This document shows, one piece after another, positions 1-39,105 of a DNA stretch of 39,105 nt. The notes below the pieces were generated by a model. The model saw nothing but the letters and a program-made list of their open reading frames with translations. It searched no databases and was not told where the DNA came from. The number at the start of each line of letters is the position of its first letter. Position 1 is the first letter of the stretch. Source of the stretch: Bacteroidota bacterium (GTDB taxonomy: Bacteria; Bacteroidota; Ignavibacteria; Kapaibacteriales; UBA961); assembly GCA_052035765.1 (NCBI GenBank), contig JBPOHH010000777.1, positions 1 to 39,105 on the forward strand, given 5' to 3'. The position numbers were made by a program, and so were the translations under genes.

Positions 1-1708
1 CAAACCCTTGCTTCTTCCTATAAATAATATCGTTCGGCAGTAAGGGTTCTACACCTTTTTTTAACAAATGTTTGGTTGTTGAACCGGGAGGACGCTTGAT
101 ATTGGCCGGAATCGTCATGGTGAATTCCACAAGTCGATGGTCTAAAAACGGTACCCGTGCTTCAAGTGAGTGAGCCATCGTCATTTTATCCACCCGCATA
201 AGCAATAGTTCCGGAAGGCGATGAGACAGTTCTACAAATGCCATTTGCTGGATAAAATCTTCCTTAGTTTGTTTGCAAGTGGCAGCTCTGTTTAGTCTGT
301 TTGCCATTGCTACCGGCGTACGAGAGTATTTCTGATACTTCGGCATCAGCAATCTTTCTAAATACGATGGCGTTAAATCTACAGCTCCACCCCAGTAGAG
401 TGCATTACCTTCCACTGCGCGACGAATGTAGTCCAAGGCAAGATATTGACCACGTGCCTGAAATATTGGCTTTGCCGCTTCATAAATACCTTTTTGCAGG
501 AATTTTGGCAAGTTGTTGAATGTTTTCCAGTAGCTGTTAAAAAACTTCAACTCCCTTACCATCCAAGGGTATCCGACAAACTGTTCATCGCTTCCCTCGC
601 CTACCTGTATAACTGTCGTACCTGACTCACGAGTAAGCTTGCTGAGAAAATATAACGGTATGCAGACCGGATCACCGTTTGGCTCATCTTCATGCCAAGC
701 GAGCTCTTCTAATACCGGTAATGCATCGCGGTCATCAATTAGTATTTCATGATGATTGGTACTGAAAATCCCTGCTACTTTTCGGGCATATTCCATTTCA
801 TTGTATTTTTCTAATTCCTTGAATCCAACAGAATATGTGTCTATCGGCCTATCCATTAACTCTGCCATCAGTGCTACATTCGTACTCGAATCGACACCAC
901 CGCTCAAAAATACGCCAAACGGTACATCACTCATCATACGATCTTTCACGGCCTGTCGTAATAGGCGCATAATTTCATCTATCGTCTCGGCTTCCGATAG
1001 TGTAGAATACGGGGTCCCGGCTTTGAGGGGTGACCAATAGCGCTCGGTAGTAACCGTGCCATCTGATGTCAATCGTAGAAAATGCCCCGCCGGCAGTTTA
1101 TCAATTCCTTGAAATAGCGTCGAATGTTCACTTGTCATCGAAAATGACAGATAATTTGTCATTTCCTCGATATTCATTTCACGGGAAATTGAAGGATGCT
1201 GTAAGATTGATTTAATTTCACTACCAAAAATAAACCTTCCTCCCTGATAGCTGTAATACAAGGGTTTAATCCCAACTCTATCACGAGCGCAGAATAGTTC
1301 ATTACGGTCATTATCCCAGATTGCTAGCCCCCACATGCCTATCATTTTGGAGAGAAATGCCTGACCATATTCACGGTAGCCGTAGAGTATCGTTTCGGTA
1401 TCTGTTTTGGAATGATAGACATAGCCTCGTTCTTCCAAATCTTTACGCAGAATTGCATGGTTGTAAATTTCACCATTAAAAACAATCGTAAACCTTCCGT
1501 CCGACGTCGTCATCGGCTGATGTCCCGCTGGCGAAAGATCAATAATTGCAAGGCGACGAAACGCAAATCCGCACTTCCGACTCGGCGACAACCATTGCCC
1601 TTCATCATCCGGACCACGATGTTTAATAACATCACTCATTGCCCGGAGGGTCTTTTCATTAATACTTGGATTGGAAGATAATTCCACTATTCCGGCTATT
1701 CCACACAT
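1..1708 (-). CDS. asnB: asparagine synthase (glutamine-hydrolysing), C-terminal end outside the window
   Basis: The minus-strand frame is open from the window edge to the ATG at 1706-1708. Hand translation gives MCGIAGIVELSSNPSINEKTLRAMSDVIKHRGPDDEGQW...FNGEIYNH...RDRVGIKPLYY, an Ntn-type Cys2 glutamine amidotransferase. It also gives DRMMSDVPFGVFLSGGVDSS (the SGGxDS PP-loop) around 880-960. AAGGAAAG lies just upstream of the ATG. The gene is absent from the ORF track because no stop codon falls inside the window. Confidence 0.9.
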   Translation of the reverse strand, partial: MCGIAGIVELSSNPSINEKTLRAMSDVIKHRGPDDEGQWLSPSRKCGFAFRRLAIIDLSPAGHQPMTTSDGRFTIVFNGEIYNHAILRKDLEERGYVYHSKTDTETILYGYREYGQAFLSKMIGMWGLAIWDNDRNELFCARDRVGIKPLYYSYQGGRFIFGSEIKSILQHPSISREMNIEEMTNYLSFSMTSEHSTLFQGIDKLPAGHFLRLTSDGTVTTERYWSPLKAGTPYSTLSEAETIDEIMRLLRQAVKDRMMSDVPFGVFLSGGVDSSTNVALMAELMDRPIDTYSVGFKELEKYNEMEYARKVAGIFSTNHHEILIDDRDALPVLEELAWHEDEPNGDPVCIPLYFLSKLTRESGTTVIQVGEGSDEQFVGYPWMVRELKFFNSYWKTFNNLPKFLQKGIYEAAKPIFQARGQYLALDYIRRAVEGNALYWGGAVDLTPSYLERLLMPKYQKYSRTPVAMANRLNRAATCKQTKEDFIQQMAFVELSHRLPELLLMRVDKMTMAHSLEARVPFLDHRLVEFTMTIPANIKRPPGSTTKHLLKKGVEPLLPNDIIYRKKQGF

Positions 1709-1906
1709 ACAGCTTTCCTTCGATTAGAATGGATTTTGTCGTAACAGGTTGATACTGAAACGGTTGATAATGAATAATGGTATCGTATGTTCATGCCTGA
1801 TGTTTGATATTTGTGAATCTATCCTTTTTCTTTTCGTTGTATCCTGTCATCCGGAATTTTCGATACGATATAAAGACTCCGGGCTGAATGTTCATTCATA
1901 CATTTG

Positions 1907-4189
1907 CTATTTTGAAATAACTTCAAATGATGTAAAATATTTACCCGATAGTTGAAGTGAATTTGGATGTTCCTTTTCATAGAGTGTATTTGGGGACGTT
2001 CCAGCTGCAATAAAAACACTCCTTGCAGGCAGGGTAACCATATCCTTCACTTGATTACGAGAACATTCGAATGTAAGTGCTCTAACGGCACCAAATTCAT
2101 CGACATGCGCCTCCAGCGGTGCCATATTTTCAACAAATTCGATCCCTTCGGAGAGTGCTTCGTGTACTTCTTCATGGTTAAGACGATAGGCTGGCGAATC
2201 CTGTAAAGACTTGCGATAGATAAGCTTTACTCCTCCCCAGTCTTGTAACAAGGGTAAGAAATGTGGTGTTTCCCCTGCATTGAGAGCACGCTTTCGTTCT
2301 TCTATAATCTTTGCCCCATGCTCCCTGTATCGTCTCGATATTTTTTTTTCTTCCTCATCGAACAGATCCCAAAAGTTCGACTCTCCGATTTCGCTAATAA
2401 TGGCATCCGAGTGTTGTACAAACTTCTCTACTTGTACAGGATAATATGCCAGTGCTTCGGTTGCGGTATCTATGGCCGTAAGTCCACCACCAATAACAAT
2501 TGCCGGTAATTGAATTTGAAGATTAGCCATTGAAGTTGCCTGTGCAGCACCTGTGAGCTGTAATGTCATAAGAAAATCAGACGCTTTACGAATACCTCTA
2601 CAAAGATTGTTTTTCATCTCGATAATCGTCGGTTTACCGGCACCGGTTGCCAAAGCAATATGGTCAAATCCCAGGTCCCACGCGTCTTCTATTGTCAATG
2701 TACCTCCAAATCGAACTCCATCCAACACTTTAAATGTCGATCGGCGCTCCAACAGCAGATGCAGTACAGTAAGAAAGTTCTTATCCCATCGTACTGTAAT
2801 TCCATATTCGCTTACCCCGCCAAATCCTTCTAATGTTCGAACATCCAGCTCTTTTTCGATTTCAGCTTTATAATTATAGATTGGTTTTGGGGGGTGAGAT
2901 TCTGTTCCTGTCAATTCCTGTGGAAATGGCTCGATTTTGAGTCCATCGACTCCAACGACAGCGAACCCTTCATTTAATAGATAATGCGACAGGGTATAGC
3001 CGGCTGGCCCTAATCCAACAACAAGCACATTTTTACCATTATACGGCAATGCATAAGGCCGCTGAATATTTAATGGATTCCATCGTGTCAGGAGGCCGTA
3101 TATTTCGAATCCCCACGGTAGGTTGAGTACATCTGTCAGTACAGAGGTTTCCACCTGAGGGATATTCACGGGTGTCTGTTTCTGAAAAATACACCCCTTC
3201 ATACAGTCATTACAAATTCGATGTCCTGTGCCAGCGCACATAGGATTATCAAGCATCACCATTGCTAGGGCTGCTAGAGTATATCCACTTCCTTTTAAGG
3301 CATGCATTTCCGATATTTTTTCATCGAGAGGGCAGCCTTTTATTTCTATACCCAGTGGATTCGTTTTAAATTCTCCCGTTTTTTCTTTCATTCCGGTCGA
3401 GCAAGAATCTTTACCTCGTTCATGGCAGATCATACAATATTCGATTTCACCTGTAATGGTTCTCGTTTCTGCCCTCCTATCGGTGAGCTTAAATCCATCT
3501 CGTCGACGAGTATGACTCGATGTAATGACTTCATGTATTTCAATATCCGGCCTCTCTATCTCGACAAGATTTTGAAAATCCAGCTTTTCTGCTATCCGAC
3601 TCGTGATCCAGGTAGCGAGAGTTTCCGGGTAAAGGAATTTCCTTAAGAAATAGTACTCTTCTAGTAGAGCAAGGTTTTCTTGCGTCTCGACTTGGTTATT
3701 TAGGTATTCATTACGACTCAACGCATCTACTGTTCTTGCAAAATCCAGCTCCTCATCTTCTGAATTGAATCCAAGTGTTGCTTTCATTGAGGTATAACAT
3801 ATACGTAACTCTTCAAATCGTGCTTGACTTTGATTGGCTGGAATTTCCTTTTTACGGAGCTGCCCTTTTTTTATAAACGTACTTTTGAGCCGCATTATAG
3901 CTTCTTCATCTGCATATTTTGACTGCAAATACTTCATTTCCTTTTCTATTGAAAATAAAGCAGCAATAAACCTTTCGAGTACTTTGCCTGCATCCATTAA
4001 TATTTCAGAGACTTGAAGCTTCGAATATTGAGTTGAATTGTCATTTCTATAGTTATCAAAAACCGCAAAACCTTCCGGAGAGAAGGTTTTGTAGAAATCG
4101 TCGTATTTCATGCTTAACTCTTGTAATCGTTTATGATTAAAGAGATCCGAATACGTAAAGTTATCTATTCCTAATTTATCTAGAGTCAT
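1907..4189 (-). CDS. GltD-like FAD/NAD(P)-dependent pyridine nucleotide-disulfide oxidoreductase with Cys-rich (Fe-S) region and long N-terminal helical extension
   Basis: From the 774-aa ORF in the track. There are two Rossmann dinucleotide motifs (VLVVGLGPAGYTLSHYLLNEGFAVVGVD and AIVIGGGLTAIDTATEA). Cys clusters are CMICHERGKDSC, GCPLDEKISEMH and CNDCMKGC, as in glutamate synthase small-subunit-type proteins. I place the start at the ATG at 4187-4189 (MTLDKLGIDNF...), which sits 1 nt after the upstream gene's stop. The alternative ATG at 4231 would overlap that gene by 41 nt and cannot be excluded. Confidence 0.7.
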   Translation of the reverse strand: MTLDKLGIDNFTYSDLFNHKRLQELSMKYDDFYKTFSPEGFAVFDNYRNDNSTQYSKLQVSEILMDAGKVLERFIAALFSIEKEMKYLQSKYADEEAIMRLKSTFIKKGQLRKKEIPANQSQARFEELRICYTSMKATLGFNSEDEELDFARTVDALSRNEYLNNQVETQENLALLEEYYFLRKFLYPETLATWITSRIAEKLDFQNLVEIERPDIEIHEVITSSHTRRRDGFKLTDRRAETRTITGEIEYCMICHERGKDSCSTGMKEKTGEFKTNPLGIEIKGCPLDEKISEMHALKGSGYTLAALAMVMLDNPMCAGTGHRICNDCMKGCIFQKQTPVNIPQVETSVLTDVLNLPWGFEIYGLLTRWNPLNIQRPYALPYNGKNVLVVGLGPAGYTLSHYLLNEGFAVVGVDGLKIEPFPQELTGTESHPPKPIYNYKAEIEKELDVRTLEGFGGVSEYGITVRWDKNFLTVLHLLLERRSTFKVLDGVRFGGTLTIEDAWDLGFDHIALATGAGKPTIIEMKNNLCRGIRKASDFLMTLQLTGAAQATSMANLQIQLPAIVIGGGLTAIDTATEALAYYPVQVEKFVQHSDAIISEIGESNFWDLFDEEEKKISRRYREHGAKIIEERKRALNAGETPHFLPLLQDWGGVKLIYRKSLQDSPAYRLNHEEVHEALSEGIEFVENMAPLEAHVDEFGAVRALTFECSRNQVKDMVTLPARSVFIAAGTSPNTLYEKEHPNSLQLSGKYFTSFEVISK

Positions 4190-4190
4190 T

Positions 4191-4976
4191 TTACCGTGCG
4201 ATATGTATTTTCTTTGACTGAATATTACCATCTAATTGTCTGCATAACACAAAATATACTCCGTTTGCAAGTGATGAAGTATTTAAATGCTCAACTGTCA
4301 ACGGTTTATCGTTTTTCCAAATTACATTGGACATCGCATCAAAGATACTCATATATACGGGCACATTCGAATGTATGCTAATACTTTCTTCATTATAGCG
4401 AAGAGTAATGTCGTCTTCATGCTTATCGAATTCTTCCTCAACTTTTACCGGTGGAAGTGAATACCAAATCACCAGATTATAGTTTCTCAGTCCCTCATTA
4501 GTAATCATTATACTTTTTCTTGTATCATCGAGTGCAAAAGAATATATCGTGCCTCCGAGTCGGTCCATAATTCTTGCAGAGTCCACATATTGTGGAAACG
4601 GGTATTCCCATTTAAAAAAGAAAGGGCTTTTTCGCTCCGAATAGTCGTTAACGTTGATAGTATATTCTAATGAGAATTTGTTTGTCTCAGGTATTCTTCG
4701 ATAATTTCTATAACTCAATAAATTTTCAACAAGTAATGCTGCATGTATTGGACTCGGTGCCGGCGGATGTCCAGGCAAAAACTGTTCTCCCAGTTTTAAA
4801 TCTAAAGAATCAGTTGCTCTTTCATCTACTCCTGCAACCATCGTAACTTCTGCTCCGCTATCATCACCTGCGATTATCTTAAATTCTACTTTTCTCTGTC
4901 CTAACAGAGTAACTATATTGCTAATCATGAAGATGGCAGTTATCCACCATATTCCATTTCGTTGATTTACATTCAC
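4191..4976 (-). CDS. secreted hypothetical protein with T9SS C-terminal sorting domain (261 aa)
   Basis: I moved the start from the track's TTG (5042) to the in-frame GTG at 4974-4976. That GTG is preceded by AGGAG with an 8-nt spacer. The longer ORF would read through the terminator hairpin of the upstream gene. The resulting N-terminus, MNVNQRNGIWWITAIFMISNIVTLLGQ, looks like a signal peptide or signal anchor. The C-terminus (...VYMSIFDAMSNVIWKNDKPLTVEHLNTSSLANGVYFVLCRQLDGNIQSKKIHIAR) fits the T9SS CTD pattern. Confidence 0.65.
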   Translation of the reverse strand: MNVNQRNGIWWITAIFMISNIVTLLGQRKVEFKIIAGDDSGAEVTMVAGVDERATDSLDLKLGEQFLPGHPPAPSPIHAALLVENLLSYRNYRRIPETNKFSLEYTINVNDYSERKSPFFFKWEYPFPQYVDSARIMDRLGGTIYSFALDDTRKSIMITNEGLRNYNLVIWYSLPPVKVEEEFDKHEDDITLRYNEESISIHSNVPVYMSIFDAMSNVIWKNDKPLTVEHLNTSSLANGVYFVLCRQLDGNIQSKKIHIAR

Positions 4977-4996
4977 GTTGTATACTCCTGATTGAG

Positions 4997-5034
4997 AATA
5001 AAAAAGGGCAACTGAGTGAACTCTGTTGCCCTTT
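4997..5034 (-). terminator. rho-independent terminator downstream of the 1040-aa gene
   Basis: The minus strand reads AAGGGCAAC-agagttcactca-GTTGCCCTT followed by TTTTTTATT: a 9-bp GC-containing stem, a 12-nt loop and a U-tract. It lies about 30 nt after the stop of ORF 5062..8184. Confidence 0.75.
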
Positions 5035-5061
5035 AATTTCAAATACTATATTTCCGAGTTA

Positions 5062-8000
5062 TTATCGAACAACCGACAGAACTGAATTTACAGTAAACTC
5101 GCCAGCTACAACTCTTACAGTATACTGACCACTTGGTAAGGTTGTTGTAGTAAATGGAACATCATATCCACCGGCATTTTTATATTCTTGTACCAAGGTT
5201 GCAACTTCAACACCAAGCATGTTATACACTTTAAGAGTAACGAAGCTATTTTGAGGTACAGTATATCGAACATTTGTAGAACCGGTAGCTGGATTTGGAA
5301 CAGCTTCGACTGAGAACCCAGCAACAGCAACATCAGATTTCAATATTTTAACGGATTGAATTTCTGAATTTGAAATTATAACAGTTGTATTTTGATTGTT
5401 AATCACTCCAAGTGTTTTACCTGTAATTGGATCTACAACTGTGTAATTCGATGTTGGATTTTGAATGGATACTTCAACCGGATATTGTACACCTTGGAAT
5501 TTTACGGTTGTAGCATTAGAATTTTCTGCTTTTGCATTATTTCCAAATCTAACATCAAACATTTCTGTCGGAGGAGTTGGAGGTAATTCAAATTGAGAAA
5601 CGTTTGAATTGCTTGGAGCAAAATACAATTCTGATTGATGTTGACCATTATCAACAATACTAAGCTTATCACTTGAATTCACAATGTTTTGTTTCTCAAC
5701 ATTAACTTCATTTTGATTGAATTTGATACCGGCTGCTTTTAATTTTAAATAGCCTTTATCATCTACCTTAATCCAATATCCAAGACCGGGTTGAATTTCA
5801 GATGACTCAACATATCCTCTGTCTGTTTTATATCCCCAGACACTTGTTGGCTTTGTAGTAGGAATTTGAGTACCTGATGGATCGAAGTTGATGTCACTTA
5901 CATTAACAACAGTACTTAAGCTTCCAATTGTGTTCCATCCTTGTGTCAATAGAACAGGATTAATCGATGCGTTAATATTTGAAATTCTTGTTCCTGCAAT
6001 TTTTGTATCAATTACTTTACCGTAACGAACGAAATAGCCGTAACCAACTTCCAAAAATTCTTGATTTTGATATGAATTTGCATAGAATCTGAATGGTTGA
6101 CCACCTTCAGAATTTGGATATACAACAGTGTAGCTTGAATTAGATGGTTTAACCGGGAGGGAAAGTAAATTCCAACCTGTATTTATTACCGGGAATGAAA
6201 CTACTTTCGGTAAAGTATATTCAATGATAAATGAAGTAATACGAGCATCACGGATGGTATAGTATTGACTTGTTGGGCTGCCACCACCTGTTGCATTTCT
6301 CATGTCAACACTAAACTTCGGTCCTACCAAACCATTGATGGTATCTCTCATAAAGAGTTGTGCACCAACTGGGAAATCTTGTGTATCCCAGCTTACGACA
6401 ATCGGATAGTTAGATGCACCATCAGCATTAAATCTACAGAGGAATGATATTGTTGTATCTGTTGAATTATCACGAATATCACGTGACACTGATCTTGTAC
6501 TTACTACGCCTTCTGATTCGATTGGAATTTCGCTATATCCATAAGGAGCTATTTCGTTGCCGAATGCATCTTTAACATTTGTATTAAACCAACGAGCGTA
6601 GAATCCAACCGGTACGTTTCTATAATAATCTTCACCAAACAAGCTATCAGGACCATCTGTTGCTCTATGTCCTGTTCCGAACACAAGATCATTGCTTTCT
6701 CCGCTTGTACCCTTAGAATTCTTCACGTTAATTCTGATACCATAATCTCTTCCTTGTGCAGGGCTAGCGTATGGCTCAAGAGGATTGCGGAAGAAAATAA
6801 AGACTACTTTTAATCTGACAGGGGAAATAACCGCTGAATATGAAGTAAAGGTAATATAGCCAGTGTACACACCTGCATATTCACCATTGCTTCTCAAGTT
6901 ATCTGTATTACAAATAATTCTAAGACCAAGCGGTGCTTGCGCATCTTTAATGTTATTTCTAGAGTCTTTAAGGTTGGGAGGAACTGGTCCATTAATACCG
7001 TTATCAATATAATCAATCATTCCCTCGCGTGTTTTAACACGTGTAGCTGATGGATTATATCCATTCGGTAAACTTCTAAACATTAACCATGGTTCATTTG
7101 ATTGAGCTAAAATATTAGTTAATCGACTTCTTGAAGTAAGATTAATTACCTGAATATCTCGTGTCCCTTCTTTACCGGTATTTGAAGCTGAGTCAACAAC
7201 AATTGGTCTTACAACTTCCCAAAGTGATCCATCAGGAGTGTTATCATCCTGTTTAACTTCATTATTTGTACCACCAATCACATCTCTAAATCCAATTGCA
7301 GGATTTTCACCCATATTCACCCATATAATACCCGGACGACTCGGATAATCTGGAAAAGCATCTGATGTAACTGTTACACCGGCTAAACCAATTGTTGGAT
7401 TATTTTCCAATCTATATAATTTATTTCCGTAAGGATTAGTAGCATCACCTTGTGACACCTTAGGGAATGGATCATCTACACCAACTCTAAAATCTCTGTC
7501 TGCATCTCCATAACGGAGTGAATCATTCGAAATATACAACGGCGTTTTATCTGAGCCGCTATATGTTGTAGACTGATTAACAAGTTGTGACTTTGTAAGA
7601 GTTACTCTGAATTTCAAATACAGCAAAGGTGCAAAAGTACCTGATTGATCTGTTAAAGGTAATCTTCTTGTAGAAGTACCTGTAACCATCATTCTTCTAC
7701 CATATTTAGTTTCAGCATCAGGTGCACCTGTTAAATAGACTCTAAATCTCTTATCATCTGCAACATCATCCCATTCAAAATTGAAACCCTTAGCAAGTGC
7801 GTTTGTATCACCTCTCTGTGGTCCCAAAACCTGAACTCCTGAAGCTTGCATAACACGACCATCATACATCACTATGAAGGAGAAATTATAGATAGGAAAT
7901 CCACCATATCTTTTATCTGTGACCAATTCAGTTTCTGCCCACAGATTTTGAATATAAACGGGTACGACAATTTCCCGCTCTTTGATATCTGAATATCCTA

Positions 8001-8184
8001 ACCATATTCTACCATCCGAATACAAATTATCTAGGTATCCGTTATTCGTACCTGTTAGTGATAATTTTGGTAAATCGGCCTTTTGTAACTGACCAAATAC
8101 TTGACTCGATGGAGATATACCCATCACCATCGCGAACAATATTGCTAGCAATATGTTCTTCCTTTGTAAAAACCACTCTTGCAT
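5062..8184 (-). CDS. large secreted protein, T9SS cargo (1040 aa), N-terminal cohesin-like module, no recognisable catalytic motif
   Basis: ATG start with GGAGAG 6 nt upstream. The signal peptide is MQEWFLQRKNILLAILFAMVMGISPSSQVFGQ. The C-terminal about 85 aa (VPNPATGSTNVRYTVPQNSFVTLKVYNMLGVEVATLVQEYKNAGGYDVPFTTTTLPSGQYTVRVVAGEFTVNSVLSVVR) is a textbook T9SS type-A CTD pattern. Confidence 0.85.
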   Translation of the reverse strand: MQEWFLQRKNILLAILFAMVMGISPSSQVFGQLQKADLPKLSLTGTNNGYLDNLYSDGRIWLGYSDIKEREIVVPVYIQNLWAETELVTDKRYGGFPIYNFSFIVMYDGRVMQASGVQVLGPQRGDTNALAKGFNFEWDDVADDKRFRVYLTGAPDAETKYGRRMMVTGTSTRRLPLTDQSGTFAPLLYLKFRVTLTKSQLVNQSTTYSGSDKTPLYISNDSLRYGDADRDFRVGVDDPFPKVSQGDATNPYGNKLYRLENNPTIGLAGVTVTSDAFPDYPSRPGIIWVNMGENPAIGFRDVIGGTNNEVKQDDNTPDGSLWEVVRPIVVDSASNTGKEGTRDIQVINLTSRSRLTNILAQSNEPWLMFRSLPNGYNPSATRVKTREGMIDYIDNGINGPVPPNLKDSRNNIKDAQAPLGLRIICNTDNLRSNGEYAGVYTGYITFTSYSAVISPVRLKVVFIFFRNPLEPYASPAQGRDYGIRINVKNSKGTSGESNDLVFGTGHRATDGPDSLFGEDYYRNVPVGFYARWFNTNVKDAFGNEIAPYGYSEIPIESEGVVSTRSVSRDIRDNSTDTTISFLCRFNADGASNYPIVVSWDTQDFPVGAQLFMRDTINGLVGPKFSVDMRNATGGGSPTSQYYTIRDARITSFIIEYTLPKVVSFPVINTGWNLLSLPVKPSNSSYTVVYPNSEGGQPFRFYANSYQNQEFLEVGYGYFVRYGKVIDTKIAGTRISNINASINPVLLTQGWNTIGSLSTVVNVSDINFDPSGTQIPTTKPTSVWGYKTDRGYVESSEIQPGLGYWIKVDDKGYLKLKAAGIKFNQNEVNVEKQNIVNSSDKLSIVDNGQHQSELYFAPSNSNVSQFELPPTPPTEMFDVRFGNNAKAENSNATTVKFQGVQYPVEVSIQNPTSNYTVVDPITGKTLGVINNQNTTVIISNSEIQSVKILKSDVAVAGFSVEAVPNPATGSTNVRYTVPQNSFVTLKVYNMLGVEVATLVQEYKNAGGYDVPFTTTTLPSGQYTVRVVAGEFTVNSVLSVVR

Positions 8185-8211
8185 AATGCTCTCCTCTGAA
8201 TAATAAGAAGA

Positions 8212-9447
8212 TTATTTAATATATTTGATTAACTTTTTTGTTTCTTTATTTTGATTTACATGCATTACTTCTAAAATCGAAACTCCGTTGGAGAATAATT
8301 CTTTGGGAACAATTACTGTCTGTTCAAAATATTTTTTGCTCCACTGAACTTCGCCTATTACATTATAAAGTAAAATTTGGGAGATATTTCCCTCTTCACA
8401 AGTAAGAATAAGTGAACCTTCCCACTCATTTATTCTCATAACTTCATTATCACTGTCATCCAGGTTATTCTTTATATTTACACCAACTATTATTCCTTCT
8501 AATTCAACTTGAACACTATCAGTACTTACAGTATTAACGCAATTGCAAGAAGTCAGTTTAATTACATTTACAAAAATCTTAACTGTATCATTATTATACT
8601 TTTTCCTTAGAATCTGTAAGGTAAAAGCTGGCAGATTAACATTTATACTGTCTTTCCAAGAAACACCAATAATCAAGTTATCATTTTTTATATAGCTTGT
8701 ATCTACTGTCAAACCTGTTTGAACTGATTCTATATTTCTAATACTAAGAATATCTTTTTTGTCGATAATTAATGCTAGTTCTACATTCTTAGTTTTTACG
8801 ATATCTTCATTATTCAGATAAATTGCTATTTGCCCAACACTATCTTCTTTTGATAGAGTGACTTTATCTTTTTTAATGGTCGTTTCAAACTTTTTTCCAC
8901 TGTTTTTTGCAATATTTGCTATCAGCAGTAAATTTTTTCCGGCAATGATTGGTGGTAATTTTGAAAAATCATAATAAGCAGGTATAAACTCTATCAAATT
9001 AACAACTGTAGTATCTGAACAATCATTTAAATATCTTCCTGATAAAGCTATTAGTGGTTGTTTTCCCTTAAGAAACTTATTATTTGTAAAGAATGCTCCC
9101 GATATCCACACTTCTCCTGCTACAGTTTTATTCATGGTCAGCACAGCATCTGATCCTGAGTTTTGCAACGGAGCAGATAATGTCCCTGAAGCCAACATTT
9201 GGTCTAGTTGTATCTTTTTCTCATTAAATCCAAGGTATAAATCAAATCCTACGATACTGTCAGCAGCATATATTTCATCTGTCTGTATATATATCTGAAA
9301 TAGTTTATTTCCACATACATCAATATCAGATAATGTTTTTATTTCTACATTCAAAGTACTTTGAGCATGAACCTCTAGTCTGATACTGCTGAGTATTAAA
9401 ATACCCAGCAGTATACAGAATAGATTTTTTTTGTCAAAGTTTCTCAC
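8212..9447 (-). CDS. secreted protein with two cohesin-like modules and a divergent T9SS-type C-terminal tail (411 aa)
   Basis: The GTG start at 9445-9447 directly abuts the TAA stop of the upstream gene (TAAGTG), which suggests translational coupling. The signal peptide is RNFDKKNLFCILLGILILSSIRLEVHAQ. Cohesin-like pattern: LFQIYIQTDEIYAADSIVGFDLYLGFNEKKIQLDQMLASG...AGEVWISGAFF...GKQPLIALSGRY. C-terminus: ILLYNVIGEVQWSKKYFEQTVIVPKELFSNGVSILEVMHV. The gene is very AT-rich and the protein is rich in K, N and I. Confidence 0.7.
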   Translation of the reverse strand: MRNFDKKNLFCILLGILILSSIRLEVHAQSTLNVEIKTLSDIDVCGNKLFQIYIQTDEIYAADSIVGFDLYLGFNEKKIQLDQMLASGTLSAPLQNSGSDAVLTMNKTVAGEVWISGAFFTNNKFLKGKQPLIALSGRYLNDCSDTTVVNLIEFIPAYYDFSKLPPIIAGKNLLLIANIAKNSGKKFETTIKKDKVTLSKEDSVGQIAIYLNNEDIVKTKNVELALIIDKKDILSIRNIESVQTGLTVDTSYIKNDNLIIGVSWKDSINVNLPAFTLQILRKKYNNDTVKIFVNVIKLTSCNCVNTVSTDSVQVELEGIIVGVNIKNNLDDSDNEVMRINEWEGSLILTCEEGNISQILLYNVIGEVQWSKKYFEQTVIVPKELFSNGVSILEVMHVNQNKETKKLIKYIK

Positions 9448-18300: not shown

Positions 18301-19503
18301 ATCCACTAATTGGCGACGTGAATCCGAATTAGAAACCGCCGGCTCCGCAACAGCTCTATCCAACTCACTCAATGATATTACATTCTGATCTATCGTACTA
18401 CCATCACTTTCGGTCAATGCAGGATTTTTATCTTGAAACACTTGTCTAGATATGTTCAAACCAGTAGTATCTGGATACACCCCTGCTCCTCGTGGAGCTT
18501 GCAACAGCTGCAATGCACCAGCACGGTATCTTGCAATATTATTCGTGAACGTACAGTTCAACAACCATGTTCTTTCAGAAAAACTTGTTAATGCTCCACC
18601 AGCTCCATTGGTCAACTTATTCATCTCATCATTCAATTGAAGAATTGAAGACTGTGCTGCCAACGCCACACCGGCTGTATCATACAAAAACTTCTTATCA
18701 ACTGTAGTGTCTTTTCTGAAATCCTTAAAATCTACGTCTCTAAAGAATGCGGCTCTCGCTCCCGGCATCACTATAATATGCCCCCATTCACGAGAATAAT
18801 CGTTGATTGGCTGACCTCTAAAGACAATTCTTCTCGTGGCATTGTTTACTGGAATATTTGGTGTAACACCAAACAACCTTCTCCAAGGCTGGAAACGAAT
18901 AATGTCATCTGTAGACCACAATCTTGCCGAAGAAAACATAATCGCTCTCATTGGCGAAATCACTATCTTACCTGTTGACGGAACAGGCAAACTTGCACCA
19001 CTTTGCAAGTTTTCCAATCTTTTTGTAACAGTATCAAGCACTACATTGAAAATGTAATTGTATTTCCCGTAGTTACTCGGACTGCTAAAGTTACCAGGAT
19101 AACTTAGTGTACCCTGAATTGTAGCTTCGTTATAATTAGTTTCCTGCACTACTGATGAACTGAGAAAATATCTCATATCATTATACTCCAGCAAACCAAT
19201 CGAAGTTGGCGATGTACCGTTATAAGCAGCACTCAGCCGACTATCAGCTATAATGCGACCGCCCACGGAATCAATCAACCGACCATTATCGAAGAAAATG
19301 ACCTCTGTCCCCGGCTCAATGATCAGTGTCCCAGCTACAGTGTATGTACCACTTATTTGATACACACTATCCTGTAAAAATATCCGCACCTCATTAGGGG
19401 CTATTCGTCCTGCAACCTGCACACGAGGTTTTTGCGCAAACCCCGTACTTATACATAGGGCGAACGCAATGATTAGAGTGCTTAAACGAAACCAACGTTG
19501 CAT
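12340..19503 (-). CDS. giant secreted beta-helix adhesin-like protein (2387 aa): Pmp-type repeats, cadherin-like/He_PIG-like Ig region, shared ELPPxPP module, T9SS CTD
   Basis: ATG start with GGAGG 4 nt upstream. The signal peptide is MQRWFRLSTLIIAFALCISTGFAQ. There are about 10 GGA(I/L/V/M) motifs alternating with FxxN motifs. KWLKINPVSGLLYGTPG (nt ~13713-13766) matches the 'putative Ig' / dystroglycan-type cadherin-like pattern. The CTD is SPNPFNNSTSVVMGVPTSSNVNVEVYDAMGAKVATLANNFYNAGRYELTWNAKSEQGTDLAAGVYFVKMTAGAFSTTQRLMLVK. Confidence 0.9.
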   Translation of the reverse strand: MQRWFRLSTLIIAFALCISTGFAQKPRVQVAGRIAPNEVRIFLQDSVYQISGTYTVAGTLIIEPGTEVIFFDNGRLIDSVGGRIIADSRLSAAYNGTSPTSIGLLEYNDMRYFLSSSVVQETNYNEATIQGTLSYPGNFSSPSNYGKYNYIFNVVLDTVTKRLENLQSGASLPVPSTGKIVISPMRAIMFSSARLWSTDDIIRFQPWRRLFGVTPNIPVNNATRRIVFRGQPINDYSREWGHIIVMPGARAAFFRDVDFKDFRKDTTVDKKFLYDTAGVALAAQSSILQLNDEMNKLTNGAGGALTSFSERTWLLNCTFTNNIARYRAGALQLLQAPRGAGVYPDTTGLNISRQVFQDKNPALTESDGSTIDQNVISLSELDRAVAEPAVSNSDSRRQLVDDARLAVYHGRVRQLTFDNNRALLSDVDTLRINGNRVVTDTNRVAVLRSRSWNNEAFGGAMLIAGRELDENRKIEIGLGVNDSIRTAAGPFGFVSFGSKDFITFTNNYALNRQSSPNSRGAKGGALYIGKYTSLVINGSFRNNFTETPYQINSNSEQYSLGGAVFHENTLGRLQLRGHPSLATEFLNNRAGSGGAVYCDGNSDPRPSPIIGGSDVTNPRIRDYGRRMSFENNTAIAHGGAIYTKRNLTVYGAGGFINDLPLAQAYGTGFSVRFANNSAGYTGGAIAVHLPSIEPPVPIEQRYIRLVRAEFKDNTVGQLAPSASLEIVKQVAGGGAIYSKNGDLNVIKGVEFNNNRAFNSNGGAIAMVHPRTSSRRFFISDADALTLLPNGTAIGYTSNDSLYDNRRKTVVAADVRSLTRFYNNVAEPNPDSRLQGSGTTQMSANSIDIKRFHPGFLRDVLGNGLRENGVGLGGAIFILDSITPQRRFRADSIFLNRVRIQNNTAYTGSAVYSDNYDLKIVLTRCLVTSNKSTSPVGRTQDVIGGPMVGSDNPASSDLAGATFYGEIIGPIPWTSFNIAANSIYDNDARFIIRLPDAPNSKSVLSGGTGIGFGGVDTLRGNYWGRTEGNVSTIIKTSQPVPSPNGGVQETFFIQGNGKTHMQFLRTGRTDDTQQGPFEQNGFPGYVYTAIQIGKIPDTLLMAGRIYDFFDKGTDMKTADYSFRRMSPIEDFAVGIPPKLQRYTNATKASNNKYVRRLTRDPFSTDSLNYATGQENVLWRQLRRLQTEFAPDYRTGELSHPIGYPLFLEARAKYQGEDIYQNNDDPTTPNSSTFFVINDSTGDYIRINMSQFTDMQTLNNDGVYPKEILRGRVDFVLDSVERTGTSARVRRTYEGLYNFGGTETLLPRLADSAFNEDISAFGGRRYELSMSPALNKRGVLYGNGQAVVYSNRPSMPASLASGNDTIVSYFAGERWNSLPVRPGDYVRVISRTVLWRDGVDTAIDKGLGFRIGTSTPPPVFTGNKIALENPKVSPQYFSSYKNKIYLSEDEKYNKAPNPNVRTRDSIFVITAIDSNLMYDPRWAMDIDAAGNIRQQDTIFKRYNQLELSWYPLYVGQFGDTIRDVNSNKLTALRRWIKADTLWPTRGVPNTRALNAPYYGARGVIELKGQPSNPYVVPGGEWMEVVAKNYAPTVRTVDALKGIALKPADSAFITDTLSKFIYLYPSYFHAQRYDDTLLSAPRNARFLNQDTLNFGLTDSSVYRFMIIVTDSFPVFSRIERPSANCQLGTQSLLVANVTDKLRFYVDINTDDEKEDSIAANNEGWDFKYGKTSYGFLSKSLRNVPGDTAIDELYQLRPNWMADRYMYVEGSDTTQDVFANDFTSRGVMNIRIPRAQALNLLKPGSVADQANGGLNTDTIITLVANDGHTGLSYLTRRVFVNISPTITTTTLENAKEDMDYNVDLLNRPRKIAYSDPNFGQAQNFRLLYANDPDTTIAKDPCFKEAGEWDVRDIKKTPKWLKINPVSGLLYGTPGVKDAPHTSALGNPDTVTVVLTDAGGLTDVKVLILNTDSTNHAPKLLAAPVVRCIGQGDTYLDTLLAQDLDLFREKPVWDNSSKFDPILETIKLTVISPAGTNLVIEPATITGTKSDTLQKVVIKSNGPLTINAADIKDGKVTIKVQITDDEITKILEYKLNVSEATDFIVPVTVANNDVRGAFQVLYFGTAKNATTGEKTGEIGKLDSNYCEYELPPVPPRDVFDARWTIALTNGIIRNIFPQAVPKDNNQAIYKARFQAGFLGGNGNSAYPVTITWDRSDVPSRTDATKNPSGASWWIADNISNGQFFKYNMNTGIGRNSATIVDYSATGSKSTVRVNKDDIDGFIITYDFTSDVEEQPVTGMPVSFELSEASPNPFNNSTSVVMGVPTSSNVNVEVYDAMGAKVATLANNFYNAGRYELTWNAKSEQGTDLAAGVYFVKMTAGAFSTTQRLMLVK
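16770..18610 (-). repeat. array of Pmp-type (GGAI / FxxN) parallel beta-helix repeats within the giant CDS
   Basis: GGA motifs: GGALTSF, GGAMLIAG, GGALYIGK, GGAVFHEN, GGAVYCDG, GGAIYTKR, GGAIAVHL, GGAIYSKN, GGAIAMVH, GGAIFILD. These are interleaved with FTNNIA, FDNNRA, FTNNYA, FRNNFT, FLNNRA, FENNTA, FANNSA, FKDNTV, FNNNRA, FYNNVA and IQNNTA. Confidence 0.75.
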
Positions 19504-19592
19504 AATACCTCCGTTTGGATGAATAAAATTGTAATAATTTAACTTTATATTTTTAACTTTTTATATCTATTGTAAGGACTAAACGGAGGACA

Positions 19593-20318
19593 CTACTCAA
19601 CAATCATGCCAAGTCTCGTGAGTCCGCTCTTCGACTCTCCAATGTATTCCATTGATTCTCCGCGAAGAATTTCCCTGAAAAACTTCTCGGCCTTCTCTTT
19701 ATTTCCAGCCTTTTCATAGTTTAACGCTGCATACAATTTGTACTTGTCCTTCATTGTAGTTTGTAGGGTCTGCTGTGCTGCTTTATCATAGTAATCACCA
19801 GCATTTAAGTGGTCTTTTTGCTCTTCTTTGCAAATTGCCAACCCAATTAATGCTCCAACAGCAACCTCTACCGATGCACTTCCTTGCGCTTTCTCGAAGT
19901 ACCCCGCCGCTTCAGCATGCTTTTTTAGTGAGATCAGCGAGTTACCTGCATACAATGCAGCTACTTTACCATTTTCAGTACTACCATATTGCTCTACAAT
20001 TCCTTGTAGTCCTATTAAGGGGGTATCGCGTATTATCTTTGTTGCATCGCCACTTAGCGCTTTTGCGTACTCACCGCTTTCATACATTGTACGTACTCTT
20101 GCTAATGCTGCTGATGCTTCTTTCTCTTTCTCGTTTTTCGATTTGTTGTAAAAAACGACAGCAATAATGGCAACTACGACAATTCCGAGTAGACCCAATC
20201 CTACCTTTAGTTTATTTTTTAAATCTGTGGTCGATACAAGAGTAGTCGCCAGCTCTTTTTCTTGATAACCGCCAACTATTTCGTTGTCTGTATTGCTCAT
20301 TTCATCTTGGATAGCCAT
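19593..20318 (-). CDS. YfgM-like single-pass membrane protein with TPR-like periplasmic domain
   Basis: ATG start. It has an acidic N-terminus, one TM helix (LGLLGIVVVAIIAVVFY) and then helical A/Y/G-rich TPR-like repeats (YESGEYAKAL, AALYAGNSLISLKKHAEAAGYFEKA, AGDYYDKAA, LYAALNYEKAGNKEKAEKFF). Confidence 0.6.
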   Translation of the reverse strand: MAIQDEMSNTDNEIVGGYQEKELATTLVSTTDLKNKLKVGLGLLGIVVVAIIAVVFYNKSKNEKEKEASAALARVRTMYESGEYAKALSGDATKIIRDTPLIGLQGIVEQYGSTENGKVAALYAGNSLISLKKHAEAAGYFEKAQGSASVEVAVGALIGLAICKEEQKDHLNAGDYYDKAAQQTLQTTMKDKYKLYAALNYEKAGNKEKAEKFFREILRGESMEYIGESKSGLTRLGMIVE

Positions 20319-20381
20319 TTTATATTCTCGTTGTTTTATTATTCTGATTTGTTAACTTCTTTATATACAAAGCACTATATG

Positions 20382-20455
20382 TACGCCTGAAGGGAGTCGA
20401 ACCCCCAACCTTTGGAACCGGAATCCAACGCTCTATCCGGTTGAGCTACAGGCGC
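20382..20455 (-). tRNA. tRNA-Arg (anticodon CCG)
   Basis: The reverse complement is GCGCCTG-TA-GCTC-AACCGGATA-GAGC-G-TTGGA-TTCCGGT-TCCAA-AGGTT-GGGGG-TTCGACT-CCCTT-CAGGCGT-A. It folds as a cloverleaf with U33, anticodon CCG, a TTCGA T-loop and discriminator A. CCA is not encoded. There are G1-U72 and two G-U pairs at the base of the T-stem. Confidence 0.85.
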
Positions 20456-20645
20456 ATTAAGCCGACACATTCCGCATATTCACGCAAATATAGTATTCCT
20501 ACGCCAAAATACCAATGAAAACTTTTATTCATTGATATTTCCACATAATATATCTACGAACTACGACTTTTTTCTTCGTGCCACGTTTTGCACACTGTCA
20601 GATAATTTTCACACTCCTGTTTTCCACACCGAGCTTGTTAATTTT

Positions 20646-22784
20646 TTAATACTTCAACACCTTTTTTACGCTCTCAATGATATCGTTTTGGTTGAGTAAA
20701 ATTGCACTTTCTAATGATTTTGCAAATCCTACCGGTGTATCTTTCGAGCAAACCCGACCAACGGGCGCATCTAAATATTTAAACATTTCATCACTAATCG
20801 TTGCTGCAATTTCACCCCCAAGGCCGCCTGTTTTATAATGTTCATGAGCTACGACCACTCGACCTGTTTTTTCAACAGATTTAAAGACTGTTTTATGGTC
20901 CCATGGGGCAAGTGACCTCAAATCAATCACCTCACATGATACACCTTCTTTTGCCAATTCTTCAGCAGCACGCAAAGAAATGTGTATAGCATTTCCGTAA
21001 CTAACGAGTGTAACATCTGTCCCTGATCTGCGGATTTTTGCCTTCCCAAACGGAATAATAAAATCTTCCCCGGGTTCTGATGCTGATGTAGGCCTGTAAT
21101 TATAAAGGAATTTAGGTTCAAGGTACATTGTAACCCCTTTTGATCTGATTGCATTTCTCATCAACCCAATCGCATCATCAGCAAATGCAGGGCACACCAC
21201 TCTTACACCCGGTATATGAGAGAAGACCGCATCTAAATTCTGAGAGTGATATAATCCACCTTGTATGTACCCTCCACTTGCCAGTCGTATAACAATGTTT
21301 GGCGAGAATTGCCCTTTAGTTCTCCAATAATCGTGCGAGCACTCAATGAACTGTTCCATTGCCGGCCAAAAATAATCAGCAAACTCAGCACCCTCAATAA
21401 CCACTCTAATATCATCACGATAACGTGAAAAACCGTTTGCCGATCCCACAATATAATCTTCGGCAATAGGAGCATTGAAAATTCTGTCGTTCCCAAATTC
21501 ATCAAGTAATCCCTTGGGTACATTGAATATTCCCTGCTTCTTAACAGAGGCTACGTCTTGTCCCCATAAAAATGTATTTGGATTACGCTTGAATTCTTGC
21601 ACCATCGCTAAGTTTATGCCTTCACGAAAGGTCAGTTGGGGTGCACTTGGATCATTGACGTAACGAGACTCTGTATCATCGTCGTAGCCAACAACTGATT
21701 CTGGTATGAGATAGGTTGTATATGACTCAGGGGAAGGATCTGGCGATGGTTCTACCTTGTCTGCTGCTTCAAATATGAGTCGCTGATTTTGTGCTTCTAG
21801 TTCTTGGATTTGTTCTTCGGTCAGTAGTTTTTTCTCAAGTAGTACTTCTCTAAATCGTGCCAGAGGATCTCTTGTTTTCATTTCTTCTATAACCTCTTTC
21901 GAACGATATAGTTCATGATTATCAGAGTTTGAATGGGAGCCTATTCTATCACAATCAGCATGTACCATGGCTGCACCTTCACCACTGAGTATATACTCAC
22001 GTGCCTGAGCCAAGGCGCGGAACGAATCAAATGGATCACGGCCATCACAATTGATAATCTTTAAATTCTTAAATCCTGTAAAATTATCAGAAATCTGAGT
22101 ATTCGCAGTCTGCTCTTCCACCGGCACTGAAATACCATATTTATTATTCTGAATCACAAATATAACCGGTAATTTTTCGCGAGAAGCTCCATTGACTGCT
22201 TCATAAAAATATCCTTCGGAACATGCCGATTCTCCTCCGGAGTATATCGCAATTTCATCCCCTTTGTACTTCTTAATAGCGCGTGCAGTCCCAGCTGCAT
22301 GCTGACTATGGTTACCTGTACAAGAGGAGCCGTTTTGAATCCGTACAGACGGCTTAGCAAAGTGATTGCTCATGTGACGACCTCCGCCTGCTACATCTGC
22401 ATCTTTACTTAATCCATTAAGGATAATCTCTTCTACGGTGAGTCCGGCAGAAAGACAGGTCATTAAATCCCTGTAATACGGAAAGAGAAAATCTTTTCCT
22501 GATCGAAATATCTGACCAACCGCTAGCTGTATACCATCATGCCCGGCAAATGGAGCATGGTATGACCATCCTTTTGCCATCTTGAGATATAACGCAGCCT
22601 TTTCATCGAGCCGTCTTCCTAAGTGCATAAGTTTATACCATGCTACAATAGTATCATTATCGAATCCGGACGTGTCGAATTTACTGTATGGGGCCTTTTT
22701 CGAATCATGTGCTGGTACCTTGCTTTTCGATATTGTCTTGTTTGACTGGTTGTTTTTGGGTTGTTTTTGTATCTTCGCTGGCAT
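20646..22784 (-). CDS. 2-oxoacid (branched-chain alpha-keto acid type) dehydrogenase E1 component, fused alpha/beta subunits, ThDP-dependent
   Basis: 712 aa. The N-terminal half is E1-alpha-like (GHDGIQLAVG, GGGRHMSNHF, IAIYSGGESACSEGYFYEAVNGAS...VIFVIQNNKYGISV). The C-terminal half is E1-beta/transketolase-like (GQDV...GIFNV...GNDRIFNAPIAEDYIVGSANG, EPKFLY, transketolase C-terminal region). Confidence 0.85.
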   Translation of the reverse strand: MPAKIQKQPKNNQSNKTISKSKVPAHDSKKAPYSKFDTSGFDNDTIVAWYKLMHLGRRLDEKAALYLKMAKGWSYHAPFAGHDGIQLAVGQIFRSGKDFLFPYYRDLMTCLSAGLTVEEIILNGLSKDADVAGGGRHMSNHFAKPSVRIQNGSSCTGNHSQHAAGTARAIKKYKGDEIAIYSGGESACSEGYFYEAVNGASREKLPVIFVIQNNKYGISVPVEEQTANTQISDNFTGFKNLKIINCDGRDPFDSFRALAQAREYILSGEGAAMVHADCDRIGSHSNSDNHELYRSKEVIEEMKTRDPLARFREVLLEKKLLTEEQIQELEAQNQRLIFEAADKVEPSPDPSPESYTTYLIPESVVGYDDDTESRYVNDPSAPQLTFREGINLAMVQEFKRNPNTFLWGQDVASVKKQGIFNVPKGLLDEFGNDRIFNAPIAEDYIVGSANGFSRYRDDIRVVIEGAEFADYFWPAMEQFIECSHDYWRTKGQFSPNIVIRLASGGYIQGGLYHSQNLDAVFSHIPGVRVVCPAFADDAIGLMRNAIRSKGVTMYLEPKFLYNYRPTSASEPGEDFIIPFGKAKIRRSGTDVTLVSYGNAIHISLRAAEELAKEGVSCEVIDLRSLAPWDHKTVFKSVEKTGRVVVAHEHYKTGGLGGEIAATISDEMFKYLDAPVGRVCSKDTPVGFAKSLESAILLNQNDIIESVKKVLKY

Positions 22785-22826
22785 ACTATCTACTCGATGA
22801 ATATATATATTAAATTGGTTACTTAT

Positions 22827-23771
22827 TTACTTTGTTTTCTTGGGTTTTGTATTTTCCACAAATGTCAACCAGCCATGAGGATCAACGGCATTCTCAACCA
22901 CATCAAAAAACACACGCTGGATTTGTCTGGTTATTTCACCTACTTTGCCATCTTTAACTTTTATTGTATCTACTGATCGGACTGGCGTCACCTCCACGGC
23001 GGTCCCACTGAAAAATATTTCGTCTGCGGTGTAGAGCATCGACCGAGGTATGGTAGTCTCTACCATACTAATACCAAGATCTTTTGCAATTTGAACAACA
23101 GAAGCTCTCGTAATACCTTGTAATATCGAAGAGCTAAGCGGCGGTGTGTAAATCGTTCCGTCTTGAACAAAAAAGATATTCTCTCCACTTCCTTCACTTA
23201 CGTTCCCATGTGAATCCAATCCAATACCTTCCGCATATCCGTGTTGTAATGCTTCCATTCTGACAAGTTGAGAATTTAAATAATTTCCACCTGCTTTTGA
23301 AGAAGCCGGCATCGAATTGTTTGATAATCGACTCCAAGAAGATACACACACATCAACACCTTGATCCAACGCCTCTTTTCCTAAATACTTACCCCATTGC
23401 CAGGTACCGATCGCAGCTTCAAGAGGACATGTTAGCGGATAGACACCAAGCTCACCATACCCTCGGTAGACCACCGGGCGGATATAACAAGATTGAAGTT
23501 TGTTTTTACGAACAAGATCTACTGTCGCTTTGCACATATCTTCCTGTGAATACGGCATTTCACCGCGGTAGATTTTTACAGACATAGCGAGGCGGTGAAT
23601 GTGCTCAGGCAAGCGGAATATAGCGGTTCCCTTTTTTGTGTTATACGCTCTCAATCCTTCGAACCAACTTGACCCATAATGAACTACATGTGACAGGACA
23701 TGTATTTTTGCATCATCCCACTTCACAAATTTTCCGTTCATCCATATAAATTCAGTCTTTGGCAATGGCAT
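22827..23771 (-). CDS. ilvE: branched-chain amino acid aminotransferase (PLP fold type IV)
   Basis: 314 aa. Motifs: IWMNGKFVKWDDAKIHVLSHVVHYGSSWFEGLRAY, SSKAGGNYLNSQL, GSGENIFFV, LQGITR, DEIFFSGTAVEVTPV. Confidence 0.9.
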   Translation of the reverse strand: MPLPKTEFIWMNGKFVKWDDAKIHVLSHVVHYGSSWFEGLRAYNTKKGTAIFRLPEHIHRLAMSVKIYRGEMPYSQEDMCKATVDLVRKNKLQSCYIRPVVYRGYGELGVYPLTCPLEAAIGTWQWGKYLGKEALDQGVDVCVSSWSRLSNNSMPASSKAGGNYLNSQLVRMEALQHGYAEGIGLDSHGNVSEGSGENIFFVQDGTIYTPPLSSSILQGITRASVVQIAKDLGISMVETTIPRSMLYTADEIFFSGTAVEVTPVRSVDTIKVKDGKVGEITRQIQRVFFDVVENAVDPHGWLTFVENTKPKKTK

Positions 23772-23926
23772 TGTGTACTCCTACTGATAAAATAATACCT
23801 ACGCATTATTTTAGGCGCTTCCTGCTTCCCCCGTGCCGATCCGCCAAAAAATGTATGCAATTTAATGTCAAACTCTTTCGAATTACCTCCAAATTACCAC
23901 TAAACTTCGAACAAGAAAAGCTAAAA

Positions 23927-25384
23927 TTATTTCACAACTTTTTCAAGCTCCCGTTTGAGAATCTCGGTCACAATCTTGGGATTCGCCTTTCCTGCTGTTT
24001 TTTTCAACACTTGACTTACAAAAAAACCAAATAGATTATTTTTACCCGATCGGTATTTCTCCACATTTTCTGGATTTTCCTGCAAGACCTCATCTATCGT
24101 CGATTCGATTAGACTTCTATCCGAAACCTGAGCAAGTCCCTTCTCCTCTACAATTGCCTTGGGAGATTTATTGCTGCTCAGCATCTCTGCATATATTTCT
24201 TTTGCAATTTTACTACTGATGGCTTCCGAGCCTACTAAATCCACAATTTCAGCAATAAACACCGGCGGTATATCAAATTCGTGGGCCATTATTTTTTTCT
24301 CGGAAAGTAATCTCATGACCTCGGTCATAATCCAATTACTTACAAGCTTATATCGTTCATTAGACTTCTCGGTAATATGAGATATCGCTTTTTCAAAATA
24401 ATCCCCTAAGCTTTTGTCTTCGATTAGTATCCCAGCATCATATTTAGGCAGACCAAATTCGCGGATGAAGCGCTCTTTACGTGCCTGTGGCAGCTCCGGT
24501 AGTTGGTTCTCTACCTCACGTAACCAGTCTTCTGTAATAGCGACTCCTACTAAATCTGGCTCAGGGAAATACCGGTAATCATGAGCTCTTTCCTTTGTCC
24601 GCATTACTTTTGTCTCATGAATAGCAGCATCCCAAAGCATCGTCTGCTGCACGACTGCTCCTCCCGATTCGATAAGCTCAATTTGCCGTTCTATCTCATA
24701 ACCGATTGCTCTTTCTACATTACGAAAACTATTCAGGTTCTTTACTTCTGTTCTTGTCCCAAACTTCTCGGCACCACGTTTACGAACTGAAATATTCGCA
24801 TCGCACCGGAGTGATCCTTCTTCCAAATTTCCATCACAGACACCTAAATACATTACTATTTGCCTTATTTGCATTAAGTATTGATATGCTTCCTGTGCGG
24901 ATCTGATATCAGGCTCGCTGACGATTTCCAGGAGTGGCACACCGCTTCGATTGAGGTCAACAAGTGTATCAATATCAACATCATGGATCGATTTCCCAGC
25001 ATCTTCCTCCATGTGAATTCTTGTAATTCCAATTCTTTTTTTACTCTCCCCTATTTCAATTTCAATTTCCCCGTCATAGCAGATTGGATCCTCATATTGA
25101 GATATCTGATACCCCTTCGGCAAATCAGGATAGAAGTAATTTTTTCTGGAAAAAATCGAATATGGCCTTACTCTGCAACCCATTGATTTCCCAAGTAAAA
25201 TAGCGTATTCTACTACGTTTTTATTCAGTACAGGGAGTGCTCCCGGATGGCCTAAGCACACAGGGCATGTATTAAGATTTGGCGTAGATCCAAATTCTGT
25301 GGTGCACCCGCAGAATGCTTTTGTTTTTGTTTTCAGCTGTACGTGAACTTCTAATCCAATTACTGCTTCGTATTCACTTTTCAT
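23927..25384 (-). CDS. gatB: Asp-tRNA(Asn)/Glu-tRNA(Gln) amidotransferase subunit B
   Basis: 485 aa. Motifs: YEAVIGLEVHVQLKTKTKAFCGC, NLNTCPVCLGHPGALPVLN, FSRKNYFYPDLPKGYQISQ, RIHMEEDAGK, LRCDANISVR, YFPEPDL, plus the C-terminal GatB/YqeY tail. Confidence 0.95.
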   Translation of the reverse strand: MKSEYEAVIGLEVHVQLKTKTKAFCGCTTEFGSTPNLNTCPVCLGHPGALPVLNKNVVEYAILLGKSMGCRVRPYSIFSRKNYFYPDLPKGYQISQYEDPICYDGEIEIEIGESKKRIGITRIHMEEDAGKSIHDVDIDTLVDLNRSGVPLLEIVSEPDIRSAQEAYQYLMQIRQIVMYLGVCDGNLEEGSLRCDANISVRKRGAEKFGTRTEVKNLNSFRNVERAIGYEIERQIELIESGGAVVQQTMLWDAAIHETKVMRTKERAHDYRYFPEPDLVGVAITEDWLREVENQLPELPQARKERFIREFGLPKYDAGILIEDKSLGDYFEKAISHITEKSNERYKLVSNWIMTEVMRLLSEKKIMAHEFDIPPVFIAEIVDLVGSEAISSKIAKEIYAEMLSSNKSPKAIVEEKGLAQVSDRSLIESTIDEVLQENPENVEKYRSGKNNLFGFFVSQVLKKTAGKANPKIVTEILKRELEKVVK

Positions 25385-25671
25385 GTGGTAGTACTATCGT
25401 ATGTTTTAACCTTAACTTCGTGCAAATTTAACAAAATCCTTCCACCTAATTTTCTCTTGTATCCTTGACGCATCTTTTCGAGCACCCTATTTTTATTTTT
25501 TATCTGTCTAACAATTTGCTTAATGCGTTATTACAATGTATTTTTGCGCAAAATTCTTGCACCAGACCGATTTTTCCGGCCAATCCTTATTATTTTAATT
25601 TATGTGCCGCTTATCGGACTCGGCTCAACCGAAAATGTTTGTTTTTTTATTAATTTTAAAGAGGTTTACTT

Positions 25672-25911
25672 ATGTTTTGGACACCTGAATTAGCGTATGC
25701 TCTCGAGGATGCCCCTTGGCCGGCAACAAAAGAAGAACTCATCGATTATGCGAACCGTACCGGAGCCCATCAACAAGTGATTGATAATTTGGCTGAGCTT
25801 GAAGACAATGACGAGCTGTACGAAGGTATGGAAGATTTGTGGCCAGAATATGAAAACGCCACTGATGACCTTTACTTTAATGATGATGAAGAAGAAGAAA
25901 ACATGTACTGA
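25672..25911 (+). CDS. small DUF2795-like protein with strongly acidic C-terminal tail
   Basis: 79 aa. ATG preceded by AGAGG. LEDAPWPATKEELIDYANRTGAHQQVIDNLAEL fits the DUF2795 pattern (fPa.K.eLi..A...ga...v...l..l). The tail is DDLYFNDDEEEENMY. A clean terminator follows. Confidence 0.65.
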   Translation: MFWTPELAYALEDAPWPATKEELIDYANRTGAHQQVIDNLAELEDNDELYEGMEDLWPEYENATDDLYFNDDEEEENMY

Positions 25912-25944
25912 TTTTTATTCCAACTTTAGTACATTGATTTTTTA

Positions 25945-25979
25945 AGCCCAAGCTCTTTATTTGCTTGGGCTGTTTTTTT
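25945..25979 (+). terminator. rho-independent terminator after the DUF2795 gene
   Basis: AGCCCAAGC-tctttattt-GCTTGGGCT followed by GTTTTTTT. Confidence 0.8.
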
Positions 25980-25992
25980 CAGAGGGAACACA

Positions 25993-28272
25993 ATGCCTAT
26001 TCTCCTCATCGCAGCGATATTTTGTTGTAGTCTTTCAATTTGTCTGGCGCAATCCGACAGCGCAGGTACTTCCTCTGTTTCTTCTATACGATCTCCGACT
26101 GGCGCTTCTCGTGAAGCAAGTACCTTACCCTTAGAAGGAGAACTGAATGATGTTCGCTTTATCGGTAACTCCCACTTTACCAGCTCTGCACTTCAAGATG
26201 TTATATCATCATTACCTTCTGATTTAAGTTTTGCTCATCGTATTTTTAGATTTTACTACCGCCAATTATCCATCAACCCATATACTCCTCAACCACTTGA
26301 GGATGCTTTAGGTGTTGCCCTTACAAACTACCAAGACGAGTATCGTTATTTTGATCAAACAGGAGTCGAAAATGATATAGCTACCTTACTCGATGTGTAT
26401 AATCAATACGGCTTTCATAATGCAAAGGCTACGTACAGCTACGATTTCGATTCTACTAATCAAATAAATGTTCTTACTTTCTCTATTACTGAGAATCACC
26501 AATATCAACTTGATACTATAGTTTATCAAGGTCTAGAGCAACTACCGGCTGATCTTCTTTACCAGATTAGATCTATGCTACCTACAGTCAAAGGCATTTA
26601 CTTTAATGAACCTTCAATAAAAAGTACAGCTGATGCCATCATCTCATTTCTCCAAAACAACGGTTATTACTATTCTCATTACACCCAACCAATAGTTCAC
26701 AGCTCCTCAGTTTCATACTCTGACAGTGTTGTCATTCCATTTATCATCGGGAAACGCTGCGTATTCGGTCATATCTCAATCAAGTCAGATTTCAAAGGTC
26801 AGAATCCTATCTCTTCTTACCTCATACGGTTAATGTTTGATATGCTACCAGGTGAATGGTACAACCGTTCCAAAGTCGGCAGCTCTCAAACCAATCTTTA
26901 TAACCTTACAACTTTTGATCTCGTTTCAATTGACACGTCTTCTACTACTCATGGGGCAGAAATTGATACGCTTCACATGCAAGTTTTTCTTCAGTACCTT
27001 AAACAAGCAGAAATTATCATCGCACCTTATATTAATCATACTACCTATGATAATTTTACCAATCTTGGATTTGAAACATCTTTCTATCACAGAAACTTAT
27101 TTGGCGCTGCACAGAATGTAAGCCTTTTTGGACGTTATGTGTTACAGGATTTTTCTCTTCTCTCTTCACCACATTCTATTGCACAAGAATATCAAATCGG
27201 TGGTTTGTTTAGTCAACCTGTTCTATTTGAAGTCAGCTCTGCAAAGATAGATATGTCATTTCAAACTTCGTATTCATATCGATATCTCAACAGTGGGTTG
27301 TCCACGCAAACCATACCGCTGAACATGACCTTATTTCCCCTTCGGTTGAATTTTATGATGCGTTTTCCTTCGCATACATTTTTTAATTCTTTAGTTTTTG
27401 AGCTATTTACCGAATTACAGCAGCTACACAACTTCCTTGACGTCAGTGCTGATATGTATACTAATTCTCAAACTACCGAAGAATTACTAGCAGCCGTCCA
27501 ATTTCTTTCTACCTTCGGCCCTATTAATACTTACGCCGGTGATCAATTAGCTCATCCCGGTCAAATTTTCTCTATGAACCTCATTTCAGATTCTCGAAAT
27601 AATCCTTTTTCACCCACAAAAGGGCTTTTTCTATCTACTTCTTTTGAATTTGCGCTCGGTAAATTGTATAATTTCAGACGGTTCCAGATTACTTATTATC
27701 AGTTTTTTCCATCCGGACAACTCAGTACATTCGCCTGTAAATTTCGGCTCGGTAACATTTGGATCGACTTAGGTAGTAGCTATTATATTCCTTTTGAGCG
27801 ACATTTTTTTGCTGGTGGTGCCAACAGCGTTCGTTCCTATTCTTCCCGTTCTCTTTCCGATACCTTTTCAAGTCTTGGAAATACAAAGGATTACAATCTA
27901 CTTGGTAATGCTACCATTATTGAAGGCAGCTTTGAATATCGTTTCCGTTTTGGGAGACCTCGCGGTATGAATTCTATGCTTGCAGATCAGGTACAACAGA
28001 TGGGTATAACTACTTTCGTGGATTGGGGTAATGCGTTCAACTTACTCGATGCAAATAAATACGGTACCGCTCGAATTTCTAACTTTATTGAAGGCCTCGC
28101 GATTGGATTCGGCTTAGGGTTTCGGTATGAAACACCGGTTGGTCCGTTCAGAGTGGATATCGCTACTCAGTTCCATGATCCGACCTCCTCAACAGATCCT
28201 TGGATTTTTACCCGGAGTCCTTTTTCATCTGAGAACTTACAACTTCATATCGGCTTGGGGCATGCTTTTTAA
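25993..28272 (+). CDS. Omp85/BamA-family outer membrane protein (POTRA + surface antigen D15 beta-barrel)
   Basis: 759 aa. GAGGG lies upstream of the ATG. The signal peptide is MPILLIAAIFCCSLSICLAQ. There are POTRA-like segments (LNDVRFIGNSHFTSSALQDVI; QLDTIVYQGLEQLP). The C-terminal barrel has FFAGGANSVRSY, GFGLGFRYETPVGPFRVDIA and the terminal ...HIGLGHAF (aromatic C-terminus). Confidence 0.8.
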   Translation: MPILLIAAIFCCSLSICLAQSDSAGTSSVSSIRSPTGASREASTLPLEGELNDVRFIGNSHFTSSALQDVISSLPSDLSFAHRIFRFYYRQLSINPYTPQPLEDALGVALTNYQDEYRYFDQTGVENDIATLLDVYNQYGFHNAKATYSYDFDSTNQINVLTFSITENHQYQLDTIVYQGLEQLPADLLYQIRSMLPTVKGIYFNEPSIKSTADAIISFLQNNGYYYSHYTQPIVHSSSVSYSDSVVIPFIIGKRCVFGHISIKSDFKGQNPISSYLIRLMFDMLPGEWYNRSKVGSSQTNLYNLTTFDLVSIDTSSTTHGAEIDTLHMQVFLQYLKQAEIIIAPYINHTTYDNFTNLGFETSFYHRNLFGAAQNVSLFGRYVLQDFSLLSSPHSIAQEYQIGGLFSQPVLFEVSSAKIDMSFQTSYSYRYLNSGLSTQTIPLNMTLFPLRLNFMMRFPSHTFFNSLVFELFTELQQLHNFLDVSADMYTNSQTTEELLAAVQFLSTFGPINTYAGDQLAHPGQIFSMNLISDSRNNPFSPTKGLFLSTSFEFALGKLYNFRRFQITYYQFFPSGQLSTFACKFRLGNIWIDLGSSYYIPFERHFFAGGANSVRSYSSRSLSDTFSSLGNTKDYNLLGNATIIEGSFEYRFRFGRPRGMNSMLADQVQQMGITTFVDWGNAFNLLDANKYGTARISNFIEGLAIGFGLGFRYETPVGPFRVDIATQFHDPTSSTDPWIFTRSPFSSENLQLHIGLGHAF

Positions 28273-28293
28273 TTTCTGCTAGAACAATCTTCG

Positions 28294-29022
28294 TCATCCC
28301 AAATTATATCGTATCGAATCTCCATTGCTGATGACAGCTTTTTCATCGCCGTTGAAGGCTACCAACATTCCAAAATCATCGAATGAATGAGCTACCCAAC
28401 TACTTGAATTATCAAGCCGTATAATAGTTTTCCCTATAATATTCAATTCATTTTTCCATTCCATTATTACCTTTTGGTATTCCATACGAATGTATGAATG
28501 TATTTCATCTATAATCATTTTCTTTACTCGCGCGACATCTTCATTCATACCTAGAAGTTGTAGAGATGTGGCAGCTATTCCATCGCTAAAATCACTTTGA
28601 GAGCAGTTGACTCCAATACCGAGTATCGATGATTTTATATTTGCACCTATAAATTCATTCTCAACTAGTATTCCTGAAATTTTCAGCCACTTCTTCTCTT
28701 GTTGAGCATAGACATCATTCGGGTATTTTAGTACTACTCGTAGTTGAGGTGCCAACTTCTTCAACATTGCCTTTACTGCCAAACATCCCATCGCTTGAAA
28801 ACGCATCATTTCTTGACTAATTTCTTGCACACCATCATCATACCTTATACCATACGAAAGAAATATATTTCCTCCATAATCGCCTACCCACCGCTTATTA
28901 TTTCTACCTCGTCCTTTAGTTTGGTATTTTGCTGATACAATCACACTTTTTCTTCCATCGAGCAGTATTTTTGCATAATCATTTGTCGAAGAAATCGAAG
29001 TAAAGTCAAAAACATCTACCAT
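28294..29022 (-). CDS. birA: biotin--[acetyl-CoA-carboxylase] ligase, short form without N-terminal HTH
   Basis: 242 aa. It has the hallmark QTKGRGRNNKRW (GRGRxGRxW biotin/ATP loop), LKYPNDVY and GIGVN. There is no room for a repressor domain. Confidence 0.8.
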   Translation of the reverse strand: MVDVFDFTSISSTNDYAKILLDGRKSVIVSAKYQTKGRGRNNKRWVGDYGGNIFLSYGIRYDDGVQEISQEMMRFQAMGCLAVKAMLKKLAPQLRVVLKYPNDVYAQQEKKWLKISGILVENEFIGANIKSSILGIGVNCSQSDFSDGIAATSLQLLGMNEDVARVKKMIIDEIHSYIRMEYQKVIMEWKNELNIIGKTIIRLDNSSSWVAHSFDDFGMLVAFNGDEKAVISNGDSIRYNLG

Positions 29023-29062
29023 ATATTCCTATTCTTTCTGCTATTAATCTATTACTGTTACA

Positions 29063-30421
29063 ATGAACTTTGATGATACCATTTGTGCACTTGCTACACC
29101 TCCGGGTATTTCCGGCCTTGCCGTAATTCGTCTTTCCGGCAAAGATGCCTTTCGAATTGCTGATTTGTGTTTTAAAGGAAAATCCCCTCTATCTTCTGCT
29201 TCATCCCATACAATATTCTATGGAAAGTTTTTTGATAACGATCTTTTTTTAGATACTGTTACATCTTCTGTGTTCCGTGCCCCACACTCATATACAGGAG
29301 AGGATACCGTCGAGATTGGTTGTCATGGCGGGTTAGTTGTCTCCGAAGAAATTACCAACGCTCTCTTACGCCATGGTGCACGCTTTGCTGACCCGGGGGA
29401 ATTCACCAAACGTGCTTTTCTCAACGGCAAGATGGATCTTACTCAGGTAGAAGCTGTTGCTGATTTGATCCACGCCGTTTCATCTAAAGGTTCTCATATC
29501 GCTGCACGACAACTCATCGGAGGGTTTACTACTACTATACACAAGCTTAGATCCGACCTTCTTAATGTGTGCGCATTGCTGGAACTAGAACTTGACTTTT
29601 CAGGCGAAGATGTAGAATTTGTTGACAAAACCCATCTTTTATCCCTCATTGACAGTACGCTAGCTACTTGCCAACTTCTAGCCGATTCTACCGCTTCCAC
29701 CATTCTTCGCAATGGATTTCAGGTGGGACTAGCCGGCTACCCGAACGCAGGTAAGTCTACGTTTTTCAACGCTTTACTCAACAAAAAACGTTCAATTGTA
29801 AGCCCAATAGCCGGTACAACCCGAGACTACATTCATGATACATTCACTCTTGGTGGTATTACGATTTCCCTCTATGACACTGCCGGCCTACGCAATGATT
29901 CTCAAGATAGTATCGAACTTGAAGGAATAGCTCTTACTCACAGTCTTCTCGATTCTAGCAATTTAATTCTAGTTATTAACGATCTTACACAAGGAGAATA
30001 TCATTCTCAACGGTTGCTTGAAAGCCTTCTTTCTCGTTATCCTACAACACCAATATGTTTAGTACAAAATAAACTAGATCAAGTTTCTATTCCAATATCT
30101 GCAAATATAGTTGATGTTTTTGCAATTTCAGCTTTAGATGGCTTAGGTATTCACAACATTAAAGCGTACATAGAGAACATAGCAACACAAAGTACAGACA
30201 GAGCTACCGATATGTTGTTAAATCAACGCCACTCTTCATTACTCTCAGCTATTATACAATTCTTACACAACGCACAATCATCCCTTACTACCGGTATGCC
30301 TAATGAATTTATAGCACTCGACATACGACACGCCATCACAAAGCTTGGAGAAATCACAGGTGAAGTACTTAACGAGGAAATACTCAACACTATCTTTTCA
30401 AAGTTTTGCATCGGAAAGTGA
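29063..30421 (+). CDS. mnmE: tRNA uridine-5-carboxymethylaminomethyl(34) synthesis GTPase
   Basis: 452 aa. Motifs: DTICALATPPGISGLAVIRLSG, YTGEDTVEIGCHGG, G1 GYPNAGKSTFFNALL, DTAG, NKLD and the C-terminal FCIGK. Confidence 0.95.
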   Translation: MNFDDTICALATPPGISGLAVIRLSGKDAFRIADLCFKGKSPLSSASSHTIFYGKFFDNDLFLDTVTSSVFRAPHSYTGEDTVEIGCHGGLVVSEEITNALLRHGARFADPGEFTKRAFLNGKMDLTQVEAVADLIHAVSSKGSHIAARQLIGGFTTTIHKLRSDLLNVCALLELELDFSGEDVEFVDKTHLLSLIDSTLATCQLLADSTASTILRNGFQVGLAGYPNAGKSTFFNALLNKKRSIVSPIAGTTRDYIHDTFTLGGITISLYDTAGLRNDSQDSIELEGIALTHSLLDSSNLILVINDLTQGEYHSQRLLESLLSRYPTTPICLVQNKLDQVSIPISANIVDVFAISALDGLGIHNIKAYIENIATQSTDRATDMLLNQRHSSLLSAIIQFLHNAQSSLTTGMPNEFIALDIRHAITKLGEITGEVLNEEILNTIFSKFCIGK

Positions 30422-30502
30422 TTTATCCCTTTACATTTGGTACTTTTATTGCGGTATTTCACAAAGTCAATTTTATTACAATCCCTACAACCTACCGTAT
30501 TA

Positions 30503-30520
30503 ATGTTTCACGTGAAACAT
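30503..30520. promoter_or_regulatory. 18-bp perfect palindrome ATGTTTCACGTGAAACAT upstream of mnmG
   Basis: Read directly, 24 nt upstream of the mnmG ATG. It shares the 14-bp core GTTTCACGTGAAAC with the palindrome at 32388-32423. Confidence 0.4.
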
Positions 30521-30543
30521 ACAATATGTAATGTATTCAAAAA

Positions 30544-32391
30544 ATGACATATTATGATGTAATAGTTGTTGGTGGTGGCCACGCAGGTATTGAAGCAAGT
30601 GTGGCAGCGGCGAAGATGGGATGCACAACAGCCCTGATATCCATGGACACAAAAACCATAGGCAGGTTATCGTGTAATCCTTCCATAGGCGGCAGCGCTA
30701 AGGGGCATCTTGCTAAAGAGATAGATGCACTGGGCGGTGTTATGGGGGTACTTGCTGATAAAAGCGGCCTCCAGTTCAAACTGCTAAACACATCGAAAGG
30801 TCCGGCTGTTTGGTCTAGCAGAACACAAAACGACAAAGATCTGTACCCTTTATTCGCCCAGCAGATGGTATTGCAGACAAAGAATCTTACCGTTCTTAAC
30901 GCGAGTATTACAGATATAGCAATAAAGAACGGCAGAGTTCATGGTGTCATTACCGAGAGCGGCGAAAACATACATGCAAAATGTGTCGTACTGTGCTCAG
31001 GAACTTTCCTAAACGGGGTTATGTACACAGGAATGAATGGTATTTCAGGCGGTAGGGTTGGTGAAAAAGCTTCGACAGGAATATCGGGTAATCTACACAA
31101 TTCCGGCTTTAAAACCGGGCGCCTTAAAACAGGCACACCGCCTCGCATAGATCGTTACTCGGTTAATTATGAAAAACTAACTGCGTTTGGTGGTGATGAC
31201 ACCCCAAGCCCATTCTCATTCAGAACATTTAAAGTTAAGAACGTTCAGACATGTCACACCACAGCAACTTCTGAAAAAACACACGACATACTACGATCTG
31301 GATTTGCACAATCCCCTATGTTCACAGGAACCATCTCGGGAAAAGGACCTCGATACTGCCCCTCTATTGAAGATAAAATCGACAGATTCAGCGACAAGAC
31401 ATCACATCAAATAGTGTTAGAAAGAGAAGGATTAAACACCAATTCTGTATATGTCAACGGTTTCTCTACAAGTCTACCCAAAGACACCCAAAAAACAGGA
31501 CTACAATCTATATCCGGTTTGGAAAACGCATCAATATTAAAATATGGATATGCTGTCGAATACGATTATTTCTTTCCAAACCAACTTAAACCTACGTTAG
31601 AGACCAAGAATGTTGAAGGTTTGTTTTTTGCCGGACAAATAAATGGAACTTCCGGCTACGAAGAAGCGGGCGCACAAGGAATCGTCGCGGGAATAAACGC
31701 GGCGTTGCGCTGTAAAGAAGCACCACCTTTTACTTTGGACAGGTCGCAGGCTTATATCGGCGTGATGATTGATGATTTAATTAACAAAGAGTCCGAAGAA
31801 CCGTACAGAATATTCACCTCCCTGGCAGAATACAGATTATTACTCCGCCAAGACAATGCATACGAGAGATTAAGTGGTTTTGGGTATCAATTCGGTCTCC
31901 TCTCCCCCTCAGAATACCAAACTATTGCTCATCGAGAACTCCTCGTAAAAAAAATCATAGAATACAGCAAAAAGACCGTTATCAAACCAAAAGAAATTAA
32001 TCCCTTTTTACTCGAAAACGCTGAGGCAGAAATACAATCTTCTACCTCCTTAGACGCACTGGCAAAAAGAAAGAACATGACACTGGCAAAACTGCTGTCA
32101 CATACACAAACTATTCCTGCATTTCTAACTTCAACAGCTTTACTTGAACGATCTGAGATATTCATCAAGTACGAAGGATATATTGAGCGACAGTTAGCAG
32201 AAGTTGAAATGTTCAAACAAAACGAAGAAAAAAGGATTCCCGAGAACCTGAATTACACAATGATAAAATCACTATCCGCAGAATCCAGGGAAAAACTTAT
32301 AAAAATCCGCCCTGCATCGCTCGGCCAAGCTTCAAGAATTGCAGGCGTTTCTTCGACGGATTTAGCTGTATTAGCTCTCTACTTACGGTAA
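30544..32391 (+). CDS. mnmG: tRNA uridine 5-carboxymethylaminomethyl modification enzyme (FAD-dependent)
   Basis: 615 aa. Motifs: [25 protein letters not shown]-like [64 protein letters not shown], plus the C-terminal GidA-associated domain. Confidence 0.95.
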
Positions 32392-32423
32392 ATGTTCGGT
32401 TTCACGTGAAACCGAACATTTAC
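32388..32423. promoter_or_regulatory. 36-bp perfect palindrome overlapping the mnmG stop codon (hairpin terminator and/or operator)
   Basis: GTAAATGTTCGGTTTCACGTGAAACCGAACATTTAC is self-complementary over all 36 nt. As RNA it would form a stem of about 16 bp with an ACGU loop. No U-tract follows. Confidence 0.5.
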
Positions 32424-32569
32424 ATCCAGACCCACTTAAAAACAGTTGTTTTGACAGATTAGTGGGTTTTGTGTGGTGCGTCATTTTGACAGTGTGGTTT
32501 TATGTGTCGCAACGGCGGTTTTGTCAGGTGGTTGTTATAAAAATTTACTACTATTAATTTCAACGTCTT

Positions 32570-33523
32570 ATGAACAAAGAAGATTTAACATTGATTGCAA
32601 TAGATGGCGGCGGATCTAAAACGCGAGCTATTATAAAAAAAGGTGAAGAAGTACTGTGGACGATTGTTGCAGGGACAACACGTATCGGAGCGGTGGGTGT
32701 TGGCGAGTCATGTGAGCGACTTTTGAATATGATTCGCGATTTATGCCAAAAGACAGAAATAGATTCAAGTGAAATTGATGCGATTGTTATTGGCTTGGCG
32801 GGTGTATGGTTAGAAGAAGAAAAGTTACGATCGAACCAGTTAATTAAAACCCTGGCAAGGAACAGCAAAATCACGATCAATGATTTATTAGTGATAAGTG
32901 ATGCTGAAATTGCTTTAGAAGGAGTTCTAGGTGGTAACAACGGTATTGCTTTGATTGCAGGGACCGGTACGATTACTCTTGGTAAAATTCAAGATGGCGA
33001 AATAGTACGAAGCGGTGGGTGGGGTATCGAACTCGATGATGAAGGTAGTGGTGCATGGATTGGCCGAGAAGGTCTTAATGCTATTGTGCGTGGAATTGAT
33101 GGTAGAAGTGAACAGACAGCGCTCTATGATATGCTAATCGAACAGTATCCGATGTTGAAAAAAGACAAACCAAGAACAATAGTTTCAGCGTATGCAGAAA
33201 GAATCTTTGAATACCACACCCTTACACCAATGGTGATGAAATGTGCAGAAAATGGTGATACAATATGTTATGATATCATCGATAGATCAGCAAAACATCT
33301 GGTTGACAATATTGTCTCAGTACGACGTAAATATAATAATTCCAAAGACATCATTGAGGTAGCGTGTATGGGAGGAATGCTCGAAAATGACACCCTTCTC
33401 CTGAGATTACTCAATACCTACCTTCGAGAAGTAAATAATATAACCGTTGTCAGTCCAGTCGGAACAGCACTCGAAGGTGCTCTGAGACTTGGGCATAAAT
33501 TACTGCAAGAATATGAGGACTAA
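32570..33523 (+). CDS. BadF/BadG/BcrA/BcrD-type ATPase, N-acetylglucosamine kinase-like
   Basis: 317 aa. It has ASKHA phosphate-1 LIAIDGGGSKTRAI, GLAGV, LIAGTGTI, GGWGIELDDEGSGAWIGREG and MGGM. Confidence 0.7.
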   Translation: MNKEDLTLIAIDGGGSKTRAIIKKGEEVLWTIVAGTTRIGAVGVGESCERLLNMIRDLCQKTEIDSSEIDAIVIGLAGVWLEEEKLRSNQLIKTLARNSKITINDLLVISDAEIALEGVLGGNNGIALIAGTGTITLGKIQDGEIVRSGGWGIELDDEGSGAWIGREGLNAIVRGIDGRSEQTALYDMLIEQYPMLKKDKPRTIVSAYAERIFEYHTLTPMVMKCAENGDTICYDIIDRSAKHLVDNIVSVRRKYNNSKDIIEVACMGGMLENDTLLLRLLNTYLREVNNITVVSPVGTALEGALRLGHKLLQEYED

Positions 33524-33524
33524 T

Positions 33525-34841
33525 ATGAAACATACAAGCCTATTGCTCACCATAATTCTGGTCGTCATCGGGTACACAATAGTCAACGCCCAGACAGATG
33601 CTCCACACGCAAACCCTCTTTCTGTTGAAATGGCAAGAAGAGTTTCGAAAGAATTATTAGGACCTAATAGTGGTCCATTCATGAAGCCACTCGTTACTAC
33701 TTCCAATGCTGCTGCTAACTCTCGCTTCTTTCGAACCGCATATATCCCAACGAAAGTTGAAAAACCATACTTTAGATTTGGCTTACACTCGATGTTTGGG
33801 TTCGTTAGGGAAGACCAAAAAACATATACACCGGTTGCCCCAAGAATGACAATTAACGAAGTATTAGCTGATAAAGAAGCTGCAGAATATAGCATAAATA
33901 TCTTTGACCCGACAAAATCAACAGTCAAAATCAAAGATACAGCTGGGATGGTAGTAAATATACTCAAGTACTTGTTTGATAAGGGACTCAAAGATACAGC
34001 CAATAGCCACATGTCCTTCCCGGATAAATCAGCAACGATATTTGGAAACAGTACAGCAGGTTTAGTCTTAAATAACAAGTACTTCCTCGATCAATTGCAA
34101 AAAGACGACCCGTTGCTGTCGGCGCTCTATAACAGCACGGCTCTAAGTCAAAGTGTGAAAGACTCACTCGTTAAAGCAATTATGGGATTCCCATCGTTTT
34201 TTGCGCTGCCGACAGGTGGAAATATTTCTACGGTTTTCGCTGCTATTCCTCAGCTCGAAATCGGGTCATTGTATGGCACAGAACTACTCCTGAGGTTCAT
34301 CCCACCAATGAAAATTGATAAAAATGTTGGAGAATTTGCATTTTGGGGAATAGGGCTCAAACATAGTCTGTCGCAGTATTTCGATAAAAGAATGTTTGAT
34401 GCTGCGATACAAGTAGTCTATCAAGGTACTCATCTCGAGAACACTATAGGTGTTACGAATGCTGATTTAACATCGGACGGTACGATGTTTAACATCAATC
34501 TACAGGCAAGCAAACACTACGAAGGGATAGTTGATGTGTTTGGCGGGGTGTCGTATGAAACGATGACAATAGCATCGACCTACAAATATGTACTACCCGC
34601 GGAAACTCAAATGCAACTTGGTTTATTACGTAATCCCGGTACCCCAACAATCAAACCGGTTCCCGAGCCGCCGGAATGGCCGGGAGATACTGCTCCGCAA
34701 ACAGCAGAATATAATGTATCAGATTCAAATATCAAAGTAGTACTAGGTGTGGCAAAACAGGTAGGTCCGGTGACGTTTTTTGTAGATTACAGCGTAAGTA
34801 AATTTAATATATTCTCTTTAGGCGTGGATCTAACATTCTAA
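33525..34841 (+). CDS. hypothetical outer-membrane (beta-barrel-like) protein of unknown function (438 aa)
   Basis: I moved the start to the ATG at 33525. It lies 1 nt after the upstream TAA, with GAGGA 5 nt upstream. The signal peptide is MKHTSLLLTIILVVIGYTIVNAQ. The sequence has alternating hydrophobic beta-strand-like patterns and a C-terminal ...FNIFSLGVDLTF (terminal Phe), as in OM barrels. Confidence 0.6.
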   Translation: MKHTSLLLTIILVVIGYTIVNAQTDAPHANPLSVEMARRVSKELLGPNSGPFMKPLVTTSNAAANSRFFRTAYIPTKVEKPYFRFGLHSMFGFVREDQKTYTPVAPRMTINEVLADKEAAEYSINIFDPTKSTVKIKDTAGMVVNILKYLFDKGLKDTANSHMSFPDKSATIFGNSTAGLVLNNKYFLDQLQKDDPLLSALYNSTALSQSVKDSLVKAIMGFPSFFALPTGGNISTVFAAIPQLEIGSLYGTELLLRFIPPMKIDKNVGEFAFWGIGLKHSLSQYFDKRMFDAAIQVVYQGTHLENTIGVTNADLTSDGTMFNINLQASKHYEGIVDVFGGVSYETMTIASTYKYVLPAETQMQLGLLRNPGTPTIKPVPEPPEWPGDTAPQTAEYNVSDSNIKVVLGVAKQVGPVTFFVDYSVSKFNIFSLGVDLTF

Positions 34842-34849
34842 AAAACATA

Positions 34850-35311
34850 TCAGTTGTTTTTGCTAGAATCCGAATCACTCGGCAATAAGCGCAAAAATAC
34901 GCGATATGACTTCTGAGAATCCGGCGTGTTCGTCCGGATGGTGTAATCAATACGTTGTAAAGAATCGGACAGATTCTTGGTGTTTACCGATAATCGAATA
35001 GTTCCTTTGCTAAACGGAACTATGTAGGAATGAATAATCGCAGCATTTGCACAATAACACGATCCGCGCATTCCGTAAATTTCTAGGGGCTGTCCTCCAC
35101 GATTAAGTATCGTAATGTCTTTGATGATAAAATCACCCTGCTTGAAATCCAAGTGGAGCTCCGATGGAACTACTTCTATTTCAGGAGGATAAAGTGTGTC
35201 TGCAACAATTCCATTGCCAAGGCGATCGTAATATCTACTGCGTGCGGGAAACACACAAAGGAGAACTACAAGCAGTAAAAATGCACCGGAAAATGATAGT
35301 TTCTTATTCAT
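34850..35311 (-). CDS. DUF1573-like secreted protein
   Basis: 153 aa. The signal peptide is MNKKLSFSGAFLLLVVLLCVF. FIIKDITILNRGGQPLEIYGMRGSCYCANA fits the DUF1573 pattern (f.f.N.G..pL.I..v..sC.C). Confidence 0.65.
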   Translation of the reverse strand: MNKKLSFSGAFLLLVVLLCVFPARSRYYDRLGNGIVADTLYPPEIEVVPSELHLDFKQGDFIIKDITILNRGGQPLEIYGMRGSCYCANAAIIHSYIVPFSKGTIRLSVNTKNLSDSLQRIDYTIRTNTPDSQKSYRVFLRLLPSDSDSSKNN

Positions 35312-35316
35312 GTATT

Positions 35317-36078
35317 CTATGCTAATGAACGGGTTACAATAATATTTTCAAATTGATCTGCAAAATCAAATAGTCCTTGTTTCTTCCATATCCACTCTGC
35401 GGCAACCAACGCTCCTGAGGCAAACCCACTTCTATTCTTCGCTCTGTGCGTGAGCTCAATTGTATCGGCGACAGAATCCACGTAAACACTATGCGTTCCT
35501 GTCACTTCCCCACCGCGAACAGATGAGATATGGAGAACCTCCGGTGATATTTTACCATGAGATGTGTCCGTATAAAGGGTTGATTTTCTATCTACTTCCG
35601 CTACTATAATATCACCGAGCGAAAGCGCAGTACCACTCGGACTGTCGAGCTTACGCTTATGGTGGATCTCCTGCATGAAAATATCGTACTCCTGTGATGA
35701 ATTGACAAGGCGCGCCGCCTGACGCACAATCCTAAAAAACATTTGCATGCCGATGGAGTAATTAGAGCCGTAAATAACGCCAATAGAATGTTTTTCAACG
35801 AGTTGCTTGATCACAGGCAAATGCTCCAGCCATCCTGTTGTGCCTATAACAACGTTTTTTCGAAGCTCACACGCAGATTGAATCGTAGAAAGAACTGCAT
35901 GCGGTGTCGAAAAATCTATCACCACATCAAAATCAGAAGGTGAGGAAGGGTTCAATGGCGTTTGTTCATCAAAAACACGCGTGATGTGAATCCCCTGCTC
36001 ACCGGCGATACGGGATATTTCTTTGCCCATCGAACCGTTTCCGACGAGAGCTATTCTTGGTGTTGAGTTGATATTCAT
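35317..36078 (-). CDS. dapB: 4-hydroxy-tetrahydrodipicolinate reductase
   Basis: 253 aa. Motifs: IALVGNGSMGKEI, VVIDFSTPHA, VIGTTGW, SNYSIGM, EIHHKRKLDSPSGTA, VRGGEVTGTHSV, ELTHRAKNRSGFASGA. Confidence 0.9.
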   Translation of the reverse strand: MNINSTPRIALVGNGSMGKEISRIAGEQGIHITRVFDEQTPLNPSSPSDFDVVIDFSTPHAVLSTIQSACELRKNVVIGTTGWLEHLPVIKQLVEKHSIGVIYGSNYSIGMQMFFRIVRQAARLVNSSQEYDIFMQEIHHKRKLDSPSGTALSLGDIIVAEVDRKSTLYTDTSHGKISPEVLHISSVRGGEVTGTHSVYVDSVADTIELTHRAKNRSGFASGALVAAEWIWKKQGLFDFADQFENIIVTRSLA

Positions 36079-36093
36079 GGAGTTACTGTAGGA

Positions 36094-36780
36094 TTACTGT
36101 ATCGGTTTTGATGCAAATGATATTGACTTTTTGATCTTTCCGTTGTGGAGTTCGAGACGAGCTGCTTTTGGAAAACACGCTATTAACTCATTGCTGTGAG
36201 TGGATATTATTACTGTAGTTCCCTTCTCTGCTTGTTTTTGGAGCGAGGCAGCGACTATACTCGTGGACTCAGCGTCTAAATTGCCGGTGGGCTCATCAGC
36301 GATAACAAACTCAGGCTTGTGGACAATTGCCCGGGCAAGAGCAGCTAAATGCTTTTCACCGCCGGAAAGCTGATGGGAAAACTTATCACGTAAATGACTA
36401 ATCCCAATATCTGCAAGTACTTCCAGACATCTATTATCCATTTCTTTTTTTGAATACTCTGTCACGACGAGTGGCATCATCACATTTTCATACACTGTCA
36501 TTCCGTTGAGAAGCTTGCAATCCTGAAATATAATGCCTATCTTGCGACGCAACGCATGCTTTTGGCTGCGTTTCATGATAGAAGTGTTCTGACCATTTAA
36601 AAACACAGACCCTTGCGCGGGCATCAAGTCCGCGTACAATAGCCGCAGAAAAGTCGTCTTCCCCGCGCCGGTCACGCCTATCATGAGCGTCGTCTGCCCC
36701 TCCGGTAATATACAGTTAATATTGGAGAGCGCCGGCATAACATCAAAATTTACGGATACTCCGCGTAGCTCAATATGCAT
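36094..36780 (-). CDS. ABC transporter ATP-binding protein, FtsE-like, with atypical signature motif
   Basis: I moved the start to the ATG at 36778-36780 ([12 protein letters not shown]...), because the track's start at 36822 would overlap the divergent anmK. Motifs: Walker [13 protein letters not shown]-loop IIFQD, signature [14 protein letters not shown], Walker [14 protein letters not shown]-loop STHS. No ftsX or permease gene is adjacent. Confidence 0.75.
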
Positions 36781-36803
36781 ATTTTTCAAATAGATATAAT
36801 ACA

Positions 36804-37976
36804 ATGAACAGTATAAATTCAAACTGGTTTGCAGCTCCGCGCATCCTCTGCGGACTCATGTCGGGCACCTCACTCGACGGGATTGATGTCGCAATCGCAG
36901 AGTTTACAACAGACGCTCAAGGCGTTCATTTTAAAGTAATTACCCATCAGACCATTCCATATTCAGATGAAATAAGATCTGAAATAGTACGATGCATCGA
37001 GAAAAAAATAACCATCTCCGATGTAAGCTTTCTTACCGTCGCGCTTGCAGAATATCATGCTCACGCCGTTCGAACTGCCTGTGCCTCTTGCTCCATTCCA
37101 CCGGAGCAGCTCGACGGAATCGGCTTCCATGGTCAGACGGTATGGCATGCACCAAAGCCATCAAAAAAACTCGAAACATTGCTTGGAAACACACTCCAAC
37201 TATCGTCAGGACAAACACTTGCTGCATTATTAAATACTACGGTCGTGAGCGATTTCCGTTCGGCTGATATCGCACTCGGCGGTCAGGGCGCCCCACTTGT
37301 CCCGATGTTCGACGAAGCGTTCCTGCGGGATTCATCACGCAATGTCATCGCGCTCAATATCGGAGGAATTGCAAATATAACACTCTTACCTGCCTCAAAA
37401 AGCGAGCCGATACGTGCATTCGATACCGGACCGGGGAATGTCTTAATCGATGCATCGACGAAAATGTTCTTCGGAAAAAACTACGACGCCAATGGCGCTA
37501 TTGCCGAGGCAGGTCGCACGATACGCCCGATGATTGCGCAATTAAAAGAACATAAATTCATTTCTCAAAAACCACCTAAATCCACAGGACGTGAAGTATT
37601 TAACGCATCATGGCTCGACAAGCGGCTCCGTACAACATTTCAACCGTCTATTCCTTCTGAAGATGTCGTGCGCACAATTACCGAGTTTACGGCATGGTCA
37701 ATTGCCGAAAATATCCGCCTTTTTGCCGATCCATCCTCCAAAATCATCGCTTCGGGTGGTGGAATTCACAACAAAACACTCATGCAACTGCTTCGCGATG
37801 AACTACCTGCCGCTGAAATCTGCACAACCAACGATATCGGTATCGACTCCGATGCGAAAGAAGCACTTTGCTTTGCCTACCTTGCCTATCGTACCCTTGG
37901 CGGGCTTCCGGGAAATATCCCCTCCGTTACCGGTGCGAGCCGCGAAGCCATTTTAGGAGCAATATCCCGTGGGTAA
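36804..37976 (+). CDS. anmK: anhydro-N-acetylmuramic acid kinase
   Basis: 390 aa. Motifs: GLMSGTSLDGIDVAIA, GFHGQTVWH, SDFRSADIALGGQGAPLVP, LNIGGIANI, FDTGPGNVLID, SGGGIHN. Confidence 0.9.
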   Translation: MNSINSNWFAAPRILCGLMSGTSLDGIDVAIAEFTTDAQGVHFKVITHQTIPYSDEIRSEIVRCIEKKITISDVSFLTVALAEYHAHAVRTACASCSIPPEQLDGIGFHGQTVWHAPKPSKKLETLLGNTLQLSSGQTLAALLNTTVVSDFRSADIALGGQGAPLVPMFDEAFLRDSSRNVIALNIGGIANITLLPASKSEPIRAFDTGPGNVLIDASTKMFFGKNYDANGAIAEAGRTIRPMIAQLKEHKFISQKPPKSTGREVFNASWLDKRLRTTFQPSIPSEDVVRTITEFTAWSIAENIRLFADPSSKIIASGGGIHNKTLMQLLRDELPAAEICTTNDIGIDSDAKEALCFAYLAYRTLGGLPGNIPSVTGASREAILGAISRG

Positions 37977-38022
37977 ATATTGTAATACATTAATAAAAAA
38001 CAGGTTATGTCGGAATTCTGTG

Positions 38023-38253
38023 TTTTCCACAGCTTTATCCACTTCTCCCCATTTTTTGCGTGGAAATCAACGATTTCGTGGTGAATACTTCCGTAGAATC
38101 GTGTATAAAACTTTCTTTATCCACACCTCGGTTGAAAACTGCACGCTTTTCAACAAAGATATCCACAGGTATCGAGACTACCGTTGAAATGCTAAATTAC
38201 TACAAAATATTCGCTTATTTCCACTTATCCACCAAGTTTTCCACATTTCCACA
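38023..38253 (+). other. cluster of same-orientation DnaA boxes (candidate oriC or DnaA-titration locus) in a convergent-gene spacer
   Basis: Boxes compared with the consensus TTATCCACA: TTTTCCACA 38023-31, TTATCCACT 38035-43, TTATCCACA 38117-25 (perfect), ATATCCACA 38159-67, TTATCCACC 38225-33, TTTTCCACA 38237-45, ATTTCCACA 38245-53. AT-rich tracts lie at 37977-38001 and ~38255-38302. Confidence 0.6.
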
Positions 38254-38334
38254 TACTAATTCAACTCTTACATTAAGAAATTTTAAACTTTATATAAGAT
38301 AGTGAAGATTGGAGAGGAAATGAATCAATGGTTT

Positions 38335-38973
38335 TTACTGTTTTTCGAAAATGGGTTTCATGGGTAATCGAGCATCGCAGACCAGCAAAAGCGACCCTTC
38401 ATGGATATTGATACGGACCTCATCACATATCGCCTGATTGCGCGCTCCTTCCCGCGCACCGAGACGAAGCCATTCATTGGTGAGAGGCCATTGGAGACCA
38501 TAGGTCGTCAGGCGTACTGCCGGCTGCGGAATAAGGGAGATGATTTCTTGAGGAAAAGCATTGAACGCTGCTGATTGATGAATGGAAAATATGTATCTCA
38601 TTGATTCATATATACATAGATTCATATTTAACGAAAAACGCATAAAAACACTCCAATTGTTGAGTGAATGCTCGAGCATACCGCCATGGAAGCCGCAGAT
38701 AAGCACTGAATGAAAACCGGCGTTTTGACAATGAACCAGGCATTTTTCAAAATCGTTGGTTTCCTGATCAGGAATACATACTATCCGTGAATGAGGAAAA
38801 TCTATATCCTCGGCGTGAGAATGGAAACTGTCGAGATCGCCAATAATCACGCTAGGCGTAATCCCCAAACGACGTAATTGAAGTGCAGCACCATCGGCAG
38901 CAATGATAGGAATTGATGAAAACTGTGTGTAAAAATCTGAATCGGAAGGCAGAACACCATCAAGGCAAAGCAA
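38335..38973 (-). CDS. thiamine pyrophosphokinase (thiamine diphosphokinase)
   Basis: 212 aa. Motifs: IIAADGAALQLRRLGITPSVIIGDLDSF, PDQETNDFEKCL, ICGFHGGMLEHSLNN. The start is a TTG at 38971-38973. No ATG, GTG or TTG lies further upstream before the in-frame stop at 39082-39084. Confidence 0.75.
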   Translation of the reverse strand: MLCLDGVLPSDSDFYTQFSSIPIIAADGAALQLRRLGITPSVIIGDLDSFHSHAEDIDFPHSRIVCIPDQETNDFEKCLVHCQNAGFHSVLICGFHGGMLEHSLNNWSVFMRFSLNMNLCIYESMRYIFSIHQSAAFNAFPQEIISLIPQPAVRLTTYGLQWPLTNEWLRLGAREGARNQAICDEVRINIHEGSLLLVCDARLPMKPIFEKQ

Positions 38974-39105
38974 AGCGTCGAATCCTGACGGAGAAAATGA
39001 AAGTCGAGAAAAGGGGGTCTTAAAATGAAGGTCGATCGAACGTAGAAAGGAATTTCTCCCGGTGTTTTGTTGGTATTTATCCTATGTATATCGGGGATTT
39101 TGAAG

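Follow-up and report, generated by a model that had tools for sequence, protein, structure and literature searches.

A conserved block of five T9SS-tagged genes in Kapabacteria that may encode a cell-surface complex or coat

Five consecutive genes on the minus strand of a Bacteroidota contig (JBPOHH010000777.1) each appear to encode a secretion-tagged protein, which raises the question of whether they are a random set of T9SS cargo or co-evolving parts of one extracellular structure. In what follows, "the window" is the whole 39,105-nt stretch of DNA that was analysed. The genes, called A to E in the order A-B-C-D-E, lie at these positions:

12340..19503, minus strand: gene A, 2387 aa
9448..12249, minus strand: gene B, 933 aa from the ATG at 12249 (maximal ORF 9448-12324, 958 aa)
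8212..9447, minus strand: gene C, 411 aa, GTG start
5062..8184, minus strand: gene D, 1040 aa
4191..4976, minus strand: gene E, 261 aa from 4976 (maximal ORF 4191-5042, 283 aa)

The ORF coordinates give gaps of 90 nt (A/B), 0 nt (B/C), 27 nt (C/D) and 85 nt (D/E), and at the B/C junction (AGA TAA GTG AGA) the stop codon of B abuts the GTG start of C. Coordinates and sequence thus agree with the original prediction on the five ORFs, their sizes, their spacing and the TAAGTG junction. Public gene calls on identical contigs have the same lengths for B, C, D and E (933, 411, 1040 and 261 aa).

Each of the five proteins has a signal peptide, as had been claimed: a hydrophobic stretch and then an A↓Q or G↓Q site, a pattern also seen in most orthologues. 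Gln at +1 is the rule for Bacteroidetes signal peptidase I substrates (PMC5837995). The same claim had been made for a C-terminal sorting domain (CTD), for which the TIGR04183 and PF18962 models have cut-offs of 23 and 27 bits, respectively:

12343..12594, minus strand: T9SS type A CTD of A, residues 2304-2387 (TIGR04183 35.6 bits; PF18962 27.6 bits)
9451..9699, minus strand: CTD of B, residues 851-933 (TIGR04183 27.0 bits; PF18962 27.7 bits)
8215..8490, minus strand: degenerate CTD of C, residues ~320-411 (orthologue PF18962 matches, family profile, hhalign to E)
5065..5298, minus strand: CTD of D, residues 963-1040 (TIGR04183 27.9 bits; profile matches to 8glj_D and 8glk_D)

A, B and D exceed the TIGR04183 cut-off and E falls just under it (22.3 bits), while the C protein of the window has no TIGR04183 match at E<=1 and its CTD is seen only through orthologues and the family profile. 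Among orthologues, PF18962 matches 38 of 72 for C and 53 of 71 for E, and the family profiles match solved T9SS CTDs (C to 8glk_D at 1.7e-6, E to 8glj_D at 8.6e-9). The tails of C and E also align with each other (hhalign probability 96%), and the B family profile matches the CTDs of PorU, PorZ and gingipains. The NCBIfam type B CTD model has no match in the block, and CHU_C stays under its cut-off. All five proteins thus carry a Sec signal peptide with Gln at +1 and a T9SS type A CTD. No T9SS core genes lie within the 39,105-nt window.

Whether the genes belong together can be judged from their order in relatives. Of 64 species-level genomes with sufficient flank, 62 keep the order and orientation A-B-C-D; an E-sized ORF comes next after D in 65 of 69, and no rearranged order was found among loci with enough flank. 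The homologues are thus co-localised in relatives and not scattered; five adjacent CTD genes in the same order in ~60 species is far beyond chance. Because gene order is kept across relatives, both joint inheritance and the prediction that this is not random cargo are well supported. Nearly all operon-bearing genomes are Kapabacteria, and the 80 GTDB species loci comprise one locus per genome assembly, complete chromosomes included (e.g., CP058732.1 and OZ123195.1). Kapabacteria are a largely uncultured bacterial class.

Two further features lie upstream of A:

19593..20318, minus strand: TPR protein, 241 aa, YfgM/TPR_21-like and membrane-anchored (TPR Pfam matches), 89 nt upstream of A
20381..20455, minus strand: tRNA-Arg(CCG), upstream boundary of the conserved unit (ARAGORN, Rfam)

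Homologues of the TPR protein adjoin A at loci L023, L026, L046, L072 and L083 and at L088/L089 (27-32% identity, 1e-18 to 1e-25, with TPR_21 in L089), and tRNA-Arg is directly upstream of the TPR gene at L083, L088, L089 and L090. In a deeper clade, at ~33% identity, the gene order, the tRNA-Arg(CCG) and the membrane-anchored TPR gene are retained while the outer flanks differ. We infer from this synteny that the TPR protein belongs to the system. We read the block as the core of an operon that is vertically inherited, apparently single-copy and characteristic of Kapabacteria (Bacteroidota; NCBI class Eximiradiia), with the conserved order tRNA-Arg(CCG), TPR, A, B, C, D, E.

The content of the block had been predicted to be purely structural or binding, and the modules assigned outside the CTDs are as follows:

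16444..19434, minus strand: A residues ~24-1020, Chlam_PMP/POMP repeats (PF02415 54.8 bits, 4 stretches; TIGR01376 35.1 bits)
14554..16446, minus strand: A residues 1020-1650, densely invariant orphan region of ~630 aa (alignment, family and PDB searches)
13174..14556, minus strand: A residues 1650-2110, Ig/cadherin-like repeats (weak He_PIG, Foldseek)
12604..13203, minus strand: A residues 2101-2300, shared β-sandwich module (hhalign, BLASTP)
11329..12045, minus strand: B residues 69-307, NIDO-like copy 1, a clade-specific duplication
10558..11307, minus strand: B residues 315-564, NIDO-like copy 2, the universal copy (PF06119 22.5 bits, cut-off 25)
6118..6735, minus strand: D residues 484-689, shared module copy 1 (hhalign 98% to A, 96% to E)
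5305..5667, minus strand: D residues 840-960, shared module copy 2 (FELPPxPP..FDVRF; hhalign)

Protein A therefore consists of a signal peptide (AFA↓Q), a PMP-repeat β-helix, the orphan region, a cadherin/He_PIG-like region, the shared module and a CTD. Its Pmp repeats had been foreseen, and the alignment consensus shows GGAIY/FxxN repeats; the right-handed β-helix of residues ~24-1020 is presumed from the fold of the family. The predicted Ig/cadherin-like modules are more loosely suggested: He_PIG reaches 17.1-17.9 bits in A 1650-2110 against a cut-off of 24, the low-confidence model of A finds protocadherin ectodomains with Foldseek (E ~1e-6, TM ~0.1-0.25), and D finds multi-Ig chains. B, whose orthologues are 610-950 aa long, has a signal peptide (RA↓Q), two NIDO-like modules, an acidic Ca-loop-like region, a β-sandwich and a CTD. 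Its NIDO-like assignment is near threshold yet backed by PF06119 matches in 9 of 44 orthologues (best 3.3e-6) and by the internal duplication (copy 1 versus copy 2: 33% identity, E 2e-31), the columns of copy 1 being filled in only ~13-25% of orthologues. A dockerin-like stretch was also suspected in B, but dockerin is matched by 0 of 44 orthologues and by the B profile with an hhalign probability of 1.7%, so it is without support. The C gene has a low GC content (0.30), and its product in the window matches no Pfam or NCBIfam family; residues C45, D63, C143, C301 and C303 are invariant in the C family.

The AlphaFold model of D (mean pLDDT 84) is an all-β chain of approximately eight sandwich domains plus the CTD. 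Foldseek against the PDB returns generic multi-Ig chains for it (TM ~0.1) and no catalytic fold, and Pfam finds the CTD and nothing else in 15 of 15 D orthologues. D has 58 full-length homologue clusters at 31-88% identity. In E, a signal peptide is followed by a single copy of the shared module (residues 32-168) and then by a CTD (residues ~202-261). Paralogous modules are thus shared between the proteins, as the original prediction had it: the CTD in all five, and a β-sandwich in A, D (twice) and E. By hhalign, A 2101-2316 matches D 484-689 (98%), A 2101-2387 matches E 33-261 (98.5%), A 2143-2387 matches D 865-1040 (99%) and D 840-1040 matches E 33-261 (96%); BLASTP aligns A 2137-2387 with D 859-1040 at 2e-13. 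The module's signature in A is 'ATxG..LGE.ELPPxPP..FDxRW', and copy 1 in D contains the invariant motif FGTGHRATDG.D.LFGE.

No enzyme family is matched in A to E by Pfam or NCBIfam, and PDB sequence and profile searches found no enzyme and no relatives apart from those of the CTDs. As far as these tools reach, the block is free of recognisable enzymes, and the window holds no SusC/SusD genes, both as predicted.

Because the order of five secretion-tagged genes is kept across Kapabacteria, they probably build one cell-surface structure. We give about an even chance to the reading that the T9SS exports A to E to form a surface complex or coat, which would combine a conserved core with exposed subunits that vary. 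A to E would cross the inner membrane via Sec, a step that the adjacent membrane-anchored YfgM-like TPR protein may assist, and the T9SS translocon would then recognise each protein's own CTD and export it. A PorU-type sortase would probably remove the CTD and attach the protein to the outer-membrane surface. In P. gingivalis, it is established that PorU anchors type A CTD cargo to the surface via A-LPS (PMC8545088, PMC5562754, PMC9143113), the anchoring mechanism being described in PMC8545088 and PMC5562754. Surface attachment of A to E is nevertheless an assumption, because some Bacteroidota release such cargo instead (PMC10202324). Once on the surface, A to E would assemble into one hetero-oligomeric, non-enzymatic structure, with the giant β-helix/cadherin-like A, together with B and D, as a conserved and largely buried scaffold and the small C and E as exposed, rapidly changing subunits. 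Since each subunit has its own export and anchor signal, a coat or adhesive complex seems to us likelier than a polymeric fibre.

Evolutionary rates differ greatly among the five genes, a point absent from the original prediction, as were the upstream extension to the TPR gene and tRNA-Arg and the large orphan region of A. Relative to locus L008, dN is 0.032 for A, 0.035 for D and 0.066 for B, compared with 0.078 for the flanking flavoenzyme, 0.184 for E and 0.420 for C. A, D and B are thus under stronger constraint than the neighbouring housekeeping flavoenzyme, while C and E diverge 6 to 13 times as much as A. Identity to the L008 orthologues is 49% for C and 72% for E versus 95% for A and D. 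Mean pairwise identity (A 0.48, D 0.41, B 0.40, E 0.24, C 0.21) likewise makes A the best-conserved member and C the fastest-evolving one. Adhesins and S-layer proteins do not usually evolve so slowly, and a giant surface protein with a lower rate than a flavoenzyme counts against the coat reading.

The closest known systems are the tfsA-tfsB S-layer of Tannerella forsythia and the electron-dense surface layer of P. gingivalis, which is made of A-LPS-anchored CTD proteins. The tfsAB genes are adjacent and reportedly encode large, non-enzymatic, Ig-rich proteins that have a Sec signal peptide and a type A CTD, are exported by the T9SS and, each attached individually to the cell surface, form a coat. 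A to E are similar in that they are large, non-enzymatic and rich in Ig-like domains, with type A CTDs and genes side by side. However, the tfsAB layer has two proteins, whereas the block has five, among them the 2387-aa A with its PMP β-helix and orphan domain, and the PDB searches found no sequence relationship beyond the CTD. Furthermore, S-layer proteins usually diverge quickly, whereas this operon is conserved class-wide at housekeeping level.

Alternatively, A to E may be independent surface adhesins or binding proteins, co-regulated for one task (e.g., attachment to particles or cells) and forming no defined complex; co-regulation and vertical inheritance would then keep the genes together. 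Having a signal peptide and a CTD of its own, each protein could be exported and anchored alone, and PMP, NIDO and Ig-like modules are typical of binding proteins. No assembly module (cohesin or dockerin) is confirmed: the predicted cohesin-like modules are without statistical support, since PF00963 is matched by 3 of 72 C orthologues at ~1e-3 and by no D orthologue. Such modules would have given a concrete assembly mechanism, and their lack of support counts against a complex. It also separates the block from cohesin-dockerin scaffolds of cellulosomes, which resemble it in that several secreted modular proteins are encoded together but differ in that the block has no detected enzymes. However, order and spacing are strict class-wide, down to ~33% identity, which exceeds the usual effect of co-regulation, and the very low dN along the whole of A and D suggests that, unlike in free adhesins, much of their surface is constrained. 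We therefore consider independent adhesins possible but doubtful.

The slow evolution of A could instead mean catalysis or another conserved activity in residues 1020-1650. Here A, through its β-helix or the orphan region, would be a hidden extracellular enzyme (e.g., a polysaccharide lyase or hydrolase of β-helix type), assisted by B to E as substrate-binding or accessory proteins. Right-handed β-helices often bear carbohydrate-active sites. A is at least as conserved as a housekeeping enzyme, and the alignment of 1020-1650 has many invariant D/E/R/H/W/Y columns. This large region, which could hide an activity, has no Pfam family at E<=1 and no PDB relative, and the AlphaFold model covering it is poor (pLDDT 59). 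Among 1.84 billion representative proteins it has only 64 relatives, and the matches over ~1,600 aa are all proteins of 2000-3070 aa with the orphan region at a similar relative position, which indicates that the region is restricted to A's protein family. On the other side, sequence and profile searches with A match neither an enzyme family nor an enzyme of solved structure, and Foldseek matches for A 760-1900 are to cadherin-like repeats only. Operon-bearing Kapabacteria also differ greatly in metabolism; Ch6 (our L075), for example, is a sulfate reducer predicted not to degrade polysaccharides (PMC7509429). A hidden enzyme is in our judgement unlikely.

A gliding-motility adhesin set would have A as a mobile cell-surface adhesin driven by the T9SS/Gld motor, with B to E as accessory proteins, as in sprCDBF. 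The SprB and RemA adhesins of F. johnsoniae are described as T9SS-secreted gliding adhesins of the cell surface (PMC8986121, PMC9143113). The block resembles SprB (with sprC/sprD/sprF) and RemA in having a giant T9SS-secreted repeat protein co-encoded with smaller partners. In addition, the C-terminal part of F. johnsoniae RemZ (8gl8_D) is matched by the profile of the E family at 1.1e-6. However, SprB has a type B CTD and a PorP-like SprF, whereas the Kapabacteria block has type A CTDs, no type B match and no PorP/SprF-like gene, and no sequence homology to the SprB/RemA systems was detected. The host lineage is reported to be flagellated: the descriptions of L073 and L075, which carry the operon, mention flagella and chemotaxis but not gliding (PMC6338057, PMC7509429). 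We regard a gliding role as very improbable.

Least credible of all, with an almost negligible chance, is that the proteins, D or others, are not cargo but divergent, lineage-specific T9SS machinery like the CTD-bearing PorU and PorZ of the surface attachment complex. This would suit a class-wide, apparently single-copy block, the Foldseek matches of D to PorU (6za2) and PorZ (5m11) and the match of the B profile to their CTDs. However, the matches to D have a very low TM (~0.08) and a low probability, and the CTD together with Ig-like domains accounts for them. The T9SS sortase model NF033707 finds nothing but the CTD of A, at 26 bits where the cut-off is 420, and no gingipain-like catalytic domain or β-propeller was detected.

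The repeats of A belong to the same GGA(I/L/V)/FxxN family as those of chlamydial Pmps (PF02415, TIGR01376). In Pmps, which are type V autotransporters, these repeats form β-helical adhesin passengers and the C-terminus is a β-barrel, whereas A ends in a T9SS CTD, is two to three times larger and has >1300 extra residues of other domains.

The five neighbouring minus-strand genes A, B, C, D, and E form what we are highly confident is a conserved, co-inherited operon of T9SS cargo. Immediately upstream of A are a tRNA gene and a TPR gene. The features are as follows:

19593-20455, minus strand: tRNA-Arg(CCG) and a 241-aa membrane-anchored TPR protein (TPR_21/YfgM-like), directly upstream of A
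12340-19503, minus strand: A, 2387 aa
9448-12249, minus strand: B, 933 aa from its ATG (longest possible ORF 958 aa)
8212-9447, minus strand: C, 411 aa, with a GTG start
5062-8184, minus strand: D, 1040 aa
4191-4976, minus strand: E, 261 aa (longest ORF 283 aa)

ORF calling recovered the coordinates and sizes of the five ORFs in the original prediction, along with the intergenic gaps of 90, 0, 27, and 85 nt and the TAA GTG junction between B and C. The sizes also agree with public gene calls on identical contigs, and a contig in assembly GCA_020051655.1 matches the window. Promoter and terminator scanning gave the same counts as shuffled controls and was uninformative. Downstream, the longest ORF of a flavoenzyme gene (start 4231) runs 41 nt into the end of E (4191-4231). 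This overlap is a longest-ORF artefact, because public gene calls start the flavoenzyme at 4189, directly after the E stop codon (4191-4193) with a 1-nt gap.

The same arrangement is found in many other genomes. D has 58 full-length homologue clusters (31-88% identity), and a scan of one genome per GTDB species found a single locus in each of 80 assemblies, almost all of which carry the label Kapabacteria, Kapaibacterium, or 'Ignavibacteria'. By tblastn and ORF calling, the order and strand of A-E are identical in all loci, with ORF sizes of ~2000-2400 aa for A, 610-950 for B, 364-426 for C, 1004-1134 for D, and 239-298 for E. Of these loci, 64 extend at least 9 kb upstream of D, and in 62 of the 64 A, B, a C-sized ORF, and D follow one another in that order. 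One of the two exceptions has a C-position ORF shortened to 285 aa, and the other has a 364-aa C-position ORF that ORF calling found and a stricter script missed. An E-sized ORF is present in 65 of the 69 loci that have downstream flank. In a deeper clade, where the A orthologue is ~1990 aa and ~33% identical to A, HMM searches found an orthologue at each position, with strong matches for A (1e-292), B (1e-123), and D (1e-166) and weaker ones for C (1e-8 to 1e-10) and E (1e-11 to 1e-16).

The TPR gene is kept wherever the flank extends to it, and the upstream tRNA-Arg(CCG) is kept in the window and in related loci L083 and L088-L090. The tRNA, TPR, and A-E arrangement recurs even in the clade with ~33% identity in A, while the genes further upstream differ. 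Downstream neighbours vary as well: the window's clade has a flavoenzyme there, L006 has glycosyltransferases, L007 a transglutaminase-like gene, and L088/L089 exonuclease VII. Because order is kept across loci while the outer neighbours differ, the objection that homologues of the five genes might be scattered among relatives does not apply.

All five proteins have a putative signal peptide, as predicted. Judged by inspection and a simple motif count, each N-terminus has a hydrophobic segment that leads into A↓Q or G↓Q, and 45-63 of the ~70 orthologues per family have the same pattern. Gln at +1 is usual after Bacteroidetes signal peptidase I cleavage (the "Q-rule"; PMC5837995), and the predicted N-termini of A-E fit this rule.

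The predicted C-terminal T9SS sorting domain (CTD) was also found on every protein. With the TIGR04183 model of the type A CTD (cut-off 23 bits), A, B, and D score 35.6, 27.0, and 27.9 bits, E falls just under at 22.3 bits, and C on its own has no match. The CTDs of C and E are recognised via their orthologues and family profiles: PF18962 matches 38/72 C orthologues and 53/71 E orthologues, and the family profiles match solved T9SS CTDs (C to 8glk_D, 1.7e-6; E to 8glj_D, 8.6e-9). The B profile picks up PorU, PorZ, and gingipain CTDs, and profile-profile comparison found the tails of all five proteins to be mutually alignable. All of the matches run almost to the stop codon, ending a few residues from it at most, as expected for type A CTDs, which are 70-90 aa long and sit at the extreme C-terminus. 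The type B model (TIGR04131) has no match in the block, and the CHU_C match in A scores 19.9 bits, under its cut-off of 27 and weaker than PF18962. On these profile matches, we assign the CTDs to type A and not type B. T9SS core genes (porK/L/M/N, sov/sprA, porU, porV) are absent from the 39-kb window. A Ca. Thermonerobacter gene table has one ambiguous 'SprA-related family' entry, which we left uncounted.

Three reports on T9SS (PMC8545088, PMC5562754, PMC9143113) describe a translocon that recognises the CTD and a PorU sortase that cleaves it and attaches the protein to anionic LPS. By this established biology, each of A-E would pass through Sec and then T9SS to reach the outer surface, its CTD being recognised by the translocon and cut by PorU, and the protein being joined to anionic LPS. 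Going by synteny alone, the YfgM-like membrane-anchored TPR protein may aid giant substrates in the periplasm.

The five families evolve at very different rates. Mean pairwise identity within families is 0.48 for A, 0.41 for D, 0.40 for B, 0.24 for E, and 0.21 for C. Against L008, the closest relative, we used only relative dN and no dN/dS because dS is saturated (>1.2). By this measure A (0.032) and D (0.035) change least, followed by B (0.066), the adjacent flavoenzyme (0.078), E (0.184), and C (0.420). A, B, and D are a strongly constrained core, and the small members C and E are fast-changing. That A, a giant secreted protein, changes less than the core enzyme encoded next to it is unusual. 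It is also unusual that the 411-aa C is only 49% identical to its L008 orthologue, whereas A and D beside it are 95% identical to theirs. GC content is lowest in C (0.30 vs 0.36-0.39 for the other members), and C retains four invariant cysteines (C45, C143, C301, and C303) and D63. The pattern in C suggests diversifying selection or allele replacement within a conserved operon.

A-E could together form a T9SS-exported hetero-oligomeric surface coat or adhesive complex, with each part separately anchored, and we judge the case for this reading to be evenly balanced. A coat or adhesive complex is favoured over a base-anchored polymeric fibre because every subunit has its own CTD. Large buried interfaces would be consistent with the low dN seen along the whole of A and D, and exposed positions with the high dN of C and E. 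That the five proteins are instead independent, co-regulated adhesins is possible, though we would not expect it.

In A, the signal peptide is followed by ~1000 aa of PMP repeats (PF02415, 54.8 bits, cut-off 20.6; TIGR01376, 35.1 bits, cut-off 15). Next is a densely invariant stretch (residues 1020-1650) which has no Pfam family at E<=1, no PDB relative, and, out of 1.84 billion representative proteins, just 64 relatives. All matches longer than ~1,600 aa are proteins of 2000-3070 aa that have the region at a similar relative position. After residue 1650 come an Ig/cadherin-like region with a weak He_PIG match, a β-sandwich module, and the CTD. Some A orthologues reach 2700-3070 aa (L006 1-6917; P0076, P0080, P0110-P0141) and have extra BNR / Sortilin-Vps10 / PSII_BNR β-propeller matches, so the giant subunit gains and loses domains between lineages.

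A broader and tentative proposal, which we think has perhaps a modest chance of being right, is that the tRNA-Arg/TPR/A-E unit is more than a passive coat and encodes an undescribed, class-defining surface machine of Kapabacteria. A would then contribute a new functional domain of 630 aa with no counterpart elsewhere among the representative proteins, A, B, and D would be the obligate, slowly evolving core, and C and E would be diversifying specificity or decoy subunits directed toward phages, predators, or partner cells. The role of this machine could lie in attachment, capture, or envelope organisation.

The orphan region of A might instead hide an enzyme. The model over A 760-1900 has low confidence (pLDDT 59), which leaves some room for this, and its Foldseek matches to protocadherin ectodomains are only a hint at that confidence. 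The searches made detected no enzyme anywhere in the block, in line with the original prediction, and we consider a hidden enzyme improbable. The block is a tightly spaced, co-inherited unit of five proteins with signal peptides and type A CTDs and no detectable enzyme.

Among the other proteins, B runs from a signal peptide through a NIDO-like module, a conserved acidic stretch, and a β-sandwich to its CTD. Its NIDO-like module (10558-12045, minus strand) is tandemly duplicated (33% identity, E 2e-31), with the first copy found only in the window's clade, where B is ~900-950 aa; the B proteins of other clades have one copy and measure ~610-730 aa. E is a signal peptide, one module, and a CTD. 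The structural model of D (pLDDT 84) is an all-β chain of approximately eight sandwich domains, and whole-chain Foldseek found only generic multi-Ig chains (TM ~0.1) and no catalytic fold. Pfam matches in D are limited to the CTD (15/15 orthologues), and PDB sequence and profile searches with all five families likewise returned CTD matches alone. In sequence, the five families have no characterised relative beyond the PMP repeats, NIDO, and CTD.

The prediction that block proteins share paralogous modules holds for a β-sandwich module common to A, D, and E, as well as for the CTD in all five. The motif ATxG..LGE.ELPPxPP..FDxRW marks this module, which occurs at A 2101-2316, D 484-689, D 840-960, and E 32-168, and its copies align with hhalign probabilities of 96-99%. 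The proposed cohesin-like modules found no clear support: PF00963 matched 3/72 C orthologues marginally (E>=0.0015) and had no match in the window's C, 15 D orthologues, or 44 B orthologues. Profile comparison of C and D found no common N-terminal module (11.7% probability), and we dropped the idea of cohesin modules common to B, C, and D. A dockerin-like stretch in B (WGDGDAD...DARLVLR..., GDVNHNG..., DAAWILRYIAG) was also rejected: Dockerin (PF00404) matched 0/44 B orthologues, there was no PDB match, and a C. thermocellum dockerin compared with the B profile in hhalign reached 1.7% probability.

The T9SS-dependent surface layer of T. forsythia is made of TfsA/TfsB. The block likewise has adjacent genes for large CTD proteins and, in the D model, Ig-like domains, and PDB searches returned no TfsA/TfsB match. 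In its working, the closest known analogues of the block would be such T9SS surface layers, i.e., TfsA/TfsB and the A-LPS-anchored CTD layer of P. gingivalis. Chlamydial Pmp autotransporters have PMP repeats in common with A, but they end in a C-terminal β-barrel (type V), whereas A has no autotransporter domain and carries a T9SS CTD instead. A polysaccharide utilisation locus (PUL) would have a SusC/SusD pair and glycoside hydrolases. As the original prediction held for SusC/SusD, neither these nor GH families occur in window ORFs of at least 100 aa or in the related loci inspected, and susCD are reported to be missing from Kapabacteria CAZyme gene clusters (PMC10576277).

A gliding adhesin set of the SprB-SprF type is very improbable: such operons pair a type B CTD with an adjacent PorP/SprF-like partner, but the block's CTDs are type A, no PorP/SprF-like gene occurs in the block or related loci, and the operon-bearing Kapabacteria L073 and L075 are reported to be flagellated and chemotactic (PMC6338057, PMC7509429). 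Divergent PorU/PorZ-like T9SS machinery was rejected by CTD/sortase model searches and Foldseek of D.

Literature searches returned nothing relevant on Kapabacteria T9SS or surface structures and no paper describing this operon, and in Ca. Thermonerobacter diel transcript tables the neighbours of a FlgD-annotated gene are unrelated genes. The Kapabacteria, a class of Bacteroidota with almost no cultured members, are widespread and occur in lakes, hot springs, aquifers, soils, and wastewater. To our knowledge, nothing is known of their cell surface. The operon takes up ~15 kb in genomes of ~2.5-5 Mb and is kept in every lineage examined, regardless of metabolism. Given this retention and the slower evolution of A than of the core flavoenzyme, it is a central, unexplained part of Kapabacteria biology; the class-wide conservation and the contrast in rates are its surprising features. 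It can serve as a lineage marker and gives cryo-ET and surface proteomics a concrete target. The operon also shows that T9SS cargo can be arranged in a strictly ordered multi-gene unit, and it contributes five protein families and a large orphan domain without characterised relatives. C and E may determine phage or predator interaction if they are indeed exposed variable subunits.

The L008 counterpart of D (95% identical) is in a 'Candidatus Kapaibacterium sp.' MAG. NCBI taxonomy places Kapaibacterium in Bacteroidota, class Eximiradiia, order Eximiradiales. Beside it is family Eximiradiaceae with genus Eximiradius, which suggests that there is a cultured or formally named relative open to experimental work; a literature search found no paper on Eximiradius. 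Many operon-bearing MAGs have odd labels ('uncultured Hyphomicrobiales', 'Chitinophaga pinensis', 'Patescibacteria group', 'Chloroflexota', and 'Candidatus Didemnitutus'; loci L020, L024, L033, L034, L039, L043, L050-L052, L058, L067, L069, L070, and L077). The gene content contradicts these labels, which look like labelling or binning errors in public records.

The window's flanks consist of ordinary chromosomal genes (glutamate-synthase-like flavoprotein, E1 dehydrogenase, GatB, Omp85, MnmE/MnmG, DapB, AnmK, and others). The 759-aa Omp85/POTRA protein (25993-28272, plus strand) scores higher with the TamL lipoprotein model (142 bits) than with BamA (117 bits), both far under the curated cut-offs. 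Approximately 14 kb from the block (33489-35311), a 450-aa DUF6588 protein (plus strand) sits beside a 153-aa DUF1573/OS_HP2-like protein (minus strand), both of uncharacterised envelope-type families.

Follow-up and report, generated by a model that had tools for sequence, protein, structure and literature searches.

The window, the whole stretch of 39,105 nucleotides analysed here, carries a single-copy operon of five genes for T9SS cargo proteins. All of them lie on the minus strand in the order P1-P2-P3-P4-P5. The first gene, P1 (12340..19503), codes for a giant PMP-repeat protein of 2387 aa with Chlam_PMP repeats and a C-terminal sorting domain (CTD). P2 (9448..12324) combines a signal peptide, two NIDO-like modules, a predicted cryptic dockerin, a beta-sandwich and a T9SS type A CTD. 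Counted from a TTG, the P2 ORF reaches its greatest length, 958 aa; the alternative ATG at 12249, giving 933 aa, is the likelier start because the homologues are 933 aa long. The P2 stop codon directly abuts the GTG start of P3 (8212..9447; 411 aa), which is composed of a signal peptide, two predicted cohesins and a CTD. It is followed by P4 (5062..8184), a T9SS cargo protein of 1040 aa, and by P5 (4191..5042), also a T9SS cargo gene, which closes the operon with a 283-aa ORF whose true start may be later. Public records annotate the operon proteins as 'hypothetical' or 'T9SS sorting domain protein'.

Domains were assigned by Pfam and NCBIfam scans. For P2 matches to NIDO, FlgD_ig and Por_Secre_tail were obtained. 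The T9SS C-terminal sorting domain, about 70-90 aa in length, was found in the operon proteins: TIGR04183 scored above cut-off in P1, P2 and P4 and slightly under it in P5. The type A CTD of P2 (9451..9714, minus strand) reached 27 bits with TIGR04183 (cut-off 23) and 27.7 bits with PF18962. The tail of P3 was recognised as CTD by a PDB search with the family profile (8glk_D, E 1.3e-6), and PF18962 matched this tail in 12/26 orthologues. No glycoside hydrolase domain was detected in the five operon proteins by these scans. With CTDs in all five proteins, the non-cellulosomal T9SS setting proposed in an earlier note on this DNA is confirmed.

The operon is conserved among Kapabacteria-type bacteria, an uncultured class. 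Its gene order was kept in 20/20 fetched relatives and on every contig examined. P2 is a single-copy gene, present in 62 of the 201 genomes of the class. The genes for the dockerin (P2), the two-cohesin (P3) and the N-terminal-cohesin protein (P4) were neighbours in all 20 fetched relatives, and there the stop and start codons of the dockerin and cohesin genes often abut or overlap. This synteny strongly supports a functional link among the three genes. A scan for sigma-70 promoters and terminators stayed at chance level and is thus uninformative on transcription units. Peptide patterns derived from the P3 alignment, used for finding related loci, were too specific and yielded 2 loci only.

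In the earlier note, cohesin-like and dockerin-like sequence strings were described for P2, P3 and P4. All quoted strings are present on the minus strand at their places in the three proteins. With Pfam (PF00963 and PF00404) no match was obtained for whole proteins or cut-out segments, even at E<=10, and NCBIfam gave none for the whole proteins. In P2 the strings WGDGDADLS (residues 595-603; 10516-10542) and ANGQDAAWILRYIAGGISSLPW (residues 716-737; 10114-10179) belong to the dockerin-like pair, and a further cohesin-like stretch was placed at about residues 755-865.

The dockerin module of P2 (10114..10542, minus strand) covers residues 595-737 of the 958-aa ORF and contains two F-hand repeats with an insert in either of them. 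Insert 1, QIRTRKHAGMIQNRF (10471..10515, minus strand; 15 aa), lies in the first Ca2+ loop between DGDADLS (positions 1-7) and VTVND (8-12). Insert 2 (10180..10341, minus strand; 54 aa) lies in the second loop between DVNHNGR (1-7) and ANGQD (8-12). Hence, both loops are split at one spot, between positions 7 and 8, and the unusually long inserts noticed before are real. In the 14 of 21 orthologues parsed by the motif rule, inserts were found at both loops throughout; insert 1 is 15-17 aa long with H, Q and R conserved inside. For insert 2, the 14 orthologues parsed by the splice rule gave lengths of 12-72 aa. Some of the 94 surveyed homologues exceed this range, while the most distant lineage has 12-13 aa. 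A contiguous 12-residue Ca2+ loop, one of the criteria for type I dockerins, is therefore not found in P2.

The natural P2 sequence gave no Dockerin_1 (PF00404) match in Pfam, neither for the window nor for the 21 orthologues. Residues 604-618 and 662-715 were removed in silico, leaving two loops of 12 residues. The excised module matched PF00404 with 27.6 bits (gathering cut-off 22.9 bits; E 3.4e-6) over profile positions 2-56 of 57, as well as the PDB dockerins of C. thermocellum CelS and Cel9 (E 3-5e-6). When the splice rule was applied to eight further orthologues, all of them matched PF00404 (E<=0.009) and five exceeded the cut-off. Including the window, 6/9 rule-spliced sequences pass, and so do both hand-spliced homologues. 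The missing direct match of the window proteins would agree with a chance or convergent resemblance, in which a generic DxDxDG pair of Ca2+ loops imitates a dockerin. Against this stands the fact that two excisions shifted out of register found no PF00404 match at E<=10, and that no other Pfam family comes near Dockerin_1 for the excised sequence, with EF-hand_7 and FG-GAP at E>0.04. The inserts explain why this dockerin is hidden from Pfam.

Two F-hands, each with ligands at positions 1, 3, 5, 9 and 12 and a helix after the loop, can be recognised. The predicted Ca ligands at these positions are D597, D599, D601, T620 and D623 in loop 1 and D655, N657, N659, N717 and D720 in loop 2. In AlphaFold2 one helix is located behind each loop (residues 621-636 and 718-728). 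Among 72 sequences D597, D599, V619, T620, D623, D655, N657, G660, R661 and D720 are invariant. This includes positions 1, 3 and 12 of both loops and position 9 of loop 1; position 5 is conserved. In loop 1 a hydrophobic residue (L, F, M or V) stands at position 6 in place of Gly. Judged from sequence, it is strongly supported that P2 carries a genuine type-I-like dockerin, with Ca2+ binding predicted. Among 1.84 billion representatives, this dockerin type was found in P2-like proteins only (88 clusters), and neither a regex nor an HMM search with the spliced dockerin found another split dockerin in the genome.

Functional dockerins with Ca-loop inserts of 12-13 residues are known and structurally solved: in Ruminococcus flavefaciens, ScaA (12 residues) and CttA (13) retain binding of Ca2+ and cohesin, and the inserts of CttA brace the adjoining X-module (PMC5934362, PMC4266597). 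The interruption of the dockerin Ca2+ loop is shared by P2 with the ScaA-ScaB cohesin 5 and CttA XDoc-ScaE (type III) systems, and insert 2 of the most distant lineage is, with 12-13 residues, also of similar length. In contrast, both loops of P2 carry inserts, of 15-17 and 12-72 aa, and the adjacent beta-sandwich follows the dockerin on its C-terminal side, unlike the X-module of CttA, which is N-terminal. The host is a Gram-negative member of the Kapabacteria with T9SS anchoring in place of sortase, and cellulases play no part. A sequence relation between the inserts of P2 and those of R. flavefaciens was not detectable.

For P3 two cohesin copies had been proposed, and both are supported. 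Module 1 (8977..9351, minus strand) spans about residues 33-157 and includes LFQIYIQ (residues 49-55) and PLIALSGRY (131-139); module 2 (8494..8895, minus strand) spans about residues 185-318. P3 of the window has no Pfam Cohesin match of its own. PF00963 (cut-off 24.1 bits) matched 8/26 P3 orthologues when matches at E<=1 were counted, with a best E of 2.6e-9. Orthologue L068 reached 37.8 bits in two stretches, one for each module, and in L069 positions 2-137 of 139 were aligned at 25.5 bits. Module 2 of L060 scored 17.4 bits. For L050, an orthologue from the same family, 22.6 bits (E 1.3e-4) were obtained at residues 70-155, the equivalent of module 1, and the window sequence is connected to L050 by phmmer with E 7e-13.

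For the hhalign comparison with bona fide cohesins (43 domains), the alignments had the window sequence as first entry and omitted the most distant lineage. Here, module 1 gave 61%, E 8.2e-5 over 96 columns and module 2 74%, E 2.8e-5 over 99 columns; unrelated controls remained at E 0.14-0.5. The two modules matched each other with E 2.8e-4. An iterated HMM started from module 1 of the window reached module 2 of one orthologue (E 1.5e-5), and failed to pick up P4 or the most distant lineage. Iterated HMMs seeded with bona fide cohesins of the genome did not reach the window modules. With the first, shallow alignments hhalign detected no relation between the modules; the signal emerged only once 20 further operons had been added. 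PDB profile searches with the family alignments of P3, P2 and P4 returned CTD and FlgD-type matches only, besides one cohesin at E 0.98.

The AlphaFold2 model of P3 has a mean pLDDT of 66. Module 1 shows 9 strands at a pLDDT of only 40-60, module 2 10 strands at about 80-88. In Foldseek the top match was 2w1n, a cohesin+FN3 structure (E 1.6e-8), with low TM-scores for the multi-domain alignments; as generic Ig/FN3 tandems are also found with such whole multi-domain models, the fold of the single modules is not settled by this search. The cohesin assignment rests on orthologues, on profile-profile comparisons at E 1e-4 to 1e-5 and on models of moderate confidence. On this basis it is well supported that P3 consists of a signal peptide, two putative, very divergent cohesins and a T9SS tail, similar to a mini-scaffoldin.

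P3 is comparable to anchoring scaffoldins of the type of R. flavefaciens ScaE and C. thermocellum SdbA/OlpB. It is small, secreted and built from cohesins and a surface anchor only, and its gene adjoins that of a dockerin-bearing protein. In contrast to these scaffoldins, a T9SS type A CTD takes the place of the SLH domain or sortase motif, the cohesins of the window are too divergent for Pfam, and the partner P2 is itself anchored. Cohesin and dockerin outside of cellulose degradation are likewise known from the GH84 toxin-complex modules of Clostridium perfringens (2w1n, 2o4e); 2w1n is the top Foldseek match of the P3 model and the second of the P2 model. In C. perfringens, a Gram-positive bacterium, the modules connect glycoside hydrolases that are secreted, whereas here non-enzymatic T9SS cargo with NIDO domains and PMP repeats is encoded in a fixed operon.

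The cohesin proposed for the N-terminus of the 1040-aa P4 is probably correct. This module (7585..8007, minus strand) comprises about residues 60-200, with EIVVPVYIQ at residues 71-79 and APLLYLKFRVTL at residues 185-196. Compared with module 1 of P3, hhalign gave 89% at E 2.1e-6; the value was E 2e-4 when the most distant lineage was left out, and an independently built profile yielded 63%, E 7e-5. The direct comparison with cohesins was marginal (E 1.5e-3). P4 of the window has no Pfam Cohesin match; 7/28 orthologues matched PF00963 weakly at E<=1 (best 17.9 bits), always pairing Pfam positions of about 22-60 with residues of about 87-143. A weak Cohesin match at this shared place was seen in 10/20 genomes. 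It is moderately supported by these profiles that P4 starts with one more cohesin of the P3 subfamily.

A coincidental likeness of unrelated beta-sandwiches would be in accordance with the PDB profile searches and with the shallow alignments described above, as with the generic loop pair assumed for the dockerin. Nevertheless, this explanation is highly improbable for the set of modules: besides one or two sporadic DUF matches, Cohesin is the sole recurring non-CTD family among the P3 and P4 orthologues, and the profile-profile values of E 1e-5 to 1e-6 are opposed by 0.1-0.5 for the controls. For the dockerin and P3 it is largely refuted.

The third cohesin-like module of the earlier note, located in P2, could not be substantiated as a cohesin. 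Between dockerin and CTD (9730..10062, minus strand) AlphaFold2 predicts a beta-sandwich of about 10 strands with pLDDT >90. In Foldseek the P2 model found 2w1n second (E 1.3e-7) and the isolated cohesin 2o4e with E 6.9e-4, among many Ig/FN3 tandems. None of 21 orthologues matched Pfam Cohesin, and hhalign against cohesins or the other modules gave E 0.14-0.2, level with the unrelated controls. What is left is a likeness at the level of the fold, which Ig/FN3 tandems have as well. A similar arrangement exists in RgpB of P. gingivalis (5ag8, third in Foldseek for the P2 model), where an Ig-like domain directly precedes the T9SS sorting domain. This likeness is limited to the post-dockerin module of P2; in about 37 proteins of the genome the pre-CTD place is taken by a true cohesin.

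In each of the 114 aligned homologues, dockerin, beta-sandwich and CTD are passed on together as a single cassette. The dockerin might pair with the sandwich as a cryptic cohesin, either within the chain or head-to-tail between P2 molecules. The latter would be a self-association as proposed for proteins with both module types. The cassette, the two Foldseek matches and a pTM of 0.63 for the three-module model, which hints at some fixed packing, are in line with such pairing. We regard it as improbable, since the sequence comparisons are at control level, many Ig/FN3 tandems obtain similar Foldseek scores and the sandwich has about 105 residues compared with 139 positions of the Pfam cohesin profile. 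An X-module-like support accounts equally well for the cassette. More likely than a fourth cohesin, the sandwich is such a support or a spacer in front of the CTD. Taken as a whole, the earlier observation stands for the dockerin and the P3 cohesins and probably for P4, not for the module in P2.

We propose a non-cellulolytic cohesin-dockerin assembly, which is plausible from the modules found, with putative binding. P1-P5 would cross the inner membrane via Sec and the outer membrane via T9SS. Their CTDs would be cleaved and the proteins fixed on the cell surface, a fate established for cargo with type A CTDs. Loaded with Ca2+, the P2 dockerin could then plug into a cohesin of P3, of P4 or of both and tie the NIDO-domain protein P2 to its operon partners, resulting in a defined surface complex. 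The beta-sandwich may serve as a support contacted by the loop inserts, comparable to CttA XDoc of R. flavefaciens, or as a pre-CTD spacer. That the P2 dockerin docks to the P3/P4 cohesins and forms a T9SS surface complex is, on balance, slightly more likely than not. As every operon protein possesses its own CTD, docking would not be required for surface attachment.

Cohesins and dockerins are also found elsewhere in the genome. About 37 further proteins carry a bona fide cohesin directly before the CTD, with a distance of 57-100 aa, in most cases 80-90 aa, between the end of the cohesin and the C-terminus. The profile of this family matched 21 PDB cohesins (best E 1.8e-5). In the same genome two Pfam dockerin matches were found at E<=1, one of them above cut-off. 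The relatives have 0-12 cohesin matches per genome, with at least one in 19/20, and 0-4 dockerin matches. In 11/20 relatives no dockerin was detectable by Pfam at E<=0.1, so that P2 may carry their only one. The operon itself has one dockerin and, as predicted, three cohesins.

Considering about 37 pre-CTD cohesins versus two Pfam dockerin matches, the cohesins of this lineage may act independently of dockerins. The modules could be real without dockerin and cohesins of the operon being mutual partners. The cohesins would be general surface or pre-CTD beta-sandwiches, and the P2 dockerin a Ca2+-stabilised structural element, or it would dock onto some of the other cohesin-CTD cargo proteins, about 37 in number, with P2 as hub. 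The numbers for the genome and its relatives fit this explanation, as does the CTD in five of five operon proteins. We nevertheless consider it unlikely, with some chance left to it, in view of the layout of P3 with just two cohesins and an anchor like an anchoring scaffoldin, and of the adjoining dockerin and cohesin genes in 20/20 fetched genomes with codons often abutting or overlapping. Furthermore, the cohesins of the operon form a subfamily of their own, distinct from the pre-CTD cohesins. Docking within the operon remains the preferred interpretation.

An 'inverted cellulosome' on the T9SS surface, in which the cohesin is the cargo tag of about 37 proteins and the rare, insert-bearing dockerin of P2 the hub, is a speculative extension to which we assign little probability. 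If true, the five-protein operon would build a surface platform organising cohesin-tagged cargo, and the logic of cellulosomes with many dockerins and few cohesins would be reversed. The excess of cohesins relative to dockerins that these genomes show is striking and calls for explanation.

Among the modular connectors of bacterial proteins, the cohesin-dockerin pairs familiar from cellulosomes are the best known. To our knowledge, they have been characterised almost only in cellulosomes of Gram-positive bacteria. One dockerin and three cohesins, as predicted here, are missed by standard annotation in a single-copy operon kept in 20/20 relatives. If the modules bind, a conserved non-enzymatic surface complex of Kapabacteria would be defined. 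It would also mean that both Ca2+ loops of a dockerin can accommodate large inserts, and the excision of loop inserts before HMM scoring would be a simple recipe for finding hidden dockerins.

The studied region (7585-10545) covers P3 together with the C-terminal third of P2 and the N-terminus of P4, products of neighbouring genes on the minus strand that are named P1 to P5 in operon order. P2 (9448-12324, minus strand) is a 958-aa ORF; counted from the ATG at 12249 it has 933 aa, the same length as its closest homologues. P3 (8212-9447, minus strand) is a 411-aa protein and P4 (5062-8184, minus strand) a 1040-aa protein. A 2387-aa protein with Chlam_PMP repeats, P1, lies upstream of P2, and the 283-aa ORF P5 lies downstream of P4. 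A T9SS type A C-terminal sorting domain (CTD) was found above the NCBIfam cut-off in P1, P2 and P4 and slightly under it in P5. For P3, comparison of a family profile with CTDs of solved structure identified the tail as a CTD (8glk_D, E 1.3e-6).

Of the 201 genomes of the class, 62 have a P2 orthologue, in each case a single one; they include 20 of the 22 genomes of the window's order and members of two further families. The relatives are metagenome-assembled genomes (Candidatus Kapaibacterium, Kapabacteria, 'Chlorobi bacterium' OLB6, OLB7, NICIL-2), and their copies are publicly annotated as 'hypothetical protein' or 'T9SS type A sorting domain-containing protein'. For synteny, 12 kb around the P2 orthologue were taken from 20 relatives. 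The order P1 C-terminus, P2, P3, P4, P5 was identical in all 20, with sizes of 620-920 aa for P2, 250-460 for P3, 970-1090 for P4 and 250-340 for P5, and it also recurred on all contigs found by exact protein look-up. The operon neighbourhood is invariant and single-copy. Its genes are separated by short gaps or overlap in the relatives, and the stop of P2 abuts the GTG start of P3 in the window (9445-9450). Touching or overlapping P2/P3 and P3/P4 junctions were observed in several relatives (loci L051, L052, L053, L055, L057). These junctions suggest that the dockerin and cohesin proteins are translationally coupled.

A wider block, consisting of a TPR_21/YfgM-like gene and P1 to P5, was observed as a conserved operon at 4191-20318 of the window and at the operon loci L011-L017 and L050-L069 of relatives. 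Across operon loci P1 has about 2200-2700 aa with PMP repeats, and a Pyr_redox_2 flavoprotein gene is often next after P5. An 'ELPPxPP...' module precedes the CTD in P1 (YELPPVPP, 13054-13077) and P4 (FELPPTPP, about 5569-5592), is possibly shared by P5 (LPGHPP, 4761-4778) and is absent from P2 and P3; a role as second assembly element in the same complex is possible. Of the operon's genes P3 evolves fastest (12-21% identity across the class vs 26-49% for P2), and its region (8001-10000) has a G+C content of 0.31 vs 0.35-0.42 in the neighbours. In the window's family P2 measures 920-933 aa, with an N-terminal part some 280 aa longer than that of most orthologues (620-720 aa). This difference is consistent with two NIDO-like modules, not one, in the N-terminal two thirds of P2 (10570-12249 in the window); the Pfam NIDO matches in P2 are weak (22.6 bits).

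The strings quoted in the earlier note were all located where it had placed them. Pfam Cohesin (PF00963) and Dockerin_1 (PF00404), run directly on the whole proteins and on cut-out segments, gave no match even at E<=10, and PDB sequences searched with family-alignment profiles matched only at CTD and FlgD-type domains. Therefore, deeper data were used to decide.

The dockerin-like motifs reported for P2 were corroborated in this way, as were their unusually long inserts. At least 285 proteins share the conserved C-terminal 370 residues of P2. In a 72-protein alignment W-G-D-G-D, the Q, V-T and D of the first repeat, H-x-D-x-N-H-x-G-R of the second repeat, D-A and L-P-W are invariant. With the canonical 12-residue F-hand loop as reference, loop 1 comprises DGDADLS (positions 1-7, residues 597-603 of the 958-aa ORF) and VTVND (positions 8-12, 619-623), with the helix ARLVLRWLI. 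Loop 2 comprises DVNHNGR (positions 1-7, 655-661) and ANGQD (positions 8-12, 716-720), with the helix AAWILRYIAG and then LPW. The inserts between positions 7 and 8 have 15 residues in loop 1 and 54 in loop 2. After excision of both in silico, the resulting 79-aa sequence matched Dockerin_1 with 27.6 bits (E 3.4e-6, cut-off 22.9, profile positions 2-56 of 57), and two hand-spliced homologues reached 23.4 and 27.4 bits. The match depends on register: two control excisions of the window sequence, similar in length and out of register, gave no Dockerin_1 match at E<=10. A fixed motif rule applied to eight further orthologues from three family-level lineages gave a match for all eight (E 1.3e-8 to 8.6e-3), five of them above the cut-off. 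With phmmer the excised sequence found the Cel9 and CelS dockerins of C. thermocellum in the PDB (E 3-5e-6), the trailing LP[YW] being aligned. Residues 590-958 were modelled with AlphaFold2 on the 72-sequence alignment, at a mean pLDDT of 77. The helices predicted at 621-636 and 718-728 coincide with the expected sites of dockerin helices 1 and 3, at a local confidence of only 50-85.

The loop inserts are ancestral. In every orthologue parsed by the rule the loop 1 insert has 15-17 residues with conserved H, Q and R. In loop 2 the most distant lineage has an insert of 12-13 residues; the remaining orthologues parsed have 36-72, and spacings longer still occurred when 94 homologues were surveyed with looser criteria. 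When 1.84 billion representative proteins were searched by phmmer with the dockerin region as query, only 88 clusters matched, almost all of them P2-type proteins of 600-870 aa, and no second copy was found in the window's genome. The same insert-bearing dockerin was observed at residues 1426-1572 of P0155, a 1772-aa protein with an architecture unlike the usual 600-930-aa P2. The solved ScaA dockerin of R. flavefaciens has a 12-residue insert in its second Ca2+ loop, whereas P2 has inserts in both loops. In the X-module-dockerin pair of CttA the second Ca2+ loop contains an insert of 13 residues; ScaA and CttA both still bind cohesins, and the CttA inserts brace the adjoining X-module (PMC5934362, PMC4266597).

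Cohesin-like modules had been claimed for three proteins. For P3 this holds for both copies: P3 is very probably a two-cohesin protein. Its orthologues show CTD and Cohesin as recurring families and otherwise one DUF in two members. Pfam Cohesin was detected in 8 of 26 P3 proteins at E<=1, among others with 37.8 bits in L068 (both modules matched), with 25.5 bits in L069 (profile positions 2-137 of 139) and with 22.6 bits in the same-family orthologue L050 (residues 70-155), which phmmer links to module 1 of the window (E 7e-13). With the first, shallow alignments hhalign gave no signal between any module pair. In profile-profile comparison of the deeper alignments the two modules match each other (E 2.8e-4), and the module 1 HMM matches module 2 of one orthologue (E 1.5e-5). 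When the most distant lineage was left out of the query and the target was a profile of 43 bona fide cohesin domains, module 1 reached 61% (E 8.2e-5) over 96 collinear columns and module 2 74% (E 2.8e-5) over 99, vs E 0.14-0.5 for unrelated controls (CTDs, dockerin region). The AlphaFold2 model of P3 (mean pLDDT 66; module 2 about 80-88, module 1 poor) builds the two modules from 9 and 10 strands. Among PDB structures it matches the cohesin+FN3 construct 2w1n best (E 1.6e-8), with low TM-scores as expected of multi-domain alignments.

The claim also stands, with less certainty, for the P4 N-terminus, which is probably a cohesin of the same subfamily. Weak Pfam Cohesin matches occur in 7 of 28 P4 N-termini (best 17.9 bits), always pairing Pfam positions about 22-60 with residues about 87-143. 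Module 1 of P3 and the P4 N-terminus match in hhalign with deeper alignments (89%, E 2.1e-6) and again with a profile iterated independently (63%, E 7e-5); compared directly with cohesins, the P4 N-terminus is marginal (E 1.5-2.5e-3).

For P2 the claim was not supported. Residues about 750-870, between dockerin and CTD, form a confident fold of about 10 strands (pLDDT >90). Foldseek ranked 2w1n second (E 1.3e-7) and found the isolated cohesin 2o4e (E 6.9e-4) in a list with many Ig/FN3 tandems, including the RgpB Ig-CTD pair 5ag8. In sequence nothing links the module to cohesins: Pfam Cohesin matched in 0 of 21 orthologues, and hhalign against cohesins and the P3 modules stayed at the level of negative controls. 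We consider a support like an X-module, or a spacer ahead of the CTD, more probable than a fourth cohesin, because this module and the insert-bearing dockerin are passed on together as a cassette. Less probably, the P2 dockerin may pair with this beta-sandwich of its own protein. Altogether, the observation of the earlier note is partly confirmed and its interpretation partly supported.

On other contigs of the window's genome Pfam Cohesin matched in eight places, and an HMM iterated from these found 37 proteins; iterated HMMs from these true cohesins did not reach the P3, P4 and P2 modules. The profile of this family found 21 cohesins in the PDB (best E 1.8e-5, 119 of 141 positions). In all 30 near-full-length cases the cohesin ends 57-100 residues, mostly 80-90, before the C-terminus, directly ahead of a presumed CTD (e.g. 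contigs C246, 1707-2009, L001; C184, 7093-7386, L002; C550, 3297-3446, L003; also C47, C46 and C527). The carriers are large proteins with a conserved C..GG.RL motif after the cohesin. Pfam gave only two dockerin matches in this genome; thus, cohesins far outnumber dockerins, with about 40 vs three dockerin-like modules. A second dockerin-like module was observed in a conserved protein of about 500 aa (C236, 4688-4906, L010; PGDADNNGLIDTRDF...ADCDGSGDVTYTDIL), with a long linker or insert between the repeats. Counterparts are ORFs of about 470-510 aa in the relatives G117, G051, G020, G166, G061 and G031, and Pfam found this module in 6 of 10 same-order relatives searched.

From this imbalance the strongest rival explanation arises. 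The cohesins of this lineage may mostly serve something other than dockerin binding, as would also fit 11 of 20 relatives, in which no Pfam-detectable dockerin is present; the operon-pairing model would thereby be weakened. The same tally is consistent with the rare P2 dockerin being a hub, which may serve many cohesin-tagged cargo proteins.

For pairing within the operon, the favoured reading, P2 offers one cryptic dockerin, P3 two cohesins and an anchor signal and nothing else, and the start of P4 one further, probable cohesin. Going by established knowledge of T9SS type A cargo and cohesin-dockerin pairs, all five proteins would be exported, and a surface anchor would replace their CTDs. 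With Ca2+ bound, the P2 dockerin would then bind a cohesin of P3 and/or P4, and docking would hold the NIDO-domain protein and its partners together as a defined complex on the surface. Type I dockerins have a dual binding mode; for P2 we infer that a single mode is more likely, because its two repeats differ in sequence.

Cohesin and dockerin modules outside cellulosomes are already known, as are solved dockerins with an insert in one Ca2+ loop. In the literature no paper was found that describes T9SS cargo operons with cohesins and dockerins in bacteria of the Ignavibacteria or Kapabacteria type. New are a dockerin that Pfam does not see and whose loops both bear conserved inserts, a cohesin subfamily of very high divergence, and the fixation of dockerin and cohesins in a five-gene operon that is kept in every related genome examined.

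Follow-up and report, generated by a model that had tools for sequence, protein, structure and literature searches.

Does the noncoding spacer between anmK and the thiamine pyrophosphokinase (TPK) gene hold the chromosomal origin of replication of this bacterium, at a distance from dnaA? A sequence-only reading of the window, by which we mean the whole 39,105-nucleotide stretch of DNA analysed here, had drawn attention to a group of DnaA boxes in this spacer and had left the choice between a dnaA-unlinked origin and a datA/DARS-like site. Our analysis supports an origin, through the conservation of the boxes, a switch in GC skew and the lack of a competing box cluster, and we consider it likely that this spacer serves as the chromosomal oriC, unlinked to dnaA, in a bacterium of the Candidatus Kapaibacterium lineage. 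The locus combines a conserved box array with an AT-rich element that is conserved, unstable and correctly oriented, and the GC skew changes sign at the same place (Table 1).

The candidate oriC (37977-38334) comprises 358 bp of noncoding DNA with a G+C content of 33.5%, enclosed by the converging anmK and TPK genes. Since just 21 bp (28272/28294) and 8 bp (34841/34850) separate the other convergent gene pairs of the window, the spacer is unusually long, and, as anmK and the TPK gene both terminate there, no promoter is required in it. ORF and Pfam analysis agreed with the sequence-only reading on the unusual length of this spacer between two 3' ends, and Pfam likewise on the presence of mnmE and mnmG nearby. 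Every gene from 1.9 to 25.4 kb is carried by the minus strand and is thus directed away from the cluster; that the two immediate neighbours converge on the spacer instead of diverging from it counts against an origin. The TPK open reading frame (ORF) has no ATG start; its earliest start codon, TTG at 38973, lies 17 codons downstream of an in-frame stop, and gene callers assign the protein a length of 228-231 aa in relatives.

A search of the spacer against Rfam returned no matching family, even at E <= 1, and on this basis an RNA gene in the spacer was ruled out. A scan for promoters and terminators showed no excess of matches in the spacer, and a tRNA search found none there, the sole tRNA of the window being at 20.4 kb. 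An 80-aa ORF (38060-38302) was rejected as a gene; it has no Pfam match, and its frame is closed in two of the relatives described below (L002 and L003). We also rejected a sigma-70-like promoter in the AT-rich block: the scan found none there, and the spacing would be overly long and changes with indels.

Elsewhere in the window, four consecutive minus-strand ORFs of 283, 1040, 958 and 2387 aa (4191-19503) carry type IX secretion system (T9SS) C-terminal sorting domains, and the 2387-aa ORF additionally has Chlamydia-PMP repeats. A 411-aa ORF with no Pfam match (8212-9447) lies among them, and the G+C content of the region (0.30-0.39) is mostly under the window mean of 0.396. A single 712-aa ORF (20646-22784) combines E1 dehydrogenase, transketolase pyrimidine-binding and C-terminal domains and looks like a fused alpha-beta 2-oxoacid dehydrogenase E1. 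The first stretch of the window (1-1900) has no ORF of at least 100 aa, only ORFs of 94 and 89 aa, and gave no Pfam or Rfam match. Gene orientation switches at a 609-bp divergent spacer (25385-25992) between gatB on the minus strand and an Omp85/BamA-like gene on the plus strand; as this spacer contains no DnaA boxes, it is not a competing origin candidate.

In the anmK-TPK spacer, a recount of matches to the DnaA box TTATCCACA yielded six sites with at most one mismatch, all on the plus strand in 38023-38245 and one of them perfect (38117), which together with a seventh site with two mismatches occupy 231 bp (38023-38253), just as the sequence-only reading had described. The six sites make up 6/16 of all sites of this quality in the 39-kb window. 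The earlier estimate of about 8 sites expected by chance in the window proved too low: we computed 12.9 (sd 3.0), or about 13, compared with the 16 observed, and the window overall is not enriched. Clustering was assessed with shuffled sequences, and the 6 sites per 250 bp compare with a maximum of 3 in 300 shuffles of the window; composition-matched shuffles of the spacer averaged 0.13 sites and never contained more than 3. The six boxes, which span 223 bp, are therefore clustered well beyond chance.

Table 1. Features of the candidate origin and its surroundings, in window coordinates; cumulative skew minima are included for the window and the relatives.
Feature	Position	Strand	Description or basis
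mnmE	29063-30421		Pfam
mnmG	30544-32391		Pfam; 5.6 kb from cluster
anmK	36804-37976	+	Pfam PF03702, E = 3e-111; stop codon borders spacer
F1	38023-38031	+	TTTTCCACA, <=1 mismatch; tandem module 1
F2	38035-38043	+	TTATCCACT, <=1 mismatch; 3 bp after F1, tandem module 1
Further 2-mismatch sites to TTATCCACA	38043; 38147; 38100	+; +; -	Box search
R1	38059-38067	-	Weak; ATTTCCACG on - strand, CGTGGAAAT on + strand; GTGGA.A invariant in 7 sequences
R2	38080-38088	-	Weak; GTATTCACC on - strand; 21 bp from R1; GTGAA.A invariant in 7 sequences
R3	38100-38108	-	TTATACACG on - strand, 2 mismatches; 20 bp from R2; GTG.A.AA invariant
F3	38117-38125	+	Perfect TTATCCACA; TCCACA invariant in 7 sequences
R4	38130-38138	-	Weak; TTTTCAACC on - strand; left arm of inverted repeat
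F3'	38147-38155	+	Weak; TTTTCAACA; right arm of inverted repeat; tandem module 2
F4	38159-38167	+	ATATCCACA, <=1 mismatch; 3 bp after F3', tandem module 2 (38147-38167)
DUE-proximal box block F5-F8	38217-38253	+	Box search, repeat analysis
F5	38217	+	ATTTCCACT; retained in close relatives only
F6	38225	+	TTATCCACC, <=1 mismatch; tandem module 3
F7	38237	+	TTTTCCACA, <=1 mismatch; 3 bp after F6, tandem module 3
F8	38245-38253	+	ATTTCCACA, 2 mismatches
AT-rich stretch, candidate DNA unwinding element (DUE)	38253-38302		Duplex stability and conservation
Possible DnaA-trio array CTA ATT CAA CTC TTA	38256-38270	+	3'-GAT-5' type trios on - strand
Palindromic TCTTACATTAAGA	38266-38278		Within AT-rich element
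AAGATA block	38296-38301		Within AT-rich element
TPK gene	38335-38973	-	Pfam PF04263 and PF04265; stop codon borders spacer
Cumulative skew minimum, window	38271		Inside spacer
Cumulative skew minimum, L001 and L181			Inside spacer
Cumulative skew minimum, L002			2.6 kb from spacer centre
Cumulative skew minimum, L004			1.5 kb from spacer centre
Cumulative skew minimum, L003 and L005			Elsewhere within these short loci, not at cluster

In total, the array holds 8-9 forward sites and 4 reverse box-like sites. A box-3 bp-box module is repeated three times within it (F1/F2, F3'/F4 and F6/F7) and forms one repeat family. In an alignment of seven sequences (the window, the relatives L001-L005 and the metagenome contig L181), the TCCAC cores of the first module (38023-38043) are invariant and F6-F8 are kept throughout, with a perfect box at the F7 or F8 position in L002-L005. 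The statement that all boxes point in one direction stands for the six sites with at most one mismatch, all of which are on the plus strand, but fails for the array as a whole, which includes conserved weak reverse boxes; the cores of R1-R4 are all conserved.

An inverted repeat, GTTGAAAA-N8-TTTTCAAC at 38131-38154, had been put forward as an 8-bp hairpin. The repeat is present and corresponds to R4 and F3', the latter reading TTATCAACA in L003. Among the relatives, the left arm occurs as GTTGAAAA, GTTGATAA or GTTAATAA; each arm switches among TTTTCAAC, TTATCAAC and TTATTAAC without regard to the other, and their complementarity goes down to 6/8 in L002, L004 and L005. As no T run follows it, the inverted repeat is not a terminator. 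The reading as a structural hairpin was rejected on account of the 6/8 pairing, the independence of the arms and the position of the right arm within a box-3 bp-box module, and, judging from the alignment, we read the "hairpin" as two inverted weak DnaA boxes.

We then compared the locus with its relatives. The T9SS sorting domains, together with the nearest AnmK relatives, assign the window to the Candidatus Kapaibacterium (Kapabacteria) lineage. AnmK shares 87% identity with the window's protein in L001, 84% in L002 and 66-67% in L003-L005, and the 4.1-kb oriC-proximal segment of L181 matches the window at about 80% identity. L001-L005 and L181 share the gene order to the left and to the right, with flanking proteins 49-95% identical: to the left it runs (gatB) - bamA-like - BPL - mnmE - mnmG - BadF-type ATPase - DUF6588 - DUF1573 - dapB - ABC - anmK, and to the right TPK - peptidase M3 - transketolase N/C. 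In all six, the best DnaA-box cluster is found in the same anmK-TPK spacer with the same box positions, and perfect TTATCCACA copies occur in each of the seven aligned sequences. The conservation of box positions in related genomes, a check that the sequence-only reading had suggested, was thus evident in six related genomes or contigs. Box positions are invariant in 66 of 97 columns, compared with 56 of 261 other spacer positions (Fisher p = 5e-16, 7 sequences), and the invariant columns outside the boxes are mostly in the inverted repeat and the AT-rich block. Aligned with L002 and L003, the spacer reached z values of 40-43, compared with -1 to 14 for the other intergenic spacers of the block.

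At shorter distances, strain L203 (Logan SRR30163051) is 98.95% identical to the window over 35295-39105, with 40 substitutions over 3.8 kb; the three that fall in the spacer are all in the box-free stretch 38173-38186. Same-species contigs, 99-99.8% identical, came from activated-sludge and other public assemblies. An exact-sequence look-up of dapB found short contigs of the same species only, and the same look-up of the window's TPK and AnmK proteins gave no matches. When metagenomes were scanned with the conserved DUE motif TCTTACATWAAGAWAWTTT, 119 of the 120 matches listed were due to chance and L181 was the sole true relative. AnmK relatives of at most 48% identity (L006-L010 and L016) have neither the synteny nor the cluster and are therefore uninformative, and the more distant homologues P0011 and P0019 also showed no synteny and no cluster.

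Beside the box array, AT-rich tracts are present on both flanks, as the sequence-only reading had described; of the two, the right one (38253-38302) alone shows conservation and unusual instability. Among 30- and 50-bp duplexes it has the lowest stability in the spacer and the third- to fourth-lowest in the 39-kb window (99.9th percentile). It includes sequence blocks invariant in the seven sequences and is placed directly 3' of F8, on the side toward which the TTATCCACA-oriented proximal boxes point. The left tract (37977-38001) is not conserved in relatives and was for this reason rejected as a second DUE. The invariant motifs in the AT block of the seven-sequence alignment are AAGATA and TCTTACAT.AAGA, the latter being palindromic in the window; neither is a DnaA box or can be matched to a factor, and they might be the site of some origin-binding protein. 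A 12-mer, TACATTAA[T/G]AAA, occurs at both edges of the array (37986-37997 and 38269-38280); as its left copy is unconserved in relatives, the pair is probably a matter of chance.

A possible DnaA-trio array begins 2 bp past F8 and 10 bp past F7, with no GC-rich spacer before it. A basal unwinding system (BUS) comprises tandem boxes separated by no more than 3 bp, a distance of 10-13 bp between the better box and the trios, a first trio that is preferably 3'-GAT-5', and at least three NAN trios (PMC8287927). Like the BUS of Bacillus subtilis oriC (PMC8287927), the locus has boxes 3 bp apart, about 10 bp between the better box and the first trio, a first trio-like triplet of the preferred 3'-GAT-5' kind, and an AT-rich region beyond. 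Among five distinct sequence variants (listed as window/L181/L001, L002, L003 and L004/L005), trios 1, 4 and 5 have an invariant middle T, and at trios 2 and 3 a middle T is found in three of the five. Under the published rule of at least three consecutive 3'-NAN-5' trios within 16 bp of a box with at most two mismatches (PMC8287927), a qualifying run occurs in the window (F7, 7 bp, ATA CTA ATT) and in L002-L005; the base rate of the rule is 39% for boxes elsewhere in the window. In contrast to the B. subtilis BUS, the run is broken (2+2) in L181 and L001, the closest relatives of the window. Given the base rate, the trio-like array is weak support for an origin.

In addition, we examined GC skew across the locus. 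The skew is negative in all 1-kb bins from 1 to ~31 kb and close to zero between 30 and 38 kb; averaged over the 38 kb left of the cluster, it is -0.11. The window stops 770 bp past the spacer; the right-side skew was taken from relatives, and the resulting composite covers ~58 kb and not the whole replicon. To the right, the skew is +0.03 to +0.10 over 9-10 kb in the five relatives L001-L005, and in the contig of L002 extended to +20 kb (L208) the cumulative skew climbs overall. In three of the seven loci the cumulative minimum lies within the spacer, and in two more it is no further than 2.6 kb away. Because of the flat interval at 30-38 kb, the position of the switch can be read from skew alone to no better than ~8 kb. 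The cumulative skew falls and then rises, and genes are directed away from the cluster, a combination that marks origins, not termini. The skew check proposed in the sequence-only reading therefore came out in favour of an origin, the sign change coinciding with the cluster over the limited range of the composite, and its companion, the search for a stronger cluster elsewhere, revealed no second box cluster in the window or to +20 kb in the contig of L002.

The absence of dnaA from the window, also stated beforehand, held up in searches with Pfam and in tblastn with E. coli DnaA. Bac_DnaA and DnaN domains were found in no ORF of the window and nowhere in the right flank of the relatives, and tblastn gave no match in the window or in any relative's locus examined. 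dnaA and dnaN are thus absent within -38 kb (window) and +10 to +20 kb (relatives), a point against an origin here, and a rightward extension via the GWxTD protein of the L002 genome reached +20 kb with no dnaA. Many bacteria have their oriC away from dnaA, in gene surroundings that are conserved within groups, and because adjacency to dnaA/dnaN is usual but not obligatory, the distance from dnaA is not disqualifying (PMC4285127). The closest lineage for which we found a published oriC prediction is Melioribacter roseus (Ignavibacteria, the sister class), whose predicted origin is the 303-bp dnaA-dnaN spacer (PMC3534657); the genome paper of Ignavibacterium album makes no reference to a replication origin, oriC or dnaA. 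With the Melioribacter origin predicted at dnaA-dnaN, it follows that the present clade has relocated either the origin or dnaA, or else has a second cluster at dnaA, and there may be such a cluster, possibly a stronger one, in the same lineage.

Like the predicted origin of M. roseus, which is ~300 bp long, the candidate is continuous and was called from GC-skew transitions and DnaA boxes (PMC3534657); unlike it, the candidate is set in an anmK-TPK context, with neither dnaA nor dnaN between -38 kb and +20 kb. It also differs from B. subtilis oriC in not being located between dnaA and dnaN. The oriC of E. coli, between mnmG/gidA and mioC, resembles the locus in being unlinked to dnaA with mnmG nearby, and in having strong and weak sites in both orientations (PMC4285127). 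When E. coli oriC is read with its R1 box as TTATCCACA, R1 is followed by a 10-bp gap, ATC CTA ATA and then the 13-mers, and the locus has the same order, with TTATCCACA-oriented tandem boxes, CTA ATT CAA CTC TTA and the AT-rich block. In contrast to E. coli, the locus lacks GATC-rich 13-mers, the gap that separates box from DUE is not GC-rich, and its strong boxes are unidirectional, whereas R1 and R4 of E. coli face each other. Furthermore, mnmG is 5.6 kb away and not adjacent, and the flanking genes are convergent.

E. coli also offers the model for the main alternative, as its datA locus, an IHF-dependent conserved box cluster away from dnaA, serves in DnaA titration and in DnaA-ATP hydrolysis. 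A titration or recycling locus of this datA/DARS type would bind DnaA and regulate initiation but would not fire, and the true oriC would be elsewhere, for example by dnaA. A conserved box cluster on its own resembles E. coli datA, and such a reading is also compatible with the lack of a nearby dnaA, with skew data that span only ~58 kb, and with the predicted position of the Melioribacter origin at dnaA-dnaN in the sister class (PMC3534657). Were the origin located beyond 10-20 kb on the right or beyond 38 kb on the left, however, the skew would keep its sign across the cluster, and the sign changes. Moreover, a titration site needs no unwinding element, whereas here a conserved and exceptionally unstable AT element is located 3' of tandem boxes in the geometry of unwinding, and the number of sites, 8-9 forward and 4 reverse, is origin-like. 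With a conserved DUE-like element adjacent to the boxes and a location at the GC-skew switch, the locus differs from E. coli datA on both counts, and we regard a pure titration function as unlikely.

We judge it distinctly improbable that the spacer is a binding array for another factor, or a cis-regulatory or small-RNA region of the flanking genes, in which the repeats merely resemble DnaA boxes. The conserved palindrome TCTTACATTAAGA and the AAGATA block, which are not DnaA boxes, would suit this reading, as would the finding that some other intergenic spacers can likewise be aligned between relatives. Nevertheless, the conserved units match the canonical TTATCCACA, with perfect copies in the window, L001-L005 and L181; anmK and the TPK gene both end at the spacer, which makes a promoter unnecessary; the spacer showed no Rfam match, no excess of promoters or terminators and no conserved ORF; and the indels between conserved blocks argue against a structured RNA. 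An origin that belongs to an integrated plasmid or mobile element and uses DnaA boxes is harder still to credit, and we assign it almost no weight. In its favour, L001 and L002 have a gene for a XerC/D-type tyrosine recombinase ~8 kb to the right (L001 19386-20282 and L208 12767-13663, 6-8 kb right of the cluster); no such gene was found in L003-L005. Housekeeping synteny (gatB, bamA-like, mnmE, mnmG, dapB and anmK on one side, TPK, peptidase M3 and transketolase on the other) is present in all relatives, and the ORFs of the window are without replication-initiator, partition or transfer domains, both of which speak against a mobile element.

For a chromosomal oriC, we draw on the analogy of characterised origins for a provisional scheme of DnaA binding, unwinding at 38253-38302 and origin firing. 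DnaA would fill the strong forward boxes, namely the three box-3 bp-box modules and the perfect F3, and would oligomerise over the weaker forward and reverse sites. From the tandem boxes F6-F8, which point to the AT-rich element, it would spread onto 38253-38302 and open it, and the replicative helicase would then be loaded at the opened stretch.

We lean towards the view that, in the Ignavibacteria/Kapabacteria branch of the Bacteroidota, the origin and dnaA became unlinked, so that this Kapaibacterium clade would fire from the anmK-TPK spacer and Melioribacter from dnaA-dnaN; that the layout is an unusual one, with three box-3 bp-box modules all directed toward one DUE, three weak reverse boxes phased at 20-21 bp and a fourth 30 bp further; and that the palindrome TCTTACATTAAGA in the DUE is the site of an unknown origin-binding regulator.

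Taken together, the element would be an ordinary kind of origin that would not surprise a replication specialist, and it leaves knowledge of how origins work unchanged. What the locus does provide is a concrete, conserved and well-formed candidate for the origin in a lineage of uncultured bacteria common in activated sludge. As such, it offers an anchor for estimating growth rates from metagenomic coverage (peak-to-trough ratio), enables replichore-aware analysis of these MAGs, and gives a basis for comparing how origins move away from dnaA within one phylum.
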